Both the position numbers and the translations under genes were made by a program. Shown here in pieces: positions 1 through 64,000 of a DNA stretch of 64,000 nt. The stretch is from the IMG/VR virus record IMGVR_UViG_3300037878_000134, positions 16,139 through 80,138 of that record; one strand, given 5' to 3'. Source of the DNA: a virus. Lineage: Duplodnaviria; Caudoviricetes. A model generated the notes under the pieces. The model was given only the letters and a program-made list of their open reading frames with translations. It was not told the DNA's origin and did not search any database. The stretch's first letter is position 1; each line of letters opens with the position of its first letter.

Positions 1-2
1 CT

Positions 3-1010
3 CCCGCGCTGCCCTCCAATTGCGTGGCGCTGTTCGACGTCTTCATGTTTCCCGGCACGACCCAGTCTTCCGACTTCCAGATCACCCGCCGCGGCTGGCG
101 GCGCATCGAGTTCCCCGGCTCTTCCCAGCACGGCATTGTCAAGGGCTGCACTCCCGAGTGGGACACGACCGACGAGACGAGCGGCTCACCCGCCTACATT
201 CCGCTCGGCTACGTGCCCCATCGCCTCGTGATCGATGGAGAGCTGCTGACCTTCGGCTCACCCGCGGCGGGCGGGTTCGTCGTGGCGACGCCCGATACCA
301 ACAACCCCCCGGGCAGTGCGCCTCCCACCAATGACTTGCCCACCTACCTCTATCTTTGCGGCGGACGCTGGTTCCCCTGGTGTGGAGGTATCGCGGGCTC
401 CGTGCCCTATCCCTACAACGCCGCGCCGGTCGTGTTGGTCGAAAGCCTGACACCGCCGGATCGCATGGGATACCCGACCGCCGCAATGGCCGTCGCGGGC
501 GCTACCATCCCGAGAAACGGCGCTCTCTTCGTCGGCAATGGCTTCCTGGTGATCAACAGCAGCGTCCACAAGTGCTGCAGGATCGACGGGGATTGGATAC
601 ACGCTCTCACCATGAACAGCGCGCTTGTGCCGTCGGTCCTACCGAACGCTTGTTTCAACGAGAGCCTGACGACTCTGCTCACAGGACCTGGCCAAGACGT
701 TGCGGTCACCACAATGCCGGCGAACGCCACTATGGCAGATTTCGAGCTGCTCGGCTTCTTTTCGCCCTACGGCGGCGGCGCTGAGATCAGGGTCTTCCAA
801 GAAGCACTGTCGGCGTCGCCCGATCTCCAAGTCGCCCGGGCTATCGAGGTGGTGAACTCTGCAGGGGGCGGTCAGGCATTGATGTCTTGGCGGGGCGCGA
901 TTCCGGCGGGCGGGCTGTTCTTCGTGATCAATGACTCATTCGCCCTCAGCGCGTCGATCATGCTCTACGCGCGCGCCTACAACATGAATCTGCCCCGCCT
1001 CGCTCGCTAG
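3..1010 (+). CDS. Putative virion/tail protein, 5'-truncated by the window edge
   Basis: Frame is open from the window edge to TAG at 1010; lies directly upstream of the tail fibre gene; no recognised family motif. Confidence 0.6.
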   Translation, partial: PALPSNCVALFDVFMFPGTTQSSDFQITRRGWRRIEFPGSSQHGIVKGCTPEWDTTDETSGSPAYIPLGYVPHRLVIDGELLTFGSPAAGGFVVATPDTNNPPGSAPPTNDLPTYLYLCGGRWFPWCGGIAGSVPYPYNAAPVVLVESLTPPDRMGYPTAAMAVAGATIPRNGALFVGNGFLVINSSVHKCCRIDGDWIHALTMNSALVPSVLPNACFNESLTTLLTGPGQDVAVTTMPANATMADFELLGFFSPYGGGAEIRVFQEALSASPDLQVARAIEVVNSAGGGQALMSWRGAIPAGGLFFVINDSFALSASIMLYARAYNMNLPRLAR

Positions 1011-1018
1011 GAGTCGCC

Positions 1019-3250
1019 ATGGCGTTCTCATCCGTCACGGTCCTCTTCAGCAAAAACGCCGACCCCCCGCAGTCGGGCTGGCGACAAGATCTCGTGCCCG
1101 GCAACACGGTCACCTGCTCGCTCTCGAGCACAATCGGCATCACCAGCTACCGCTGGCGGGTCATCGGGCGCCCCGAGGGCTCGGCGGCCGGCGGGGCCGG
1201 AGCCGAGCCCCGCCCGCTCGGCTCTGGCGCGGCGGTATCCTTTACGGCCGACATCAATGGGACCTACATCATCGAGTGCCTCATCAATGGCGGGGCACCG
1301 GACGCCACCATCGTGACTGGCGGCTGCGCCATCTTGGAGTCCATCGTCGATCCGCTCGGCCGTCCTTTGCGGCTCATCGGGCCCGGCGAAACCGACGAAG
1401 ACATCTCGGATGTGGGCGTCGCCGAAGGTTCGACCAAGATGCTGAACCGCTGGCTGCGCAAGCTGGCGGCTGGTGGTGGTGGCGGTGGCGGCACCCTCGC
1501 GGTCGACTACAACCTGGGCACGTCAGCTGCGGATCAGACGCTCACGATTGCCGACAGCAAGGGCGGTCCGATCATCCTCGACGCTCAGGGAGTCGGCGGC
1601 AGCTTCACCGGCCTCTACGCGCTGCGGACCATCGTGCCCGCCGGCATGATGAGCAGTATGGGCGTGGGGTTTACTTGGAGCGGCGGTTTGGAGTTGGGAC
1701 CGGACAACATTCTCATCGGGAACCCCGGTTACCCCCCGACAGCGACAGACGCGACCTGGGGGGTTTGCGTTGGCGGATGGTCCGCCATAGGCAAAGCCGG
1801 AGGGTGCAACGCTGCGACCGCAGTCGGCTCCTTTACCCAGGCTTTGGATGCAAACGCCAGTACCTTCGGCGCGTTCTCGTTGGCGGCGGGTCTGCTCTCT
1901 TCTGCGCTGGGGGCTTACTCGTCGGCTAACGATGAGCGCAGCATAGCGGTGGGGCCGTTGTCCTCGGCCTCCGGCTTGGCTTCCATTGCGATGGGAGATC
2001 ATGCCTATACCGACTTTTTCGAGAGCGTTGCCATTGGTCAATGGGCCGCAGCCATCAGCCCCGAGACCATAGCCATTGGCCCCGCCACTCTCGCGGGCGC
2101 GCCTGTCGGCGGCGATAGCGCAGTCGCGATCAATGCCATTGCACGAAGCACACAGTCACTTGCGATCAGCGGTCTGGTTGGGACTGACGCGGCTTTCGCA
2201 ACCGCCGTGGGCAACACATCTGTCGTTCGCGATGGCGCCGCTTACGCGCTGGCCCTCGGCTACAACGCCCTCGTTGATATTGATGCCAGTCAGGGGATCG
2301 CAATTCTCGGAACGGTCACCGCCGTGGACGGGATTTCGGTGGGCCTCTGGTCGCAAGTGGACAGCGTTGGCGCAATAGCCATCGGGCCCGGTGCCTATGC
2401 CGGAGCTCTCATCGGTGGCGAGAACGCTGTCGCCATCAACGGCGACGCGGAGGGTACGGCAGCCGTGGCCATTGGCGGAACTGTGTTGGTCGACAATTCG
2501 ATCGCCATTGCCGCCTCGACGTCTCCCGAGGGGGCGTCTTGTCTAGGCATCCGGAGCGTTGGCTTGGGGTCGGACTTTCGCCCCAACAACAACTACGACG
2601 TGACCATCGGGTACCATCTTGCCACCCCCAACAACCGGGCCAGCTTTTCAGACCCCATCGGGGACGGCTACAACGTCTACGTGGGGCACAACATCGCGGG
2701 CCCCGCGGGCTATGGATACTCAGACGTCAGCCAGGTCGCGATCGGCGCCGACATCGGAATCGACAGCAGCCACACCACCGCGATCGGCTCCGGCTCGCTC
2801 ATTAGTGATCTTTCCGACTGGGCGATCGCCCTCAGCGGCTACGTGGGCGAAAGCGCGCCCAACGCCTTTGCCGTGCTGGGGACAGTAGCCGCATCGGCGG
2901 ATTCGTCACTGGCCATCGGCAACATGTCCGAAGCCGATTCGCCCTTCTGCATTGCCTTGGGGGCTTTCGCGGTTGCGGCGCCCGAGGGCACCGGATGGAT
3001 GGTGGTCGGCGATAGCGGCACCCACGGAACCGCGGGCGCCGCCGCGATTCACCAATTCATCGTCCGAGGCTATAACGGCGGCGCTATCGACACCTTGAAG
3101 GTCTCGGACGCGCCATCAAATGACTACCAGACAGGTCTGACCATCCCGTACCGGTTCTCGGGCGGGGCTGTCGCCGCCGAAGACGTCTACGCCAAAGACG
3201 GCCCGCCCGAAGGCGCGCTCATTCTCTACATACCAGGACCCCCCTCCTAG
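1019..3250 (+). CDS. Tail fibre/adhesin-like protein with YadA-head-like (A-x-A-I-G) repeats
   Basis: 743 aa with RBS AGGAG. Ig/PKD-like N-terminus, Gly linker, then many ~14-aa repeats such as SIAVGPLSSA, AVAIGGTV, TTAIGSGS. Followed by a chaperone-like gene. Confidence 0.75.
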   Translation: MAFSSVTVLFSKNADPPQSGWRQDLVPGNTVTCSLSSTIGITSYRWRVIGRPEGSAAGGAGAEPRPLGSGAAVSFTADINGTYIIECLINGGAPDATIVTGGCAILESIVDPLGRPLRLIGPGETDEDISDVGVAEGSTKMLNRWLRKLAAGGGGGGGTLAVDYNLGTSAADQTLTIADSKGGPIILDAQGVGGSFTGLYALRTIVPAGMMSSMGVGFTWSGGLELGPDNILIGNPGYPPTATDATWGVCVGGWSAIGKAGGCNAATAVGSFTQALDANASTFGAFSLAAGLLSSALGAYSSANDERSIAVGPLSSASGLASIAMGDHAYTDFFESVAIGQWAAAISPETIAIGPATLAGAPVGGDSAVAINAIARSTQSLAISGLVGTDAAFATAVGNTSVVRDGAAYALALGYNALVDIDASQGIAILGTVTAVDGISVGLWSQVDSVGAIAIGPGAYAGALIGGENAVAINGDAEGTAAVAIGGTVLVDNSIAIAASTSPEGASCLGIRSVGLGSDFRPNNNYDVTIGYHLATPNNRASFSDPIGDGYNVYVGHNIAGPAGYGYSDVSQVAIGADIGIDSSHTTAIGSGSLISDLSDWAIALSGYVGESAPNAFAVLGTVAASADSSLAIGNMSEADSPFCIALGAFAVAAPEGTGWMVVGDSGTHGTAGAAAIHQFIVRGYNGGAIDTLKVSDAPSNDYQTGLTIPYRFSGGAVAAEDVYAKDGPPEGALILYIPGPPS

Positions 3251-3262
3251 GAAAGACATTCC

Positions 3263-3733
3263 ATGATCCGAATCAGTTTGCGGGAACTGTACATGGCGCG
3301 GGACGTGCTGAGGAAGCTGGCCCAGATGGACTTCTCTCTGCGCACCGGCTACTCGGTTTCCAAGATCGCCAAGGCGGCGGACTCCGAGCTGCTGCCCGCC
3401 GAGGCGAAAAAGAACGAGCTGATTCGCAAGTATGGCGAGCAGGACAAATTCAACGGCGAGATCTGGCACGTCAAGCCCGAGAACGAGGCGGAAGTCAACC
3501 AGCAATTCCAGCAGATGCTGGACGTCGAGGTGGACCTCAACTGCAACCCGATCAAGATCTCCATGCTGGACGGGGAGCGGCTGCCGACTCACGACCGACT
3601 GTTGGCCATCCTGATGGAGGTGCGGGAGCAGAAGCGCGCTCCCCTCGATGCCATCCCGGAGATCCGAGGCCTAACCGTGCGGCTCTCGCCGCTTGAAGTG
3701 ATGCGTATCGAGAAATTCATCGATCCCGACTGA
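3263..3733 (+). CDS. DUF1617-like helical protein typical downstream of tail fibres (possible chaperone)
   Basis: Pattern KLAQMDFSLRTGYSVSKIAK...KNELIRKYG...QQMLDVEVDL, recognised by eye. Confidence 0.6.
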   Translation: MIRISLRELYMARDVLRKLAQMDFSLRTGYSVSKIAKAADSELLPAEAKKNELIRKYGEQDKFNGEIWHVKPENEAEVNQQFQQMLDVEVDLNCNPIKISMLDGERLPTHDRLLAILMEVREQKRAPLDAIPEIRGLTVRLSPLEVMRIEKFIDPD

Positions 3734-3748
3734 GAAAGGAAATTCCTC

Positions 3749-4039
3749 ATGGCAACGATTTCAAAGACACTGACGACTTCGGCCAAGTCCATCACCATCA
3801 TGGCCGCTGGCGCGCGGGGCATGGTGAGCTTCGTGGACGAGAAGGGCCAGCCGGCCGGGCAAGCGACGATCACCATCAAGGACGGCGTGGTGGTGGAAAC
3901 CGGCCAGACCGCCAGCGCGGCCCTGGTGGCGGCGCTCGGCACCGTCTCGACCGAGTTCGCGGCGCTCGTCGAAAGCATGGCCAAAGCCGGCGCGCTTGAT
4001 CCGCTGAGCCGAGGCGTCCGCGCTGCCAGGGCCGCCTAG
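3749..4039 (+). CDS. Hypothetical protein (tail region)
   Basis: RBS AAGGA; tightly packed in the operon. Confidence 0.6.
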   Translation: MATISKTLTTSAKSITIMAAGARGMVSFVDEKGQPAGQATITIKDGVVVETGQTASAALVAALGTVSTEFAALVESMAKAGALDPLSRGVRAARAA

Positions 4040-4074
4040 CGCGAGCTGGCGTGCAACGAGAGAAGGAAAAGATC

Positions 4075-4521
4075 ATGTCGAACCCCGCAACGGTGGACAA
4101 GACTCTGACCATCACAATGCTGTCGCTGGCGGCCGGTAAGTTTGCGCCGAACGATCCCGCGGCAGCGGCCTCCGTGGCGGCCCAGCGGGCAGCGGCCCGG
4201 GCGGCGATCACCGGCAAGACGCCGCCGACTCTGGCATCGGTCCTGAGTCCGGCCAAGCCCGTTGCGCCCTTGCCACCCGCGCCTGCGCCTGCCCTGCCGG
4301 CCCCCAAGGACGGCTTTATGATCATGCTGGCTGCGGGTGACGCCTCTCGCACCTACGTCCGCAAGGCGTTGACCTTGTGCGATGGCAAGGTCTCGACCGA
4401 CAAAGGCGCGACCGATCTGGGCGCGATCCCCGACTCTCTGGCAACCGCCATCGCCACCCTGCAAGGCGAAGTCGCCGCGCTCGTGACCTCCCTGACCGCC
4501 TCGGGACAACTGACCTTCTGA
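4075..4521 (+). CDS. Hypothetical protein (tail region)
   Basis: ATG at 4075 after GAAGGA, in frame with the track ORF 4051..4521. Confidence 0.6.
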   Translation: MSNPATVDKTLTITMLSLAAGKFAPNDPAAAASVAAQRAAARAAITGKTPPTLASVLSPAKPVAPLPPAPAPALPAPKDGFMIMLAAGDASRTYVRKALTLCDGKVSTDKGATDLGAIPDSLATAIATLQGEVAALVTSLTASGQLTF

Positions 4522-4534
4522 CCGGAGACCCAAT

Positions 4535-5056
4535 ATGTCCAACAACAACCTCATTATCGAATGCGATCGCGCGTTCGTGGCCAACGTCCCAGCCGCCCCC
4601 GGCAACAACGCCACATGCGTGCTGTTCGCGACTCACCCGCGTAAGCCGGGTGGCAGCGGCAGCGCCGTGGTGTCCACGTTTGAAAGCGGCGCGGGCACCG
4701 AGCCGATCGACGTCAACCCCGACGCGATCGAAGAAGTCGAGGTGACGTTCCACGCGCACGACAAAGCCAGCGCGGCCAACGGCTTACGCGCCTACGTGAC
4801 AGTGGACGGCGGGACCACATGGAACGAGACCGACATGAAGGGCTACGTGGCCGGGGCCGCGAACCAGCCGAGCATCGGCGCCGCCGCGCCCATCCAGGTC
4901 CCGGCGCTTTCTGCGGGCCAGGAGTGGGTCGAGACCTTCGACGTGGGCCGCTATCGGGGATTCGCCATCGAGTACACGGCGGGCGCCACCGGGCCCACGC
5001 CTAGCACGGGTTGGAGCCTCAGCGTAACCGTAAACCACGCCTCGCAAAAGGACTGA
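4535..5056 (+). CDS. Putative virion beta-sandwich protein
   Basis: RBS GGAG; beta-rich 173 aa; operon context. Confidence 0.6.
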   Translation: MSNNNLIIECDRAFVANVPAAPGNNATCVLFATHPRKPGGSGSAVVSTFESGAGTEPIDVNPDAIEEVEVTFHAHDKASAANGLRAYVTVDGGTTWNETDMKGYVAGAANQPSIGAAAPIQVPALSAGQEWVETFDVGRYRGFAIEYTAGATGPTPSTGWSLSVTVNHASQKD

Positions 5057-5058
5057 CC

Positions 5059-5568
5059 ATGGGACTGCATCCACCGCGCGAAGAGCCCGAAGGCGCCGGC
5101 ATCCCGCCCATCGGCCCAGCCGGGGGCAAGCTCTCGGGCACGTACCCAAACCCAGGCCTCAACGCCACTACGAGCGACGTCCCGCCCGCCGGAGATCGCC
5201 AGTACCTGAGCGCCCTGCAGCTCGCGGGCCTCGATACCTTGCTCGCCGGCGCTCCGTTGACCGACGCAAGCGTGACCATCAACCCGGGCAGCGATGCCGC
5301 GTCCGAGTACACGCTGCCCGCCGCCACCCTGACCGACGATCGGACTCTCACGCTCGGGGTGGCGGGACCACCGCTAACCGAGCAGCGCGGCCGCATCGTT
5401 CGCCGGGACGCTACCGCCCACAGCTACACCGTGGTCAACGGCGGGGCAGGGGGCGCGGGATCCATGTCGATCGCCATACCGGCTCCCACCGGGGGGCACG
5501 CGCTGGCCTTGGACTACATCTTCGATGGCACCAACTTCACCAGCCTCGGTCTGACGTACCTCATCTGA
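5059..5568 (+). CDS. Putative tail fibre-related protein
   Basis: Contains the GGKLSGTYPNP motif common in phage fibre proteins. Confidence 0.6.
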   Translation: MGLHPPREEPEGAGIPPIGPAGGKLSGTYPNPGLNATTSDVPPAGDRQYLSALQLAGLDTLLAGAPLTDASVTINPGSDAASEYTLPAATLTDDRTLTLGVAGPPLTEQRGRIVRRDATAHSYTVVNGGAGGAGSMSIAIPAPTGGHALALDYIFDGTNFTSLGLTYLI

Positions 5569-5580
5569 ACACGTTGGCTC

Positions 5581-6342
5581 ATGGCCCAGAGATTCACATT
5601 GAGCGGACTTCTGACAGCAGAGCCCAGTAAGTGCGACGGGGCCCTGACCGATCGGTTCGACCTGGGCTTTGAGCGCACCTATCCCGCCAGCGACTACGGC
5701 AACATCACACTCGACGCCGTCTCGACGCCGTTTGTGCTCGGCGACGGTGTCATGCAGACCATCAACTTGCTGGGCCTCCGCGTGCAGTCCGGCGGGCCCA
5801 TCTTGGTGCTGGTCACCTCGTCGAGCGGTGACAGCCAGGCCTTCTCGGTAAGCAGCGTTCTCATCTTGCATTGCCCCAACCCCGCAACCGCCCTTTCGTC
5901 GGTGCAGCTCCTCGGGCAAGCCGAGCTCTCCTATGCGGTAGCCGGCACCGGGGTCGCGTCAGCCCCGGGCCCGGCCCCGCCGTCGCCCCTTGACGTCGAG
6001 TACGATTGCGATCCGAGCGTGCAAGTCCGAGATGCGGTCTATGTGGAGGCGGCCAACCTGGTGAACCGGGCCAGCGCCGCCACCACCACCGAGTCGCCGG
6101 CCATTGGTTTTGTGGTCAGCAAGATCACGAGCACCAAATGCGTGGTGCGGCGAGATTCCGAGCTCGGAGGGTTTACCGGACTCACGGCCGCCTCGCCCTA
6201 CTACCTCGACCTCGCAGCTGGTCAGATCGCCGATACCCCGCCGACGCCTCCCGGCGCCGCTGTTTTTCAGCGAGTCGGCTTCGCCAAGTCAGCCTCTGTG
6301 CTGAGCATCGAAGTCGACCAAGATAGGATCTCGCTCACCTAA
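5581..6342 (+). CDS. Two-domain virion protein with C-terminal DUF2190/capsid-cement-like domain
   Basis: C-terminal VRDAVYV...AIGFVV...YYLD..AGQI...QRVGFA pattern; N-terminal domain is paralogous to 9799..10173. Confidence 0.6.
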   Translation: MAQRFTLSGLLTAEPSKCDGALTDRFDLGFERTYPASDYGNITLDAVSTPFVLGDGVMQTINLLGLRVQSGGPILVLVTSSSGDSQAFSVSSVLILHCPNPATALSSVQLLGQAELSYAVAGTGVASAPGPAPPSPLDVEYDCDPSVQVRDAVYVEAANLVNRASAATTTESPAIGFVVSKITSTKCVVRRDSELGGFTGLTAASPYYLDLAAGQIADTPPTPPGAAVFQRVGFAKSASVLSIEVDQDRISLT

Positions 6343-6367
6343 GACACAAAACAAAGGAGCCACCACC

Positions 6368-7105
6368 ATGCCTAGCGTTTGGCAACCACTCATCATCGAT
6401 CTGACCGACGGGCGCACCAAGCGGATGCCCGAAACCGACAGCCTCGACGTCGGCACCGGCATTTCCTCCGCGGCGGCAACCGATCTGACCTTCTCCGCCG
6501 GCAGTGGCACGATCACCATCGCCGCCGGGAGTGTTCTCGGGACGACCGGCAGCGGCAACATCAATCTGCCGAACAACGGATCGGCGAAGTTCCAGATTGA
6601 AGGAACGGCGGTTGGCTCGACGGTTACGGCTCCCAACCTGGACACCCTGACCGACGGCAGCGACGCCAGCGCCTTGCACACGCACGCCGGCTTGGCTCAG
6701 CTCACCGTCACCTCGGGCGAGGGCATTTCGGCCGGATCCCAGGTGGGCATAGAAAACGTCACGGGCTCGCCGCGGGCTTTCTTGTCGTACGCTGATGCCA
6801 CGGGCAACAGGGCCCGATCCATCGGGACCGCCGATGCTACCGTGCTCATCAGCACGCCGTTGACCGTGCTCACGACCGGCAACGATCGTGTGATCCCCGA
6901 TGCCAGGTGGGAAGGTGGCACCCCGCCCGTGGCGGCGGATCTCGGAGCGCGCGTCTTCGTGAGCAAGACCACCCACGGATGCATCACCCTCGACGTGAGC
7001 GCTTACGTCGCCGGAGACATCGTCCAGGAAGTGGGCGAAGTCATCGAGATTGGGACAGGCACTTCCGCCATCCTGATCAACACCCATCGCGAAATTCTCC
7101 TGTAG
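6368..7105 (+). CDS. Virion protein (cement/spike-base-like C-terminus)
   Basis: RBS AAGGAG; C-terminal GEGISAG...IGTA...VFVSKT..G.IT...QEVG pattern. Confidence 0.6.
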   Translation: MPSVWQPLIIDLTDGRTKRMPETDSLDVGTGISSAAATDLTFSAGSGTITIAAGSVLGTTGSGNINLPNNGSAKFQIEGTAVGSTVTAPNLDTLTDGSDASALHTHAGLAQLTVTSGEGISAGSQVGIENVTGSPRAFLSYADATGNRARSIGTADATVLISTPLTVLTTGNDRVIPDARWEGGTPPVAADLGARVFVSKTTHGCITLDVSAYVAGDIVQEVGEVIEIGTGTSAILINTHREILL

Positions 7106-7110
7106 GCGCC

Positions 7111-7548
7111 ATGGCGCGCAAGCCCCCCAAGGTCAAACGGGTAAAGGCGGTTGCTCCCGAGGCAACCGCCTCCGTTCCCGATGTCCCACTCTCCGAAGCC
7201 GAAGCGGCCGAGATCCGCGAGCTCGACGGGTCCATGGTGGTGCAAACCCTGCGCATCGCCGAGATGAGCGTGGCGTACGATGAAGATCGCCAGACGCGGG
7301 AAACTCTCATTGTCGTCATTCGGGAACGCGGCTCGAACCTGGAGATCTACGAGAAACGGAAACTCGACCTGGGCGAGCTGGTCGTGCGCATGCGCGACAA
7401 GGAAGAGGCGATCCGGCAAGCCATCAACGAATACCGGAACATCCGCTCGCGCTACCAAACGCGGGTCGAAGAAATCGCGGCAGAGCGAGGGATCCATCGC
7501 GATACCCACAAGTTTCTCGCAACCGCAATGGCCTTCGTTCCGAGGTAA
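7111..7548 (+). CDS. Coiled-coil hypothetical protein
   Basis: ATG at 7111, in frame with track ORF 6907..7548; charged and helical. Confidence 0.55.
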   Translation: MARKPPKVKRVKAVAPEATASVPDVPLSEAEAAEIRELDGSMVVQTLRIAEMSVAYDEDRQTRETLIVVIRERGSNLEIYEKRKLDLGELVVRMRDKEEAIRQAINEYRNIRSRYQTRVEEIAAERGIHRDTHKFLATAMAFVPR

Positions 7549-7551
7549 GTC

Positions 7552-8103
7552 GTGGCAACCCGGCAGCCACTCGTCATCGACCTGGCCACTGGCCGGACGC
7601 GCCAACAGCCAACCACCGATACGCTCAACGCGGGAGCGGCAGTCAAGGTCACCGGCTACATGGAGATCACCGCGGCGGCGGCGCCAGCTGCCCCGGGGGC
7701 CGGCGTCTGGCGGCTCTATGTGGACAGCACCACCGGGCGGGTCACCCTGTTCAACTCGAGCAGCCAGGCCTTCACCGTGCGCCAGCGCCGGGTGGTTATC
7801 TTGGCGGACACGACCCCGATCGCTACCGACGCGGCGACGGGGGATATCTTCGAGCTCGATACGCTTTCGCAGGACACCACAATCAACAACCCCAGCAACG
7901 TGACTTTCGACGGCCAGACGGTCGAATATCGCATCAAGAGCACAGCCAAACGGACGCTGGTGTGGGGCGGGAATTTCCGCGGCTCGTCCGATGTGCCCCT
8001 GCCAACCAAGACCACCGGGTCAAGTAAGATCGATCGGTTTGCCTTTGAGTATCACCTCACCGACGGCAAGCTCGACTGTGTCGCCGTGAACAAGGGCTTC
8101 TAA
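7552..8103 (+). CDS. Putative tail fibre tip protein
   Basis: RBS GAGG; C-terminal TINNPSNV..DGQ..EYRIK....RTLVWG.NF...KIDRFAFEY pattern seen in fibre C-termini. Confidence 0.6.
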   Translation: MATRQPLVIDLATGRTRQQPTTDTLNAGAAVKVTGYMEITAAAAPAAPGAGVWRLYVDSTTGRVTLFNSSSQAFTVRQRRVVILADTTPIATDAATGDIFELDTLSQDTTINNPSNVTFDGQTVEYRIKSTAKRTLVWGGNFRGSSDVPLPTKTTGSSKIDRFAFEYHLTDGKLDCVAVNKGF

Positions 8104-8116
8104 GGAGAACTCAGCC

Positions 8117-8533
8117 ATGGCCTCAGCATTCGCAGTAGACTTTCCGGACTTCACACAGCCGAGCGTCTACGACCACGGCGTGGTGGAAACGCCCCCAAAC
8201 CCGAAGAATGAGATCCCGCCGGTCGTCGAAGATCTACGAAAGCTCGGCTGGCTCGGCGCAGACGAGACGATCGCCCCCGCAGACGTCGCAACGGAGCTCG
8301 CCAAGCTCCTAGGCGCGCTCTTGAAGGATGAGGTGACGCTCGATCCTACCGGCCAGGGATACGCCGGCAAACCGACTCCGGAGCTGGTCGAGCTGCTCAA
8401 CAAACCGGTGGCGCCAAAGGAGACGCCCGATGGGCCACAGCAGTCGCGCTGGAGTAGCATCGTGGCTGGCTTTCCATGGGGGCCCAACAGTGTGACAGAA
8501 GACATGGTCAAAGAGGCCATGGAAGGAGCGTAG
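8117..8533 (+). CDS. Hypothetical protein
   Basis: RBS AAGGAG; operon packing. Confidence 0.6.
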   Translation: MASAFAVDFPDFTQPSVYDHGVVETPPNPKNEIPPVVEDLRKLGWLGADETIAPADVATELAKLLGALLKDEVTLDPTGQGYAGKPTPELVELLNKPVAPKETPDGPQQSRWSSIVAGFPWGPNSVTEDMVKEAMEGA

Positions 8534-8536
8534 TCC

Positions 8537-9001
8537 ATGCCTTCGGATATTCTGCAAAGTTGGCAAGCAGCCGCCTCCTTCACCATCACGCTGGCGAACC
8601 TGGGCAATGGCTCGGGCCGCCAGTCGACCATGATCACGAACGCTTCGCCCTCATATCCGAGGGCGAAGATTACCGCCAAGATCACGACCGGAACCACGCC
8701 AACCGCCGGGACCACAGTGGACTTGTATCTCCTGCGATCGAATGGCACGATCCGCACCGACAGCGCGGGCGCCAGCGACGCCGCGCTGACCGTGGTGAAC
8801 GCCCAGCCCATCGGGTCGATTTACGTGCCGACCAACACCACCAACGCCGTGTTGATCGGCGACTTCATGATGGACGATCTCGGTCCGAGCTGGGGAATTG
8901 CGGTCGTCAACCGCTCGGGCGTCGCCCTTTACAACAACGCGGTGAACAACAACTCCATCACGTACGAGTACACGGACATGCAGGCGTCGGCGTACACGTA
9001 G
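8537..9001 (+). CDS. Putative virion protein
   Basis: Thr/Ala/Asn-rich beta protein; RBS GGAG. Confidence 0.6.
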   Translation: MPSDILQSWQAAASFTITLANLGNGSGRQSTMITNASPSYPRAKITAKITTGTTPTAGTTVDLYLLRSNGTIRTDSAGASDAALTVVNAQPIGSIYVPTNTTNAVLIGDFMMDDLGPSWGIAVVNRSGVALYNNAVNNNSITYEYTDMQASAYT

Positions 9002-9010
9002 CGGCTCGCC

Positions 9011-9784
9011 ATGGGCGCACCACTAGATTGCAGAGCTCTGAACGTGCCGCGAACGCTCGATCGCGGCCGGGAGCTCATGCGCGGCCTGCGGTTTTTCTGG
9101 GCGCCCGCCAAGTCGCCCGCCTTGCAGACCAATCTCATCGACGGCCGCCAGGGCACCATGGCCGGGGGCTCGCCTTTCACGGCAGCCGATATCTACATGG
9201 CGAGAAATGGCCTGGCGGTGCAAGGGAAAGCCAACGCCTACATCAATTTTTCGAGCGCATACCTGCGGTTCACGGATCTCATCTATGTGACGTTCGCGGT
9301 CTTGGTGCACATTCCTGCGAGTCCCGCCGACGCCTACTTCATGTGCCTTTGTGGGGCGAACAGCGGGACGGTATTCATGAGTCTGCGGATTGTGTTCGGC
9401 GCGCTCGAACTGAAAACGTACGTGGGCGGATCATCGCCGTCCGTCACCACGTCCCTGCCGTCGACGCCCAGCTACGCAATGGTGCTCGGTACCTATGACG
9501 GCTCGGCCCTGCGAATCTACCTCAACGGCATTTACGCAAACTTCATCTCCGCATCAGGCGCACTCGGTTGGGGAGCGGGGACAACGCCACTGTGCCTGTT
9601 CAACATGTACGACGGATCGCAGTCGTCGTACACGGGAAAGATTCTGGGAGCCTGGGTCTGGGACAGGGCGCTCAACAATGCCGCCATCATGCGGTTCTCG
9701 GCGCGACCGTGGGACATGTTACGCTGGAAAGAACGACCGTTCCGAGACAAGGCGCGGGGCTCGGACTACCTAATTGTGATGTGA
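9011..9784 (+). CDS. LamG/concanavalin A-like lectin domain protein (receptor-binding candidate)
   Basis: VLGTYDGSALRIYLNG and YTGKILGAWVWDRALN are LamG-like motifs. Confidence 0.75.
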   Translation: MGAPLDCRALNVPRTLDRGRELMRGLRFFWAPAKSPALQTNLIDGRQGTMAGGSPFTAADIYMARNGLAVQGKANAYINFSSAYLRFTDLIYVTFAVLVHIPASPADAYFMCLCGANSGTVFMSLRIVFGALELKTYVGGSSPSVTTSLPSTPSYAMVLGTYDGSALRIYLNGIYANFISASGALGWGAGTTPLCLFNMYDGSQSSYTGKILGAWVWDRALNNAAIMRFSARPWDMLRWKERPFRDKARGSDYLIVM

Positions 9785-9798
9785 GACAGGAGATCCCC

Positions 9799-10173
9799 TT
9801 GAGCACAGCACGCAACATCAAGATGACCGGAGCGCTCATGGCCGAGCCCCCGCAATGCGGAGGGCGCAGTACGACCTTGATGCTCGACTTCGCCGGGCAA
9901 TTCGACCAGTCGGCGGAAGCGGCGATCCACATGTCAGGGACCGATCTGGCTCCCTACGATCTGAACCTCTCCGGTATCACGGCGGTGCAGCTCGTCGGGA
10001 TCACGATCTTGTCGGGCGGCCCACTCGTCCTGCTGCTCGATTCGACCGCCGGGACCGCGCAAGCGGTACCCGTGTCGGAGGAGTTTCTCCTCAGCAACCG
10101 CAACGGCCCTCCCATCACGCGGATTCAGATCGTCGGCACCGCCGATATCGAGGTCATGTTAGCCGGCCATTAG
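9799..10173 (+). CDS. Virion protein, paralog of the N-terminal domain of 5581..6342
   Basis: TTG start after AGGAG; ILSGGPLVLLLDSTAG versus VQSGGPILVLVTSSSG. Confidence 0.6.
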   Translation: MSTARNIKMTGALMAEPPQCGGRSTTLMLDFAGQFDQSAEAAIHMSGTDLAPYDLNLSGITAVQLVGITILSGGPLVLLLDSTAGTAQAVPVSEEFLLSNRNGPPITRIQIVGTADIEVMLAGH

Positions 10174-10194
10174 CGGCAGAAGGAAGTAGTACCC

Positions 10195-10578
10195 ATGTCC
10201 GTCATTCTGCAGGGTCTCGCGAACTACGGCCCCATCGGGATGATTCTGCTGGCGTTCCTGCTGCTGTTCCTGAAGCTGTTCAATCGGATGTTTGACAACT
10301 TGCTCGGGCAGCAGGCCAAGTCCGACAAATTCATGACGAGCTGCCTCGAGGCGCTCCACGAGCTGAAGCGCAACTGCGTACAGTGCCGCAACGATACCGT
10401 CAACGCCGCCCACCAGGCCCAGAAGGCGGCCGAGGAACGGATCCTCTTCGGCCTCAAACAAGAGGCCGACCGGATCATCTTGGACAACCGGCGGGACAAT
10501 GATCTGTCGCGTCCCCACGACATTACGCCGCTGCCGGTGCGGGGATTGCCCGCGCCCGCGAAGCCGAGAGCGAGGTGA
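10195..10578 (+). CDS. Putative holin (single N-terminal TM segment)
   Basis: LANYGPIGMILLAFLLLFLKLF followed by a soluble charged tail; lies between tail genes and the endolysin. Confidence 0.5.
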   Translation: MSVILQGLANYGPIGMILLAFLLLFLKLFNRMFDNLLGQQAKSDKFMTSCLEALHELKRNCVQCRNDTVNAAHQAQKAAEERILFGLKQEADRIILDNRRDNDLSRPHDITPLPVRGLPAPAKPRAR

Positions 10579-11405
10579 TCGGGGTCGCGACATTCCTTGT
10601 GGCGACCGGGTTCTTTCTGGGTGGCTGGGCTTTCGGGGTCTGGCTGTGCAGCAAGCGCCGATGGTGCCCCCTCTATCTGCAGCACGCACTTGATGAATGG
10701 AAGCATCGCCTGGAAGAAGAGAACGCAAAACGCAAGCAAGAGAAAAACGCAAGCAAGAAAGGAAATCAGAGGATGAAGGCTAAACTCAGCAGCATCATCG
10801 CATTCCTCGGGGCTCTGGCCCTGCAAGTCGCGGTCGTCTGGCAGGACGCCAATGCCCCGCTCGCCGACAAGCTGGCCGCCACGTTCGTCTCGGGCCTGGC
10901 GCTCGCCATCACCACAGCCAAGCTGCGAGAGATCGAGCAGGTCTTGATCGCCGGCTGCACAATAGCCGCGACCATCGCGACCGTCATTCTGGCTCACCTC
11001 TCGACTGGGTCGAAGTGGGCCACTATCGGATCGGTGCTGCTCGCCACTATCGTCCAGATCCGCGGTCTGCTGAGCGCGCAAGGCGTGCAACGCCTCGGAC
11101 TGACAGCGCTACTGGGCCTGCTCCTGGGACTGCCCTCGTGCTCGTGGTGGCAGAAGCACAAGAGCGAGATCGACTGCGCGGCCATCGTCTCGGTTCAAGA
11201 TGCGGCGCTACTCGTGACCATCGTGACCCAGTGCGCGGAGATCGCAGTCGATACCTCGGCCATTTTGCCGTGCATTGAGGGCGCCGCTGGCTCCAAGTGG
11301 ACGAGCGACGTTCTCAAATGCTTCTACGCCGCCCAGCAGGGCAAGGCAGCTTGCCCGGCGTACGACAAGATCGCACCTAGCAAGCCGCCTCGGGCCAAGA
11401 AGTAG
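10575..11405 (+). CDS. Multi-TM membrane protein (holin-like) with internal in-frame start at 10773
   Basis: Several hydrophobic segments; second RBS GAGG plus ATG at 10773; internal LGLPSC lipobox-like motif. Confidence 0.55.
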   Translation: MIGVATFLVATGFFLGGWAFGVWLCSKRRWCPLYLQHALDEWKHRLEEENAKRKQEKNASKKGNQRMKAKLSSIIAFLGALALQVAVVWQDANAPLADKLAATFVSGLALAITTAKLREIEQVLIAGCTIAATIATVILAHLSTGSKWATIGSVLLATIVQIRGLLSAQGVQRLGLTALLGLLLGLPSCSWWQKHKSEIDCAAIVSVQDAALLVTIVTQCAEIAVDTSAILPCIEGAAGSKWTSDVLKCFYAAQQGKAACPAYDKIAPSKPPRAKK

Positions 11406-11606
11406 TCAGCATGTGGTGGCACTATGTGCTGGTCGGGACCGCGACGTTTCTCGTCGGCTGCTTTGTCGGACCGGCGATCTTGCGCAGACTGATGTTTTGA
11501 GGAGAGGTCCAGCGCCCGAAACCGAGATCGGCGTGGTGAGCGACGCGGGGGCGGGTCGCTGGACTCGTTTGTGGACTGAGCAACCGTAAAAGCGAAAGGA
11601 ACTCTC

Positions 11607-12431
11607 ATGCTGATAACTCCGCGCTCTCTCGGCTGGAACAAGCCGAAACCGCACCACTACGCTCGCTGTCGCGCCGGCGTCGGAGCCCACGCGCTTTTGC
11701 GGGGGGTCGTACCCAAGACCAAGGTCGACTTGTCGAGTCTTGTTACGATCATCGATCAGGATGGCCTCGGCTCGTGCACAGTCAACAGCACGGCTCAGCT
11801 CGTGCACGCCGCCATGGTGGCCGCCGGGCTCGACCCTTCGACCGAGTTCTTTTCCCGGCTGTTCGCGTACTACTTGGCGCGCGCGGAGGACGGCAATCAG
11901 GCCATCGACGCGGGCTCGCAGAATTGCACGGTCATCGACGCCATCTGCCGGGCGGGCTTCTGCCCCGAGAGCGCGTGGCCTTACGATCCGAACCAGTTCG
12001 CCCAGCTTCCGCCTCCCGAGGCGTGGCGCGAAGCCATCGACCAGCGGGGGAAGATCGATCTCAACTACCACCGCATCGACCAGGGCGTCACCGGAAACGA
12101 TCTCCTCAAGGTCATCTACCAGGCCCTGACCGCCGGGTGCCTGGTCAACTTCGGAACGCCGGTGACCAATAGGTTCTGCTCGGGGGATCTGGGATCGGAG
12201 CCCATCTTGCCACCCAGCGACGGCCGGGACATCGCCGGCGGGCACTCCATGGGCATCTGTGGCTATGATCTGACCGTTGCCAAGCCGTACCTCCGGGTGT
12301 TCAACTCGTGGGGGAAGGACTTTGGCGACAACGGCTTCTGCAACTTCGACCCGACCTACTTCACCTGGTTCGAGACGACGGACATGTGGTGCTGCATAGT
12401 CAGCCCAGTCTACTCGGGAGGTGCAAAGTGA
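11607..12431 (+). CDS. Papain-like cysteine peptidase (family C1A)
   Basis: DQDGLGSCT (catalytic Cys), GGHSMGICGYD (His) and NSWG..FGDNGF (Asn). Confidence 0.9.
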   Translation: MLITPRSLGWNKPKPHHYARCRAGVGAHALLRGVVPKTKVDLSSLVTIIDQDGLGSCTVNSTAQLVHAAMVAAGLDPSTEFFSRLFAYYLARAEDGNQAIDAGSQNCTVIDAICRAGFCPESAWPYDPNQFAQLPPPEAWREAIDQRGKIDLNYHRIDQGVTGNDLLKVIYQALTAGCLVNFGTPVTNRFCSGDLGSEPILPPSDGRDIAGGHSMGICGYDLTVAKPYLRVFNSWGKDFGDNGFCNFDPTYFTWFETTDMWCCIVSPVYSGGAK

Positions 12432-12724
12432 AACGCTTGCTCGTGCTCGTGGTTCTGGCCTGCCTTGGGACGGCCAGCAAGTGCAACCCCACGCCGGCCA
12501 CGCCGGATGCGGCGGCGCCGGCGACCCAGGACACGGCCCCCACGGGAGTCTCGTGCGCGACCGCCTGCGCGCGCGCGGCCGCGCTCCACTGCGACTACGC
12601 GGCGCCCTCGCCCAAGGGCGTGACATGCGAGCAGGTCTGCGAAAATGCCCAGAGCTTCCAGGCTTGGGACTTGGCCTGCCGGACCAAGATCAAGACCTGC
12701 GCCGACGTGCTGGGCTGCCAGTAG
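12428..12724 (+). CDS. Secreted Cys-rich (lipo)protein
   Basis: GTG overlapping the upstream stop; signal peptide MKRLLVLVVLAC; eight Cys in the C-terminal half. Confidence 0.7.
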   Translation: MKRLLVLVVLACLGTASKCNPTPATPDAAAPATQDTAPTGVSCATACARAAALHCDYAAPSPKGVTCEQVCENAQSFQAWDLACRTKIKTCADVLGCQ

Positions 12725-12730
12725 CCCCCG

Positions 12731-12946
12731 ATGAGCCGCCTCGAAGCACTCGCCGAGATGGCCGCGCGCCACGAGCTGACGCACGCCGAGGTGCAAGAGG
12801 CGGTGGGTATTCTGCTGCACGAGATGATCGCTCGGCTCGGCGCCGGAGCGATCCCGATCCCGCGGGGCGATGACGTTCTCACGATCCCGAACGTCATGGG
12901 CGAGCGTGGGAAGCCCCCCAGCAAGCCGCCGGAGGATGAGCCCTGA
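12731..12946 (+). CDS. Hypothetical protein
   Basis: Small ORF packed between neighbours. Confidence 0.45.
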   Translation: MSRLEALAEMAARHELTHAEVQEAVGILLHEMIARLGAGAIPIPRGDDVLTIPNVMGERGKPPSKPPEDEP

Positions 12947-12964
12947 TGGACTGGGCCCACCGGT

Positions 12965-13564
12965 ATGCTAGTCGCAGGGATCACGACGTTCGCCGAGCTC
13001 TGGGCTTCACACCGCAAAGACGTCGAGTCCGTGGTCTGCAGCCTCTTGGGGTACAAGCGCAACCCCGAGAACTTCGCTCACCTGGTGGCGGTTGGCCAGG
13101 AAGCCCTGTGGCAGGCGAGCCTGCGGTTCGTCGAGGAGAAGCAGCGCACCAAGGCGTTCTGGCCCTTCGCCGCCCACCGGGTCCGCGGTGCCGTGCTGGA
13201 CGAGCTGCGCTCCTGGGACCATCTGCCGAGAGACGCGCGGACCAAGCTCAAGCGTGGCGACAATGCGGCCGAGGAGTTCGGCTGGGGGCTCGTCCATCGC
13301 CGCACACTCAGCGCGGCTCACGGCGTCCCGGTGGCGGACAACCCCGAAACCAATGTGGAACGCAAGGAAAGAGGGACGCGTCTGCGCAAGGCGATCGACG
13401 CGCTCTCACCGGCCCAGCGCCGCGTCGCGATCGCGTTTCTGGTCGAGCAGAAGCGCTTGCCGGAAGTGGCCCGTGAGATGGGGGTTTCCACCGTGCGCAT
13501 CTGTCAGATTAGGCAAGCTGCGATGAAGTCGCTCAAAGAGCGCATGCGGGAGGAGGAGCCCTGA
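12965..13564 (+). CDS. Sigma-70 family factor (FliA/WhiG-like)
   Basis: Region 2 (GQEALWQASLRF...FWPFAAHRVRGAVLDELRSWDHLPR) and region 4 HTH (LPEVAREMGVSTVRICQIRQAA). Confidence 0.9.
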   Translation: MLVAGITTFAELWASHRKDVESVVCSLLGYKRNPENFAHLVAVGQEALWQASLRFVEEKQRTKAFWPFAAHRVRGAVLDELRSWDHLPRDARTKLKRGDNAAEEFGWGLVHRRTLSAAHGVPVADNPETNVERKERGTRLRKAIDALSPAQRRVAIAFLVEQKRLPEVAREMGVSTVRICQIRQAAMKSLKERMREEEP

Positions 13565-14142
13565 TGGCCCAGAGCGTGCACCTTTGGATCCCTGGTCCAC
13601 TTCCGGGCCTCAACGAAGTGATCGACGCGGCAAAAGGCTATGGGGGACGAGGCTACGGCTACTCCAAGCTCAAGCGGCAATGGACGAACACGATCGACTT
13701 GCTGGCCCGGGCCGCCAAAGTCCCTTCTTTCAGCCGGGTGCACATGGCCTATCGCTGGGTGGAGCGCAACCAGCGCAGGGATCCGTCAAACGTGGCCTGC
13801 GCGAAAAAGTTCGTGGAAGATGGCCTCGTGGAAGCAGACGTGCTGGCCAACGACGGCTGGAAGCAGATCGCTGGCTTTTCAGACGAATTCGAGGTCGGTC
13901 CAGAGGCCGGCGTCGCGGTCTCGCTCAAGGAGGGTCCATTGATCGCTCAGCTCGTGCGCGAAGGCCACTGCTACCTCGATGTCTACGGCAACCGGGTCTG
14001 TGCGCGCAGCGCCGGAATCTATGTGGACAAGCCCGGCTTCGTTTCGGCCGCCGAAATGGCGGCACTGCTCGATGAGTTGTCCCGCAACCCCAATTGCCGG
14101 AGGGAAGACGCCGATGCTCACGATCACGCTTCAGAAACTTAA
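13564..14142 (+). CDS. RusA-like Holliday junction resolvase with C-terminal extension
   Basis: PLPGLNE...RRDPSN...KFVEDGLV..DVLANDGWKQI pattern. Confidence 0.8.
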   Translation: MAQSVHLWIPGPLPGLNEVIDAAKGYGGRGYGYSKLKRQWTNTIDLLARAAKVPSFSRVHMAYRWVERNQRRDPSNVACAKKFVEDGLVEADVLANDGWKQIAGFSDEFEVGPEAGVAVSLKEGPLIAQLVREGHCYLDVYGNRVCARSAGIYVDKPGFVSAAEMAALLDELSRNPNCRREDADAHDHASET

Positions 14143-14827
14143 CCCGCCGCCGCTCGGCGTCTATGGCCCGGCTGGCAGCCCGCTGCCCGGCCGCATGGCT
14201 TTCTTGCACCCTGATGCCGCAGTCTCCTTCGCCGCGCTGGAAGCCGAGTCCGGAGGGCTCGTCTACAGCGACGTCTACCGAGATGCGATGGGCTCACTGA
14301 CGGCCCACCGGGCGAAGGCCGGCGTGGAGCCCCCTGGCTACAGCGCTCACGGCTACGGCCTGGCGTTCGACCTGGCGGTGGACGAGTCCGTCGAGCGCAG
14401 CGGGAAGTCGTACGAGCAGCTCCTCGCGCTCCTGCAGTCGCATGGCTGGTATTGCTACTGCCGGGATGGGCAGCGGGGCAAGGAGGACTGGCATTTCAAC
14501 TGGCTCGCGGATCGCGCTGCGAATATCATGGTGCAGCTCGAGCTGGACAACCGGCGCACCTGGTGGTTTGCGGCCGAGCAGAACATCTTGGCTCTCTACC
14601 CCGAAGTCGGTCACCGCATGAATCCGATCGAGATTCAGCAGGCACTGGCCGAGCTCGGCCTCTATCGGGGCGCGATCGACGGCAACTTGGGTCCGCTCAG
14701 CACCAGCGCGGCCGTGCACTTTGGCGCGGCCTGGGACACGCCCCCCCGGGGCAACGTGTTCGAGCGCACCCTGCGCTTCGCCGCCGCCAAGGTCGTGATT
14801 GTGGACGTTGCGCCGCCGGTGGCCTGA
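14114..14827 (+). CDS. Endolysin: M15-type (D-Ala-D-Ala) Zn peptidase plus peptidoglycan-binding domain
   Basis: SAHGYGLAFD and EDWHF zinc motifs; QQALAELGLYRGAIDGNLGP PG-binding motif. Confidence 0.85.
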   Translation: MLTITLQKLNPPPLGVYGPAGSPLPGRMAFLHPDAAVSFAALEAESGGLVYSDVYRDAMGSLTAHRAKAGVEPPGYSAHGYGLAFDLAVDESVERSGKSYEQLLALLQSHGWYCYCRDGQRGKEDWHFNWLADRAANIMVQLELDNRRTWWFAAEQNILALYPEVGHRMNPIEIQQALAELGLYRGAIDGNLGPLSTSAAVHFGAAWDTPPRGNVFERTLRFAAAKVVIVDVAPPVA

Positions 14828-15021
14828 TGAGCGAAGATCCGCAGACTGGCAAGCCACCGAAGCCGCTCGGCCGACCGCCCAAGCGCTACCGGCGCGAAGA
14901 GCCGCCCGGCCCGCGGTGCCCTCGCTGCGGCCTGCTGGAGCCCCACGTCTGTCTGTCAGGGACCGGCACCGGCTGGGCTCGCATCGCCAATCCGGATTCG
15001 GCTGGCTTCCGCCGCTCCTAG
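14827..15021 (+). CDS. Small basic protein with GRPPK and CxxC motif
   Basis: ATGA overlap with the endolysin stop; PRCPRCGLLEPHVC. Confidence 0.5.
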   Translation: MSEDPQTGKPPKPLGRPPKRYRREEPPGPRCPRCGLLEPHVCLSGTGTGWARIANPDSAGFRRS

Positions 15022-15175
15022 CCCCGCGAGAGGGGGGATGGGGGAGCATGGGGGAGAGGGATGGGGGAGTAGGGGGCATTCCCCCCCTATACCCCGCCCA
15101 TCCCTGCCTGTGCCGGGCACCGAATTCGGTCGCGCAGTAAATAGACGCGGGTGCTGGCTGCGATAACATGCCAGC

Positions 15176-15580
15176 GTGTCCCCTGACGTTGCCGCCGCGC
15201 TCGCGGAAGAGCTCAACAGGCTGCGCGCCGAGCGCGCGCGCATCGACGTCGAGATCAAGCGATACGAGAAAGCCCTCGCGGCCATCAGGGGGTTGACGGG
15301 CCGCGAACGGTCTGTTACTACTAATGGCATGAGCACAATGGAAGTCGCCTCTCGTCTAGCGCACAGCCGCGCTCGCTCCTCCGATCCCCTGGTCCTCGCA
15401 GCGATCGAGCACCGCTTGACCCTGCAGGCGCTGGCCGGGAAGGTCGGGTGCACCGCCTCGCTGCTCACCCAGGCCCGACGGGGCGGCAGAACGATCTCGC
15501 CGAAGGTGGCGCGCAAGATCGAGGGACTCATCGGTTTTGCGGCCACCCGCGAGAACTGGCCTGGATTACGCACCGAGTAA
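15176..15580 (+). CDS. XRE/Cro-like HTH regulator with N-terminal coiled coil
   Basis: LTLQALAGKVGCTASLLTQARRGGRTISPKVARKIE. Confidence 0.75.
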   Translation: MSPDVAAALAEELNRLRAERARIDVEIKRYEKALAAIRGLTGRERSVTTNGMSTMEVASRLAHSRARSSDPLVLAAIEHRLTLQALAGKVGCTASLLTQARRGGRTISPKVARKIEGLIGFAATRENWPGLRTE

Positions 15581-15585
15581 TTACC

Positions 15586-15608
15586 GTCCCCACAGGGGGC
15601 TTTTTTTT
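15586..15608 (+). terminator. Intrinsic terminator
   Basis: GTCCCC-ACA-GGGGGC stem followed by T8, just after the HTH stop. Confidence 0.75.
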
Positions 15609-15609
15609 C

Positions 15610-15640
15610 GTGCATCCTGTAAATAGTCTGTTAGAATTAA
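15610..15640 (+). promoter_or_regulatory. Extended -10 promoter (TGT-TAGAAT) upstream of an early gene cluster
   Basis: TGnTAGAAT at 15629-15637 in an AT-rich intergenic stretch; similar element at 41365-41373. Confidence 0.55.
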
Positions 15641-15660
15641 CATGTAGGGGGAACAGACAA

Positions 15661-16334
15661 ATGACGCGCCAGCACCAAGCCCAGCTAAAGATGGAACGCG
15701 AGACTGCCGAAGAGCCCGGGCGTGGCTCTCCTCTGCAGCTCACGTCCGCCGCGGCTCGGGAATCCAGCGACGCCTACATGCTGGCGCGTATGGCTGGGGC
15801 CAGCCACGAGGAGTGCGACCGGGTGGCGGCCGCGGTCGCGGCCAAGGCGCAGGAGCGCGAGGAGCGGTTGGGGCGCGGCATCTGCCAGGACTGCTTCAGC
15901 GGCTACGTCCAGATCAACGGTCGTTTCGCACGGTGCGCTCGCTGCCACGGGACCGGGCGCGCGCGTCCCCGACGATTGGAGGAGGTGCTCTGATGCGTTT
16001 TCGTGATTCGCTGACCGAGGAAGTTGCGACCGACCGCACGACCGCGGCCGAAGCTGCCCAGCAGCTCGTCCGCCTGCTGGGCGAGGTCCAGGGCTCCGAG
16101 AACCTAGTGGCGGTGCACGACCTCGGGCCGACCCTGCGCAAGCAGCGCGAGACGGGCTTGCTGCGGGATCTGCGCTGCCACGTGCTGGTCTCGCTGTGCG
16201 CTGTCCATCACTGCGACGTCCGCGAGACCGCGGCGCTCTTGACCATGATCGGCATGGATGCGGACAGACAGGCTGCCTGGTGGGACGGGACCTGGGGGTG
16301 CTACTCCGCCGAGGGGCCGCTGGGGGTAGCATGA
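15661..16334 (+). CDS. Two small early proteins (15661..15993 with a CxxC-CxxC zinc ribbon; 15993..16334 hypothetical)
   Basis: RBS GGGGA and GGAGG; TGATG overlap; CQDCFSG...CARCHGTG. Confidence 0.6.
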
Positions 16335-16366
16335 TGCTCGGATCAACGGAAACTAGGAGGATCACT

Positions 16367-16891
16367 ATGACGACGAAATCTTGGCTGATGTTGATTGTTG
16401 TTGGCCTCGCGGGATGCTCGGACAGCGAGGCGCTGACTCCGCCCGACAGTCTGCCGCCCACCCCGGTGACCGCTAGCCAGACGGACACGGTCACGAGCAC
16501 GGGCACCCCAGCGACCGCTAGTCAGACGATCACGGCTACGGTGACCAGCACGGGCACCCCGGTGCCGCCCCAGCCAGATGCCGGCGCGCCGGCCGACGCG
16601 CGGCCTCCCACTACGAGCCTGGTCACGGCCGTGAACACCGGCCGCGGGACAGGGTCCGGCACGACGGTCGATGCGCGCCCCGACGTCAAGCTGGACGCGA
16701 TGCCGTTGAATCCGAATCACATCTACCCGTGCATAGGGTATCCGCCCGAAGCGCCGACGCGATGGGAGTGCGCTTACGGCATTCCCTGCGGGAGTTGGAG
16801 CACGATCTGCCAGGGCGGCGAAGTGCCTGGCGTTTGGTACCGCAGCGTAGCCGAGGGTCCGATCTGCGCGTGCACGCGCCCCGGAGTTTGA
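16367..16891 (+). CDS. Lipoprotein with Thr/Pro-rich repeats
   Basis: RBS AGGAGG; lipobox LAGC; duplicated TASQT..TVTSTGTP unit; Cys-rich C-terminus. Confidence 0.75.
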   Translation: MTTKSWLMLIVVGLAGCSDSEALTPPDSLPPTPVTASQTDTVTSTGTPATASQTITATVTSTGTPVPPQPDAGAPADARPPTTSLVTAVNTGRGTGSGTTVDARPDVKLDAMPLNPNHIYPCIGYPPEAPTRWECAYGIPCGSWSTICQGGEVPGVWYRSVAEGPICACTRPGV

Positions 16892-16991
16892 GGCGGGTTT
16901 CGCCATGAGGTTTCCGTTGCCCACAGTCCTCCGAAATGACCCCGCCAGACAATACCTACACCCAAGTGACCCGCTGAGAAAGGATGCTCCG

Positions 16992-17993
16992 ATGGCAAAT
17001 GGTGAACCGAACGCATTGACCAAGACCGCAGGGGCCGCACTCGCCACGCCAGACTATGGGATCGACGTTGGCCGCGTGATCGCCATGCGCGCCGCTGTCG
17101 AGGAAGTGGTCGCGAAAGTGCTCCGACGAGGCGAGCACTACGGCGAGATCCCCGGGACGACCAAAGAGGGCGAGCGGCCCAAGATGACTCTGCTCCAGCC
17201 GGGCGCGGAGGTGCTGAGCCAAGTCTTCCGGCTGCGCCCCGAGTACGAAGAGATGGCGCTGATTGAGCGCGAGGACTTCGTGGCGGTGAAAATTCGCTGC
17301 AGGCTCTACCACTCGCTCACGGGCGAGCTGGTGGGCGAGGCGATCGGCTCGGCGAATACCCGCGAGGAAAAGTACGTCGCGCAGACGAGCGCGCGCATCT
17401 GTCCCGCCTGCGGCAAGCCCACGATTTTCAAGAGCAAGGAAGGCGGCTGGTTCTGCTGGGCGAAAAAAAACGGATGCGGCGCCCAATTTCCCGACGGGGA
17501 TAAGCGGATGGTGCAAGACCAAGGCGCGGTCGTCAATTCCGCGAAGGTGTGGGGGTTGTACCACACGCTCGAATCGATCGCGCAGAAGCGGGCTTTCGTG
17601 CGGGCGACCCGCACCGCCACGGCCACGTCGGATCTGTTCACGGACGAGGAGGCAGTTGCCGACGAGGACGAAGAGCGCGGCGCGCCCGGCAAGCAAACGT
17701 CTGTTCGCCGGGCCGAGACGCCGGCGCCAAAGCCGGCCCGAGCCACGCCCGTGCAGATTCGCGATCTGCGCGAGGCACTCGATAGCCTCGAAGTCGGAGT
17801 CAAGGCTGCGGCAGAGCTGAAAAACGGAGAGCGCGAGAAGGTGCTCAACGAAGCGCGACTCGCCTGGATCAATGGGATGTTGATCTCCCACGAGCAGGCA
17901 GCCGTGAAGGCGTTTATCGACTTGACCCCGAACCTGGCCACCCGGCTGACCGAAGCGGCCCGCAATGGCGAGATGCCACCGGCGGGAGGCTGA
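16992..17993 (+). CDS. Putative single-strand annealing/recombination protein with zinc ribbon
   Basis: TLLQPGAEVL...GEAIGSAN...SIAQKRAFVRA pattern; CPACGK..WFCWAKKNGCG; directly upstream of an exonuclease. Confidence 0.65.
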   Translation: MANGEPNALTKTAGAALATPDYGIDVGRVIAMRAAVEEVVAKVLRRGEHYGEIPGTTKEGERPKMTLLQPGAEVLSQVFRLRPEYEEMALIEREDFVAVKIRCRLYHSLTGELVGEAIGSANTREEKYVAQTSARICPACGKPTIFKSKEGGWFCWAKKNGCGAQFPDGDKRMVQDQGAVVNSAKVWGLYHTLESIAQKRAFVRATRTATATSDLFTDEEAVADEDEERGAPGKQTSVRRAETPAPKPARATPVQIRDLREALDSLEVGVKAAAELKNGEREKVLNEARLAWINGMLISHEQAAVKAFIDLTPNLATRLTEAARNGEMPPAGG

Positions 17994-17995
17994 CC

Positions 17996-19135
17996 ATGGC
18001 AACGCCCGTTAGGCCAAGCTCCTTCGCGCTGGCCGAGCTATGCGATCTCGCGCCATACCTATCGACCAAGTTTCCCCGGTCGAACGCGCGGACAAAACAC
18101 GGCTCGGGCGTCGATGGCCAAGTCTCGCGCGCCTTGCAGGCTGGCGAGCTGGTTCTCGAACCCGGCGAGGAGCTGCTGCCCGAGGCCGAGCAGGTCCTAA
18201 AGTGGGTGCGCCAGACCTTCCTGGCCGACGCCGAGTTCTTCGTCCAGCAGAAGGTCGAACTACGTGACCCAGCCACGGGCGACTTGGTCACGGCGGGCAC
18301 CCCCGACCTGGTGGTACTGCTGCGCGAGCAGCAGCGGCTCGTGATCGTCGATTGGAAATCGATCGGCCAGATGTGGGCCGGGCACCTGCCGCCCCCGCGC
18401 GAGAACATGCAGCAGCTCATCTACGGCGTGGCCGCCAGTCTGCAGTTGTCGGCCGAACTCGGGGTCGAGATCGATTCATTCAAAGTCTACCTGGTCTGCT
18501 TCGACAAGGACGGCGTCCGCCCGCAAATGTCAGACGAGATCCCGCAGGACGAGTGGTGGGAGATCCTGGAGCGGGTCAAGGCGGTCCCCCTCGTGGACCT
18601 CGACGCCCCCGCCCCCGAGGCCTCCGTGGGCCCGCACTGCACGCACTGCTACCAGCGGAGCCACTGCCCAGCCTACATTTTGCCCGAGCGGCCTGACATG
18701 CCGGTTGCCCTGGTGCCGTTTGCCCAGCCCGGCGAGCTGACGCCGGATGCGGCCGCCGCGGGCCTGGCATGGCTGGACCTCGCCGACATGGCCATCAAGC
18801 GCGCCAAGGAGCTGCGGGACATCGTGGAGGACAACATCAACGCGTTTACGGCCCTGCACGGCCCGGTGCTGGTGGGCGATCGTCAGTACGGCCCCAGGGA
18901 GAAGCGCGGGAACCGGCGCGGGCCGACCCTCGGCGAGCTCGAAGCTGGCGGGCACGCGGACATGATCAAGCCCGGCGCCATCAAGATCGTGTACGACTGG
19001 ATGCCCGCGGGGGCGCCGGTCGCCATTGTGCCGGCGGGCGCAGAGCCCGAGAAGCCGGCCAAGCGGAGCAAGAAGGCGCCGGCTGCCGTATTGATCGGCG
19101 CATTGGATCCTCCGCCCGAAAGCGGGCGGAGATAG
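17996..19135 (+). CDS. PD-(D/E)XK exonuclease (Cas4/RecB-like phage recombination nuclease)
   Basis: GTPDLVV...IVDWKS...QQLIYG nuclease motifs and HCTHCYQRSHCP Cys cluster. Confidence 0.85.
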   Translation: MATPVRPSSFALAELCDLAPYLSTKFPRSNARTKHGSGVDGQVSRALQAGELVLEPGEELLPEAEQVLKWVRQTFLADAEFFVQQKVELRDPATGDLVTAGTPDLVVLLREQQRLVIVDWKSIGQMWAGHLPPPRENMQQLIYGVAASLQLSAELGVEIDSFKVYLVCFDKDGVRPQMSDEIPQDEWWEILERVKAVPLVDLDAPAPEASVGPHCTHCYQRSHCPAYILPERPDMPVALVPFAQPGELTPDAAAAGLAWLDLADMAIKRAKELRDIVEDNINAFTALHGPVLVGDRQYGPREKRGNRRGPTLGELEAGGHADMIKPGAIKIVYDWMPAGAPVAIVPAGAEPEKPAKRSKKAPAAVLIGALDPPPESGRR

Positions 19136-19167
19136 GGGCAAGGCAACCCTCGTCCGAGGATGAAGCA

Positions 19168-19825
19168 ATGAAGTCACCGCTTGAATCTGTGGAACACGGT
19201 TGGTCCCTGGCAGGCTACTACTACGTCCGAATCCAGACGGGCGCGAACGGTCCACATGGTGACCAGCTCATTTGCGTCGACCAGAACCAAGCGCGCAGAA
19301 TCGCCGAGGCGTTGCACCCGCTTTTACGGCCAGGATCTGACGAACATGACGAGAGCGATACCTAGGGGCACGCAATGAACCGCACGGCCTACGTGATCGC
19401 CTTCTTTCGCGCAACGGTCGGTGGCCCCGAGTTCGTCCGCGCCGGCATTTTCTCCGAGAGCGCGAAAAACATCACCCTGGAGCCCAACACCATCGCGCTT
19501 GATGTCCTGTTGGCCGAAGGTGACGACTATGAAGACGCTTGCGCGAACGCCAGAGCCTTGTGCGCAAGGCATTGGCGGTACTGTTGGGTGCTGCCCCACC
19601 TGGAGGATTGACGTGTTCACGCGGAATCTCGGAAGCAAACGACTGCGGGCCCGAACGAATGACGGCCGCTTCAAGCGCGCCACCCTCGCGGACCTTGGCA
19701 TCCACATGACCGCGTGCGCGGCCTGCGGACGCTTCTTCGAGAACCGCACAGTCGACCATTCAGAACCTTTCCCCATGCCGAAACGAGTGACCATTTGCCC
19801 GCACTGCGGGCGTGAGCAGGAGTGA
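19168..19825 (+). CDS. Three small hypothetical ORFs (19168..19365, 19375..19611, 19613..19825)
   Basis: Each has an RBS and they are tightly packed; the last has CAAC/CPHC zinc motifs. Confidence 0.5.
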
Positions 19826-19829
19826 CCCC

Positions 19830-21425
19830 ATGCCGAAGTTGACCCGCATCGAGATTCGAAATTTCCTAGGTCTGGAACACCTGGCTTTCGACGTACCCGC
19901 CGCGGGCGCGATCATCGCGGGGGCCAATCGCGTCGGCAAGACGTCCGTGCTCAAGGCCATCAGCGCGGCCCTGGCCGCCCAGGGCGTGGGGCCCGAGGCC
20001 ATCCGGAGCGGCGCGGACAAGGCCGAGATCCTCGTAGACCTGGACGCTGTCGGCCGCGTGCGCAAGGCCATCACGGCCAAGGGCGACTCGGTGTCGGTGA
20101 CCACGCCCGCGGGCGATCGCTGGGCGCGGCCTCAGTCGCGCCTTGATGAGCTGCTCGGTACGGCGGCGCTTGATCCGCTGGACTTCTTCCTGTCCAAGCC
20201 GGCCGAGCGCAAGGCCAAGGTGTTGGCCGCGATCCCGATGGAGGTGACGGCGGAAGATCTTCTGCGCTGGACGGGAGACAACTGGCAACCCGAGGCCGGG
20301 CGCCACGGGCTCGAAGTCCTCGACGAGGTGGGCAGGCACTACTACGAGCAGCGCCGCGAGGCCAACAAGGCTGCGGCGGATCTGGCGGTCAGGTACGCGG
20401 ACGCGACCGCCAAGGCCAAGGCGCTGCAGTCCGATGCGCACGTGGGCGTGAGCGTCCCCCCGGCGGGCGAAGAAGACCAGCCGGTTCGCGCGGCAGAGCA
20501 GGCGCGCGCGGCGCTGACGCAGCGGCAGCATCAGGCCGAGGATCACAAGATTCGCACTGCCGGTACGCGTGGGCGCATCGCAGACCTGCGCGCCGAGGTT
20601 CTCGCCATGGAGGAAGCCCAGGGCGATCCACCTACCCAGGCCGAATGGGCAGACATCTGCATCGCGTTCGACAACAAGAAGGCCGAAGTCGATGCGCTCA
20701 AGGCAAAGCTGGCCGCCGCCGAGGCGGAGCTGGCGCCCTTGCGCGAGCGGGCCATAGGCTGGAATCGCAGGACCGAGGCCTACAGCGCGGCCCAGGCCCC
20801 GATCGAAGCGAAAGAGCGGACGGCCAACGAGTTGGAGGCCACGCTTGCCGAGAGCGCCATCGTCCCGCCCGGTCCAGACGAGTTTGCTGCCGCTGCCGAG
20901 GCGGTCAAGACAGCCGAGGGCCAGCGTGATCTCATCCGCGCTGCCCGCGCCGCCCACGATGCGCTGGCCGCCGCTGCGGCTATTGGTGACGAGCTGGCGA
21001 TAGCCAAAGCCAAGGCCGAGTCCCTGGACGCCATCGTGACCCGCCTCAAGACGGAGGCCCCGCTTGAGCTGACCGCTCGGGCGTCCAGCATCCCGGGGCT
21101 TGCGGTCTCAGGTGACGGCATCACCCTCGATGGCAAGGCGCTCGACAACCTCTCGGGCGCCGAGGCCATGGAGTTCGCGGTCGCTCTGGCCAAGCGACTC
21201 AATCGTGGCTCCAAGCTCCTCCGGGTCGACAAGCTCGAACAGCTCGACCCGGACACCTTGGAGAAGTTTGTCGCCATGGCCACGGCTGATGACTGGCAGC
21301 TCATCGGCTCGCGCGTGGAGAGGGGCGAGCTGGCCATCTACGCGATTGAGGCGGGAAAGCCCAGGGTGAGAATCGAACTCGAAGCCGAGAAGTCTGCGGG
21401 GACCTCATGGCATGCAGGATCTTGA
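19830..21425 (+). CDS. SMC/Rad50-like coiled-coil ATPase
   Basis: IEIRNFLG, Walker A GANRVGKT, signature LSGAE, Walker B LRVDKLE. Confidence 0.85.
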   Translation: MPKLTRIEIRNFLGLEHLAFDVPAAGAIIAGANRVGKTSVLKAISAALAAQGVGPEAIRSGADKAEILVDLDAVGRVRKAITAKGDSVSVTTPAGDRWARPQSRLDELLGTAALDPLDFFLSKPAERKAKVLAAIPMEVTAEDLLRWTGDNWQPEAGRHGLEVLDEVGRHYYEQRREANKAAADLAVRYADATAKAKALQSDAHVGVSVPPAGEEDQPVRAAEQARAALTQRQHQAEDHKIRTAGTRGRIADLRAEVLAMEEAQGDPPTQAEWADICIAFDNKKAEVDALKAKLAAAEAELAPLRERAIGWNRRTEAYSAAQAPIEAKERTANELEATLAESAIVPPGPDEFAAAAEAVKTAEGQRDLIRAARAAHDALAAAAAIGDELAIAKAKAESLDAIVTRLKTEAPLELTARASSIPGLAVSGDGITLDGKALDNLSGAEAMEFAVALAKRLNRGSKLLRVDKLEQLDPDTLEKFVAMATADDWQLIGSRVERGELAIYAIEAGKPRVRIELEAEKSAGTSWHAGS

Positions 21426-21440
21426 ACCATGCTTATCCGG

Positions 21441-21469
21441 TTGACACACCCAAGTGAATCGATTAGGAT
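21441..21469 (+). promoter_or_regulatory. Sigma-70 promoter inside the left IS end
   Basis: TTGACA-17 nt-TAGGAT. Confidence 0.75.
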
Positions 21470-21475
21470 TTGAGT

Positions 21476-21679
21476 ATGAAGACACAAACGCCCGGTCCCT
21501 ACTTGCTGGAGAAGTGCCCAGAAGGATATGTGGTAAGAGGTAAGTACGGTGTCATAGTGGCTTACTTCGGCACCTCTTCAATCTTCCATTTTCACCCTCG
21601 CGAGTCTTATAAGATCTCCATGGATGAGGCTAAGTGCAATGCCGAAAGGTTTTTGACTGCCTTGGAGATTAACCCATGA
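21476..21679 (+). CDS. IS passenger: small hypothetical protein
   Basis: ORF between the IS promoter and the methylase-like gene, with ATGA overlap. Confidence 0.5.
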   Translation: MKTQTPGPYLLEKCPEGYVVRGKYGVIVAYFGTSSIFHFHPRESYKISMDEAKCNAERFLTALEINP

Positions 21680-22332
21680 TTGCGGCTTTGTACGTCGAAA
21701 CCAATGGTGTCTATTTCGGCCGTACCGACGTGGATCCGTGGGACGAGTCACGCGATGCTCGTCAGTATGCGGGGCCGTGGCCTGTAGTTGCTCATCCTCC
21801 GTGTCAACGATGGGGAAGTTTAGCGATAGCCAACTTTGCGCGTTGGGGAGGGGAACATAATCGTCCAGGAAACGATGGTGGTTGCTTTCTGGCAGCCTTG
21901 ATCGCTGTGCGCAAATGGGGAGGGGTGTTGGAACACCCAGCAAAGACGCGAGCTTGGAAATTCTTTGGGCTTACCCGACCGTCGTCATCTGGCGGCTGGT
22001 CTCCTTGTGATTGCGGGTGGGTATGCGAAGTGTGGCAATCGGTCTATGGTCACAAAGCCAATAAGGCCACGTGGCTGTACTACTGCGGAGAAGCTAAACC
22101 AGTCGAGCTGGATTGGCGTCACTTGATAGGCACACACCAATGTGGTTTTCACGATCAAAGAGGAAAATCTCGAAACAAACCAACTATTTCAGGGCCTGCG
22201 GCTTCAAGAACACCCAAGGCTTTTTCTGAGGTTTTATTGAGTCTGGCTCGCACCTCTAGACCGGCGAAACAGGATGATCTGGATCTTGAGGATTCGCGGT
22301 CAAGTCGTGAACTTTTCATGGGTCTGCTTTGA
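21676..22332 (+). CDS. IS passenger: C5-cytosine methyltransferase-like protein (short phage type)
   Basis: VVAHPPCQRW catalytic-type motif, GGVLEHP and GH.ANKATWLY. Confidence 0.6.
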   Translation: MIAALYVETNGVYFGRTDVDPWDESRDARQYAGPWPVVAHPPCQRWGSLAIANFARWGGEHNRPGNDGGCFLAALIAVRKWGGVLEHPAKTRAWKFFGLTRPSSSGGWSPCDCGWVCEVWQSVYGHKANKATWLYYCGEAKPVELDWRHLIGTHQCGFHDQRGKSRNKPTISGPAASRTPKAFSEVLLSLARTSRPAKQDDLDLEDSRSSRELFMGLL

Positions 22333-23369
22333 TGAAAAATCTTCCATTCCCCAAGAGTCTCCTGGACTTCCAGCGTCTGTTCGGAAGTAATGAAGCTTGC
22401 GCCAAGTACCTGGAACAGGTGCGCTGGCCTGACGGCTGGACTTGCCCACATTGCCAAGATAAAGCCGATCCGATTCGGATCTCTACCCGTCCGCACGTCT
22501 TGCGCTGCCGGGCCTGCAAGAAGGAAACGAGGCTCACCGCCGGGACGGTCATGCAGGATAGTCACACCGACCTTCTGACGTGGTTCTGGGCCGCCTACCT
22601 CGTCACGAGCTTAACGCCGGGCATGTCGGCCGTACAGTTTCAGCGTCAGCTTGGAATCAAGCGATACGAAACGGCTTTCCAGCTTTTACACAAGCTCCGA
22701 GCTGGCATGGTCCGTATGGACGCAGACCAAATTGGCGGCGTCAACACGGTCGAGCTGGACGAGGTTTGGATTGGTGGACGAACCCGTGGTGAAGGTAAGG
22801 GCACCCATCACAAGACGCTCGTGGTGGGCTGCGTGGAGGTTTGCCATCGCAAAGGCCCCAAGCCGACCGAGAATCCCTTTGGCGAGCACAGCAAGGCCGT
22901 CCCGCGTCGATCTGGGAAGTACGCCGGACGCATTCGCCTAGCCGTGGTGTCTGATCGCACATCCGAGTCTCTGGTCGGGTTCGCGCGCTCGGCCATTGCG
23001 CCGGGCTCGGATGTCATCACGGACGACTGCCCGAGCTACGCAAGCCTCAAGAAGTACGATTTCAAGCACCAGGCTTTCGCGGAGAACGGCGATCCGAACG
23101 TGGCCGAGGAGAAGATGCCCCTCATTCACCTGGTCTTCTCAAACCTCAAGGCGTGGCTGCTGGGGATTCACCACGGTGTGAGTCCGCAGCACCTACAGAC
23201 CTACCTGAACGAGTTCACGTTCCGTTTCAACCGGCGCTTCTACCCGTTCAATTCGTTTCGGTCGATCTTGGGCATCGGGGTAAATACCAAATCGCTCACC
23301 TATGAAGAGCTTTACGACCCAGAGTGTAAACACAGCAGTTTCGCGGATGTTCACTTTGTCGGAGAATAA
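22329..23369 (+). CDS. IS1595 (ISXO2-like) DDE transposase
   Basis: RWPDGWTCPHC zinc ribbon, VELDEVWIGG, VITDDCPSY and HLQTYLNEFTFRFNRR. Confidence 0.95.
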   Translation: MMKNLPFPKSLLDFQRLFGSNEACAKYLEQVRWPDGWTCPHCQDKADPIRISTRPHVLRCRACKKETRLTAGTVMQDSHTDLLTWFWAAYLVTSLTPGMSAVQFQRQLGIKRYETAFQLLHKLRAGMVRMDADQIGGVNTVELDEVWIGGRTRGEGKGTHHKTLVVGCVEVCHRKGPKPTENPFGEHSKAVPRRSGKYAGRIRLAVVSDRTSESLVGFARSAIAPGSDVITDDCPSYASLKKYDFKHQAFAENGDPNVAEEKMPLIHLVFSNLKAWLLGIHHGVSPQHLQTYLNEFTFRFNRRFYPFNSFRSILGIGVNTKSLTYEELYDPECKHSSFADVHFVGE

Positions 23370-23372
23370 CAA

Positions 23373-23627
23373 GTGTATGAACCGGATAAGCATGTCTTGA
23401 ACGTCGGCGGGTGTACAGTGATCGCCTGCGGCCGCGGCGGCTTCAAGCGGTGCTCTGTGCCTGGCTGCACTCGCCGCGGTGAGCGCCTTTGCGACTACCC
23501 CGTCACACGGGCCGGTGTGCAGGAAACGTGCGACGTGCGGCTGTGCCTCGGGCACGCTGCCAGCCAGGGGCCGGACCGCGACTATTGTCCCGCGCACGCC
23601 AAGCTAGCGGGCAGGGTCGCGCCATGA
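23373..23627 (+). CDS. Cys-rich zinc-binding protein whose original N-terminus (ATG 21407, MACRILN) was separated by the IS
   Basis: Removing the IS and one TSD restores MACRILNVGGCTVIACG...; the TIR supplies an in-frame GTG at 23373. Confidence 0.7.
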   Translation: MYEPDKHVLNVGGCTVIACGRGGFKRCSVPGCTRRGERLCDYPVTRAGVQETCDVRLCLGHAASQGPDRDYCPAHAKLAGRVAP

Positions 23628-23821
23628 AAAAGGCGGCGACCTCATCTCCCGACCCGAACGCGCGCTGTCCGCACGTCACGCCGTCGGGTGATCCGTGCTG
23701 CGCGCCGGTTGACCATTGGGACGGCAGGCATCTGTTCCGCTGCCCCGGGCCCAGCTGCCCAGGCCTGCCCAGTCTCCCGCGCGAACACCCAATAACCTGC
23801 AAAGAGGAGTTTAAGGCGTAG
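23624..23821 (+). CDS. Small Cys-rich hypothetical protein
   Basis: ATGA overlap; RCPH...CC...RCPGPSC. Confidence 0.45.
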   Translation: MKKAATSSPDPNARCPHVTPSGDPCCAPVDHWDGRHLFRCPGPSCPGLPSLPREHPITCKEEFKA

Positions 23822-23974
23822 CTGTTTCGACGTCACTACCCCGAAAGGAAAGCAATTGTCTGACATGACCACACAGGCGCTTACGGAACAGTCGCGCAGT
23901 TGTGGAGAAGTTGTTGATTGGGACACACTCGGCGCCCCAGTCGCTTTCTCTTACCGCTCGATCCTGGTTGCCGG

Positions 23975-24433
23975 ATGAAATCATCACTGAAGAAAACGGC
24001 CCCGAACCTCATCACTGCCGCCCAGTTCGCGCGGATCCTCTCCCACACGCCCTTGGCGACATTCCGGGTGCTGCTCCTGCTCTTGTGGGACACGGGCATG
24101 CGTGTCGGCGAGGCACTCCCTTTGCGCCGGGTGCAGTTTTCCCGACGGGGAAACGGCGGAGGAGCAATCGAGCTTGGGCCCGACAGGAAGACCGGGCGAG
24201 CGCGGACGGTGTTTCTCACGAGACGCGCCGCCAAAGCACTCGAATCCTTGCCCGATCGCGGGCCCTACTTTTTCTGTGGGCGCGACGGCGAGCCGCTCGG
24301 CTACACGTACCTGTACAGAATCTTCGCAGTCGCCGTCAAAAGGGCAAAAGTGCCGTGGGCTCCGGGCCTGCACACACTGAGGAAGTCCGCGTTCTACCGG
24401 ATGACTCACCACTCGATCCTGGTTGCAAAATGA
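23975..24433 (+). CDS. Internally deleted, Tyr-less paralog of the adjacent integrase (mini-integrase or pseudogene)
   Basis: MKSSLKKTAPNLITAAQ is fused directly to FARILSH...DTGMRVGEAL...HTLRK and ends before the GH and Tyr motifs. Confidence 0.75.
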   Translation: MKSSLKKTAPNLITAAQFARILSHTPLATFRVLLLLLWDTGMRVGEALPLRRVQFSRRGNGGGAIELGPDRKTGRARTVFLTRRAAKALESLPDRGPYFFCGRDGEPLGYTYLYRIFAVAVKRAKVPWAPGLHTLRKSAFYRMTHHSILVAK

Positions 24434-25518
24434 AGCCGAAATCATCGCTCAGCAAAACAGATCCCAACCTCATTGCCGCCGCTCAGCTGCTCCTGTCCCA
24501 CGTCCAGGACCAACTGGAGGAATCGCCGACCATAAAGGACTTGTGGGAGAAGTATTTCGCCTCGGAGGGACAGCATCTCCGTAGTGCAGATAGACTGAGC
24601 GCGGCCTGGAAGTTCTTTCACGCGATCCGTGGCACCGACGGCATCCCGTTCGAGAAGCGCCAGGCGCTCACGATCGATAATGCCGTCATCGAAGAATTCC
24701 GGGCGGCCATGCGCATATCGCCGCTCAGCGGCCGTGCGACCAAGCCGGCGACCCGAAACCGAATGCTAAGCGTGGTTCAGCGCGTGCTCCACTGGTCGCA
24801 TCAGAATGGCCTGATCTCGCACATGCCGATTGCGGGAGTCCACCTCGAAGCGGAGCACAACATCCCGAAGACAAAATTGCGCACGGACGAGGAATTCGGG
24901 CGGATCCTCGCCCACATACCGGTAGCGACGTTCCGAGTGCTGCTTTTGCTGCTTTGGGATACCGGTATGCGTGTCGGCGAGGCTTTGAAACTGCGGCGGG
25001 TGCAATTCTCCCCACGCATTAACGGGGGTGGAGTCGTCGAGCTCGGGCGCGACGAAACCAAGACCGGGCGAGCGCGGACCGTGTTTCTCACGAGACGCGT
25101 CGCCAAGGCGCTCGAATCCTTGCCCGATCGCGGGCCCTACTTTTTCTGCAAGCCCAATGGCGGCACCTTCAGCTACGCCTATCTGTACAGGATATTTGCG
25201 TTGGCGGCCGAGAGGGCGAAGTTGCCCTGCGCTCCCGGCGAGACGATCCACCTGCACACGCTCAGGCATTCCGCGCTCTACCGGATGCGGACGCTCTGCC
25301 ACTGGCCCCAGCAGCTCTGCATGCGCCAGTCCGGTCACACGACAACCAGCGCGTTTTTTCGCTACGGCATCGCTGACGAGCAGGAGATGACCACGGCCAT
25401 GGACACGTATGAAAGCGTGCTTCAGGGCCGACTCCCACCGCGACCAGCGCACAACCCCCACGCGATGGAGAGCACGGAAGACTTGGCAAACGCAGACGTA
25501 CTGGCCGCTCAAAAATAG
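24430..25518 (+). CDS. int: Tyrosine recombinase/integrase
   Basis: DTGMR, KTG, HTLRH, SGHTT and FFRYG catalytic motifs; N-terminal core-binding domain. Confidence 0.92.
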   Translation: MKPKSSLSKTDPNLIAAAQLLLSHVQDQLEESPTIKDLWEKYFASEGQHLRSADRLSAAWKFFHAIRGTDGIPFEKRQALTIDNAVIEEFRAAMRISPLSGRATKPATRNRMLSVVQRVLHWSHQNGLISHMPIAGVHLEAEHNIPKTKLRTDEEFGRILAHIPVATFRVLLLLLWDTGMRVGEALKLRRVQFSPRINGGGVVELGRDETKTGRARTVFLTRRVAKALESLPDRGPYFFCKPNGGTFSYAYLYRIFALAAERAKLPCAPGETIHLHTLRHSALYRMRTLCHWPQQLCMRQSGHTTTSAFFRYGIADEQEMTTAMDTYESVLQGRLPPRPAHNPHAMESTEDLANADVLAAQK

Positions 25519-25704
25519 TCGAGACAAAGTGATTGACAGCGGAATGGCGGGCGATGCAGTATGCTGCCCGATGGGATGTAGGGGCATACAGATTCTGCTT
25601 TCGGACATTCGAGGCGCGGTCTCTCCGCCACCGGCCCCGGGCATCTCATCAATCTCCGCAAACCGGCGTCGACGGGACCGCGCCTCAAGTGCCCGAAAGT
25701 CAGA

Positions 25705-26099
25705 TTGCCAAAGCCTGCTCAGGGGGCCCTGCCTTGAGACGGACTCGACTGCTTGCCGAGCACGGCTCAGACCGCCTCACAACGCTTGCTCAGGGAGCTA
25801 CGCCTTGAGACATGCTGCCACATCCTGCAGCCATCCCGGCCCCGATGGGTCGCAACGCCCGCTCAGGGGGCCCTGCCTTGAGACGTACTGGACTGCTTGG
25901 CCAGCATGGCCCGGCCCGCACCACAAAGCCTGCTCAGGGGGCCATGTCTTGAGACACCGAATAGGTGATCTCGTGGTGCGCCGGATGGTCGCGCGCAACG
26001 CCCGCTCAGGGGGCCCTGCCTTGAGACAGTCGACCTGGCCGTCCATCATCGCAGCCGCGGCAGCTCCTAATGCCCGCTCAAGGGGCCACGCCTTGAGAT
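25705..26099 (+). CRISPR. CRISPR array B: 6 divergent 36-nt repeats, 5 spacers
   Basis: Repeats start at 25705, 25776, 25849, 25920, 25992 and 26064; core AA(A/C/T)GCYYGCTCARGG..CYTGAGAY; period 71-73 nt. Confidence 0.9.
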
Positions 26100-26346
26100 C
26101 CGCAGATGTGGCAGTGAGAGAGGCGGAGTTGAGTGCTGTTTTTCAGCACAAGATAAAGTGCATTCGGACTGCATTTGGTCAAATGCCGAAAATAGCACTC
26201 TACTTTCCTCTACAACTCCGCGAATTCATTGGGGCCAGCCGCGGATGGGGTCGCCGATGCGGTCCCGCACATCAACTGCGCAGGGGCGATGCAAGGCCCC
26301 CAATTCTTCGCCCGCTCGCCCGCGCGCTGGCTATCATCGACAGAAC

Positions 26347-26420
26347 TGCAGGGTCGCCAAGTGGACAAAGGCTCCAGGCTCATAACCTGGCATTCGTGGG
26401 TTCGACTCCTACCCCTGCAA
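26347..26420 (+). tRNA. tRNA with CAT anticodon (Met or Ile2), CCA not encoded
   Basis: Acceptor TGCAGGG/CCCTGCA, D stem GCC/GGC, anticodon arm CCAGG-CTCATAA-CCTGG, T arm GTGGG-TTCGACT-CCTAC. Confidence 0.9.
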
Positions 26421-26586
26421 CTGCCTTAACGCTCTCTTTCCTGGCTGGGGGAAGCGCAGGCAACAAAGGGCAACGGCTAGGTGGGGCTCCGCGGGGGCCT
26501 GAATGGTCCGCCCGCCCACATTGTGGAAAGTCCCTATCAGCGCTCCGGCCCGCGGCCGCCGCTGGGGGCAGCGAGAGCTCGTGGTC

Positions 26587-27372
26587 ATGAGACGCAACAT
26601 GTTCGAGCTTCTCCGCGATCGCTACCCGGCGCAGTCCTACGCGTTGTTTCGGGAGGTCCAATCTGCAACGGCCTACCAGGGCAGACAACGCGCCGACGCC
26701 GTGGCAATGGGTTTGTGGCCGTCCCGCGGGCTCGACATGATCGGCTTTGAATTCAAGGCCCATCGGGGGGACTGGCTGCGTGAGCTGGGGCATCCCAGGA
26801 AAGCAGAGGAGATCTTCCAGTATTGCGATCGTTGGTATCTCGTCGCGCACCCGGGCGTCGCCCAGGCTGCGGAGATTCCGACCACTTGGGGCTGGCTGAT
26901 TGCGGAAGAACGTCTGGAAGAGGCCAAGCAGGCTCCGCAGTTGCAGCCGAAACCGATCGGAAGAGAATTTCTGGCCTCCCTCTTGCGCTCAGCACAGACG
27001 GACCGCGATCGCCCAGCGAAAGAGATACGCCTCGCGCTAGCCGGTGAAATACGTCGAGAAGTGGCGGAGGAGTCAGAGAGGGTGCTCAACCAGCTTCGCG
27101 AGCAAATCACGACCGACGGCGAGCAACACCGCAAGCAGATCCAACACATCGAAAGCGCGCTCGGTGTGAGTCTTAGTGGCTGGAATCTCCCCGTAGAGAC
27201 GGTGGGCGCGGCGCTGGGCCTCGTGATGGATGACTCAGGTGGGCTGTTGCAACGTTTTTCCCGTGCAAAGGGCATAATCGCCGATTTGCTGACCAGCATC
27301 GAGGACGCGGAAACCGAGCTTGGCGGCCTCTGTAAAGCACAAGCGCGGCAAGGCGCCGAGGTAACACCATGA
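26587..27372 (+). CDS. MmcB-like PD-(D/E)XK endonuclease
   Basis: FREV...RADAVAMGLWPSRG...GFEFKAHRGDWLREL..P.KAEEIFQYCDRWYLV. Confidence 0.75.
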   Translation: MRRNMFELLRDRYPAQSYALFREVQSATAYQGRQRADAVAMGLWPSRGLDMIGFEFKAHRGDWLRELGHPRKAEEIFQYCDRWYLVAHPGVAQAAEIPTTWGWLIAEERLEEAKQAPQLQPKPIGREFLASLLRSAQTDRDRPAKEIRLALAGEIRREVAEESERVLNQLREQITTDGEQHRKQIQHIESALGVSLSGWNLPVETVGAALGLVMDDSGGLLQRFSRAKGIIADLLTSIEDAETELGGLCKAQARQGAEVTP

Positions 27373-27584
27373 AGTCCATCGTTTTCCTGCGGAGTCTCCT
27401 CCGGTTTCTCGCGGGCCTCCCCTGCCTCTTTGGCCGCCACCGCTGGACCGAGGCGTTCATGCTCGAGCGGCCCCACCTGGTCGTGCGCGCGTGCGAACAC
27501 TGTCCCCGCCACCAGCGCCGCGTCGGCGGCTGGTGGTGCCCGTGCGACGAGGGGGGCTCGTTCGTCCTGCAGCCGCAGAGGTAA
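27369..27584 (+). CDS. Small Cys/His-rich hypothetical protein
   Basis: ATGA overlap; CLFGRHRW...CEHC. Confidence 0.5.
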   Translation: MKSIVFLRSLLRFLAGLPCLFGRHRWTEAFMLERPHLVVRACEHCPRHQRRVGGWWCPCDEGGSFVLQPQR

Positions 27585-27590
27585 TCACCC

Positions 27591-28841
27591 ATGGACTGGG
27601 CAAACGAAAAATACGTCCGCGTCTACACCCGGGACACGACCACATGGAAGCTGCTCCCGTGGCAGGCCAAGGCGATCTTGCCGCTCATCTTCCGCAAGGT
27701 CGATCGATCCGGGCTGCTCGACCTAGGAGCCGATGGCTTGCCGGGACTCGCCGCCCTTCTCGAGATGCCAGTCGAGCTCGTGGAGGCAGGGATGCCGGAC
27801 CTGCTGCGCAGGGAGATCGTGGTCATCGAGGGAGGCACCCTCGTCGTACTGAATTTCATCGAAGCGCAGGAGACGCCATCGACCCCGGCCAGCCGTCAGA
27901 GAGACAGCAGGGAGCGCCGGCGGGACATGATCCGGCGCGGCCTGGCGCCCGAGCAACGTGGGTCCGTCGTCTACTTTTTGCAGTCCGAAGACGGCGGCCC
28001 GATCAAGATCGGTCGGAGCGACGACGTCGCCAAGCGAATCCTGCAGATGCAAATGGCACGACCGGACAAGCTCGTCCTGCTCGCAGCCGTCCCGGGCGAG
28101 TACGCGGACGAGACGAGGATCCACCGTGCCTTCGCGGCTGAGCGAGTCTACGGCGAGTGGTTCGCGGCCTCCCCTGGGCTCGTCCAGCTGGCCGGCATCG
28201 CGGCGCGCGACAACGCGATCCCCTGTGACCTGTCACGATTCGTGACCAGTCACGCTGACGCGGTAGGGTGTGACATGTCACAAAACGTGACCAGTCACAG
28301 TGACACGGCGAGGTGTGACCAGTCACGAAACGTGACCAGTCACTCTGTACTGGACTATGCTGTACCGAGATCGCCGCGCGTGGGATCCGGATCTGGATCC
28401 GATCCTCTCTCAGTTCAGGATCCGGATCCGGAGCGCGCGCGTAGCAAGTTGCCTGCCAATGAGCCGGGCAAGCCCACCGCCCGGCACGTGCTCAACCGCT
28501 TCGCGGCAATCCGGGGCGAGGTGTGCGCCACCAACGTGCTGTTCTACCAGCCCACCGAGGCGGCCGAGCAAAAGGGCGCTGCCTGGCTGAGCGAGATGCC
28601 ACGGGACGCGGTCCCAGACATCGAGCCGGCGATCCGCCTGGCCTGCGAGCACGTCAAGCGCGGCGACGAGGGATGGACCGGCCAGAAGATGGCCGACGCC
28701 AACTTTCTCTGGGGAACCGTGCTCGCGAGGTGGACCGCCCTGCGCGAGGAGTTACACGGCTGCACTCCGCGGTCGCCTCCGCAACGAGGGGACAGGGCAA
28801 CCGAACGGCAGAAGCTCATCGACTCATGGGGGAACGCATGA
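27591..28841 (+). CDS. Replication initiator (lambda O-like) with embedded T5orf172/GIY-YIG-like domain
   Basis: N-terminal MDWANEKYVRVY; VYFLQSEDGGPIKIGRS...GEWF domain; internal iterons. Confidence 0.8.
   Translation: MDWANEKYVRVYTRDTTTWKLLPWQAKAILPLIFRKVDRSGLLDLGADGLPGLAALLEMPVELVEAGMPDLLRREIVVIEGGTLVVLNFIEAQETPSTPASRQRDSRERRRDMIRRGLAPEQRGSVVYFLQSEDGGPIKIGRSDDVAKRILQMQMARPDKLVLLAAVPGEYADETRIHRAFAAERVYGEWFAASPGLVQLAGIAARDNAIPCDLSRFVTSHADAVGCDMSQNVTSHSDTARCDQSRNVTSHSVLDYAVPRSPRVGSGSGSDPLSVQDPDPERARSKLPANEPGKPTARHVLNRFAAIRGEVCATNVLFYQPTEAAEQKGAAWLSEMPRDAVPDIEPAIRLACEHVKRGDEGWTGQKMADANFLWGTVLARWTALREELHGCTPRSPPQRGDRATERQKLIDSWGNA
28225..28343. repeat. Six palindromic GTGACnnGTCAC iterons (putative origin)
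   Basis: Copies start at 28225, 28242, 28270, 28287, 28315 and 28332, with alternating 17/28-bp spacing. Confidence 0.85.
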
Positions 28842-29203
28842 CGAACAACATCGACGAGGAACAACGCAAGAAGGCACTGAGGGACGGGATGACCATGCTC
28901 GCGGCGGTGCCCGCCTACCGCTTCGAGGTCACCACAGCGACGCTCGACGTGTACTGGATGGTGCTCGGCCAGTACGACGCCCGCGTGATCAAACAGGCAT
29001 TCGAGAAGGCGATCGCCGAAGAGCGAACCTGCCCCACCCCGGCGACGATCCGTGCCCACGCGCGCGGCTTCCAGGCCGAGCAGAATCGGACGCAGCCCCG
29101 GCCCTTTCGGTACCCCACCCCCGAAGAGGAAGCCGAAATCCAGCGCGAACTGCAAAGGCTCCGCAAGGACTGGCGGGCGAACAGCTCACGCTTCCGCGAG
29201 TAA
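28838..29203 (+). CDS. Putative helicase loader/inhibitor-like replication accessory protein
   Basis: ATGA overlap with the initiator; YW..L..Y....IKQAF...CPTPATIR pattern. Confidence 0.55.
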   Translation: MTNNIDEEQRKKALRDGMTMLAAVPAYRFEVTTATLDVYWMVLGQYDARVIKQAFEKAIAEERTCPTPATIRAHARGFQAEQNRTQPRPFRYPTPEEEAEIQRELQRLRKDWRANSSRFRE

Positions 29204-29221
29204 GCGAAAGGACCGACGACG

Positions 29222-29686
29222 ATGAAGGACAAGAAAGACAAGCCCGAAATCACGACGCAGATCCTGCACTGCCGCCTCTCCACCGACGAGCTGCTGAAAT
29301 ACTCCGACCAGCTCTCCTGCGAGGTCAACGAGGTCGCCTCGCTGCAGGCCAAGAAGGCGGCCGCGGCCTCGGACTACAAGGCCAAGATCGAAGCCAAGGA
29401 AGAGATCATCACCGACCTGGCCCGCAAGGTCCGCACGAAGGAGGAAGATCGCGAGGTGGAGTGCGAGATCGTCAAGGACTGGGAGCACAAGTGCGTGCGC
29501 ACCACCAGGAGGGACACCGGCGAGGTTGTCGGCGAGCGGGCGATGACGGCGGAGGAGATGCAGCGGATGATGTTCGACAAGGACGGCAAGCCGATGCAGT
29601 TCCCGAAAGCCCAGGGCGATGAATTCGCAAGCCCAGCGGCCAAGCCCGAAGGCACCGCCGATGCCGCGCCACCCGCGCAACCCTAG
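29222..29686 (+). CDS. Conserved-looking phage hypothetical protein
   Basis: EDREVECEIV.D....TRRDTGEVVGERAMT.EEMQR pattern; RBS AGGA. Confidence 0.6.
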   Translation: MKDKKDKPEITTQILHCRLSTDELLKYSDQLSCEVNEVASLQAKKAAAASDYKAKIEAKEEIITDLARKVRTKEEDREVECEIVKDWEHKCVRTTRRDTGEVVGERAMTAEEMQRMMFDKDGKPMQFPKAQGDEFASPAAKPEGTADAAPPAQP

Positions 29687-29689
29687 GCG

Positions 29690-30376
29690 ATGTACGAGGC
29701 CGAGCCACCCACGTTCTGGGCCGAGGCCGGCGAGACCAGGAAGCCCTGGGCTCCGGACTGCGTTCTCTCTGCCATTCGCGATTGGCTGTTCGAGGCGGAA
29801 CACGCAAAGGAGCTGTCGAGCGCGGGCGAGAAGGTGATGCCCTTGCTACTCGCCGGGCCGACCAGGTGCGGGAAGACGTCGGTTGCCTGCGGTATCGCGC
29901 GCCACTTCGGGCTACCCGCACAGCGGATGGCCATCAGCTCGGTGATCGGGCAGTTCATGGGGCAGACGACCAAGGCCATGAAGAACGCCCTGGACGAGGC
30001 CTACCGGTCGCAACTGGGGGTGTGGATCATCGACGAGCTGGACGGCCTGTTCCAGCAGCGCACGGGCGGGCACGGCCCGGAGCAGGAGATGACCAGCGCG
30101 ATCTCCGTGGCCCTGGCCACCATCGAGGCGATGCCAGCCCACGTCTTGCTCGTCGGAACCACCAACGAGATCGAGCTCATCGATCGCGCGATGGTGGCGC
30201 GCTTCTGTCTCGTCGAGTGGCCCCCCTGGGAGCGACTCTGCGAGGCCGATAAGAGGCAGTTTGCCAAGTCCCACGGGTGCGAGGAGGCCTGCGACGCTCG
30301 CTCGTACTCAGGCGCCGTCCAGTGGGCGCGCCGGGCCCGGGTGCGGAAGATCGTCCAGCAGGTGGCGGAAAGGTAG
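29690..30376 (+). CDS. AAA+ ATPase
   Basis: Walker A GPTRCGKT, Walker B IIDELD, VGTTN and IDRAM..RF. Confidence 0.9.
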   Translation: MYEAEPPTFWAEAGETRKPWAPDCVLSAIRDWLFEAEHAKELSSAGEKVMPLLLAGPTRCGKTSVACGIARHFGLPAQRMAISSVIGQFMGQTTKAMKNALDEAYRSQLGVWIIDELDGLFQQRTGGHGPEQEMTSAISVALATIEAMPAHVLLVGTTNEIELIDRAMVARFCLVEWPPWERLCEADKRQFAKSHGCEEACDARSYSGAVQWARRARVRKIVQQVAER

Positions 30377-30378
30377 CC

Positions 30379-31001
30379 ATGTCCTTGTTCAGTACGATCA
30401 CGGGAAAGAAAATCGATCTCGCAGCCGAGAACCGGCGGCTACTTGATACGATCGCCAGCCTTCGCGCCCAGCTCGCCGACGAGCAGGCGCGGACGAAGCA
30501 CGCGCACCAGGTCCTCGCACTGCTCGAGCGACGCTGGCGCGAGCTGCTAACCGCGCACATCGTCCGCGACACGTGCGTAGTGTGCGGCGCTTCCCTGGAG
30601 TTGCTAGAGGAGGCGCCCCACTGCGACGACTGCAAGCCGACGAGCGATGACATGGCCGAATGGTCCGCGAAGGCATCGGAAATCAAGAGTCTCATAACGC
30701 CGGTGCGCGAGAGGCACCCCAACCCCAGGAACGCCACATGAGAGAAATCTACCACCGCGAAGGCAAGCGCCGCGACCAAGAGGCCGCTGAGCTGCTCACC
30801 AAGATGACCGTCGAAGACGTGGCGAAGGTCATGGGCATCAGCCCGTTGTCCGTGCGCACCTACGGCAAGCACATGGCCTTGTCAAAGGCACGCCAGACCG
30901 ACAACCTGCCCCGATGCCACTGCGGCTTGCTTCTGCCCTGCACCTGCACCGGGCGTCGGCGGGTCGAGGAGTTCATGGGACGCAAGGATGAGGTCTGGTG
31001 A
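30379..31001 (+). CDS. Two small ORFs (30379..30741 with CxxC; 30738..31001 HTH plus Cys motif)
   Basis: ATGA overlaps; TVEDVAKVMGISPLSVRTY HTH. Confidence 0.6.
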
Positions 31002-31528
31002 TGGCGCCAAAGCAGAAACCGGGCAAGTCGAGGCAGGACTACCGAACCCCGCCGGAACTGCTCCGCGCGATCGAGTGCGAGTTCCACGTCGAGCAGTGGG
31101 ATCGGGACTTGGCCGCCAACCAGTGGACGGCCATTCGCGCCGCGCATTCCGAGGACGAGACGACGGGCAAGCCGCATCACTTCGACCAGGTGGAGTATCT
31201 CGGGCCGGGCTCACCGATCTGCGAGGACTCATTGGCATTCGATTGGGCAAACCTTCCGGGCGAGGCGTGGCTAAACCAGCCGTTCGCGAACATCGCTCCC
31301 TGGGCCAAGAAGTGTGCGACCACGAAAAGAGATGGTCGGATTTTCCAGCTGGTGCCCGCCTCGGTCGGCTCCAACTGGTACCAGGAATACGTGCATGGGA
31401 AGGCGCATGTCGTGGCACTGAGCCCACGGGTGACCTTTGTAGGCGAGGCGCAGACGTATCCCAAGGACATCGCGCTGGCCATTTGGTCGGGCGTGCGGGG
31501 AGGGTTCTCAACCTGGCGGTGGAAGTGA
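31001..31528 (+). CDS. Phage-type N6-adenine DNA methyltransferase (Dam-like)
   Basis: QDYRTPPEL, DLAAN, WLNQPFANIAPWAKK and PRVTF motifs (NPPY variant NQPF). Confidence 0.8.
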   Translation: MAPKQKPGKSRQDYRTPPELLRAIECEFHVEQWDRDLAANQWTAIRAAHSEDETTGKPHHFDQVEYLGPGSPICEDSLAFDWANLPGEAWLNQPFANIAPWAKKCATTKRDGRIFQLVPASVGSNWYQEYVHGKAHVVALSPRVTFVGEAQTYPKDIALAIWSGVRGGFSTWRWK

Positions 31529-31737
31529 TGGTCGACTTTCTCAACAAGGCCGAATTCGAGGACGTGCGCGCCATCCGGCTGAGCGACAGTGGCGCGGGCC
31601 TTCTCTGCGGGATCAACGGCAAGGAAGTCTGGATACCGGTGTCGCAAATCGACGATGACAGCGAAGTCTTCGAGGAAGGCCACGAGGGCAAGCTGGTAGT
31701 CTCGCAGTGGATAGCCGAGCAGAAGGGTCTCGTATGA
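31528..31737 (+). CDS. Small acidic phage protein (WIPxSQI)
   Basis: TGATG overlap; KEVWIPVSQIDDDSEV. Confidence 0.6.
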   Translation: MVDFLNKAEFEDVRAIRLSDSGAGLLCGINGKEVWIPVSQIDDDSEVFEEGHEGKLVVSQWIAEQKGLV

Positions 31738-31772
31738 ACGCGACCGGCAGCCGATCCCCGAGGCGTTGACCC

Positions 31773-32753
31773 ATGACCAAACTCGGTCCGTATCCCATTC
31801 CGAGCTATCAGGTCGGCGACTGCCGCGAGCTGCTCGCGAAGCTGCCGGATGAGTGCATCGACTGCGTGGTGAGTAGCCCCCCCTACTGGGGGCTTCGCTC
31901 ATACCTACCAGAAGGAGATCCGCACAAGCACATCGAGCTTGGGACCGAGCGGACCTATCCGCAGTACGTTGAGAAGATGCGCGCGGTGTTCGAACAGGTC
32001 CGTCGTGTCCTCAAAGCCGAGGGCACGCTGTGGTTGAACCTCGGTGACTGCTACGCGACCGGCGCTGGCGCCGTGGGAGAATGCCCAGGTGGGGGAGAAC
32101 AGGGCGCGCGATGGAAAGGGAATCGCGCGACCCGCACGGGGGCGAATAGCGAGAAGCATGAACCAGCGCTGGCGCAGATGGGACCACTTACCCAACCGAA
32201 CCGGATGCCTCAGCCTGGACTCAAGCCCAAGGACTTGGTGGGCATTCCTTGGCGCGTAGCCTTCGCGTTGCAGGCTGATGGCTGGAGGCTTCGTTCGGAC
32301 ATCATCTGGTCGAAGCCCAACCCGATGCCGGAAAGCGTGCAAAGCCGCCCGACCAAGGCGCACGAGTACCTTTTTCTCTTTTCCAAGGCGGAGTCCTATT
32401 ACTACGACAGCGAATCCATCGCGGAGCAGGCGGTCAGGGCGGGGTCTATCCCCGGAGGCGGTGGTGGCCATGAGGCGGTTGGGGCCAAGCGCAATCGGCG
32501 CTCCGTCTGGACGATCCCAACCGAGCCTACGTCAGAAGCACACTTCGCGACCATGCCGACCAAGCTGGTCCAGCCCTGCATTCTGGCCGGGTGCCCCGCT
32601 GGCGGAGTAGTTCTCGATCCCTTCGGGGGCAGCGGCACGGTCGGGCGCGTAGCCGAGGACCACGGGCGGCTGTGGCTGCTGTTCGATCTCAGCCCGGCTT
32701 ATGCCGAGATCGCGAAGCGCAGGACCGCCCAGACCTCTCTTCTTCGGGGTTGA
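31773..32753 (+). CDS. N4-cytosine/N6-adenine DNA methyltransferase (beta class)
   Basis: VGDCRELL, SSPPYW, HFATMP and VLDPFGGSGT. Confidence 0.92.
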   Translation: MTKLGPYPIPSYQVGDCRELLAKLPDECIDCVVSSPPYWGLRSYLPEGDPHKHIELGTERTYPQYVEKMRAVFEQVRRVLKAEGTLWLNLGDCYATGAGAVGECPGGGEQGARWKGNRATRTGANSEKHEPALAQMGPLTQPNRMPQPGLKPKDLVGIPWRVAFALQADGWRLRSDIIWSKPNPMPESVQSRPTKAHEYLFLFSKAESYYYDSESIAEQAVRAGSIPGGGGGHEAVGAKRNRRSVWTIPTEPTSEAHFATMPTKLVQPCILAGCPAGGVVLDPFGGSGTVGRVAEDHGRLWLLFDLSPAYAEIAKRRTAQTSLLRG

Positions 32754-32772
32754 CATCGCATAGCGGAGCGAT

Positions 32773-32913
32773 ATGCTTCGCAGTGTGAAGAAGCACCTCC
32801 TGAGTTTTTCCAAGCCCGCTGACGGCTGGCTGCGCAAGGAAGCCGCCCGTCTGGGAATTCCCGTGACCGAGCTGGTTCGTCGCATCGTCGACGAAAAGCG
32901 CAAAGCTGGCTGA
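32773..32913 (+). CDS. CopG-like ribbon-helix-helix regulator (may start at GTG 32785 as a leaderless mRNA)
   Basis: KKHLLSFS...WLRKEAARLGIPVTELVRRIVDE; TTGACA-16-TATGCT promoter at 32750-32777. Confidence 0.7.
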   Translation: MLRSVKKHLLSFSKPADGWLRKEAARLGIPVTELVRRIVDEKRKAG

Positions 32914-32917
32914 GACG

Positions 32918-34789
32918 ATGGGCAAGCGCGAACAAGAAGCGTGGGAGATCTACAGACTAGATGCGCCAACGCATGCCGCTCGCCCCGTCGAGTTTTGGGA
33001 AGAGCTGAGCCCAGAATGGCAACGGCACTACCTTGCAATGCGCGACCGCCTCGCCGAGCTTTTCCGCCCCGAGTTCGTGCGGGAGACAAACGGGTCGCCT
33101 CCTCGGCCCAGCAGCCACCCGGAGCCGCAGGCCGAAGTGGCTGACAATGCGGCCAGCCTCCAAGTGTCGCCCGAAGAGCCGAAGACCGGGACGGGCCAAG
33201 GGCTCGAGAGCAAGAGCTGATGACCAACTCGAGATGGCGCGCGCTGGGCCGCGCACGGAGGCAACAGATTGCGCAGCGGATTGTGGATGTCGCTCCAGGG
33301 ATAATGGAGGGTCTCTATCTGAACATGCTTGAGCATCGCCCCGCGAAGATCGAAAGCCTCCACGCCTACAGGAGCGCCGTCCTGTCCGAACTGCAAGCCG
33401 GTGACGAAGAGTTCCCGCCGTTCTTTTTCGGGTTCGAGCTGGAAGCCATGCTCCGCGGATGGCCTCGCGATGCAGGTCGCTTCGACATCCCGATCTACGA
33501 ACACGACTGCGACAAATGCCAATACCTTGGGCAGATCTCCGGTTCTGTTACCCGCGATCTGGAGACGGACGCAGCAGTTGACGCCTACATCTGCACCGGG
33601 GCGGGCTACGCCTCGATCGCGCTTCGGCGCAGTGACGATCCCGAGGACTACACGTCGATGCCGTACTCTTGGGCCTTGAAGGGGCCGGCGCTGGCAGCCT
33701 TTCGGATCGCCATCGAACGTCTGCACTTCATTGGAGCGCCCGGGGTGCAATGAAACCCATGAAGAACAACCACGTGCCCGACCAACTGAAGCTCTACGCG
33801 GTAGTCCGGCCCGACGGCACGACGGTCAAGATTGTGACCGACGAAGAGTCAGCACGTCGGGCGATGGCGGAAGATCTGCAGAAGCAACTCAGCCCCAAAG
33901 AGTTCGAAGCGATTCGTTCATGCATGATGAAAGGAGAGCGCTCGCCAGAGGCCGATCGTCTGATTAGAACCGTCGACAGCTACAAGGTGGAGCTGGTCCA
34001 TTCCCGAAAGCTGAAAAAGGGGGAGCTAGCGCTGCTGCTCTCCGCCCAGGAAGCTGAAGAAGAAAAACCGAACGAGCACGATCGCCTGAGTTCAAGAGTG
34101 CGGAAGATCGTCAAGGCTCTAGCAAATCTCTTCGGCGACTTGAACGTCAATCCCTACGAAGCCGCGAGCGCCATGGGGTTGATCTTTACCTTCATGGCCG
34201 AGAGACAGCCCGCGAACAGGACCGCCATCGTAGGAACGCTCAGGACAACTGCGGACATCATTGAAGGGCCGGAGAGCGAGTAGCCCCGATGGCCTACGCC
34301 GAAGGAACCCTCGTCGCGGCCGAAAAATCGCGCTCCGAGATCGAGGCCCTCGTCCAGAAGTACGCTGGGCGCGATGCGGACTTCACCTACGGCAAGAGCT
34401 GCGGCCAGGCCGGCATCAGCTTCGTCGCCAAGGCACGCCGGGTGCAGTTCATGCTCCCGCTGCCCACGATGGAAGAAGCCAAGCAGGAAGCGCGAGACCG
34501 GCGGGCCCCATCGCGCGCTCCCTCGCCCGCGAGGTGCGAAGAGTGGTTGGAGAAAGAGACCCGCAGACGCTGGCGCTGCCTGCTCTTGATCATCAAAGCA
34601 AAGTTCGCCGCGGTGGAGATCTGGGAAGAGCTGGGGCAAGGCGACGCCGCCAAGACAGCCTTCGATCGGGAGTTCTTGAGCCACATCGTCAGCCAAGACG
34701 GCAAGACGATCTGGGACACGATCACGTCGATGCCCGGCCAGAAGCTCCTGACCGCGGCGCCAGACGCGGACAGCAAGAAGAGTCGATGA
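32918..34789 (+). CDS. Four hypothetical ORFs (32918..33220, 33220..33753, 33750..34283, 34289..34789)
   Basis: Overlapping or tightly packed starts and stops on the coding strand; the last resembles a common phage protein (MAYAEGT.V..EKSRSEIE). Confidence 0.55.
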
Positions 34790-35886
34790 CAAAGACCAGC
34801 ATTTCCTGGTGTCTCGGTCCCGACGGCGCGCCGGGCTTTTCGTGGAACCCCGTCGTAGGATGCTCGCCTGTCAGCGCCGGGTGCGCGCACTGCTGGGCCG
34901 CTCGCCTGGCCAGCACGCGGCTGGCACACTTGCCCGAGTACAAGGGACTGACCGAGCCAACGGTCATAATGTCCGCCAACCCGCCCGGAAGTGGCCCGGG
35001 CCCGTCAATCTGGACCGGCCAGACCCGCTTCCTGCCCGACCGCCTAGGCGAGCCGCTGCGCAGACGGCAGCCATCGGGGATCGCGGTGGGGCTGATGGGT
35101 GACATCGGCCATCCGACGATCCGAGATGTTGATAGGTTCCGCATCTGGCTAACGATGGCCAGGGCTTTTTGGCATCAGTTTTTCGTCCTCACGAAGAGAC
35201 CGGCAGAGCTTTCGCGCTTCATTGAGCGATGGTGCAGCGTAGAGGAGGACACCTTGGAGCCTCGGCTAGTGCGGGGCCCAGAAGAGGTCAGACGATGTTA
35301 CCGGAGTGAGCGGGCCAGACTCTTCGCCGACATGCTCGAAGGGATGGGAGAGCCTCCGCCTGGAGCTGCCTACCCGACGTTTGACTGGATGGAGGGCCCG
35401 AGGTGGTTCGAGGCGATCTTGGCCAACGTGGCGATCGGCGTCTCCATCGAGGACCAGGCCACGGCGAATGACCGCATGCTGGAGCTAGAAGAAACGCCGG
35501 CCGCCTTGCGCTTTATCTCGGCAGAGCCGCTTCTCGAGGATCTCCAGCGCATCGACTTGAGCGGGATTTCGTGGGTGATCGTCGGGGGAGAATCAGGGCC
35601 CAACGCCCGGCCATGTCACGTTGATTGGATCCGCTCCGTCATCAGAGAGTGTCGCGAAGCAGGCGTTGCCTGCTGGGTGAAACAACTCGGCACGAACTGC
35701 GTGGACCGCAACGACGCTGGTTTCGACGGGGCCGAAGGCGAATGGCCAGCAGGCACACGAACCCGAGGCAGCGAGAGGTTTCAGGGCGCGCCGGTGCACA
35801 TTCGCTTCCGCGACCGCGCCGGTGCCGACCCGTCCGAATGGCCCGAAGATCTCAAAGTGAGACAAACGCTGGAGGCTCGCCGATGA
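34786..35886 (+). CDS. Phage Gp37/Gp68 (DUF5131) family protein
   Basis: TSISW...WNPVVGC..VSAGCAHCWA, LTKRP, FISAEPLL and WVIVGGESGPNARP. Confidence 0.9.
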   Translation: MTKTSISWCLGPDGAPGFSWNPVVGCSPVSAGCAHCWAARLASTRLAHLPEYKGLTEPTVIMSANPPGSGPGPSIWTGQTRFLPDRLGEPLRRRQPSGIAVGLMGDIGHPTIRDVDRFRIWLTMARAFWHQFFVLTKRPAELSRFIERWCSVEEDTLEPRLVRGPEEVRRCYRSERARLFADMLEGMGEPPPGAAYPTFDWMEGPRWFEAILANVAIGVSIEDQATANDRMLELEETPAALRFISAEPLLEDLQRIDLSGISWVIVGGESGPNARPCHVDWIRSVIRECREAGVACWVKQLGTNCVDRNDAGFDGAEGEWPAGTRTRGSERFQGAPVHIRFRDRAGADPSEWPEDLKVRQTLEARR

Positions 35887-37700
35887 AACGAAAAACTAGT
35901 CACCTACCGACCCGGATCTACAGCTACGGCTGCCGCCTCCCAACCGAGGGGGCGCAGATCATCGAAGAGCAGCTCAAGCTCGCCCGCGTCTATCACAACA
36001 AGCTCTTGGAAATTGAGCTTGCGCGACGGGCGGCCGTGAGGACGGCGATGGCGTCCTGCCCTGACGTGGCGACGGCCGCAGCGGAGGTTGCGGAGATCGA
36101 TCAAAAAATCGAGGCCGAACGCGTGGTGATCAAGGCAGCTCGGCAGGCGGCTCGATCCGGGGCGGTCGATGTGCGGGCGAACAAAGAGCGATTGAAAGAG
36201 CTCTTCGTGGAAGTCAAGGCCGCGCGGCAAGCCCTCAAAGCGGCAAAGACCGCCAGCCGTACCCCGCAGATGCTGGCGAAATTCAAGTCGGCCCAGGAGA
36301 CGGCAAACCAAGCCGTGCGCGACGCGCGCGCGATCTGCGGCGTGTACTGGGGTACATACTTGCTGGTCGAGCAGGAGATCGAGGCAGCCCGCAAGAGCAA
36401 GACGGATCCCCAATTCCGCCGGTGGACCGGCACAGGACGCATCGGCGTCGAGTTGATGCACGGCCTGTCAGTTGCCGATCTCATGGCCGGGAAAGACACT
36501 CGGCTGCAGATCCACATGACCCCGGGCGCAAGCAAGCGGAGCCAGAGCATGGCCGTGGTCCGGATCCGCGTGGGATCCGCCGGTCGCGATCCAATCTGGG
36601 CCGCGCTCCCGTTCCGCCTGCACCGCCCCTTGCCAGCCGACGGCCGGGTGAAGTGGGCTTGGATTCATCGCACGTTCAAGGGCCGGTGGGTCAACTGGGA
36701 TCTGCAGATCGTACTCGAGGCCGCCTCATTCGCGGTGCCTGAACGCCCAGCCCACGATGGCGGCGTGGTGGCGCTCGATCTGGGCTGGCGCGCGCGACAG
36801 TCTACTGCGGGCGATGGTTCGCAGACCATTCGGGTCGGCTACTGGTGCGACGACCGCGGCCAGCACGGCGAGCTTGTTATGCCGGCCGATCTCAAGGGCC
36901 GCCTGGAGCACGCCAACAGTCTGCGGGCAATCGAAGACCGCAACTTCGACGCCGCGAAAGCGCGATTGATAGAATGGCTCAAGGAGCACACAGCTCCGGA
37001 GGGCATAGATCTGGCGAATCTCGCGGCCTGGAAATCCGCGAAGCGGTTGGGTCGGACGGTGTCCGAATGGGAGAATCTGGGCGAGGTGCCCTGCGACTTG
37101 CTGGCCTGGTGGAAGCAGCATCGCCACCTCTACGATTGGGAAAGCTCGGAAAGGGCCCGCGCGCTGAACGCTCGGAAGAACCACTACCGGAACATCGCCG
37201 CGCAACTCACGACTACCTACGCCGTCTTGGTGCTCGAAGACTTCGACATGCGCGGCGTGGTCGAGCTGAACCAGCCCGAGCACAAGGAAGACGATGCGGT
37301 CAAGCCCGCCCGGCGCAACCGGGTGTTCGCGGCGCCGTCGGAGTTTCGCCTGGCGCTCAAGTCGGCCGCGCCGCTGCGCGGTTGTCGCATCGCCGAATTG
37401 GCCTGCGCGTTGACAACCCAGCCCTGCCACGTGTGCGGAGAGAGCGAGCGGTGGGACGCGGCGAAGTCTGTCTGGCACACGTGTCGCAACGGGCACCAGT
37501 GGGATCAGGATTACAACGCGGCTCGCAATCTACTCGGTGTCTACGCGAGCGGCGATGCGCTGAAGCGCGAACCCCCGTCGGACAGAGGGAAAAAGAGCGA
37601 CGAAAAACCGAGCCTCGCGCACACGGAGGTGCAAGATAGCGAAACCACGGGCGAATCTCTGGTGCCCGTTGCAATGCCTGCTCAGGGGGCTGTGCCTTGA
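35883..37700 (+). CDS. cas12m: Cas12m-like (type V-U1/V-M) CRISPR effector, 605 aa
   Basis: YSYG N-terminus, long helical REC insertion, YWGTY, RuvC-I VALDLGWR, RuvC-II VLEDF, CHVC/C..GH zinc finger, RuvC-III DQDYNAARNL; stop codon lies inside the first repeat of the adjacent array. Confidence 0.8.
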   Translation: MKRKTSHLPTRIYSYGCRLPTEGAQIIEEQLKLARVYHNKLLEIELARRAAVRTAMASCPDVATAAAEVAEIDQKIEAERVVIKAARQAARSGAVDVRANKERLKELFVEVKAARQALKAAKTASRTPQMLAKFKSAQETANQAVRDARAICGVYWGTYLLVEQEIEAARKSKTDPQFRRWTGTGRIGVELMHGLSVADLMAGKDTRLQIHMTPGASKRSQSMAVVRIRVGSAGRDPIWAALPFRLHRPLPADGRVKWAWIHRTFKGRWVNWDLQIVLEAASFAVPERPAHDGGVVALDLGWRARQSTAGDGSQTIRVGYWCDDRGQHGELVMPADLKGRLEHANSLRAIEDRNFDAAKARLIEWLKEHTAPEGIDLANLAAWKSAKRLGRTVSEWENLGEVPCDLLAWWKQHRHLYDWESSERARALNARKNHYRNIAAQLTTTYAVLVLEDFDMRGVVELNQPEHKEDDAVKPARRNRVFAAPSEFRLALKSAAPLRGCRIAELACALTTQPCHVCGESERWDAAKSVWHTCRNGHQWDQDYNAARNLLGVYASGDALKREPPSDRGKKSDEKPSLAHTEVQDSETTGESLVPVAMPAQGAVP

Positions 37701-38687
37701 GACCATCAACGACGGGACCGTCGAAAAGATCGGCGAACGTTGCAATGCCTGCTCAGGGGGCTGTGCCTTGAGACCATCGGCGTGGCCAGGTTCGTCCGAG
37801 TGAGTGACGGTTGCAATGCCTGCTCAGGGGGCTGTGCCTTGAGACACGGGCGGGCAGAACAGCCCACGGGCGCGAGGAGTTGCAATGCCTGCTCAGGGGG
37901 CTGTGCCTTGAGACTTCTTGGGGGTGCCGGGGGGAGCATTCCCCTTCCCGGTTGCAATGCCTGCTCAGGGGGCTGTGCCTTGAGACACAAAGAGGGCCTG
38001 CTGACTGTTGTGAGCCTCGATGTTGCAATGCCTGCTCAGGGGGCTGTGCCTTGAGACAGCCACCGTTGCCGCCGCTCCCACCGCCGCCCGGTTGCAATGC
38101 CTGCTCAGGGGGCTTTGCCTTGAGACCCCGAATTGCTGGAGGCCGGCCCGGATCGGATCGTCCACCTGGAAATGCCTGCTCAGGGGGCAATGCCTTGAGA
38201 CTGCCCGACCTTTGCCCGCCAGATCGCAAAGCCTGCGCAAGGGGCTGTGCCTTGAGACCAGAAGTCGAGTGCATCGAGGTGGGCAGTAGGTCGTTGCAAT
38301 GCCTGCTCAGGGGGCTGTGCCTTGAGACACCACCAACTATTTCGTGGGGCCGGATCCCGCAGGGTTGCAATGCCTGCTCAGGGGGCTGTGCCTTGAGACG
38401 TCCATGTCCGATTGGTACCAAGACCGACCGACACGTTGCAATGCCTGCTCAGGGGGCTGTGCCTTGAGACACCTCCCCGCTCAGCTTGCTCGCTGTTTCG
38501 TCCAGTCTCTCAACGCCTGCTCAGGGGGCCACGCCTTGAGACACGATGTAGTGGGAATCGCCCAGCCGCACGGCCTCCGACCCGCAACGCCCGCTCAGGG
38601 GGCTATGCCTTGAGACCAGCGTGCGACTGCTGCCAGTCGGGCAGCTTCCTGCTCAGAAAGCCTGCTCAAGGGGCTACGCCTTGAGAC
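37668..38687 (+). CRISPR. CRISPR array A: 15 repeats (consensus GTTGCAATGCCTGCTCAGGGGGCTGTGCCTTGAGAC), 14 spacers
   Basis: Repeats 1-6 and 10-12 are identical, repeat 7 has one change, and repeats 8, 9 and 13-15 are divergent. Spacers are mostly 33-39 nt, with one of 21 nt. Confidence 0.97.
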
Positions 38688-38721
38688 GTGTACTCCGCGT
38701 CGTAGCCAAAGGAGATTGATC

Positions 38722-40341
38722 ATGACCGACGACAAGCAACCCGAGTTGACTGAGGCCAAGCGCGAGCCGCGCAGCCACGATTTGAAGTGCTGGCCCCCTC
38801 AGTTCGACGCGCTCATGGATGGCACAAAGACACACGAGGTGCGCGTTGATGATCGCGGCTACCAAGTTGGGGATCTGTTGGTGCTTCACGAGTGGGATCC
38901 GAACGGAAAGGAGTATTCTGGCCGCGAGATTCGCCGGGTAGTTTCTCACGTCACATCGGGAGGATCCTTCGGATTGCCTCCGGGCTTGGTGGTTATGAGC
39001 GTGAAGCCCGACATCGAGCACGGCCCCCGCCTGTCTGATGCGGAGCTACTCGGAAGCGTCGATGCCGCCGTGTGGGCTCGTGAATTTTGCAAGACCTGGC
39101 GACAGGTCGTCCACCCCGATCAGCCCTGCCCGGACGAAGGCTGGATGATCGCCTGGTTTGCGAATGCGATGATGGCGATGCACGATCACGTCGAACCGAA
39201 GCACGAGCAGCAGGACTCTTCCGCGCCCACGTCAGGCGACGCGGAGATGGCGCGCAAGTGCCTTGATGCTGGCAGAGCAGCACGGCGTCTGACTCCAATC
39301 GAGGACAAGGTTTGGGATAGCCAAGTGAGCGGGTGGGCTACGGCCATGTTCATCGAGGCTCGCCGCCTCCTCGAGGTCGATGCGCTGCGGGCCGAGAACA
39401 CGCGAATCTCCGACCATCTGGCGCGCCTCCTCGCCCGTATCGACGACTTCGAGCGACTCCACCAGGCGGACCAGGAGCGCATCGCCTACCTGGAGCATGA
39501 GCTGGCGATACTGCCGGCACCACGTCCACGAATTGTCTGTCTCTGCGGGTCCACGCGCTTCTATCAGCAGTTCAAGGAGGCGAACTACCGCGAGACGATG
39601 GCCGGGAAGATCGTGCTGTCGGTGGGGTTCTACCCGCACGCCCAGGTACAAGAACACGGACAGCATCTCGGCGTAACCGCCGAGCAGAAGGTCGCCCTCG
39701 ACGAGCTCCACAAGCGCAAGATTGACTTGGCTGACGAAGTCTTGGTGCTCGACGTTGGTGGGTACATCGGGGAATCGACCAAGAGTGAGATTGAGCACGC
39801 CAAGAGAGCCGGGAAGCCAATTCGATACCTGAGCGCCCAAAGCGCGCCCTCGGGAGCGCTCCGGGCCGAACAAGCCATCGGCGTCGCGTTGTCGGTGGTC
39901 ATGTGCAAGACCGAAATGGGAGAATGCCAGGAACTGGCCCCCGGTTTCCTTCGGCACTTGGCAGCCATGGGATGGACACTGGCGCCAGTGCAAGAACAAA
40001 CCGCTGCTCAGGCGCTCGCGAAGGTGACGCTGGCAATCGGCTCTCAGCGGCTCGCCATCCAGGAAGACTTCATCAAGGCGTTTGTCGAAGAGACCGGGGC
40101 TAAGATTGCGGACTGCGTGCTGAAAGAGGAGATCAAGGACGGGAAAATCTCGTGGTGGCTGGAGCATCGGCCCACGCCGAAGGCCCAGCCTCCCGAGGTC
40201 TACGTCGGGTTGGATCTTGGCAACAAGGCCTTGGACAACGTCGCGATTGGCGTGTCCATCGGAGAGAGGCACCCATCTGCTCCCGCGGAACCGCTGACCG
40301 CGTCGGCGCCGAACGTTCGCCTACCCGGAGAAAAGGAATGA
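38722..40341 (+). CDS. Multidomain protein: ASCH/DUF3850 domain + unknown domains + nucleoside 2-deoxyribosyltransferase-like domain
   Basis: HDLKCWPPQF...GTKTHEVRVDDRGYQVGDLLVLHEW; IVCLCGSTRF...HKRKIDLADEVLVLDVGGYIGESTKSEIEHA. Confidence 0.8.
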   Translation: MTDDKQPELTEAKREPRSHDLKCWPPQFDALMDGTKTHEVRVDDRGYQVGDLLVLHEWDPNGKEYSGREIRRVVSHVTSGGSFGLPPGLVVMSVKPDIEHGPRLSDAELLGSVDAAVWAREFCKTWRQVVHPDQPCPDEGWMIAWFANAMMAMHDHVEPKHEQQDSSAPTSGDAEMARKCLDAGRAARRLTPIEDKVWDSQVSGWATAMFIEARRLLEVDALRAENTRISDHLARLLARIDDFERLHQADQERIAYLEHELAILPAPRPRIVCLCGSTRFYQQFKEANYRETMAGKIVLSVGFYPHAQVQEHGQHLGVTAEQKVALDELHKRKIDLADEVLVLDVGGYIGESTKSEIEHAKRAGKPIRYLSAQSAPSGALRAEQAIGVALSVVMCKTEMGECQELAPGFLRHLAAMGWTLAPVQEQTAAQALAKVTLAIGSQRLAIQEDFIKAFVEETGAKIADCVLKEEIKDGKISWWLEHRPTPKAQPPEVYVGLDLGNKALDNVAIGVSIGERHPSAPAEPLTASAPNVRLPGEKE

Positions 40342-40345
40342 GCTA

Positions 40346-40723
40346 ATGGGTTGGTCAGTCGGGTACGATGAGAACTGGAAGCGCGACATCGGGTATGGAG
40401 TCCCGGCCACCTGCGATTACCCGGAGTGCGGTGCAGAGATTGATCGCGGTCTCAGCTTCGTGTGCGGGAGCGAACCATACGGCGGGGAGCACGGCTGCGG
40501 TCTCTATTTCTGTGAAAAGCATCTCTCATATGGGAGCGACAGGAAGCCCGTCCAACTGTGCTGCCGTTGTGCCCAGGGCAGAGAACCATTCGTCCCTACG
40601 CCGGACACAGAGGAATGGAATCAGCACAAGGCAACGCATCCAAGCTGGGCCGCATGGCGAGCGGAACATCCAGAGTTTGCTGCCTCCCATTCTTCCGGGA
40701 CGGTGGAGAAGCTGCGACCATGA
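40346..40723 (+). CDS. Cys-rich phage hypothetical protein
   Basis: RDIGYGVPATCDYPEC..EIDRGLSFVCG pattern. Confidence 0.65.
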   Translation: MGWSVGYDENWKRDIGYGVPATCDYPECGAEIDRGLSFVCGSEPYGGEHGCGLYFCEKHLSYGSDRKPVQLCCRCAQGREPFVPTPDTEEWNQHKATHPSWAAWRAEHPEFAASHSSGTVEKLRP

Positions 40724-41097
40724 AAGACCTGGAGATCCAGATCGCCAGGCTCATCCGCAGCGCCGTCAGGGGACAATGCCTGATGGCAATCAGCCGATTC
40801 CGCGCTGGAATTCTGAACGCGATACCTGGGCACGCGAGATCAACATCGCCGCCACGCGAGAGGCGCCTTGCTCCCGGACAGCCGGGCAAGCGAGGCCGAA
40901 AGGCTGAGCTCGTCGAATTTCGTGGCAAGACACAGACGCTGGACAAGTGGGCTGCGGACACCGGGATCGCAGTTGACACCATCCGCTGTCGTCTCAAGCG
41001 TGGGTGGACGATGGAACAGGCGCTGACGCGTCCTAGTCGCACCAAGCGGGCCGCTCGCGAATTGTCTGGCCCGGAAAATACACGCGTGCTAAAGTGA
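40720..41097 (+). CDS. Protein with HNH-associated DNA-binding-like C-terminus
   Basis: VEFRGKTQTLDKWA..TGI...TIRCRLKRGWTMEQAL. Confidence 0.6.
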   Translation: MKDLEIQIARLIRSAVRGQCLMAISRFRAGILNAIPGHARSTSPPRERRLAPGQPGKRGRKAELVEFRGKTQTLDKWAADTGIAVDTIRCRLKRGWTMEQALTRPSRTKRAARELSGPENTRVLK

Positions 41098-41102
41098 GGA
41101 CT

Positions 41103-41300
41103 ATGAACACGCAGAAAAGGTCGCCTGGTCGTGGCCGCCCTCGGGTCGCTGACCCGAAAGTCTCCTCGCATGTTCGCCTGTCGTCGTCGGAGCGTGAGCT
41201 GTGCAATGCCGCCGCTAATCTGCGGGGGATGCCGTTTTCCACCTGGTCCCGCGTGCGGCTCGTGGACGCCGCACGGGCGGAACTAGCGTCAACGCACTGA
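41103..41300 (+). CDS. Small RHH-like DNA-binding protein
   Basis: GRGRP...HVRLSSSERELCNAAANLRGMPFSTWSR. Confidence 0.6.
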   Translation: MNTQKRSPGRGRPRVADPKVSSHVRLSSSERELCNAAANLRGMPFSTWSRVRLVDAARAELASTH

Positions 41301-41345
41301 GATAATGCCACACATCATAATCATACGGGGCGGTGTTGATTTCTC

Positions 41346-41373
41346 TTGCCCCGTAAATCCCACATGCTAGAAT
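41346..41373 (+). promoter_or_regulatory. Sigma-70 promoter TTGCCC-16-(TGC)TAGAAT heading a small-gene cluster
   Basis: -35 at 41346-41351, -10 at 41368-41373; AT-rich intergenic region. Confidence 0.6.
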
Positions 41374-41379
41374 GTATGT

Positions 41380-44246
41380 GTGATGATGACAACAGCGACA
41401 AAAGCCAAGCTCAGTAGGACCCAGGAAATGCAGGCCGCGGACGAGGCCACCGGGCTCTCCGAATCTGCCAGCCCGATGCTGGTCACCGCGGCCGAGGCCG
41501 CCTACCACGCTCGTCCGATCACGATTCCAGGCACTGAGCGCGCCACGCTGGCGGAGCGCCGCCGCGGACTGCGCCGCACCGTAACCCTCCCCGCGTTTGC
41601 CGCCTGAAAGGAGACGATCATGGCAACCAGGGTTTTCCCAATCGTCCACCTGAATGGGACATCCAAGCGGGAATTGATTGATCAGGCATGCGAGGCCGGC
41701 AGGGCCCTGCGGGCGGCTTACGATGCGTGCAGCAACGCCGCTCCGAACGCTCGGGACTACTACTTGCGGGAAGGAAGTTTCGGCCTGGCCCAGGCTGCGC
41801 ACGTGGCGCGAATGAACGCACTGTCAGAGCAGATCGCTTTTTTCCAGGCACTGGCCATCCACTGTGACGGCGAGGAAGAGTGACCACCATGATGAGCGTA
41901 CGCAACACAAATGAGGCCTTTGGGGAATCAGGGCCGTTCGAGACCGAGAGCATCAATGCGCTGGTCGAGGAATACCGGCGCGAGACGCTGCCCAGCTGGG
42001 CCGCCGATGCATGGATGACCGCAGACGACGACGACAGTAAACGACCTGCGCTGGCCGGCGAATCTCGTGAGCAGTACATCGAGCGCGTAGTGGATGAGCT
42101 GGCGGGGGAATTTGAGGACGGCTTGGAAATCGTCGAGTAGCTCCCGCGTCGCTGTCCGCACGCTGTGGTCAGTGTGCGGACACTGGCGAGGAGCCAGACC
42201 CCGACGAGATGTCTCGACGGGAACCGCGGGCCGGGCGGCCCGCAGAAAGAAGAGAGACCATGGCAACCGTGACGATCAAGTACAAGCTCTCCGAGACTGG
42301 GCGCAAGGCGCACTTGTTGGCCGGCGGCAACGGCAAGCAAGCGCAATCCGTCGAGGTCACGCTGACCCCGGAGCTACTCGCAATCGCAGACGTCGATACC
42401 GAGGGCCGGGCGAGCATCACAGTCGGCCAGTTCGCGGGAAGCTACACCGCGTCGAATGATCATGTCTATCGCGAGCCGATCCTGGAGTTTGATGCCATCG
42501 CCCCGAGCGACGCGGGACAATGGGTCCTCGACGTACACCGGGCGGCCGAGGAGTCCCGCCAGCAGGCGGTTCAGGCGGCGCGTGAATGGACCGAGGCGCA
42601 GAAGGCCGAGCGCGCCGCGAAGACGGCGGAATGGCGCGCCCTGGCCGCGCGATACATCGCGGGAGATCCGGAGGTGAGCTGCACGAACAGTTACTACGGA
42701 ACTCTGTGCGGCATTGGACCTGCCCTCAGTGCCACCGACACGGACGCCACGGAGAGCGAGCGCCGGCCGGTAGACGTGGAATGCGAGCGACGCGAGGCCG
42801 CAGCCAAAGCTGCGAAAAACGCGGAATTCGCCCGAGGCCAGGCCGAAACCGCCGCGAAAGCGGCGAGCGTCTTGGCGGCGCGGAGAGCGCTCCTCGTCAC
42901 AGTCGGCGCACCCGCGCATGCGCTGGAGCGTCTCGATGCTGGCGTGTTGCCGGAGGCCGAGCTGCTCTCGACGGTCCGCGATTACGTCCTGCCGGAGACC
43001 CTCACTGGCGTCCAGGTCTATCAGCCGCACGACCGCGATGACATCGACCACGCCTCGGGCTGCAATTACGGGGGGGACTGTAACATCATGTGGTCCGTGC
43101 ATCCCGGGGACGGCGATCCGCTCACGGCCGAGGAGTGGGGGAATCTCAAGGCGGTGCGCGCGGCGGCCGAACTAATTCCCGGCGCCAAAGTCGACGTACG
43201 CGAGCACCGCGCCACGCTCGCCTGCGATTGCCCGAACCAGAACTGGTACACGGCGCGAGTCCAGGTCACCTACCCAGACGCCGACCTGACCGTGCAGCGG
43301 CAATACGCGCTGTAGTCCGCAGCGGTCCGCCTGTCTCGGCGGAGGCGGGTGGGACGAAGCGAACTACCGAGCCGGCCGGACGCCGGCAGCCCCAAAGAAG
43401 GAGCAAGGTCATGAAGATGAGCAGCGGATTTAAGACGATCGCGGAAGCATGCAAGGGTCACGAGTACGGCCACGTGCCGGGTCACCACTACCATGACGTC
43501 GAGGTCGGCGTGGGCCACAAGGGTGCACAGTACCGCGCGGTCGTGCTGGAGACCTGGGGAAGCGCGCAGGGATACGACGAGGAGCACGGCAGGCGCAAGG
43601 TCGTGGCTCGTGGGACCGACCCGCGCGATGTATTGCGAGAGTGCGCCACACGCGCACGCGCAGCGGGCATCGGAGGCGACGACCCGAAGCACGCCAGCTA
43701 TCTGGTGCAAGCGCTGAGCGAGTGTGAGGACGCGTTGGAGGATGCGCTCGAAACTCAGCAGGCCACGTCCGCGTAGCACACCCCATCCCGGCGGCGCTGA
43801 TTGACTCGGCCACCGGGAACCACGAGGAGACGAGGATGCGAGACACCGACCACGAGACAGTGAGGCGCGAGACCGCGCATCTGCGCCGCGTCCTGGACCA
43901 GCTCCAGGAGCAGCTCGAGGAGGCGCAGGAGGCCCTGAGCAAAATCGAGCAAGCAGCCGGGCTCGTGGACATGAACACCGGCGCGCGTTTCGACGGAGAG
44001 GAGTAGGACGTGGGCGAAGCCGCAGGGCTCTACGCGCTGGTGGCGCCCGATGGGGTAATGGTCAAGGTCACCAGAGATCCGAACGAGTTTCGCGGCGCGG
44101 TCACCGAAGACATCTTGTTCCGGATGCTCTTCGCCAAGCTCAACGAGATGTACCAGTCCGGGAAAGAGCCCCACGAAGCATTCCTGGCCATCGAGAAGGA
44201 AGCGGCCGAGCTGCGGAGCAAGTACCAGCTGCAGAAACTCCGGTGA
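41380..44246 (+). CDS. Cluster of early/host-takeover-type hypothetical genes (41380..41607, 41620..41883, 41880..42140, 42260..43315, 43411..43776, 44010..44246)
   Basis: Strong RBSs (GGAG/AGGAG) and co-orientation; no family recognised. Confidence 0.6.
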
Positions 44247-44285
44247 TAGTCAAGCGGCAGCGAACAAGTGGCCATCTGTTCGCTG

Positions 44286-44393
44286 CTCGAAATGCCTGCT
44301 CAGGGGGCTATGCCTTGAGATTGGCTATCTGGACGCTGCCAAAGACGGGGGCATGCTCTCGCAAAGCCCGCTCAGAGGGCCATGTCCTGAGAC
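44286..44393 (+). CRISPR. Mini-array C: repeat-spacer-repeat
   Basis: CTCGAAATGCCTGCTCAGGGGGCTATGCCTTGAGAT, a 36-nt spacer, then CTCGCAAAGCCCGCTCAGAGGGCCATGTCCTGAGAC. Confidence 0.85.
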
Positions 44394-44445
44394 ATTACTT
44401 CGGTGGTCTTGTCGAGGGGGCGTAGCTCATCGCTTGCCTCGCGAC

Positions 44446-44540
44446 CAATTAGAGCACTTTTCGCGCAAGTGCCTGAAAACACTTAGATGTGCTTGGGTTG
44501 ACCGCGATCGCGGCGCCTGGGTACAATTAGAGCAGTTTTC
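44446..44540 (+). promoter_or_regulatory. Promoter TTGACC-18-TACAAT with two 17-bp direct repeats CAATTAGAGCA(C/G)TTTTC
   Basis: Repeats at 44446-44462 and 44524-44540; -35 at 44498-44503; -10 at 44522-44527. Confidence 0.7.
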
Positions 44541-44807
44541 ATGTTGCAAACGCGCATTCTGCGGGGGCTCGTCGGCATCACCCAGAGAGAGCTGGAGGAA
44601 GAATCCGGGATCCGGCACGCCTCGATGGTTCTGTACGAGCGGGGCCACGCATTCCCCTCGCGGCGTCAGTGCAAGCGCATCGACGACGCCATGATCCGGA
44701 TTCTCGAGCGGCGCTATCTGACCGCCGTGGCGGAGCAGCACAAGGAGCGTGCTGACCCCGGGCCGGAGCTGCCGGAAGGCGACGCGGACGAGCTGGCGGC
44801 GGACTAG
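44541..44807 (+). CDS. XRE-family HTH regulator
   Basis: ITQRELEEESGIRHASMVLYERG. Confidence 0.8.
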   Translation: MLQTRILRGLVGITQRELEEESGIRHASMVLYERGHAFPSRRQCKRIDDAMIRILERRYLTAVAEQHKERADPGPELPEGDADELAAD

Positions 44808-44810
44808 TCC

Positions 44811-45587
44811 ATGGCCGCGAAGGTGATCACGCCCGTGCAGCGGCGGAAGCGGCGCCCGCCGGATCCGCCTGGGCCCTCCGCGCAGAACACCAGGAAGGAC
44901 GCGCAGGTGGAAGAGAATCTGCGCGCCATGGGCGGCGATCCGACACTGAGCCCGCCCGGGAGCATGAAGCCGGAGCAGCGCGAGCTGGAGGAGATCGAGC
45001 AGTACATCGCGGGCGACGGGACGCTCTCGCGCCAGCCGCAGGTCCGCCGCCTGCTGCGCGAGGTTTCCATGGAGCAGGCGTGCAACCTGGACGGTACGCC
45101 GCTCATGATCGGGCCGGAGGGAAAGCAGCGTCAGATCCCGGGAACCTGGTGGAAGGTCTTGTGGCGGGCGGGCTTCCTGAAGGCCATCCAGGGAGACCAA
45201 GAGTGGGCCGAGCGCATCTGGCTGACGCTGTTCGGCAAGCCTCGCGAAGCGATGGAGTTGAGCGGGGCGGGCGGCGGCCCTATTCAGATTTCCGAAGCAC
45301 CGACGGACCCCGCCGAACTGACCAAGATGATCACGGGCAGCCTGCGCGTGCTGTCGGAATACGCGGTAGGGGATAAGCAGGACCTGCCTGAGCCCTTGGA
45401 GGTACGGTCCATTCGCGCGCCCGAGGCACCGCCGGTCCTGGAGGCCCAGATAGTGCCGGTAGGCGCGCCGGGCGGCGTCCCGGGCGGGATACCGGGGGGA
45501 ATCCCCCCCAGCATGCCGGGCGGCGTACCGGGCGGCCGCTCGCAGATTCCGGTGCCGCCCTTCGTGGGGAGCGTGAAAATTCGTTGA
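44811..45587 (+). CDS. Putative terminase small subunit
   Basis: LFGKPREAMELSGAGGGPIQI motif typical of TerS C-termini; upstream of TerL; GGIP/GGVP low-complexity tail. Confidence 0.6.
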   Translation: MAAKVITPVQRRKRRPPDPPGPSAQNTRKDAQVEENLRAMGGDPTLSPPGSMKPEQRELEEIEQYIAGDGTLSRQPQVRRLLREVSMEQACNLDGTPLMIGPEGKQRQIPGTWWKVLWRAGFLKAIQGDQEWAERIWLTLFGKPREAMELSGAGGGPIQISEAPTDPAELTKMITGSLRVLSEYAVGDKQDLPEPLEVRSIRAPEAPPVLEAQIVPVGAPGGVPGGIPGGIPPSMPGGVPGGRSQIPVPPFVGSVKIR

Positions 45588-45633
45588 TGGACTGGCAGCC
45601 GAAGGAGGCAGTATCCACGTCGATGAGTAGCCG

Positions 45634-47073
45634 ATGAGCACCCTGAAGTCCGAGCGCATCACATCCCTGGTTCCCGATCCGGCGAACCCGCGACGCATGA
45701 CTGACGAAGCGACGGCGGGCCTGGCGCGCAGCATGGAGCGCTTCGGGGCTCTGGACATCGTCTTCAACCGCCGGACGAAACAGCTGGTGTCCGGGCATCA
45801 GCGCGTGGCGGCGCTCAAGGCCGCGGGCGCGAAGAGCATCCAGCGGAGCGGCGACTGGGGCTTCATCCTGCACCCGAAGACCAAGGAGCGCTTCCCGGTG
45901 CGCTACGTCGACTGGACGCCCGAGGAGCAGCGCATCGCGAACATCACCGCCAACAACATGAACATCATGGGCGCGTTCCAGCCGCTGGTGCTGGAGCAGC
46001 TCGACGCGCTCAAGCTGGACGCGGACTTCGGAACGCTGCAGCTCGATGCGCTTCAGGTGCAGCAGTGGGAGAGTCAGCCCGAGCCCGACAGGAAGGATGG
46101 CAACTGTGACCCCGACGAGGTGCCCGAGCCCCCCGCCGAGCCGGTCTCGAAGCGCGGCGACCTGTGGATTCTGGGCGAGCATCGGCTGCTATGCGGCGAC
46201 TCCACGCAGGCTGAGGATGTGGCGCGCCTTCTCGGCACCGAAAAGCCTCACTTGATGGTCACTGACCCCCCCTATGGAGTGAAATACGATGCCGAGTGGA
46301 GAGACGAGGCCGCGAAACATTGCGCATCGATGGGCAACAGGAAAGATAGCGCGCTTGGGCGAGTCGCGAATGACGAGCGAGCAGACTGGCGCGAGGCCTG
46401 GGCACTCTTCCCCGGAGATGTTGGCTATGTGTGGCATGCAGACCTGCATGCCACGGAGGTGCTCGGATCCTTAGTGGCCGCTGGATTCAAGGCGCGCTCT
46501 CAGATCATTTGGGCCAAGAGCCACTTGGTCATCGGGAGAGGCGATTATCATTACCAGCACGAGCCTTGTTGGTACGTTGTGCGATCCGGCAAGACCGGGC
46601 ACTACAACGGCGACCGGACGCAAACGACGCTTTGGCAGATAGCCAAGCCGCAGAAGTCAGAGACCGGCCACAGCACGCAGAAGCCAGTGGAATGCATGTC
46701 ACGGCTCGTCGCGAACAATTCCAAGCGCGGTGAGTCCGTTTATGATCCATTCTGCGGCAGCGGCACCACGATCATCGCCGCCGAGATGCACGGCCGACGC
46801 TGCTTCGCCATGGAACTGGAGCCCCGCTATGTGGACGTAGCCGTAGCCCGATGGGAGAAGTTCACGGGCAAGGCCTCGGTGCTGGCGAGCACGGGTCAGC
46901 GGCTATCGGAGCTGAAAGCCGGCGGGCGACGCCGGGCCAAGGGCAATAGCCGGCACGAAGACGAGCGGGATGCAGCCATCGCCCGCGAACGGCTGGTGGA
47001 GATATCCGAGCACCCTGAGCGCGTAGTCAGCGGGACGGAAGTTGAATCCATCCTGGAAGCCAAGGCGCGGTAG
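45634..47073 (+). CDS. ParB-like domain + N4/N6 DNA methyltransferase fusion
   Basis: NPRRM...IVFN......SGHQR (ParB), HRLLCGDST, VTDPPYG, HSTQKP and YDPFCGSGTT. Confidence 0.9.
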   Translation: MSTLKSERITSLVPDPANPRRMTDEATAGLARSMERFGALDIVFNRRTKQLVSGHQRVAALKAAGAKSIQRSGDWGFILHPKTKERFPVRYVDWTPEEQRIANITANNMNIMGAFQPLVLEQLDALKLDADFGTLQLDALQVQQWESQPEPDRKDGNCDPDEVPEPPAEPVSKRGDLWILGEHRLLCGDSTQAEDVARLLGTEKPHLMVTDPPYGVKYDAEWRDEAAKHCASMGNRKDSALGRVANDERADWREAWALFPGDVGYVWHADLHATEVLGSLVAAGFKARSQIIWAKSHLVIGRGDYHYQHEPCWYVVRSGKTGHYNGDRTQTTLWQIAKPQKSETGHSTQKPVECMSRLVANNSKRGESVYDPFCGSGTTIIAAEMHGRRCFAMELEPRYVDVAVARWEKFTGKASVLASTGQRLSELKAGGRRRAKGNSRHEDERDAAIARERLVEISEHPERVVSGTEVESILEAKAR

Positions 47074-47075
47074 CG

Positions 47076-48596
47076 GTGGAAATCCAGTCGGTCGAGCTCG
47101 GTCAGAAGTTCGCGGCTCGCCCTCCACCCCTGGACTTTCTGCGCGCGGAAGCGAGCAAATACCGGCGCGAGCTCATCAAGCTGGCCCGCATCGACATGCC
47201 GACGTTTTTCTCGTTCGTCATGCGGGACGAGACCACGGGCGGCATGATGGAGGTGAGCGCGACGCAGAGGCTCTGGCATCGGCTGGCCGACAAGTACGAC
47301 CGGCTTGTGATGTGGTCACACATGGAGGCTGGCAAAACCCTCCAGATGTCCGTGGCGCGCACGCTCTGGGAGCTGGGCCGCAACCCGGGTCTCCGCTTCG
47401 CGATTGTGAGCGCGACGGCCACGCAGGCCGCGAAGATCGCAGGCCTCATCGGGAACTACGTCGTCAACTCGCCCGAGCTGCGGGAGGTCTTTCCCGACCT
47501 GGTTCCCGATCCCAATGGCCCGTGGAACACGCAGCAGCTCACGGTCAAGCGGCCCGGAGTCATGGCCAAGGATCCGAGCGTCCAGGTGGTAGGGATCGGC
47601 TCCAATATCCAGGGCTCGCGTCTCAACCGGGTGATCCTCGACGACGTGCTCACCTGGGACAACACGCACAGCCAGCACATGCGCGACGGGTGCTGGGACT
47701 GGTACCACAAGACGATACCAGGCCGCGTCTCGCCCGTGGATGGGCGGATCCTCGGGATCGGGAACGTCTGGCACAACCAAGACTTGCTGCATCGGCTGGC
47801 AGACAACCCGCTCTGGCACGGCTTCAAGTTTCCCATCCAGAACCCGGACGGCAGCTCGACCTGCCCGCAGCGCTGGTCGCTTGAGCGCATCGCGAAACGC
47901 CGGCTGGAGCTCGGCCCCATCGAGTCGCAAATCCAGCTCGACTGCGTCTGCGTGGACGACTCGGCGTCTCGATTCCGGCGCGATTGGATCGATAAGTGCT
48001 TGGGGCGCGGCAATGGCAAAGTGCCGCCGTATGCCATTCGCGAAGTGCCGTATGGCTGCAGCGTCTATTGCGGGGTGGACCTGGCGGTCGGACTCGACGC
48101 CAAGAACGACCTAACCGTGCTCTTCGTTTTGCTCATCCACCCGAATGGAGATCGTGAAGTCCTGTGGGTGGAGAGCGGGCGTTGGAAGGTCACGGACATC
48201 ATGGCCAAGGTGGTGGAGTTCTCCCGCCGCTTCCACCCCATCTTCGTGGTCGAAACGGTCGCCGCGCAAGATTGGCTCCGCCAGATCCTACAAGAGACGA
48301 CGGCGATCCCCATCGTCCCGTACAACACGACAGCCGCCAAGAAGTGGGACGCGACGTTCGGCCTTGAGACGATGGGAGCGGAGATGGCGGCGGCGAAGTG
48401 GATCATCCCCAACCAGGGCGGCCAGTGCAGTCCCGACATCCAGGCCTGGATCGGCGAGATGCTGGTCTACAACTCCCGTGACCATACCGGCGACAGGTTG
48501 ATGGCCGCCTTTTTCGCCAAAGAGGGCGAGCGTCTCTCCCAAGGCGACAGGCCTCCCGAGGTCGGCGAAGTACGGCTGAAGTTGGGAAACTGGTAA
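47076..48596 (+). CDS. terL: Terminase large subunit
   Basis: Walker A EAGKT, Walker B VILDDV, RNase H-like GVDLA and DHTGDRLMA. Confidence 0.9.
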   Translation: MEIQSVELGQKFAARPPPLDFLRAEASKYRRELIKLARIDMPTFFSFVMRDETTGGMMEVSATQRLWHRLADKYDRLVMWSHMEAGKTLQMSVARTLWELGRNPGLRFAIVSATATQAAKIAGLIGNYVVNSPELREVFPDLVPDPNGPWNTQQLTVKRPGVMAKDPSVQVVGIGSNIQGSRLNRVILDDVLTWDNTHSQHMRDGCWDWYHKTIPGRVSPVDGRILGIGNVWHNQDLLHRLADNPLWHGFKFPIQNPDGSSTCPQRWSLERIAKRRLELGPIESQIQLDCVCVDDSASRFRRDWIDKCLGRGNGKVPPYAIREVPYGCSVYCGVDLAVGLDAKNDLTVLFVLLIHPNGDREVLWVESGRWKVTDIMAKVVEFSRRFHPIFVVETVAAQDWLRQILQETTAIPIVPYNTTAAKKWDATFGLETMGAEMAAAKWIIPNQGGQCSPDIQAWIGEMLVYNSRDHTGDRLMAAFFAKEGERLSQGDRPPEVGEVRLKLGNW

Positions 48597-48607
48597 GATA
48601 CGAAGCA

Positions 48608-50260
48608 ATGGCAAGCGCACTTTCCCGAGATCCGGTCTATGGCGCGGCCCGCACGGTCGATGCCGTCAACGACAAGATGCTGGTGCAGGCCAAGCTCAAG
48701 CGGCTGGGCATGTCGCCGCGACAGATGGAGCTGAACCGGATGTATTCCTACTTCCGCACCCAGCAGCACGAGAGCTGCGCGATCGACTGGGACGGCTCCG
48801 AGCACTCCGACCCGGTCACCCGAGAGGCCATTGTGACCCAGCGAACGATGCCGCCGGGCTACAAGGACCTGGGCAGCATCTCGGATCTGCCGCTGCGCTA
48901 CCGCCGCCCTTCCGTGCCCTGCCACCTGTGCAAGGTCATCGTCTCCCGCTTCACCGGGCTACTCTTCAGCGAGGAGACGCACCCGACGTGGAAGGTGCTC
49001 GGAGATCCCGACACCGAGGCTTGGATTGCCGCCGTGACCAAGCACTATGGCCTGTGGTCCAAGCTGGCGCTCGTGCGCGACATGGGCGGGGCGATGGGCA
49101 CGCCCGTCATGGGCTTCAAGATCATCGATGGCCGCGTGATTTTCGAGGAGTTCGACGCGCGCTGGTGTTTCCCCAAGTTCGAGGTCAGAAACCCGAAAGA
49201 GCTTGAGGAGCTCGAAGTCAAGTACATCTACCCGAAGGACGTGCAAGACGAAGAGACCGGCGACTGGCGCGAGGAGAACTACTGGTACCGGCGGCTCATC
49301 ACCAAAAGCGCCGACGTCCTGTGGAAGCCGATCGCCGTGGGCGATGGGGATGAGCCCAACTGGCAGGATCCGCAGAACGTGGCGGACGGGCGCGAGCACA
49401 ACCTGGGGTTTGTCCCGATTGAATGGGGCCAGAACATCGAGGTCAGCGGCGATGTGGACGGCGATCCCGATTGCATGGGCGCGTACGACTACTTCGATCG
49501 CATCGGCGAGCTGGACTCTCAGGGCCACAAGGGAGCCCTGCGGAACGCCGACCCCACCCCGGTGGTGGAGAGCGACGGGAATCTCACCAACGTGAAGCTC
49601 GGCTCGGAAATGGCGCTCAAGCTCGAGAAGGGCGCCAGCGCCCACTACCTGGAGATCGCCGGCGGCTCGGTGAAAGCTGCGGCCGATCAGGCCGATCGGC
49701 TGCGCAGCAAGGCGCTGGAGGTGTGCGAGTGCGTGCTGCCCGACCAGGAAGCCACGGACGGAGCGCCCCAGACCGCCACCGAGATCCACAAGCGCACCGC
49801 CGCCATGTACGCCAGGGCCGCCCGCTTGCGCGAGCAGTACGGAAACCGGCTGGTGGTGCCGCTTATGCAGAAGCTCGTGCGCGTCGCCCGAAAGGTCACC
49901 TCGGCCAGTAAGGGCCCGGATGGGAGCATCGTTCGCGGCGGCATCAGCCTGCCTCCCGCCATAGAGGGCAAGCAAGCAAAAGAGATCCGGCTCGGGAACG
50001 TGCAGAGCGCCCAGCTCGAGCTGGTGTGGCCGCCCTTCTCGGTGCCGACCGCGGACGAAGGCAATACGGTCGTGACCGCCACGGCAGCCGCGGTCAACGC
50101 CCGCGTCGTGTCGCGCGAAACCGCCGTGCGACATGTGGCGCCCGTGTTCAACATCGAGGACATCGACGCGGAGCTGGAGAAGATCAAGAAGGACGGGCCA
50201 CCCCCCGGCCAGGACCTGGCCGCGGCCGGACTGGGGAATCTGCAGCAAGGGGCGGAATAG
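48608..50260 (+). CDS. Portal protein
   Basis: 550 aa directly after TerL; HNLGFVPIEW, SRETAV..VAPVFNIEDIDAELEKI (SPP1-like). Confidence 0.85.
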   Translation: MASALSRDPVYGAARTVDAVNDKMLVQAKLKRLGMSPRQMELNRMYSYFRTQQHESCAIDWDGSEHSDPVTREAIVTQRTMPPGYKDLGSISDLPLRYRRPSVPCHLCKVIVSRFTGLLFSEETHPTWKVLGDPDTEAWIAAVTKHYGLWSKLALVRDMGGAMGTPVMGFKIIDGRVIFEEFDARWCFPKFEVRNPKELEELEVKYIYPKDVQDEETGDWREENYWYRRLITKSADVLWKPIAVGDGDEPNWQDPQNVADGREHNLGFVPIEWGQNIEVSGDVDGDPDCMGAYDYFDRIGELDSQGHKGALRNADPTPVVESDGNLTNVKLGSEMALKLEKGASAHYLEIAGGSVKAAADQADRLRSKALEVCECVLPDQEATDGAPQTATEIHKRTAAMYARAARLREQYGNRLVVPLMQKLVRVARKVTSASKGPDGSIVRGGISLPPAIEGKQAKEIRLGNVQSAQLELVWPPFSVPTADEGNTVVTATAAAVNARVVSRETAVRHVAPVFNIEDIDAELEKIKKDGPPPGQDLAAAGLGNLQQGAE

Positions 50261-50481
50261 TGCAAGCAGGACAGTGTTTGCGTGTATCGCTTCCGCTGGA
50301 CGGAGGAGGCGAAGCGCCAGCGATCGTGCGGGTAGTGAGCTGGGATGCCAGAAAGCAGGTTTTCTGTTGCGAAGTTAACTCGTGTCCACCGTGGGGCTAC
50401 ACGTGGCTATGGGGCCCCAGTGTGCGCTTGAGACGCGAAACGGTTGAGAGAGCATTTCCTGTGGGGGCCGAGTAACGAGCC

Positions 50482-51651
50482 GTGTACATCGGCCTGGACT
50501 TCGACGGCACCATCGTGACCCAGGAGCGTCCCTACGAGGACGTCACGAGCCCCCTGGAGTTTGTCGAAGGTGCCCGAGAAGGCCTGCTGGCACTGAAGGC
50601 GGCGGGACACGTTCTGATGCTGTGGTCAGCCCGGGCTTCCCGCGCGCTGCTGCTGGACCCGTCGCTCGACCCGCTGGTCCGCTGCGGGGCCAAGGAGGTC
50701 AACCGCGCGGCCTGGGAGCAGTCCCGGCACGTCCACCGAGCTCGCTACGATCAGATGATCGACTTCGTGGAACGCGAGCTGCCCGGGGTGTTCGCCTGCA
50801 TCGACGACGGCTTGGGCGGCAAACCGCTGGTCGATCTCTTCATCGAAGACAAGGCCTTTGTCATGCGCGGCCCGGGGACTTGGGCGCGGCTCGTGCGCAC
50901 CTACGGCGAGCCCCCGGAGGGCGAGCCATTCGTGCCGCTGGCGCTGCTCGACCGCCCGGTGGCCTCACTCAACCTGGTGCCGACCGGCCCGCTCAAGGAC
51001 ATCATCGCGTCGGTCGTGGCCGAGCTGAAAGCCGCCGGCATCACCCACTTCGAGCCCCACTTCGCCCTGGGCGACGCCGGGTTCTGGTGCGCGGACCGGG
51101 CCATCACGGTGAACATTCCCTGGTACCTGGCCACCCCGGAGCTCAAGCAGCTCGCCGAGCCCCGCTATCCGACATACTGGAGCGACGTCCTGCGCGGTGT
51201 GCGCCACGAGGTCGGCCACGCGGTCAACTACGCCTTCGAGCTCTGGAAGCGCGACGACTGGAAGAAGACGTTCGGCGACTTCAAGCAGCCCTACCCCGAG
51301 TCGCGGCCCTGGCCCTACGTGGCCGACAGCCCGGACTTCGTGCAGTACGTCAAGGACAGCGGCCCGGGATATGCGCAGAGACACCCGGACGAGGACTTCG
51401 CCGAGACGTTCGCCGTTTGGCTCGACCCCGGCAGCCACTGGCCCGAGCGCTACACCGCGGGCGCGCTGAAGAAGCTCAACTACGTGGCCTTTCTCGGCCA
51501 CCGAGTGCTGGGCGGCTGGCCCACGAACCTCAAGCTCGGGGTGCCGCGCGAGTGGCGCGCAGCGTACCCGGGCCAGACTGTTGCGCAGGCGCTCGCAGTC
51601 CCGGAGCCGCCGATCGAAGGGGCGGTAACGCCCACCGAAATGCACGAATAG
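50482..51651 (+). CDS. HAD-like domain fused to an HExxH zinc metallopeptidase-like domain
   Basis: IGLDFDGTIV (HAD motif I); RHEVGHAVNYA and YAQRHPDEDFAETFAVWL. Confidence 0.8.
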   Translation: MYIGLDFDGTIVTQERPYEDVTSPLEFVEGAREGLLALKAAGHVLMLWSARASRALLLDPSLDPLVRCGAKEVNRAAWEQSRHVHRARYDQMIDFVERELPGVFACIDDGLGGKPLVDLFIEDKAFVMRGPGTWARLVRTYGEPPEGEPFVPLALLDRPVASLNLVPTGPLKDIIASVVAELKAAGITHFEPHFALGDAGFWCADRAITVNIPWYLATPELKQLAEPRYPTYWSDVLRGVRHEVGHAVNYAFELWKRDDWKKTFGDFKQPYPESRPWPYVADSPDFVQYVKDSGPGYAQRHPDEDFAETFAVWLDPGSHWPERYTAGALKKLNYVAFLGHRVLGGWPTNLKLGVPREWRAAYPGQTVAQALAVPEPPIEGAVTPTEMHE

Positions 51652-51659
51652 GACATCAC

Positions 51660-52735
51660 GTGAACCAACCGAACTGTCTCCATGCCAAGGCACTCGCAGA
51701 GCAGCTCCTAGGGCACGAAGTCGAATCCGCCTGCTTCGAGAACGGCCTCCTCCGGGTGGTACGGAAAGCCATCATGCCGCGGCAGATCATTATCAACTGC
51801 ACCATCGGCCCAGGCCCGGAGCTGAACGCTGAGCGGGCACGCTTCCTGTCGGTGCTGAAATGAACGAACCCAACTGCCCCGAAGGGCAAGCGGAGCCGAA
51901 GCCGGGCGAAGCCCCCGCGCCGCCCGCCCCCAAGGAAGTCGAAGATCTCCCCGGGCCGCGAGCGATCAGTCTCGCTGGCGCCAAGGAGCTGGTCCGCATG
52001 AACCGACGTCAGCGTCTGGTCTTCCACTCCGAGCGCAGGCGGGGCGCTTCGGAAGAGGAGGCCATGCAGGCCGCCCGTCGGGCCCTGCCTTGGAGGTGAA
52101 CCAATGGGCAAAGACGCGCGCATCCGCAACGAGCGAGGCTACCTGAACAAGTCCTTCCACGGCCGGGCCACCGCCCAAGAGGTCTGGCGCCAGACTCTCA
52201 TGAAGAACCACCGCTGCAAGTGCGGGGCGCTCCCCGTGGCCTCGGCCGCGCTGTTCTGTCCGGCGGCCGACTTCGAGCGGGAGTTCCCCGCGCTCGCCGT
52301 CAAGTACGCCACCGAGAACGCGGGCAGCATTCCCATCGTAAAATTCAAGAGCTCGGGCAGCGTGCGGGCCTTCGTCGCCCTGCCGGTCAAGTACGCCTGC
52401 CAGCAGTGCTTGCCCGAGCTGGAGCGGCTCATGGCGCATAAGCCGTCCTGGATGCTGTGCGAATTCCACCGCGGGCCCGCGGCCGACCGGCCGATGGAAC
52501 AGGTGCCCCGATCATGTTGAACGCGCTTCTCCTGCTGCTGTTCTCCCTGGTCTGGGTGGTGCTGCTGGTGGCTTGGCGTGCGCTTGCGCGGGCGCGTGCG
52601 CGCGAAGCGTGGCTGTGCCGGGAGTACGCCAAGGTCCTGACGTTCGCCTTTGGGCGGTACTGCCAGCAGCGGGAGCTCGAAGCTCTAGTGATGGGCAAGA
52701 CACCGCCGCCCACGAGACAAGAACTGCCGCAGTAA
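51660..52735 (+). CDS. Small hypothetical ORFs (about 51660..51863, 51860..52099, 52104..52520 zinc-binding, 52514..52735 TM)
   Basis: Overlapping starts and stops on the coding strand. Confidence 0.5.
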
Positions 52736-52772
52736 CCGCCCAATCCAACGCCTGGAACAAGGAGAGCCCCAC

Positions 52773-53270
52773 GTGGGAAAAGCCAGCCTCGACTACATGA
52801 ACGCCAAGAAGAAGGACTTCACACCCCGCGAGCCCGAGAAGAAGCTCTCGGCGCAGGAGCGCTTGGCACTGCGGAAGCTCCGCCGGGAAGCCAAGGCGGC
52901 TGGCGCCACATTGGAAAGCAACGGGGAGGGCGGGCTCGCGCCCTCCCTGGTTCTGGGCGTGATGAGACGGGACCGTTTCCGCTGCACAAACGAGCACTGC
53001 CCCGATCCCAAGAAAGCTCTTACAGTGGACCACATCAGTGGACACCCCAAGGAGATCGCGGCCAGTGGAGAGGCGCGCCGGCGCAAAGATCTGAAGCGCG
53101 GGGTCGCGCTCGGGCACATCAACACGCCGGCGGCCATCCACACGTTGTGTGCCCACTGCCACGATGAAGTGCACACCCGAGAGCGGGAAATCGATTCTGG
53201 CAAGAAGCCCGAGCCGATGCCCGGAGAGAAAGGCGGGAGCAAAAAGCTATGCGGCACCTCGACTCCCTAG
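52773..53270 (+). CDS. HNH endonuclease
   Basis: RDRFRCTNEHC...LTVDHISG...TLCAHCHDEVH. Confidence 0.85.
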   Translation: MGKASLDYMNAKKKDFTPREPEKKLSAQERLALRKLRREAKAAGATLESNGEGGLAPSLVLGVMRRDRFRCTNEHCPDPKKALTVDHISGHPKEIAASGEARRRKDLKRGVALGHINTPAAIHTLCAHCHDEVHTREREIDSGKKPEPMPGEKGGSKKLCGTSTP

Positions 53271-54190
53271 CCGCCCGCACGCCGATCATCCCCACGGTGA
53301 GCAAGCGCAAGCTGCTCGAGGAACGCATCGTCGTGTTCCGCAAGATGCTGGCGGAACGCTTGCGAAAGGCTCGCCAGAACTGCGAGAAAGCCTACGTCAC
53401 CGATCTGAGCGCCGCTATCCGGCGGTGCAAGAAGGAAATCGCCGGCCTGGAACCACGGGAGTAAGGCCATGCCGTACAAGCTCAAGAAAACCAAGAGCGG
53501 CAAGTACCAGGTGGTGCGCGCCGACACTGGCCGAGTGGTCAGCAAGGCCAAGACAAAAGCCGAGGCCGCTGCCCACCTGCGGGCGCTCTACGCCAATGTG
53601 AAGCACTGAGGGAAAAGGAGGTTCCAAATGTCCATTTTATCCGTTCTCGTCTTCATCATCGTTGTCGGTGTCTTGCTCTGGGCGGTCAACGCCTACGTCC
53701 CGATGGCCCCGCCGATCAAGAAGCTGCTCAACATCGTCGTGGTGCTCTGCCTCGTGCTGTGGTTGCTGTGGGCGTTCGGCGTGCTCGACTATCTGGAGCT
53801 GCCACGCGGTCACCATCTGCGCCGTTGACCCCGGGGCGTCCCATGGGTAGTGTCGAAAGACTGGCGCGATTAGCCAAGCCGCAAGACCCAAGGTGCGCCA
53901 GTTGCCATCCCTGGTCTCCTTCGGGGGAGCGAACAGCAAGGCATGAACCGGGGTCTTAGTCAATGTCATCCCCGTCACCAGAAGCGCGTGCGCGTCTCAA
54001 GCGAGAGCTGATGGCGGAATGGGAGCAGGTCCCGAACCGCACGCAGCTCAGCGCGGCCCAGTTTGCCACTTGGGGCGTGCGCCGCCTGGTCGAAATCGTC
54101 GCCGATCTCCAGGAGCAGGTGAACCGGCTGGAGGCCGTCGCGCACTTGCACGGGGAACCGAAAGACGCTGGCTTCGGGTTGGACGGTTGA
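53249..54190 (+). CDS. Small ORFs: 53249..53464; 53469..53609 (MPYKLKK...LRALYAN basic protein); 53628..53828 (Thivi_2564-like two-TM protein); 53963..54190
   Basis: RBSs present; short conserved-looking motifs. Confidence 0.55.
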
Positions 54191-54374
54191 GATGCCGCCA
54201 TTCCAGCTCATCAAGAAGCTCTTCGTGCGGCAAGCACACGGACCGTCGCTCACCCGATTCGCGCTCATCTACGGCCTTGAGCGCCGGTGGTACGAGCGGA
54301 TCCCTTGGTTGGGCGATCGCTGGCTGCGACGCCGGACGCGCTGGGCAATGCGAAACGAGCAGGGGTAAGCAGTC

Positions 54375-55328
54375 GTGGCGGACAAGAAGATCTACGACGA
54401 AGTCATCGGGCAGCACCGGCGCACCCTCGACCGACTCATCGAGCGCGGCGCCGTGGAGCGCGTGCGCCGCGTGTACCAGCGCGCGACCGCGGAAGTCTTG
54501 AAGAAGCTGGCCAACATCGGGCCGCTCAAGAAGAGCCTTACCGAAATGCAGCTCCGGCAGATCCTGGCGCAGCTCATCTCCGGCCAGATCCACATCGCGG
54601 GGGAGATGGCCGCCACCCTGTCGAACGCCAGCCGGGAAGCTCAAATCGACTCGCTCCACAGCCTGCTGCGCGGCTACAAGAAGCTCGAACGCCACTTCAC
54701 CGGGAAAGCCCCCAGCTTACCCATCGAGGAAGCCGCCCGCTTTGCCGGCCTTATCGACAAGCGGCGAGGCTCGCTCTTGGAGCAGCACGAGAGCTCGATG
54801 CGGCGCTACGGCCGCATGGTGGTCGCAGAGATCAATATTGAGCTGAAGATTTCTTTGGCCGCCGGCGAGACCTTGGACGAGGCTCGCGACCGCGTCGACA
54901 AAGTCATCGACGGCGAGACCTGGCAAGCAGAGCGCATTGCTAGGACCGAAACATCGTGGGCGGCAAATATCACGCACGTCGACGGCATCAAGGAGATCGC
55001 GCAGGAAGTCCCCGACCTCTATCAGCAGTGGATCGAAAACTGCGACGCCTCCGGGCAGCCCAATGATCATCGCGTGGGCGTGGATTCTCTCGCGATGCAC
55101 TTGCAGTTGGCGAAGCCCGGCGGGATGTTCACGATGCCGGCGCACGCGCCGGTCCCGGACGCCGAGGGCAAGACCGAGGTGTCCAAGTCGCTGGTGGGCG
55201 AGTCCTGGGCGGCCCCCCCTTGCCGGCCGAACGGCCGCGAGACCGTGGCGCCTTGGCGCAGGGCCTGGGGCATGCCGGGCTGGGAATACCGGGATGGGCA
55301 ACGGCATTGGCTGGTGAGGCGCTCTTGA
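54375..55328 (+). CDS. Mu gpF-like head morphogenesis (minor capsid) protein
   Basis: AERIARTETSWA motif and C-terminal PPCRPNGRE; head-module context. Confidence 0.8.
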   Translation: MADKKIYDEVIGQHRRTLDRLIERGAVERVRRVYQRATAEVLKKLANIGPLKKSLTEMQLRQILAQLISGQIHIAGEMAATLSNASREAQIDSLHSLLRGYKKLERHFTGKAPSLPIEEAARFAGLIDKRRGSLLEQHESSMRRYGRMVVAEINIELKISLAAGETLDEARDRVDKVIDGETWQAERIARTETSWAANITHVDGIKEIAQEVPDLYQQWIENCDASGQPNDHRVGVDSLAMHLQLAKPGGMFTMPAHAPVPDAEGKTEVSKSLVGESWAAPPCRPNGRETVAPWRRAWGMPGWEYRDGQRHWLVRRS

Positions 55329-55654
55329 CCAAACGCGAAACCTTCGAACGCAGCCTGGCGGAATGCTACGAGGTCGTCGTGACACTCATCCCGACACCCC
55401 ACATCGAGTTACCGGCGGGAGCTTGGCGCCAAGGCCCCACGCCCGACTGTCTCTCGACGCTCTTTTCGGTCTTGATCTACGGACTGGACTTGCCCCAGCC
55501 TCTCTCAGATCTCGATGTCACCGACGAAGGTATCCGGGCCACCCTGTCATTCCGGGGCAAGCGCTCGCCGACGTTCGTTCCCTGGGCGTCCGTCATCGGG
55601 ATCATCGGCAAGGGACAGCGCCCGAAGCAAGGGGCGCAGCTCAGGAGCGTCTGA
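55325..55654 (+). CDS. SspB-like ClpXP adaptor
   Basis: YGLDLPQPLSDLDVTDEGIRATLSF.G....FVPWASVIGI core and C-terminal QLRSV (XB-like tail); TTG start overlaps the upstream stop. Confidence 0.75.
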   Translation: MTKRETFERSLAECYEVVVTLIPTPHIELPAGAWRQGPTPDCLSTLFSVLIYGLDLPQPLSDLDVTDEGIRATLSFRGKRSPTFVPWASVIGIIGKGQRPKQGAQLRSV

Positions 55655-55663
55655 TGCCTCACG

Positions 55664-63851: not shown

Positions 63852-64000
63852 ATGGCACAACCAGCAAAGAGCCGAGTCACCCTGGATACCAGCGCGGTTC
63901 CGCAAGATCCCGTGGCCGCGGTGGCCATGACCGCCGAGCAATTGGCGGCCGTTGGCAAGACACCGACGCCAGCTGCGCCCGCCCCTGCGCCGGCGGCCCC
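63852..64000 (+). CDS. Next structural-region gene, 3'-truncated by the window edge
   Basis: RBS GAAAGGA, ATG at 63852, MAQPAKSRVTLDT... open to the edge. Confidence 0.6.
   Translation, partial: MAQPAKSRVTLDTSAVPQDPVAAVAMTAEQLAAVGKTPTPAAPAPAPAA

Follow-up and report, generated by a model that had tools for sequence, protein, structure and literature searches.

The question raised by this locus was whether a Cas12m protein that is encoded by a phage and carries a complete set of RuvC acidic residues cuts the DNA to which it is guided or only binds it. The original prediction, made for a window of 64,000 nucleotides (the whole stretch of DNA that was analysed), described a Cas12m-like effector that was set apart by its retained acids and possibly close to TnpB.

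The source of cas12m was a complete temperate phage of ~80 kb, the genome of which encodes an integrase. The cas12m reading frame (35883-37700, + strand) was open, with a product of 605 aa, and single-copy in the 80,138-bp virus record. Its ATG (35883-35885), with GGAGG located 8 nt upstream, overlaps the TGA (35884-35886) of the upstream DUF5131 gene (34786-35886, + strand; phage Gp37/Gp68-like; Pfam PF07505, E 1.2e-56; phrog_2045). The ATGA overlap by which the gene had been placed in a phage operon was confirmed, and cas12m is translationally coupled through it to the DUF5131 gene. Reading from the sequence, the start of the latter gene is most likely 34786, which itself lies in an ATGA overlap with the gene before. 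The DUF5131-cas12m pair was also present in a 92%-identical relative. The absence of cas1 and cas2, originally stated for the window, was found to extend to the whole 80,138-bp record, and no Y1 TnpA was found there either. Scanning of positions 33000-41000 for promoters and terminators gave results at chance level; no terminator was predicted in the main CRISPR array and its flanks, which was the sole array region scanned.

A megablast search with positions 34000-40500 against GenBank phages gave no match, and tblastn against the same phages gave only Virus Rctr197k, at 35% identity. A single-protein search for related loci in IMG/VR found none, and an alignment-based query of IMG/VR found 16 distant viral loci.

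Identity of the phage protein

The PDB was searched by phmmer with the single sequence and by hmmsearch with a profile built from 40 relatives. In the single-sequence search, all five Cas12m sequences in the PDB matched the phage protein over their whole length (E 1.7e-70 to 4.7e-15); the best full-length match was 23vw_A (E 1.7e-70), and Cas12m2 and GoCas12m were found at E 2.5e-23 and 2.5e-17, respectively. The profile retrieved all five solved Cas12m sequences with E values of 3e-150 to 5e-58, its next-best match being a TnpB-like Fanzor (E 2e-15, C-terminus only); more than 40 orders of magnitude lay between Cas12m and the next family. An AF2 model of the protein (pLDDT 84) gave Foldseek TM scores of 0.79/0.80 to 8hhl (Cas12m2), 0.78 to 8pm4 (GoCas12m) and about 0.4 to Cas12f and TnpB. 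Considering the full-length matches and the fold, it was concluded that the phage protein is a genuine type V-M (formerly V-U1) Cas12m effector, in agreement with the original prediction.

The model has the bilobed fold of the Cas12m type, comprising RuvC, a TNB zinc finger present as an insertion and a REC insertion of coiled-coil ('sickle') form. By comparison with Cas12m2, the domain layout may be assigned as WED strands, REC helices, RuvC and the TNB zinc finger. Four long REC helices were modelled at about residues 24-170, a low-confidence lid-like loop at residues 456-472 and a disordered tail at residues 562-605. H247/R248 align with His269/Arg270 of Cas12m2, which are crRNA-recognition residues (PMC10442227), and are (nearly) invariant in the 40 relatives; in Cas12m, this His-Arg pair of the WED domain reads the repeat at its 3' end. 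The Arg of the Arg-rich pocket of Cas12m2 was not matched by Arg in the phage protein, in a pairwise alignment in which the coiled-coil region aligns unreliably.

The closest solved structure, 23vw_A (577 aa; profile E 3e-150), was deposited as 'CRISPR-associated DNA-binding protein Cas12m', and it is known as a DNA binder from this name only. It shares with the phage protein the motifs A-[IL]-D-L-G-W-R, V-L-E-[ED]-F and W-D-Q-D-Y-N-A-A, the D-E-D residues being aligned; the second zinc knuckle is CxxC in 23vw and C-R-N-G-H in the phage protein. MmCas12m2 (8hhl/8hio) and GoCas12m (8pm4), which come from the bacteria Mycolicibacterium and Gordonia, have the same fold as the phage protein (TM 0.78-0.80), the VAL-x-LGWR motif and the HR pair for crRNA reading, and the likeness extends to a 36-nt pseudoknot repeat with a ...GAGAC-like end that works without tracrRNA (PMC10442227, PMC11013384). 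However, their identity to the phage protein by structural alignment is ~21-22%, and their triad is H-D-D, not D-E-D. The zinc finger of Cas12m2 is of the HCCC composition.

The suggested proximity to TnpB was not borne out. TnpB and Cas12f share with the phage protein the RuvC and TNB zinc-ribbon core, but only the C-terminal 70-130 residues were matched (profile E 1e-7 to 1e-11, single-sequence E >1; TM ~0.4), and the phage protein differs by an additional coiled-coil REC domain and by having neither TnpA, omega-RNA nor tracrRNA. Cas12f (type V-F), a tracrRNA-dependent effector of 400-550 aa, was considered as a candidate and rejected, the match being confined to the TNB region (single-sequence E >1, profile E 1e-9 to 1e-11; TM 0.36-0.44). 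TnpB of IS200/IS605 elements has about 400 aa, is accompanied by TnpA or IS ends and uses omega-RNA. It is extremely improbable that the phage gene is such a transposon-type TnpB for which the repeats are incidental. Pfam and NCBIfam do see only the TnpB/Cas12f-type C-terminal TNB/RuvC part of the protein, and one trait, just one, is TnpB-like, namely that the guide-RNA scaffold and the 3' end of the ORF overlap, as they do in TnpB/Cas12f. However, the NCBIfam TnpB model NF040570 scored 34 bits, where its cut-off is 100, and matched the C-terminus only, the gene occurs as a single copy in a genome with no Y1 TnpA, and the 605-aa product contains the Cas12m coiled-coil REC insertion.

CRISPR arrays and the self-matching spacer

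In total, 38 repeats of one repeat family were found in four arrays, all of them on the + strand; the arrays run in the same direction as the genes and lie tightly between ORFs. The main array (37668-38722, +) consists of 15 repeats of 36 nt with spacers mostly of 33-39 nt. The stop codon of cas12m (TGA, 37698-37700) is located inside its first repeat, its last repeats are degenerate, and immediately beyond them are the RBS and ATG (38722) of the next gene. The second array (25705-26099, +; 6 variant repeats) is located between the integrase gene and tRNA-Met, and a mini-array (44286-44393, +), in which 2 variant repeats flank a single 36-nt spacer, precedes the ParB-methylase and terminase genes. 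The fourth array (55664-56654, +; 15 variant repeats), within the head-gene region, has some irregular spacers of 2, 12, 15 and 56 nt.

The repeats fold into a pseudoknot (3 bp + 7 bp) in which 99.3% of cells were paired and 4 of the 10 pairs showed compensatory changes; positions G13 and A35 were invariant. No anti-repeat was found on the opposite strand at up to 10 mismatches, and the exact repeat core was found in IMG/VR only in the record of the phage itself. At related loci, arrays also lie directly downstream of the gene. The stop codon is likewise inside the first repeat in relatives with protein identities as low as 45-55%, and the C-terminal residues encoded by the repeat are conserved. 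As far as can be judged from sequence, CRISPR repeats are used and not an omega-RNA, and the protein does not group with IS200/IS605 TnpB, in line with the original prediction. The presence of 38 repeats separated by diverse spacers, the covariation of the crRNA pseudoknot and the downstream arrays at related loci further argue against a TnpB.

When all 38 spacers were compared with the phage's own genome by BLAST, only one significant match was obtained. Spacer 5 of the main array (37987-38021, +; spacer 11 genome-wide) shares 34 of its 35 positions with a gene of the same phage. The target (genome positions 15320-15353, outside the 64,000-nt window) is in the middle of the gene that follows baseplate J, and pairing of the crRNA would be to its template strand. 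The 5' flank of the self-protospacer, GGTACA-T, is not among the known Cas12m PAMs, and the mismatch is at the PAM-proximal position. An exact search of IMG/VR with the prefixes of three spacers, the self-matching spacer among them, gave no match; therefore, no PAM was derived and no external target was named. None of the spacers from four metagenomic relatives target this phage. In comparison with the 92%-identical relative, the distal spacers are common and the cas-proximal spacers are different, and this turnover between close relatives looks like that of ordinary immunity.

These features bear on the possibility that the system mainly regulates the phage itself or its host instead of attacking competitors. 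In that case, the embedded arrays and the self-matching spacer would tune late genes or lysogeny, and processing of the first repeat would sever the cas12m mRNA ahead of the stop codon and thereby limit Cas12m synthesis. The near-perfect self-match in the gene after baseplate J, with its template-strand pairing, is consistent with such a role, as are the placement of the four arrays between co-oriented genes, the lack of a predicted terminator at the main array, the integrase, the position of the stop codon within the first repeat here and in relatives, and the conservation of the repeat-encoded residues. In addition, the cut that Cas12m makes in pre-crRNA lies close to the 5' end of the repeat (10.64898/2026.03.26.714355; PMC10442227). 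However, the other 37 of the 38 spacers do not match the phage, the self-match has no known Cas12m PAM beside it and its mismatch is PAM-proximal, its target lies within a gene rather than at a promoter, and the spacer turnover resembles ordinary immunity. Regulation as the main role, in place of competitor attack, is quite unlikely.

RuvC triad and zinc finger in the phage protein and its relatives

The motifs VALDLGWR (residues 296-303), VLEDF (450-454) and DQDYN (541-545) contain the RuvC acids D299 (codon 36777-36779, +; RuvC-I), E452 (37236-37238, +; RuvC-II) and D543 (37509-37511, +; RuvC-III). D299 aligns with His317 and E452 with Asp485 of MmCas12m2 (residue numbers are the 8hhl chain numbering +2, from the phmmer alignment), and both are catalytic-site positions (PMC10442227). 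D543 belongs to the RuvC-III motif D-x-N-A-A (D-Y-N-A-A in the phage protein), which is common to 23vw and is also matched by TnpB/TNB models; its column, like that of D541, is invariant in 40 aligned relatives. Judging by these alignments, D299, E452 and D543 occupy the RuvC catalytic positions, as had been claimed.

The description of the zinc finger as intact was upheld in part. In the TNB zinc-finger region (37425-37496, +), examined in the sequence and in the alignment of relatives, C515, C518 and C534 are invariant; however, the fourth consensus zinc Cys is replaced with Asn536 in both the phage protein and its 92%-identical relative. Either His538 or His532 may substitute as the fourth ligand.

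The view that retention of D-E-D sets the protein apart was not supported. The triad is present in 178 of the 233 nearest relatives (76%) and in 24 of the 25 rows of the protein's own well-supported clade, and clades 3 and 4 carry DED according to the passage of PMC10442227 that draws on Wu et al. 2022. Depending on the clade, HEK/HQK, HDD, DED/NED and DND triads are allowed in the Cas12m family. At E <= 1e-30, this family comprises 1,782 clusters (50% identity), which are mostly D-E-D; a 2024 survey contained 134 Cas12m variants. D-E-D in the phage protein is the commonest state of the family and is not exceptional. In a tree of 229 relatives, at least 19 switches between DED and other states were counted, or 31 by parsimony, and judging from these sequences the triad has been lost many times independently within the family. 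Because D-E-D is kept in nearly all clade members and in most relatives, the site appears to do something under selection.

It might be supposed that the phage protein is a catalytically active Cas12m whose D-E-D cleaves or nicks the target, perhaps only as single-stranded DNA or a displaced strand or under special conditions, so that competitors are destroyed. The location of the three acids at catalytic positions, the invariance of D543 and D541 and the frequency of the triad in the clade and among relatives speak for this activity. Moreover, Omura et al. suggested that two-metal DNA hydrolysis by the DED-type clades 3/4 is possible (PMC10442227), and the authors of a preprint on the myxophage MV-1 likewise speculate on nuclease activity (10.64898/2026.09.14.751636).

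However, the tested members of the family argue otherwise. D-E-D, H-D-D and N-D-D orthologues bound dsDNA and none cleaved it; dsDNA cleavage was absent for all four D-E-D orthologues tested, and purified MsCas12m (D274) showed neither target nor collateral cleavage (PMC11013384). Replacement of HDD with DED in Cas12m2 did not restore cleavage (PMC10442227). The D-E-D orthologues of Bigelyte et al. 2024 (e.g. MsCas12m), which bind but do not cleave dsDNA, are bacterial, and they are likened to the phage protein by family and triad, not by sequence distance (PMC11013384). The deposition of the nearest solved D-E-D homologue as a DNA-binding protein, the many independent losses of the triad and the non-consensus fourth TNB zinc ligand also stand against nuclease activity. 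The same may be said of the tolerance of a near-perfect self-matching spacer; however, since the self-protospacer lacks a known Cas12m PAM, this tolerance may say nothing about cleavage. On balance, an active nuclease appears rather unlikely.

Proposed function of the phage system

The Cas12m of this phage is probably an RNA-guided DNA-binding silencer that is supplied with its own arrays and does not cut its target. The gene would be co-transcribed with the upstream DUF5131 gene, the transcript running without a gap into its own array. The 36-nt repeats form the pseudoknot of the Cas12m type, and Cas12m itself would process the crRNAs. By homology, the crRNA-protein complex would bind PAM-flanked dsDNA tightly and block transcription or replication of the bound target without a cut. 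The likely targets would be plasmids or rival phages present in the lysogen or infected cell. D299/E452/D543 would represent the ancestral, majority state of this family branch, and the triad would probably serve metal-dependent binding of the displaced strand, not dsDNA cleavage.

It is unlikely that the conserved D-E-D is used catalytically in the phage clade, for example in a nickase or a conditional nuclease, and/or that the system is a self-limiting four-array regulator acting via the stop codon in the repeat. If this were so, crRNA processing at the first repeat would cut the mRNA of cas12m itself, and one Cas12m with four arrays in different transcription units would regulate both phage and competitor genes. 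If phage Cas12m is instead a DNA binder that does not cut, superinfection exclusion by a temperate phage without DNA damage would be plausible.

As originally framed, a phage D-E-D Cas12m adds little, since D-E-D Cas12m proteins are known and have been tested and V-M systems in prophages have already been reported (2024 review). A large, mostly D-E-D family with many losses of the triad nevertheless leads to a testable evolutionary question, namely why the triad is kept without cutting. The phage is a compact natural test case, in which a single effector is combined with four arrays, a self-matching spacer and a cas12m ORF whose end lies within the first repeat.

A very similar case in a phage has already been described in a 2026 preprint (10.64898/2026.09.14.751636), and the two proteins are compared here by description, not by sequence. 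MvCas12m of myxophage MV-1 has 610 aa and a D-E-D triad (D305/E463/D555); MV-1 is, like this phage, temperate, with an array adjoining cas12m. It lacks cas1, cas2 and cas4, and protospacers of MvCas12m were not found. MV-1 is a different genome, from a Polyangiales-associated MAG, and has one array with eight spacers. In this phage, by contrast, 38 repeats are spread over four arrays, the first repeat of the main array contains the cas12m stop codon, and one spacer matches the phage itself.

The effector gene and the phage that carries it

The frame at 35883–37700 on the + strand was found to be open and to encode 605 residues. Its start codon (ATG) and the stop codon (TGA) of the gene before it overlap as ATGA at 35883–35886, with GGAGG located 8 nt upstream, and the upstream gene was identified as DUF5131 (PF07505, E 1.2e-56; phrog_2045); thus, the ORF and the overlap described in the original prediction were confirmed. 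The DUF5131 gene most likely starts at 34786, where it also overlaps its preceding gene through ATGA. The motifs named earlier were all found, VALDLGWR (VALxLGWR) at residues 296–303, VLEDF at 450–454 and DQDYN at 541–545, which places the acidic residues at D299, E452 and D543.

In this protein, Pfam recognised only a Cas12f1-like TNB domain, and NCBIfam only a TnpB C-terminus, below threshold. When solved structures were searched with the single sequence, the best match, spanning the whole protein, was 23vw_A ("CRISPR-associated DNA-binding protein Cas12m", E 1.7e-70); Cas12m2, GoCas12m (8pm4) and UnCas12m4a were matched at 2.5e-23, 2.5e-17 and 4.7e-15, respectively, and Cas12f and TnpB chains at E values above 1. 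With a profile of 40 relatives, five Cas12m structures were matched over their full length at E 3e-150 to 5e-58, and the next match after Cas12m (2e-15) covered only the C-terminal RuvC/TNB part. The AlphaFold2 model (pLDDT 84.4, pTM 0.75) contained four long helices in REC, a RuvC domain of RNase-H-like fold, a lid-like loop modelled at low confidence (456–472) and a tail that is disordered from residue 562. In Foldseek, its TM scores were 0.79/0.80 to Cas12m2 and 0.78 to GoCas12m; those to Cas12f, TnpB and Fanzor, normalised to the query, were about 0.4. Full-length structure matches, profile and fold comparison bear out the proposed type V-U1/V-M assignment, and the gene almost certainly encodes Cas12m. 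Identification as TnpB was rejected because the family match scored 34 bits, short of the cut-off of 100, and covered the C-terminus only, the fold similarity was about 0.4, Y1 TnpA was absent and the gene was present in a single copy.

The window comprises bases 16139–80138 of one 80,138-bp IMG/VR virus record, for which CheckV gave 100% completeness with direct terminal repeats; the first 127 bases of the record recur as the final 127. Nearly all high-GC3 ORFs lie on the + strand. Among the genes recognised were those of the large terminase (47076–48596), portal (48608–50260), tyrosine integrase (23902–25518) and an IS1595-type (ISXO2-like) DDE transposase (22329–23369), together with two DNA methylases, a PD-(D/E)XK exonuclease and one tRNA-Met; a Baseplate-J gene is located immediately ahead of the window. 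Because the record is complete and carries this phage gene set, including the integrase and Baseplate-J, the source is a temperate tailed phage, represented in full. Searches covering all 80,138 bp of the record, in which positive controls were detected, returned no Cas1, Cas2 or Y1 TnpA, which extends the reported absence of cas1/cas2 from the window to the entire phage; cas12m is single-copy across the record.

GC content in the window is lowest (0.58 compared with about 0.64) in the stretch that contains the transposase gene (22329–23369), which is probably an insertion sequence within the phage. At 28224–28347, inside or beside an ORF with a MUG113/T5orf172 domain (27591–28841), a 45-bp unit with the inverted motif TGTGAC...GTCACA is repeated 2.8 times in tandem; these units look like iterons or operators.

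Repeats, spacers and the overlap with cas12m

The 36-nt repeat was present in 38 copies, all on the + strand, in four arrays: the main array at the 3' end of cas12m (37668–38687, 15 repeats), an integrase-side array (25705–26099, 6 repeats), a mini-array (44286–44393, 2 repeats) and a fourth array (55664–56654, 15 repeats). No anti-repeat was found on the opposite strand at up to 10 mismatches. A pseudoknot of the Cas12m-crRNA type, in which repeat positions 9–11 pair with 21–23 and 14–20 with 28–34, was tested on a set of 40 non-identical repeats taken from the phage and from three of its relatives. Pairing was found in 99.3% of cells, with changes on both sides in 4 of 10 pairs; none of 500 shuffles matched the observed values, and sliding by 1–3 columns left 24–58% paired. 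In more distant viral relatives, both stems were kept with differing sequences, the short stem being, for example, GCC/GGC, CCC/GGG, AAC/GTT or TCC/GGA. The choice between the repeats and an omega-RNA was therefore settled, as far as sequence analysis can do so, by the 38 copies and their paired, covarying pseudoknot: the system uses the CRISPR repeats.

In the fourth array, irregular spacers of 2, 12, 15 and 56 nt occur amid those of 33–39 nt, and all 15 repeats diverge from the main-array consensus with pseudoknot pairing retained. In the integrase-side array, spacers 1 (25741–25775) and 3 (25885–25919) have a similarity of about 70%, pointing to an ancient duplication of a unit of two repeats.

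The cas12m stop codon, TGA at 37698–37700, falls within the first repeat (37668–37703), in ...CCTTGAGAC. The same arrangement, in the same frame, was found at five related loci encoding proteins 45–92% identical (first repeats at L002 3220–3255, L004 11816–11851, L027 6023–6058, L028 1719–1754 and L029 1836–1871). Consequently, the last approximately 10 residues of Cas12m are repeat-encoded and conserved, and this C-terminus (...PAQGAVP or ...TAQGFE[PS]) recurs in several homologues. The next gene after the main array, with an ASCH/DUF3850 domain (38722–40341), has its RBS and ATG (38722) at most 35 nt from the final repeat, and a scan revealed no convincing terminator in or beside the array; therefore, co-transcription is likely. 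Since Cas12m proteins cut pre-crRNA near the repeat 5' end (PMC10442227; 10.64898/2026.03.26.714355), cleavage at the first repeat of such a transcript would part the cas12m ORF from its stop codon. The overlap, which resembles that of the TnpB ORF with its omega-RNA, could couple crRNA processing to the fate of the cas12m mRNA. The product of 38722–40341 has an N-terminal ASCH/DUF3850 (RNA-binding-type) domain followed by about 440 residues without a family match, and the gene slot after the main array is also filled in L002, the locus of the 92%-identical relative.

At L002, 8 repeats were counted. The two distal spacers there (3672–3777) are shared with the window array (38617–38722) at 35/35 and 34/35, whereas none of the cas-proximal spacers is shared. 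Such polarity would be expected if spacers were gained or lost at the cas-proximal end, and it implies that spacers turn over in a phage that has neither cas1 nor cas2. Spacer 37987–38021 matched the phage's own genome at 15320–15353 of the full record (34/35), inside a 559-aa gene next after baseplate J. Only spacer position 1 is mismatched, the sequence flanking the match on its 5' side is GGTACA-T, and a crRNA from this spacer would base-pair with the template strand. The remaining spacers of the 38 gave no match to the phage genome, and three spacer prefixes gave no exact match in IMG/VR. Three features suggest that the system might regulate the phage itself, namely the spacer that matches its own genome, the scattering of the arrays and the position of the cas12m stop codon within a first repeat; this weaker reading, which is compatible with the others, is considered improbable.

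The RuvC triad and the mode of action

In the pairwise alignment, D299 and E452 fell on chain His319 and Asp487 of Cas12m2, which in native numbering are His317 and Asp485, both catalytic (PMC10442227). D543 provides the Asp of the RuvC-III motif D-x-N-A-A, aligned with the same motif of 23vw, and was invariant in 40 aligned relatives. All three acids thus occupy catalytic positions, as had been proposed. H247/R248 correspond to the crRNA-reading His269/Arg270 of Cas12m2 and were invariant or nearly so in relatives. The zinc finger, originally described as intact, was so only in part: C515, C518 and C534 were invariant among relatives, but the fourth consensus Cys is replaced by Asn536 in this protein and its 92% relative, where its place may be taken by His538 or by His532, which is widely conserved.

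The family comprised 3,601 clusters at E ≤ 1e-3 and 1,782 at E ≤ 1e-30 (50% identity clusters). Among the 233 nearest sequences, 178 had D-E-D in the three aligned columns; the others had NDD, NED, NGD, NPD, NAD, HDD or further states, and the third Asp was almost never lost. In a FastTree phylogeny of 229 of them, the window protein fell in a well-supported 25-row clade with D-E-D in 24 rows, and the tree required 31 changes into or out of D-E-D (at least 19 on well-supported branches only). Judging from these counts, D-E-D is the background state, abandoned many times, and its retention does not distinguish this protein, contrary to what had been supposed.

Given how clearly the clade conserves the triad, this Cas12m might be an active nuclease that cuts its targets, although this appears unlikely. 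In the literature, Cas12m clades 3 and 4 are assigned DED, NED and DND types (PMC10442227, citing Wu et al. 2022). The orthologues tested by Bigelyte et al., four with D-E-D, two with H-D-D and two with N-D-D, all showed PAM-dependent binding and no dsDNA cleavage (PMC11013384). Purified MsCas12m, with RuvC residue D274, left target DNA, target RNA and collateral substrates uncleaved, and its D274A variant retained pre-crRNA processing (PMC11013384). The change of HDD to DED in Cas12m2 did not restore cleavage (PMC10442227). A September 2026 preprint describes MvCas12m, a 610-aa D-E-D Cas12m of a temperate myxophage with an adjoining eight-spacer array, without adaptation genes or identifiable targets (10.64898/2026.09.14.751636); the window protein resembles it in being a D-E-D Cas12m borne by a temperate phage, with an adjoining array and no adaptation genes. 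The reading with most support, by homology with the tested orthologues, is that the protein probably binds DNA in a crRNA-guided and PAM-dependent way and would thereby silence its targets without cutting them. Its most plausible use would be silencing directed by the temperate phage at competing mobile elements.

Relatives at 27–36% identity were encoded on 16 IMG/VR contigs of 7–372 kb, most with an array directly downstream. On a jumbo-phage contig (IMGVR_UViG_3300027985_000843, 371,739 bp), 19 or more repeats from a related family of 36-nt repeats lie at 11817–13096, and the Cas12m-like match beside them is no more than partial (query residues 127–365). In GenBank, the 197-kb "Virus Rctr197k" (KX853510.1) encodes a full-length Cas12m-like protein of 35% identity at 112477–114168, annotated merely as "similar to transposase".
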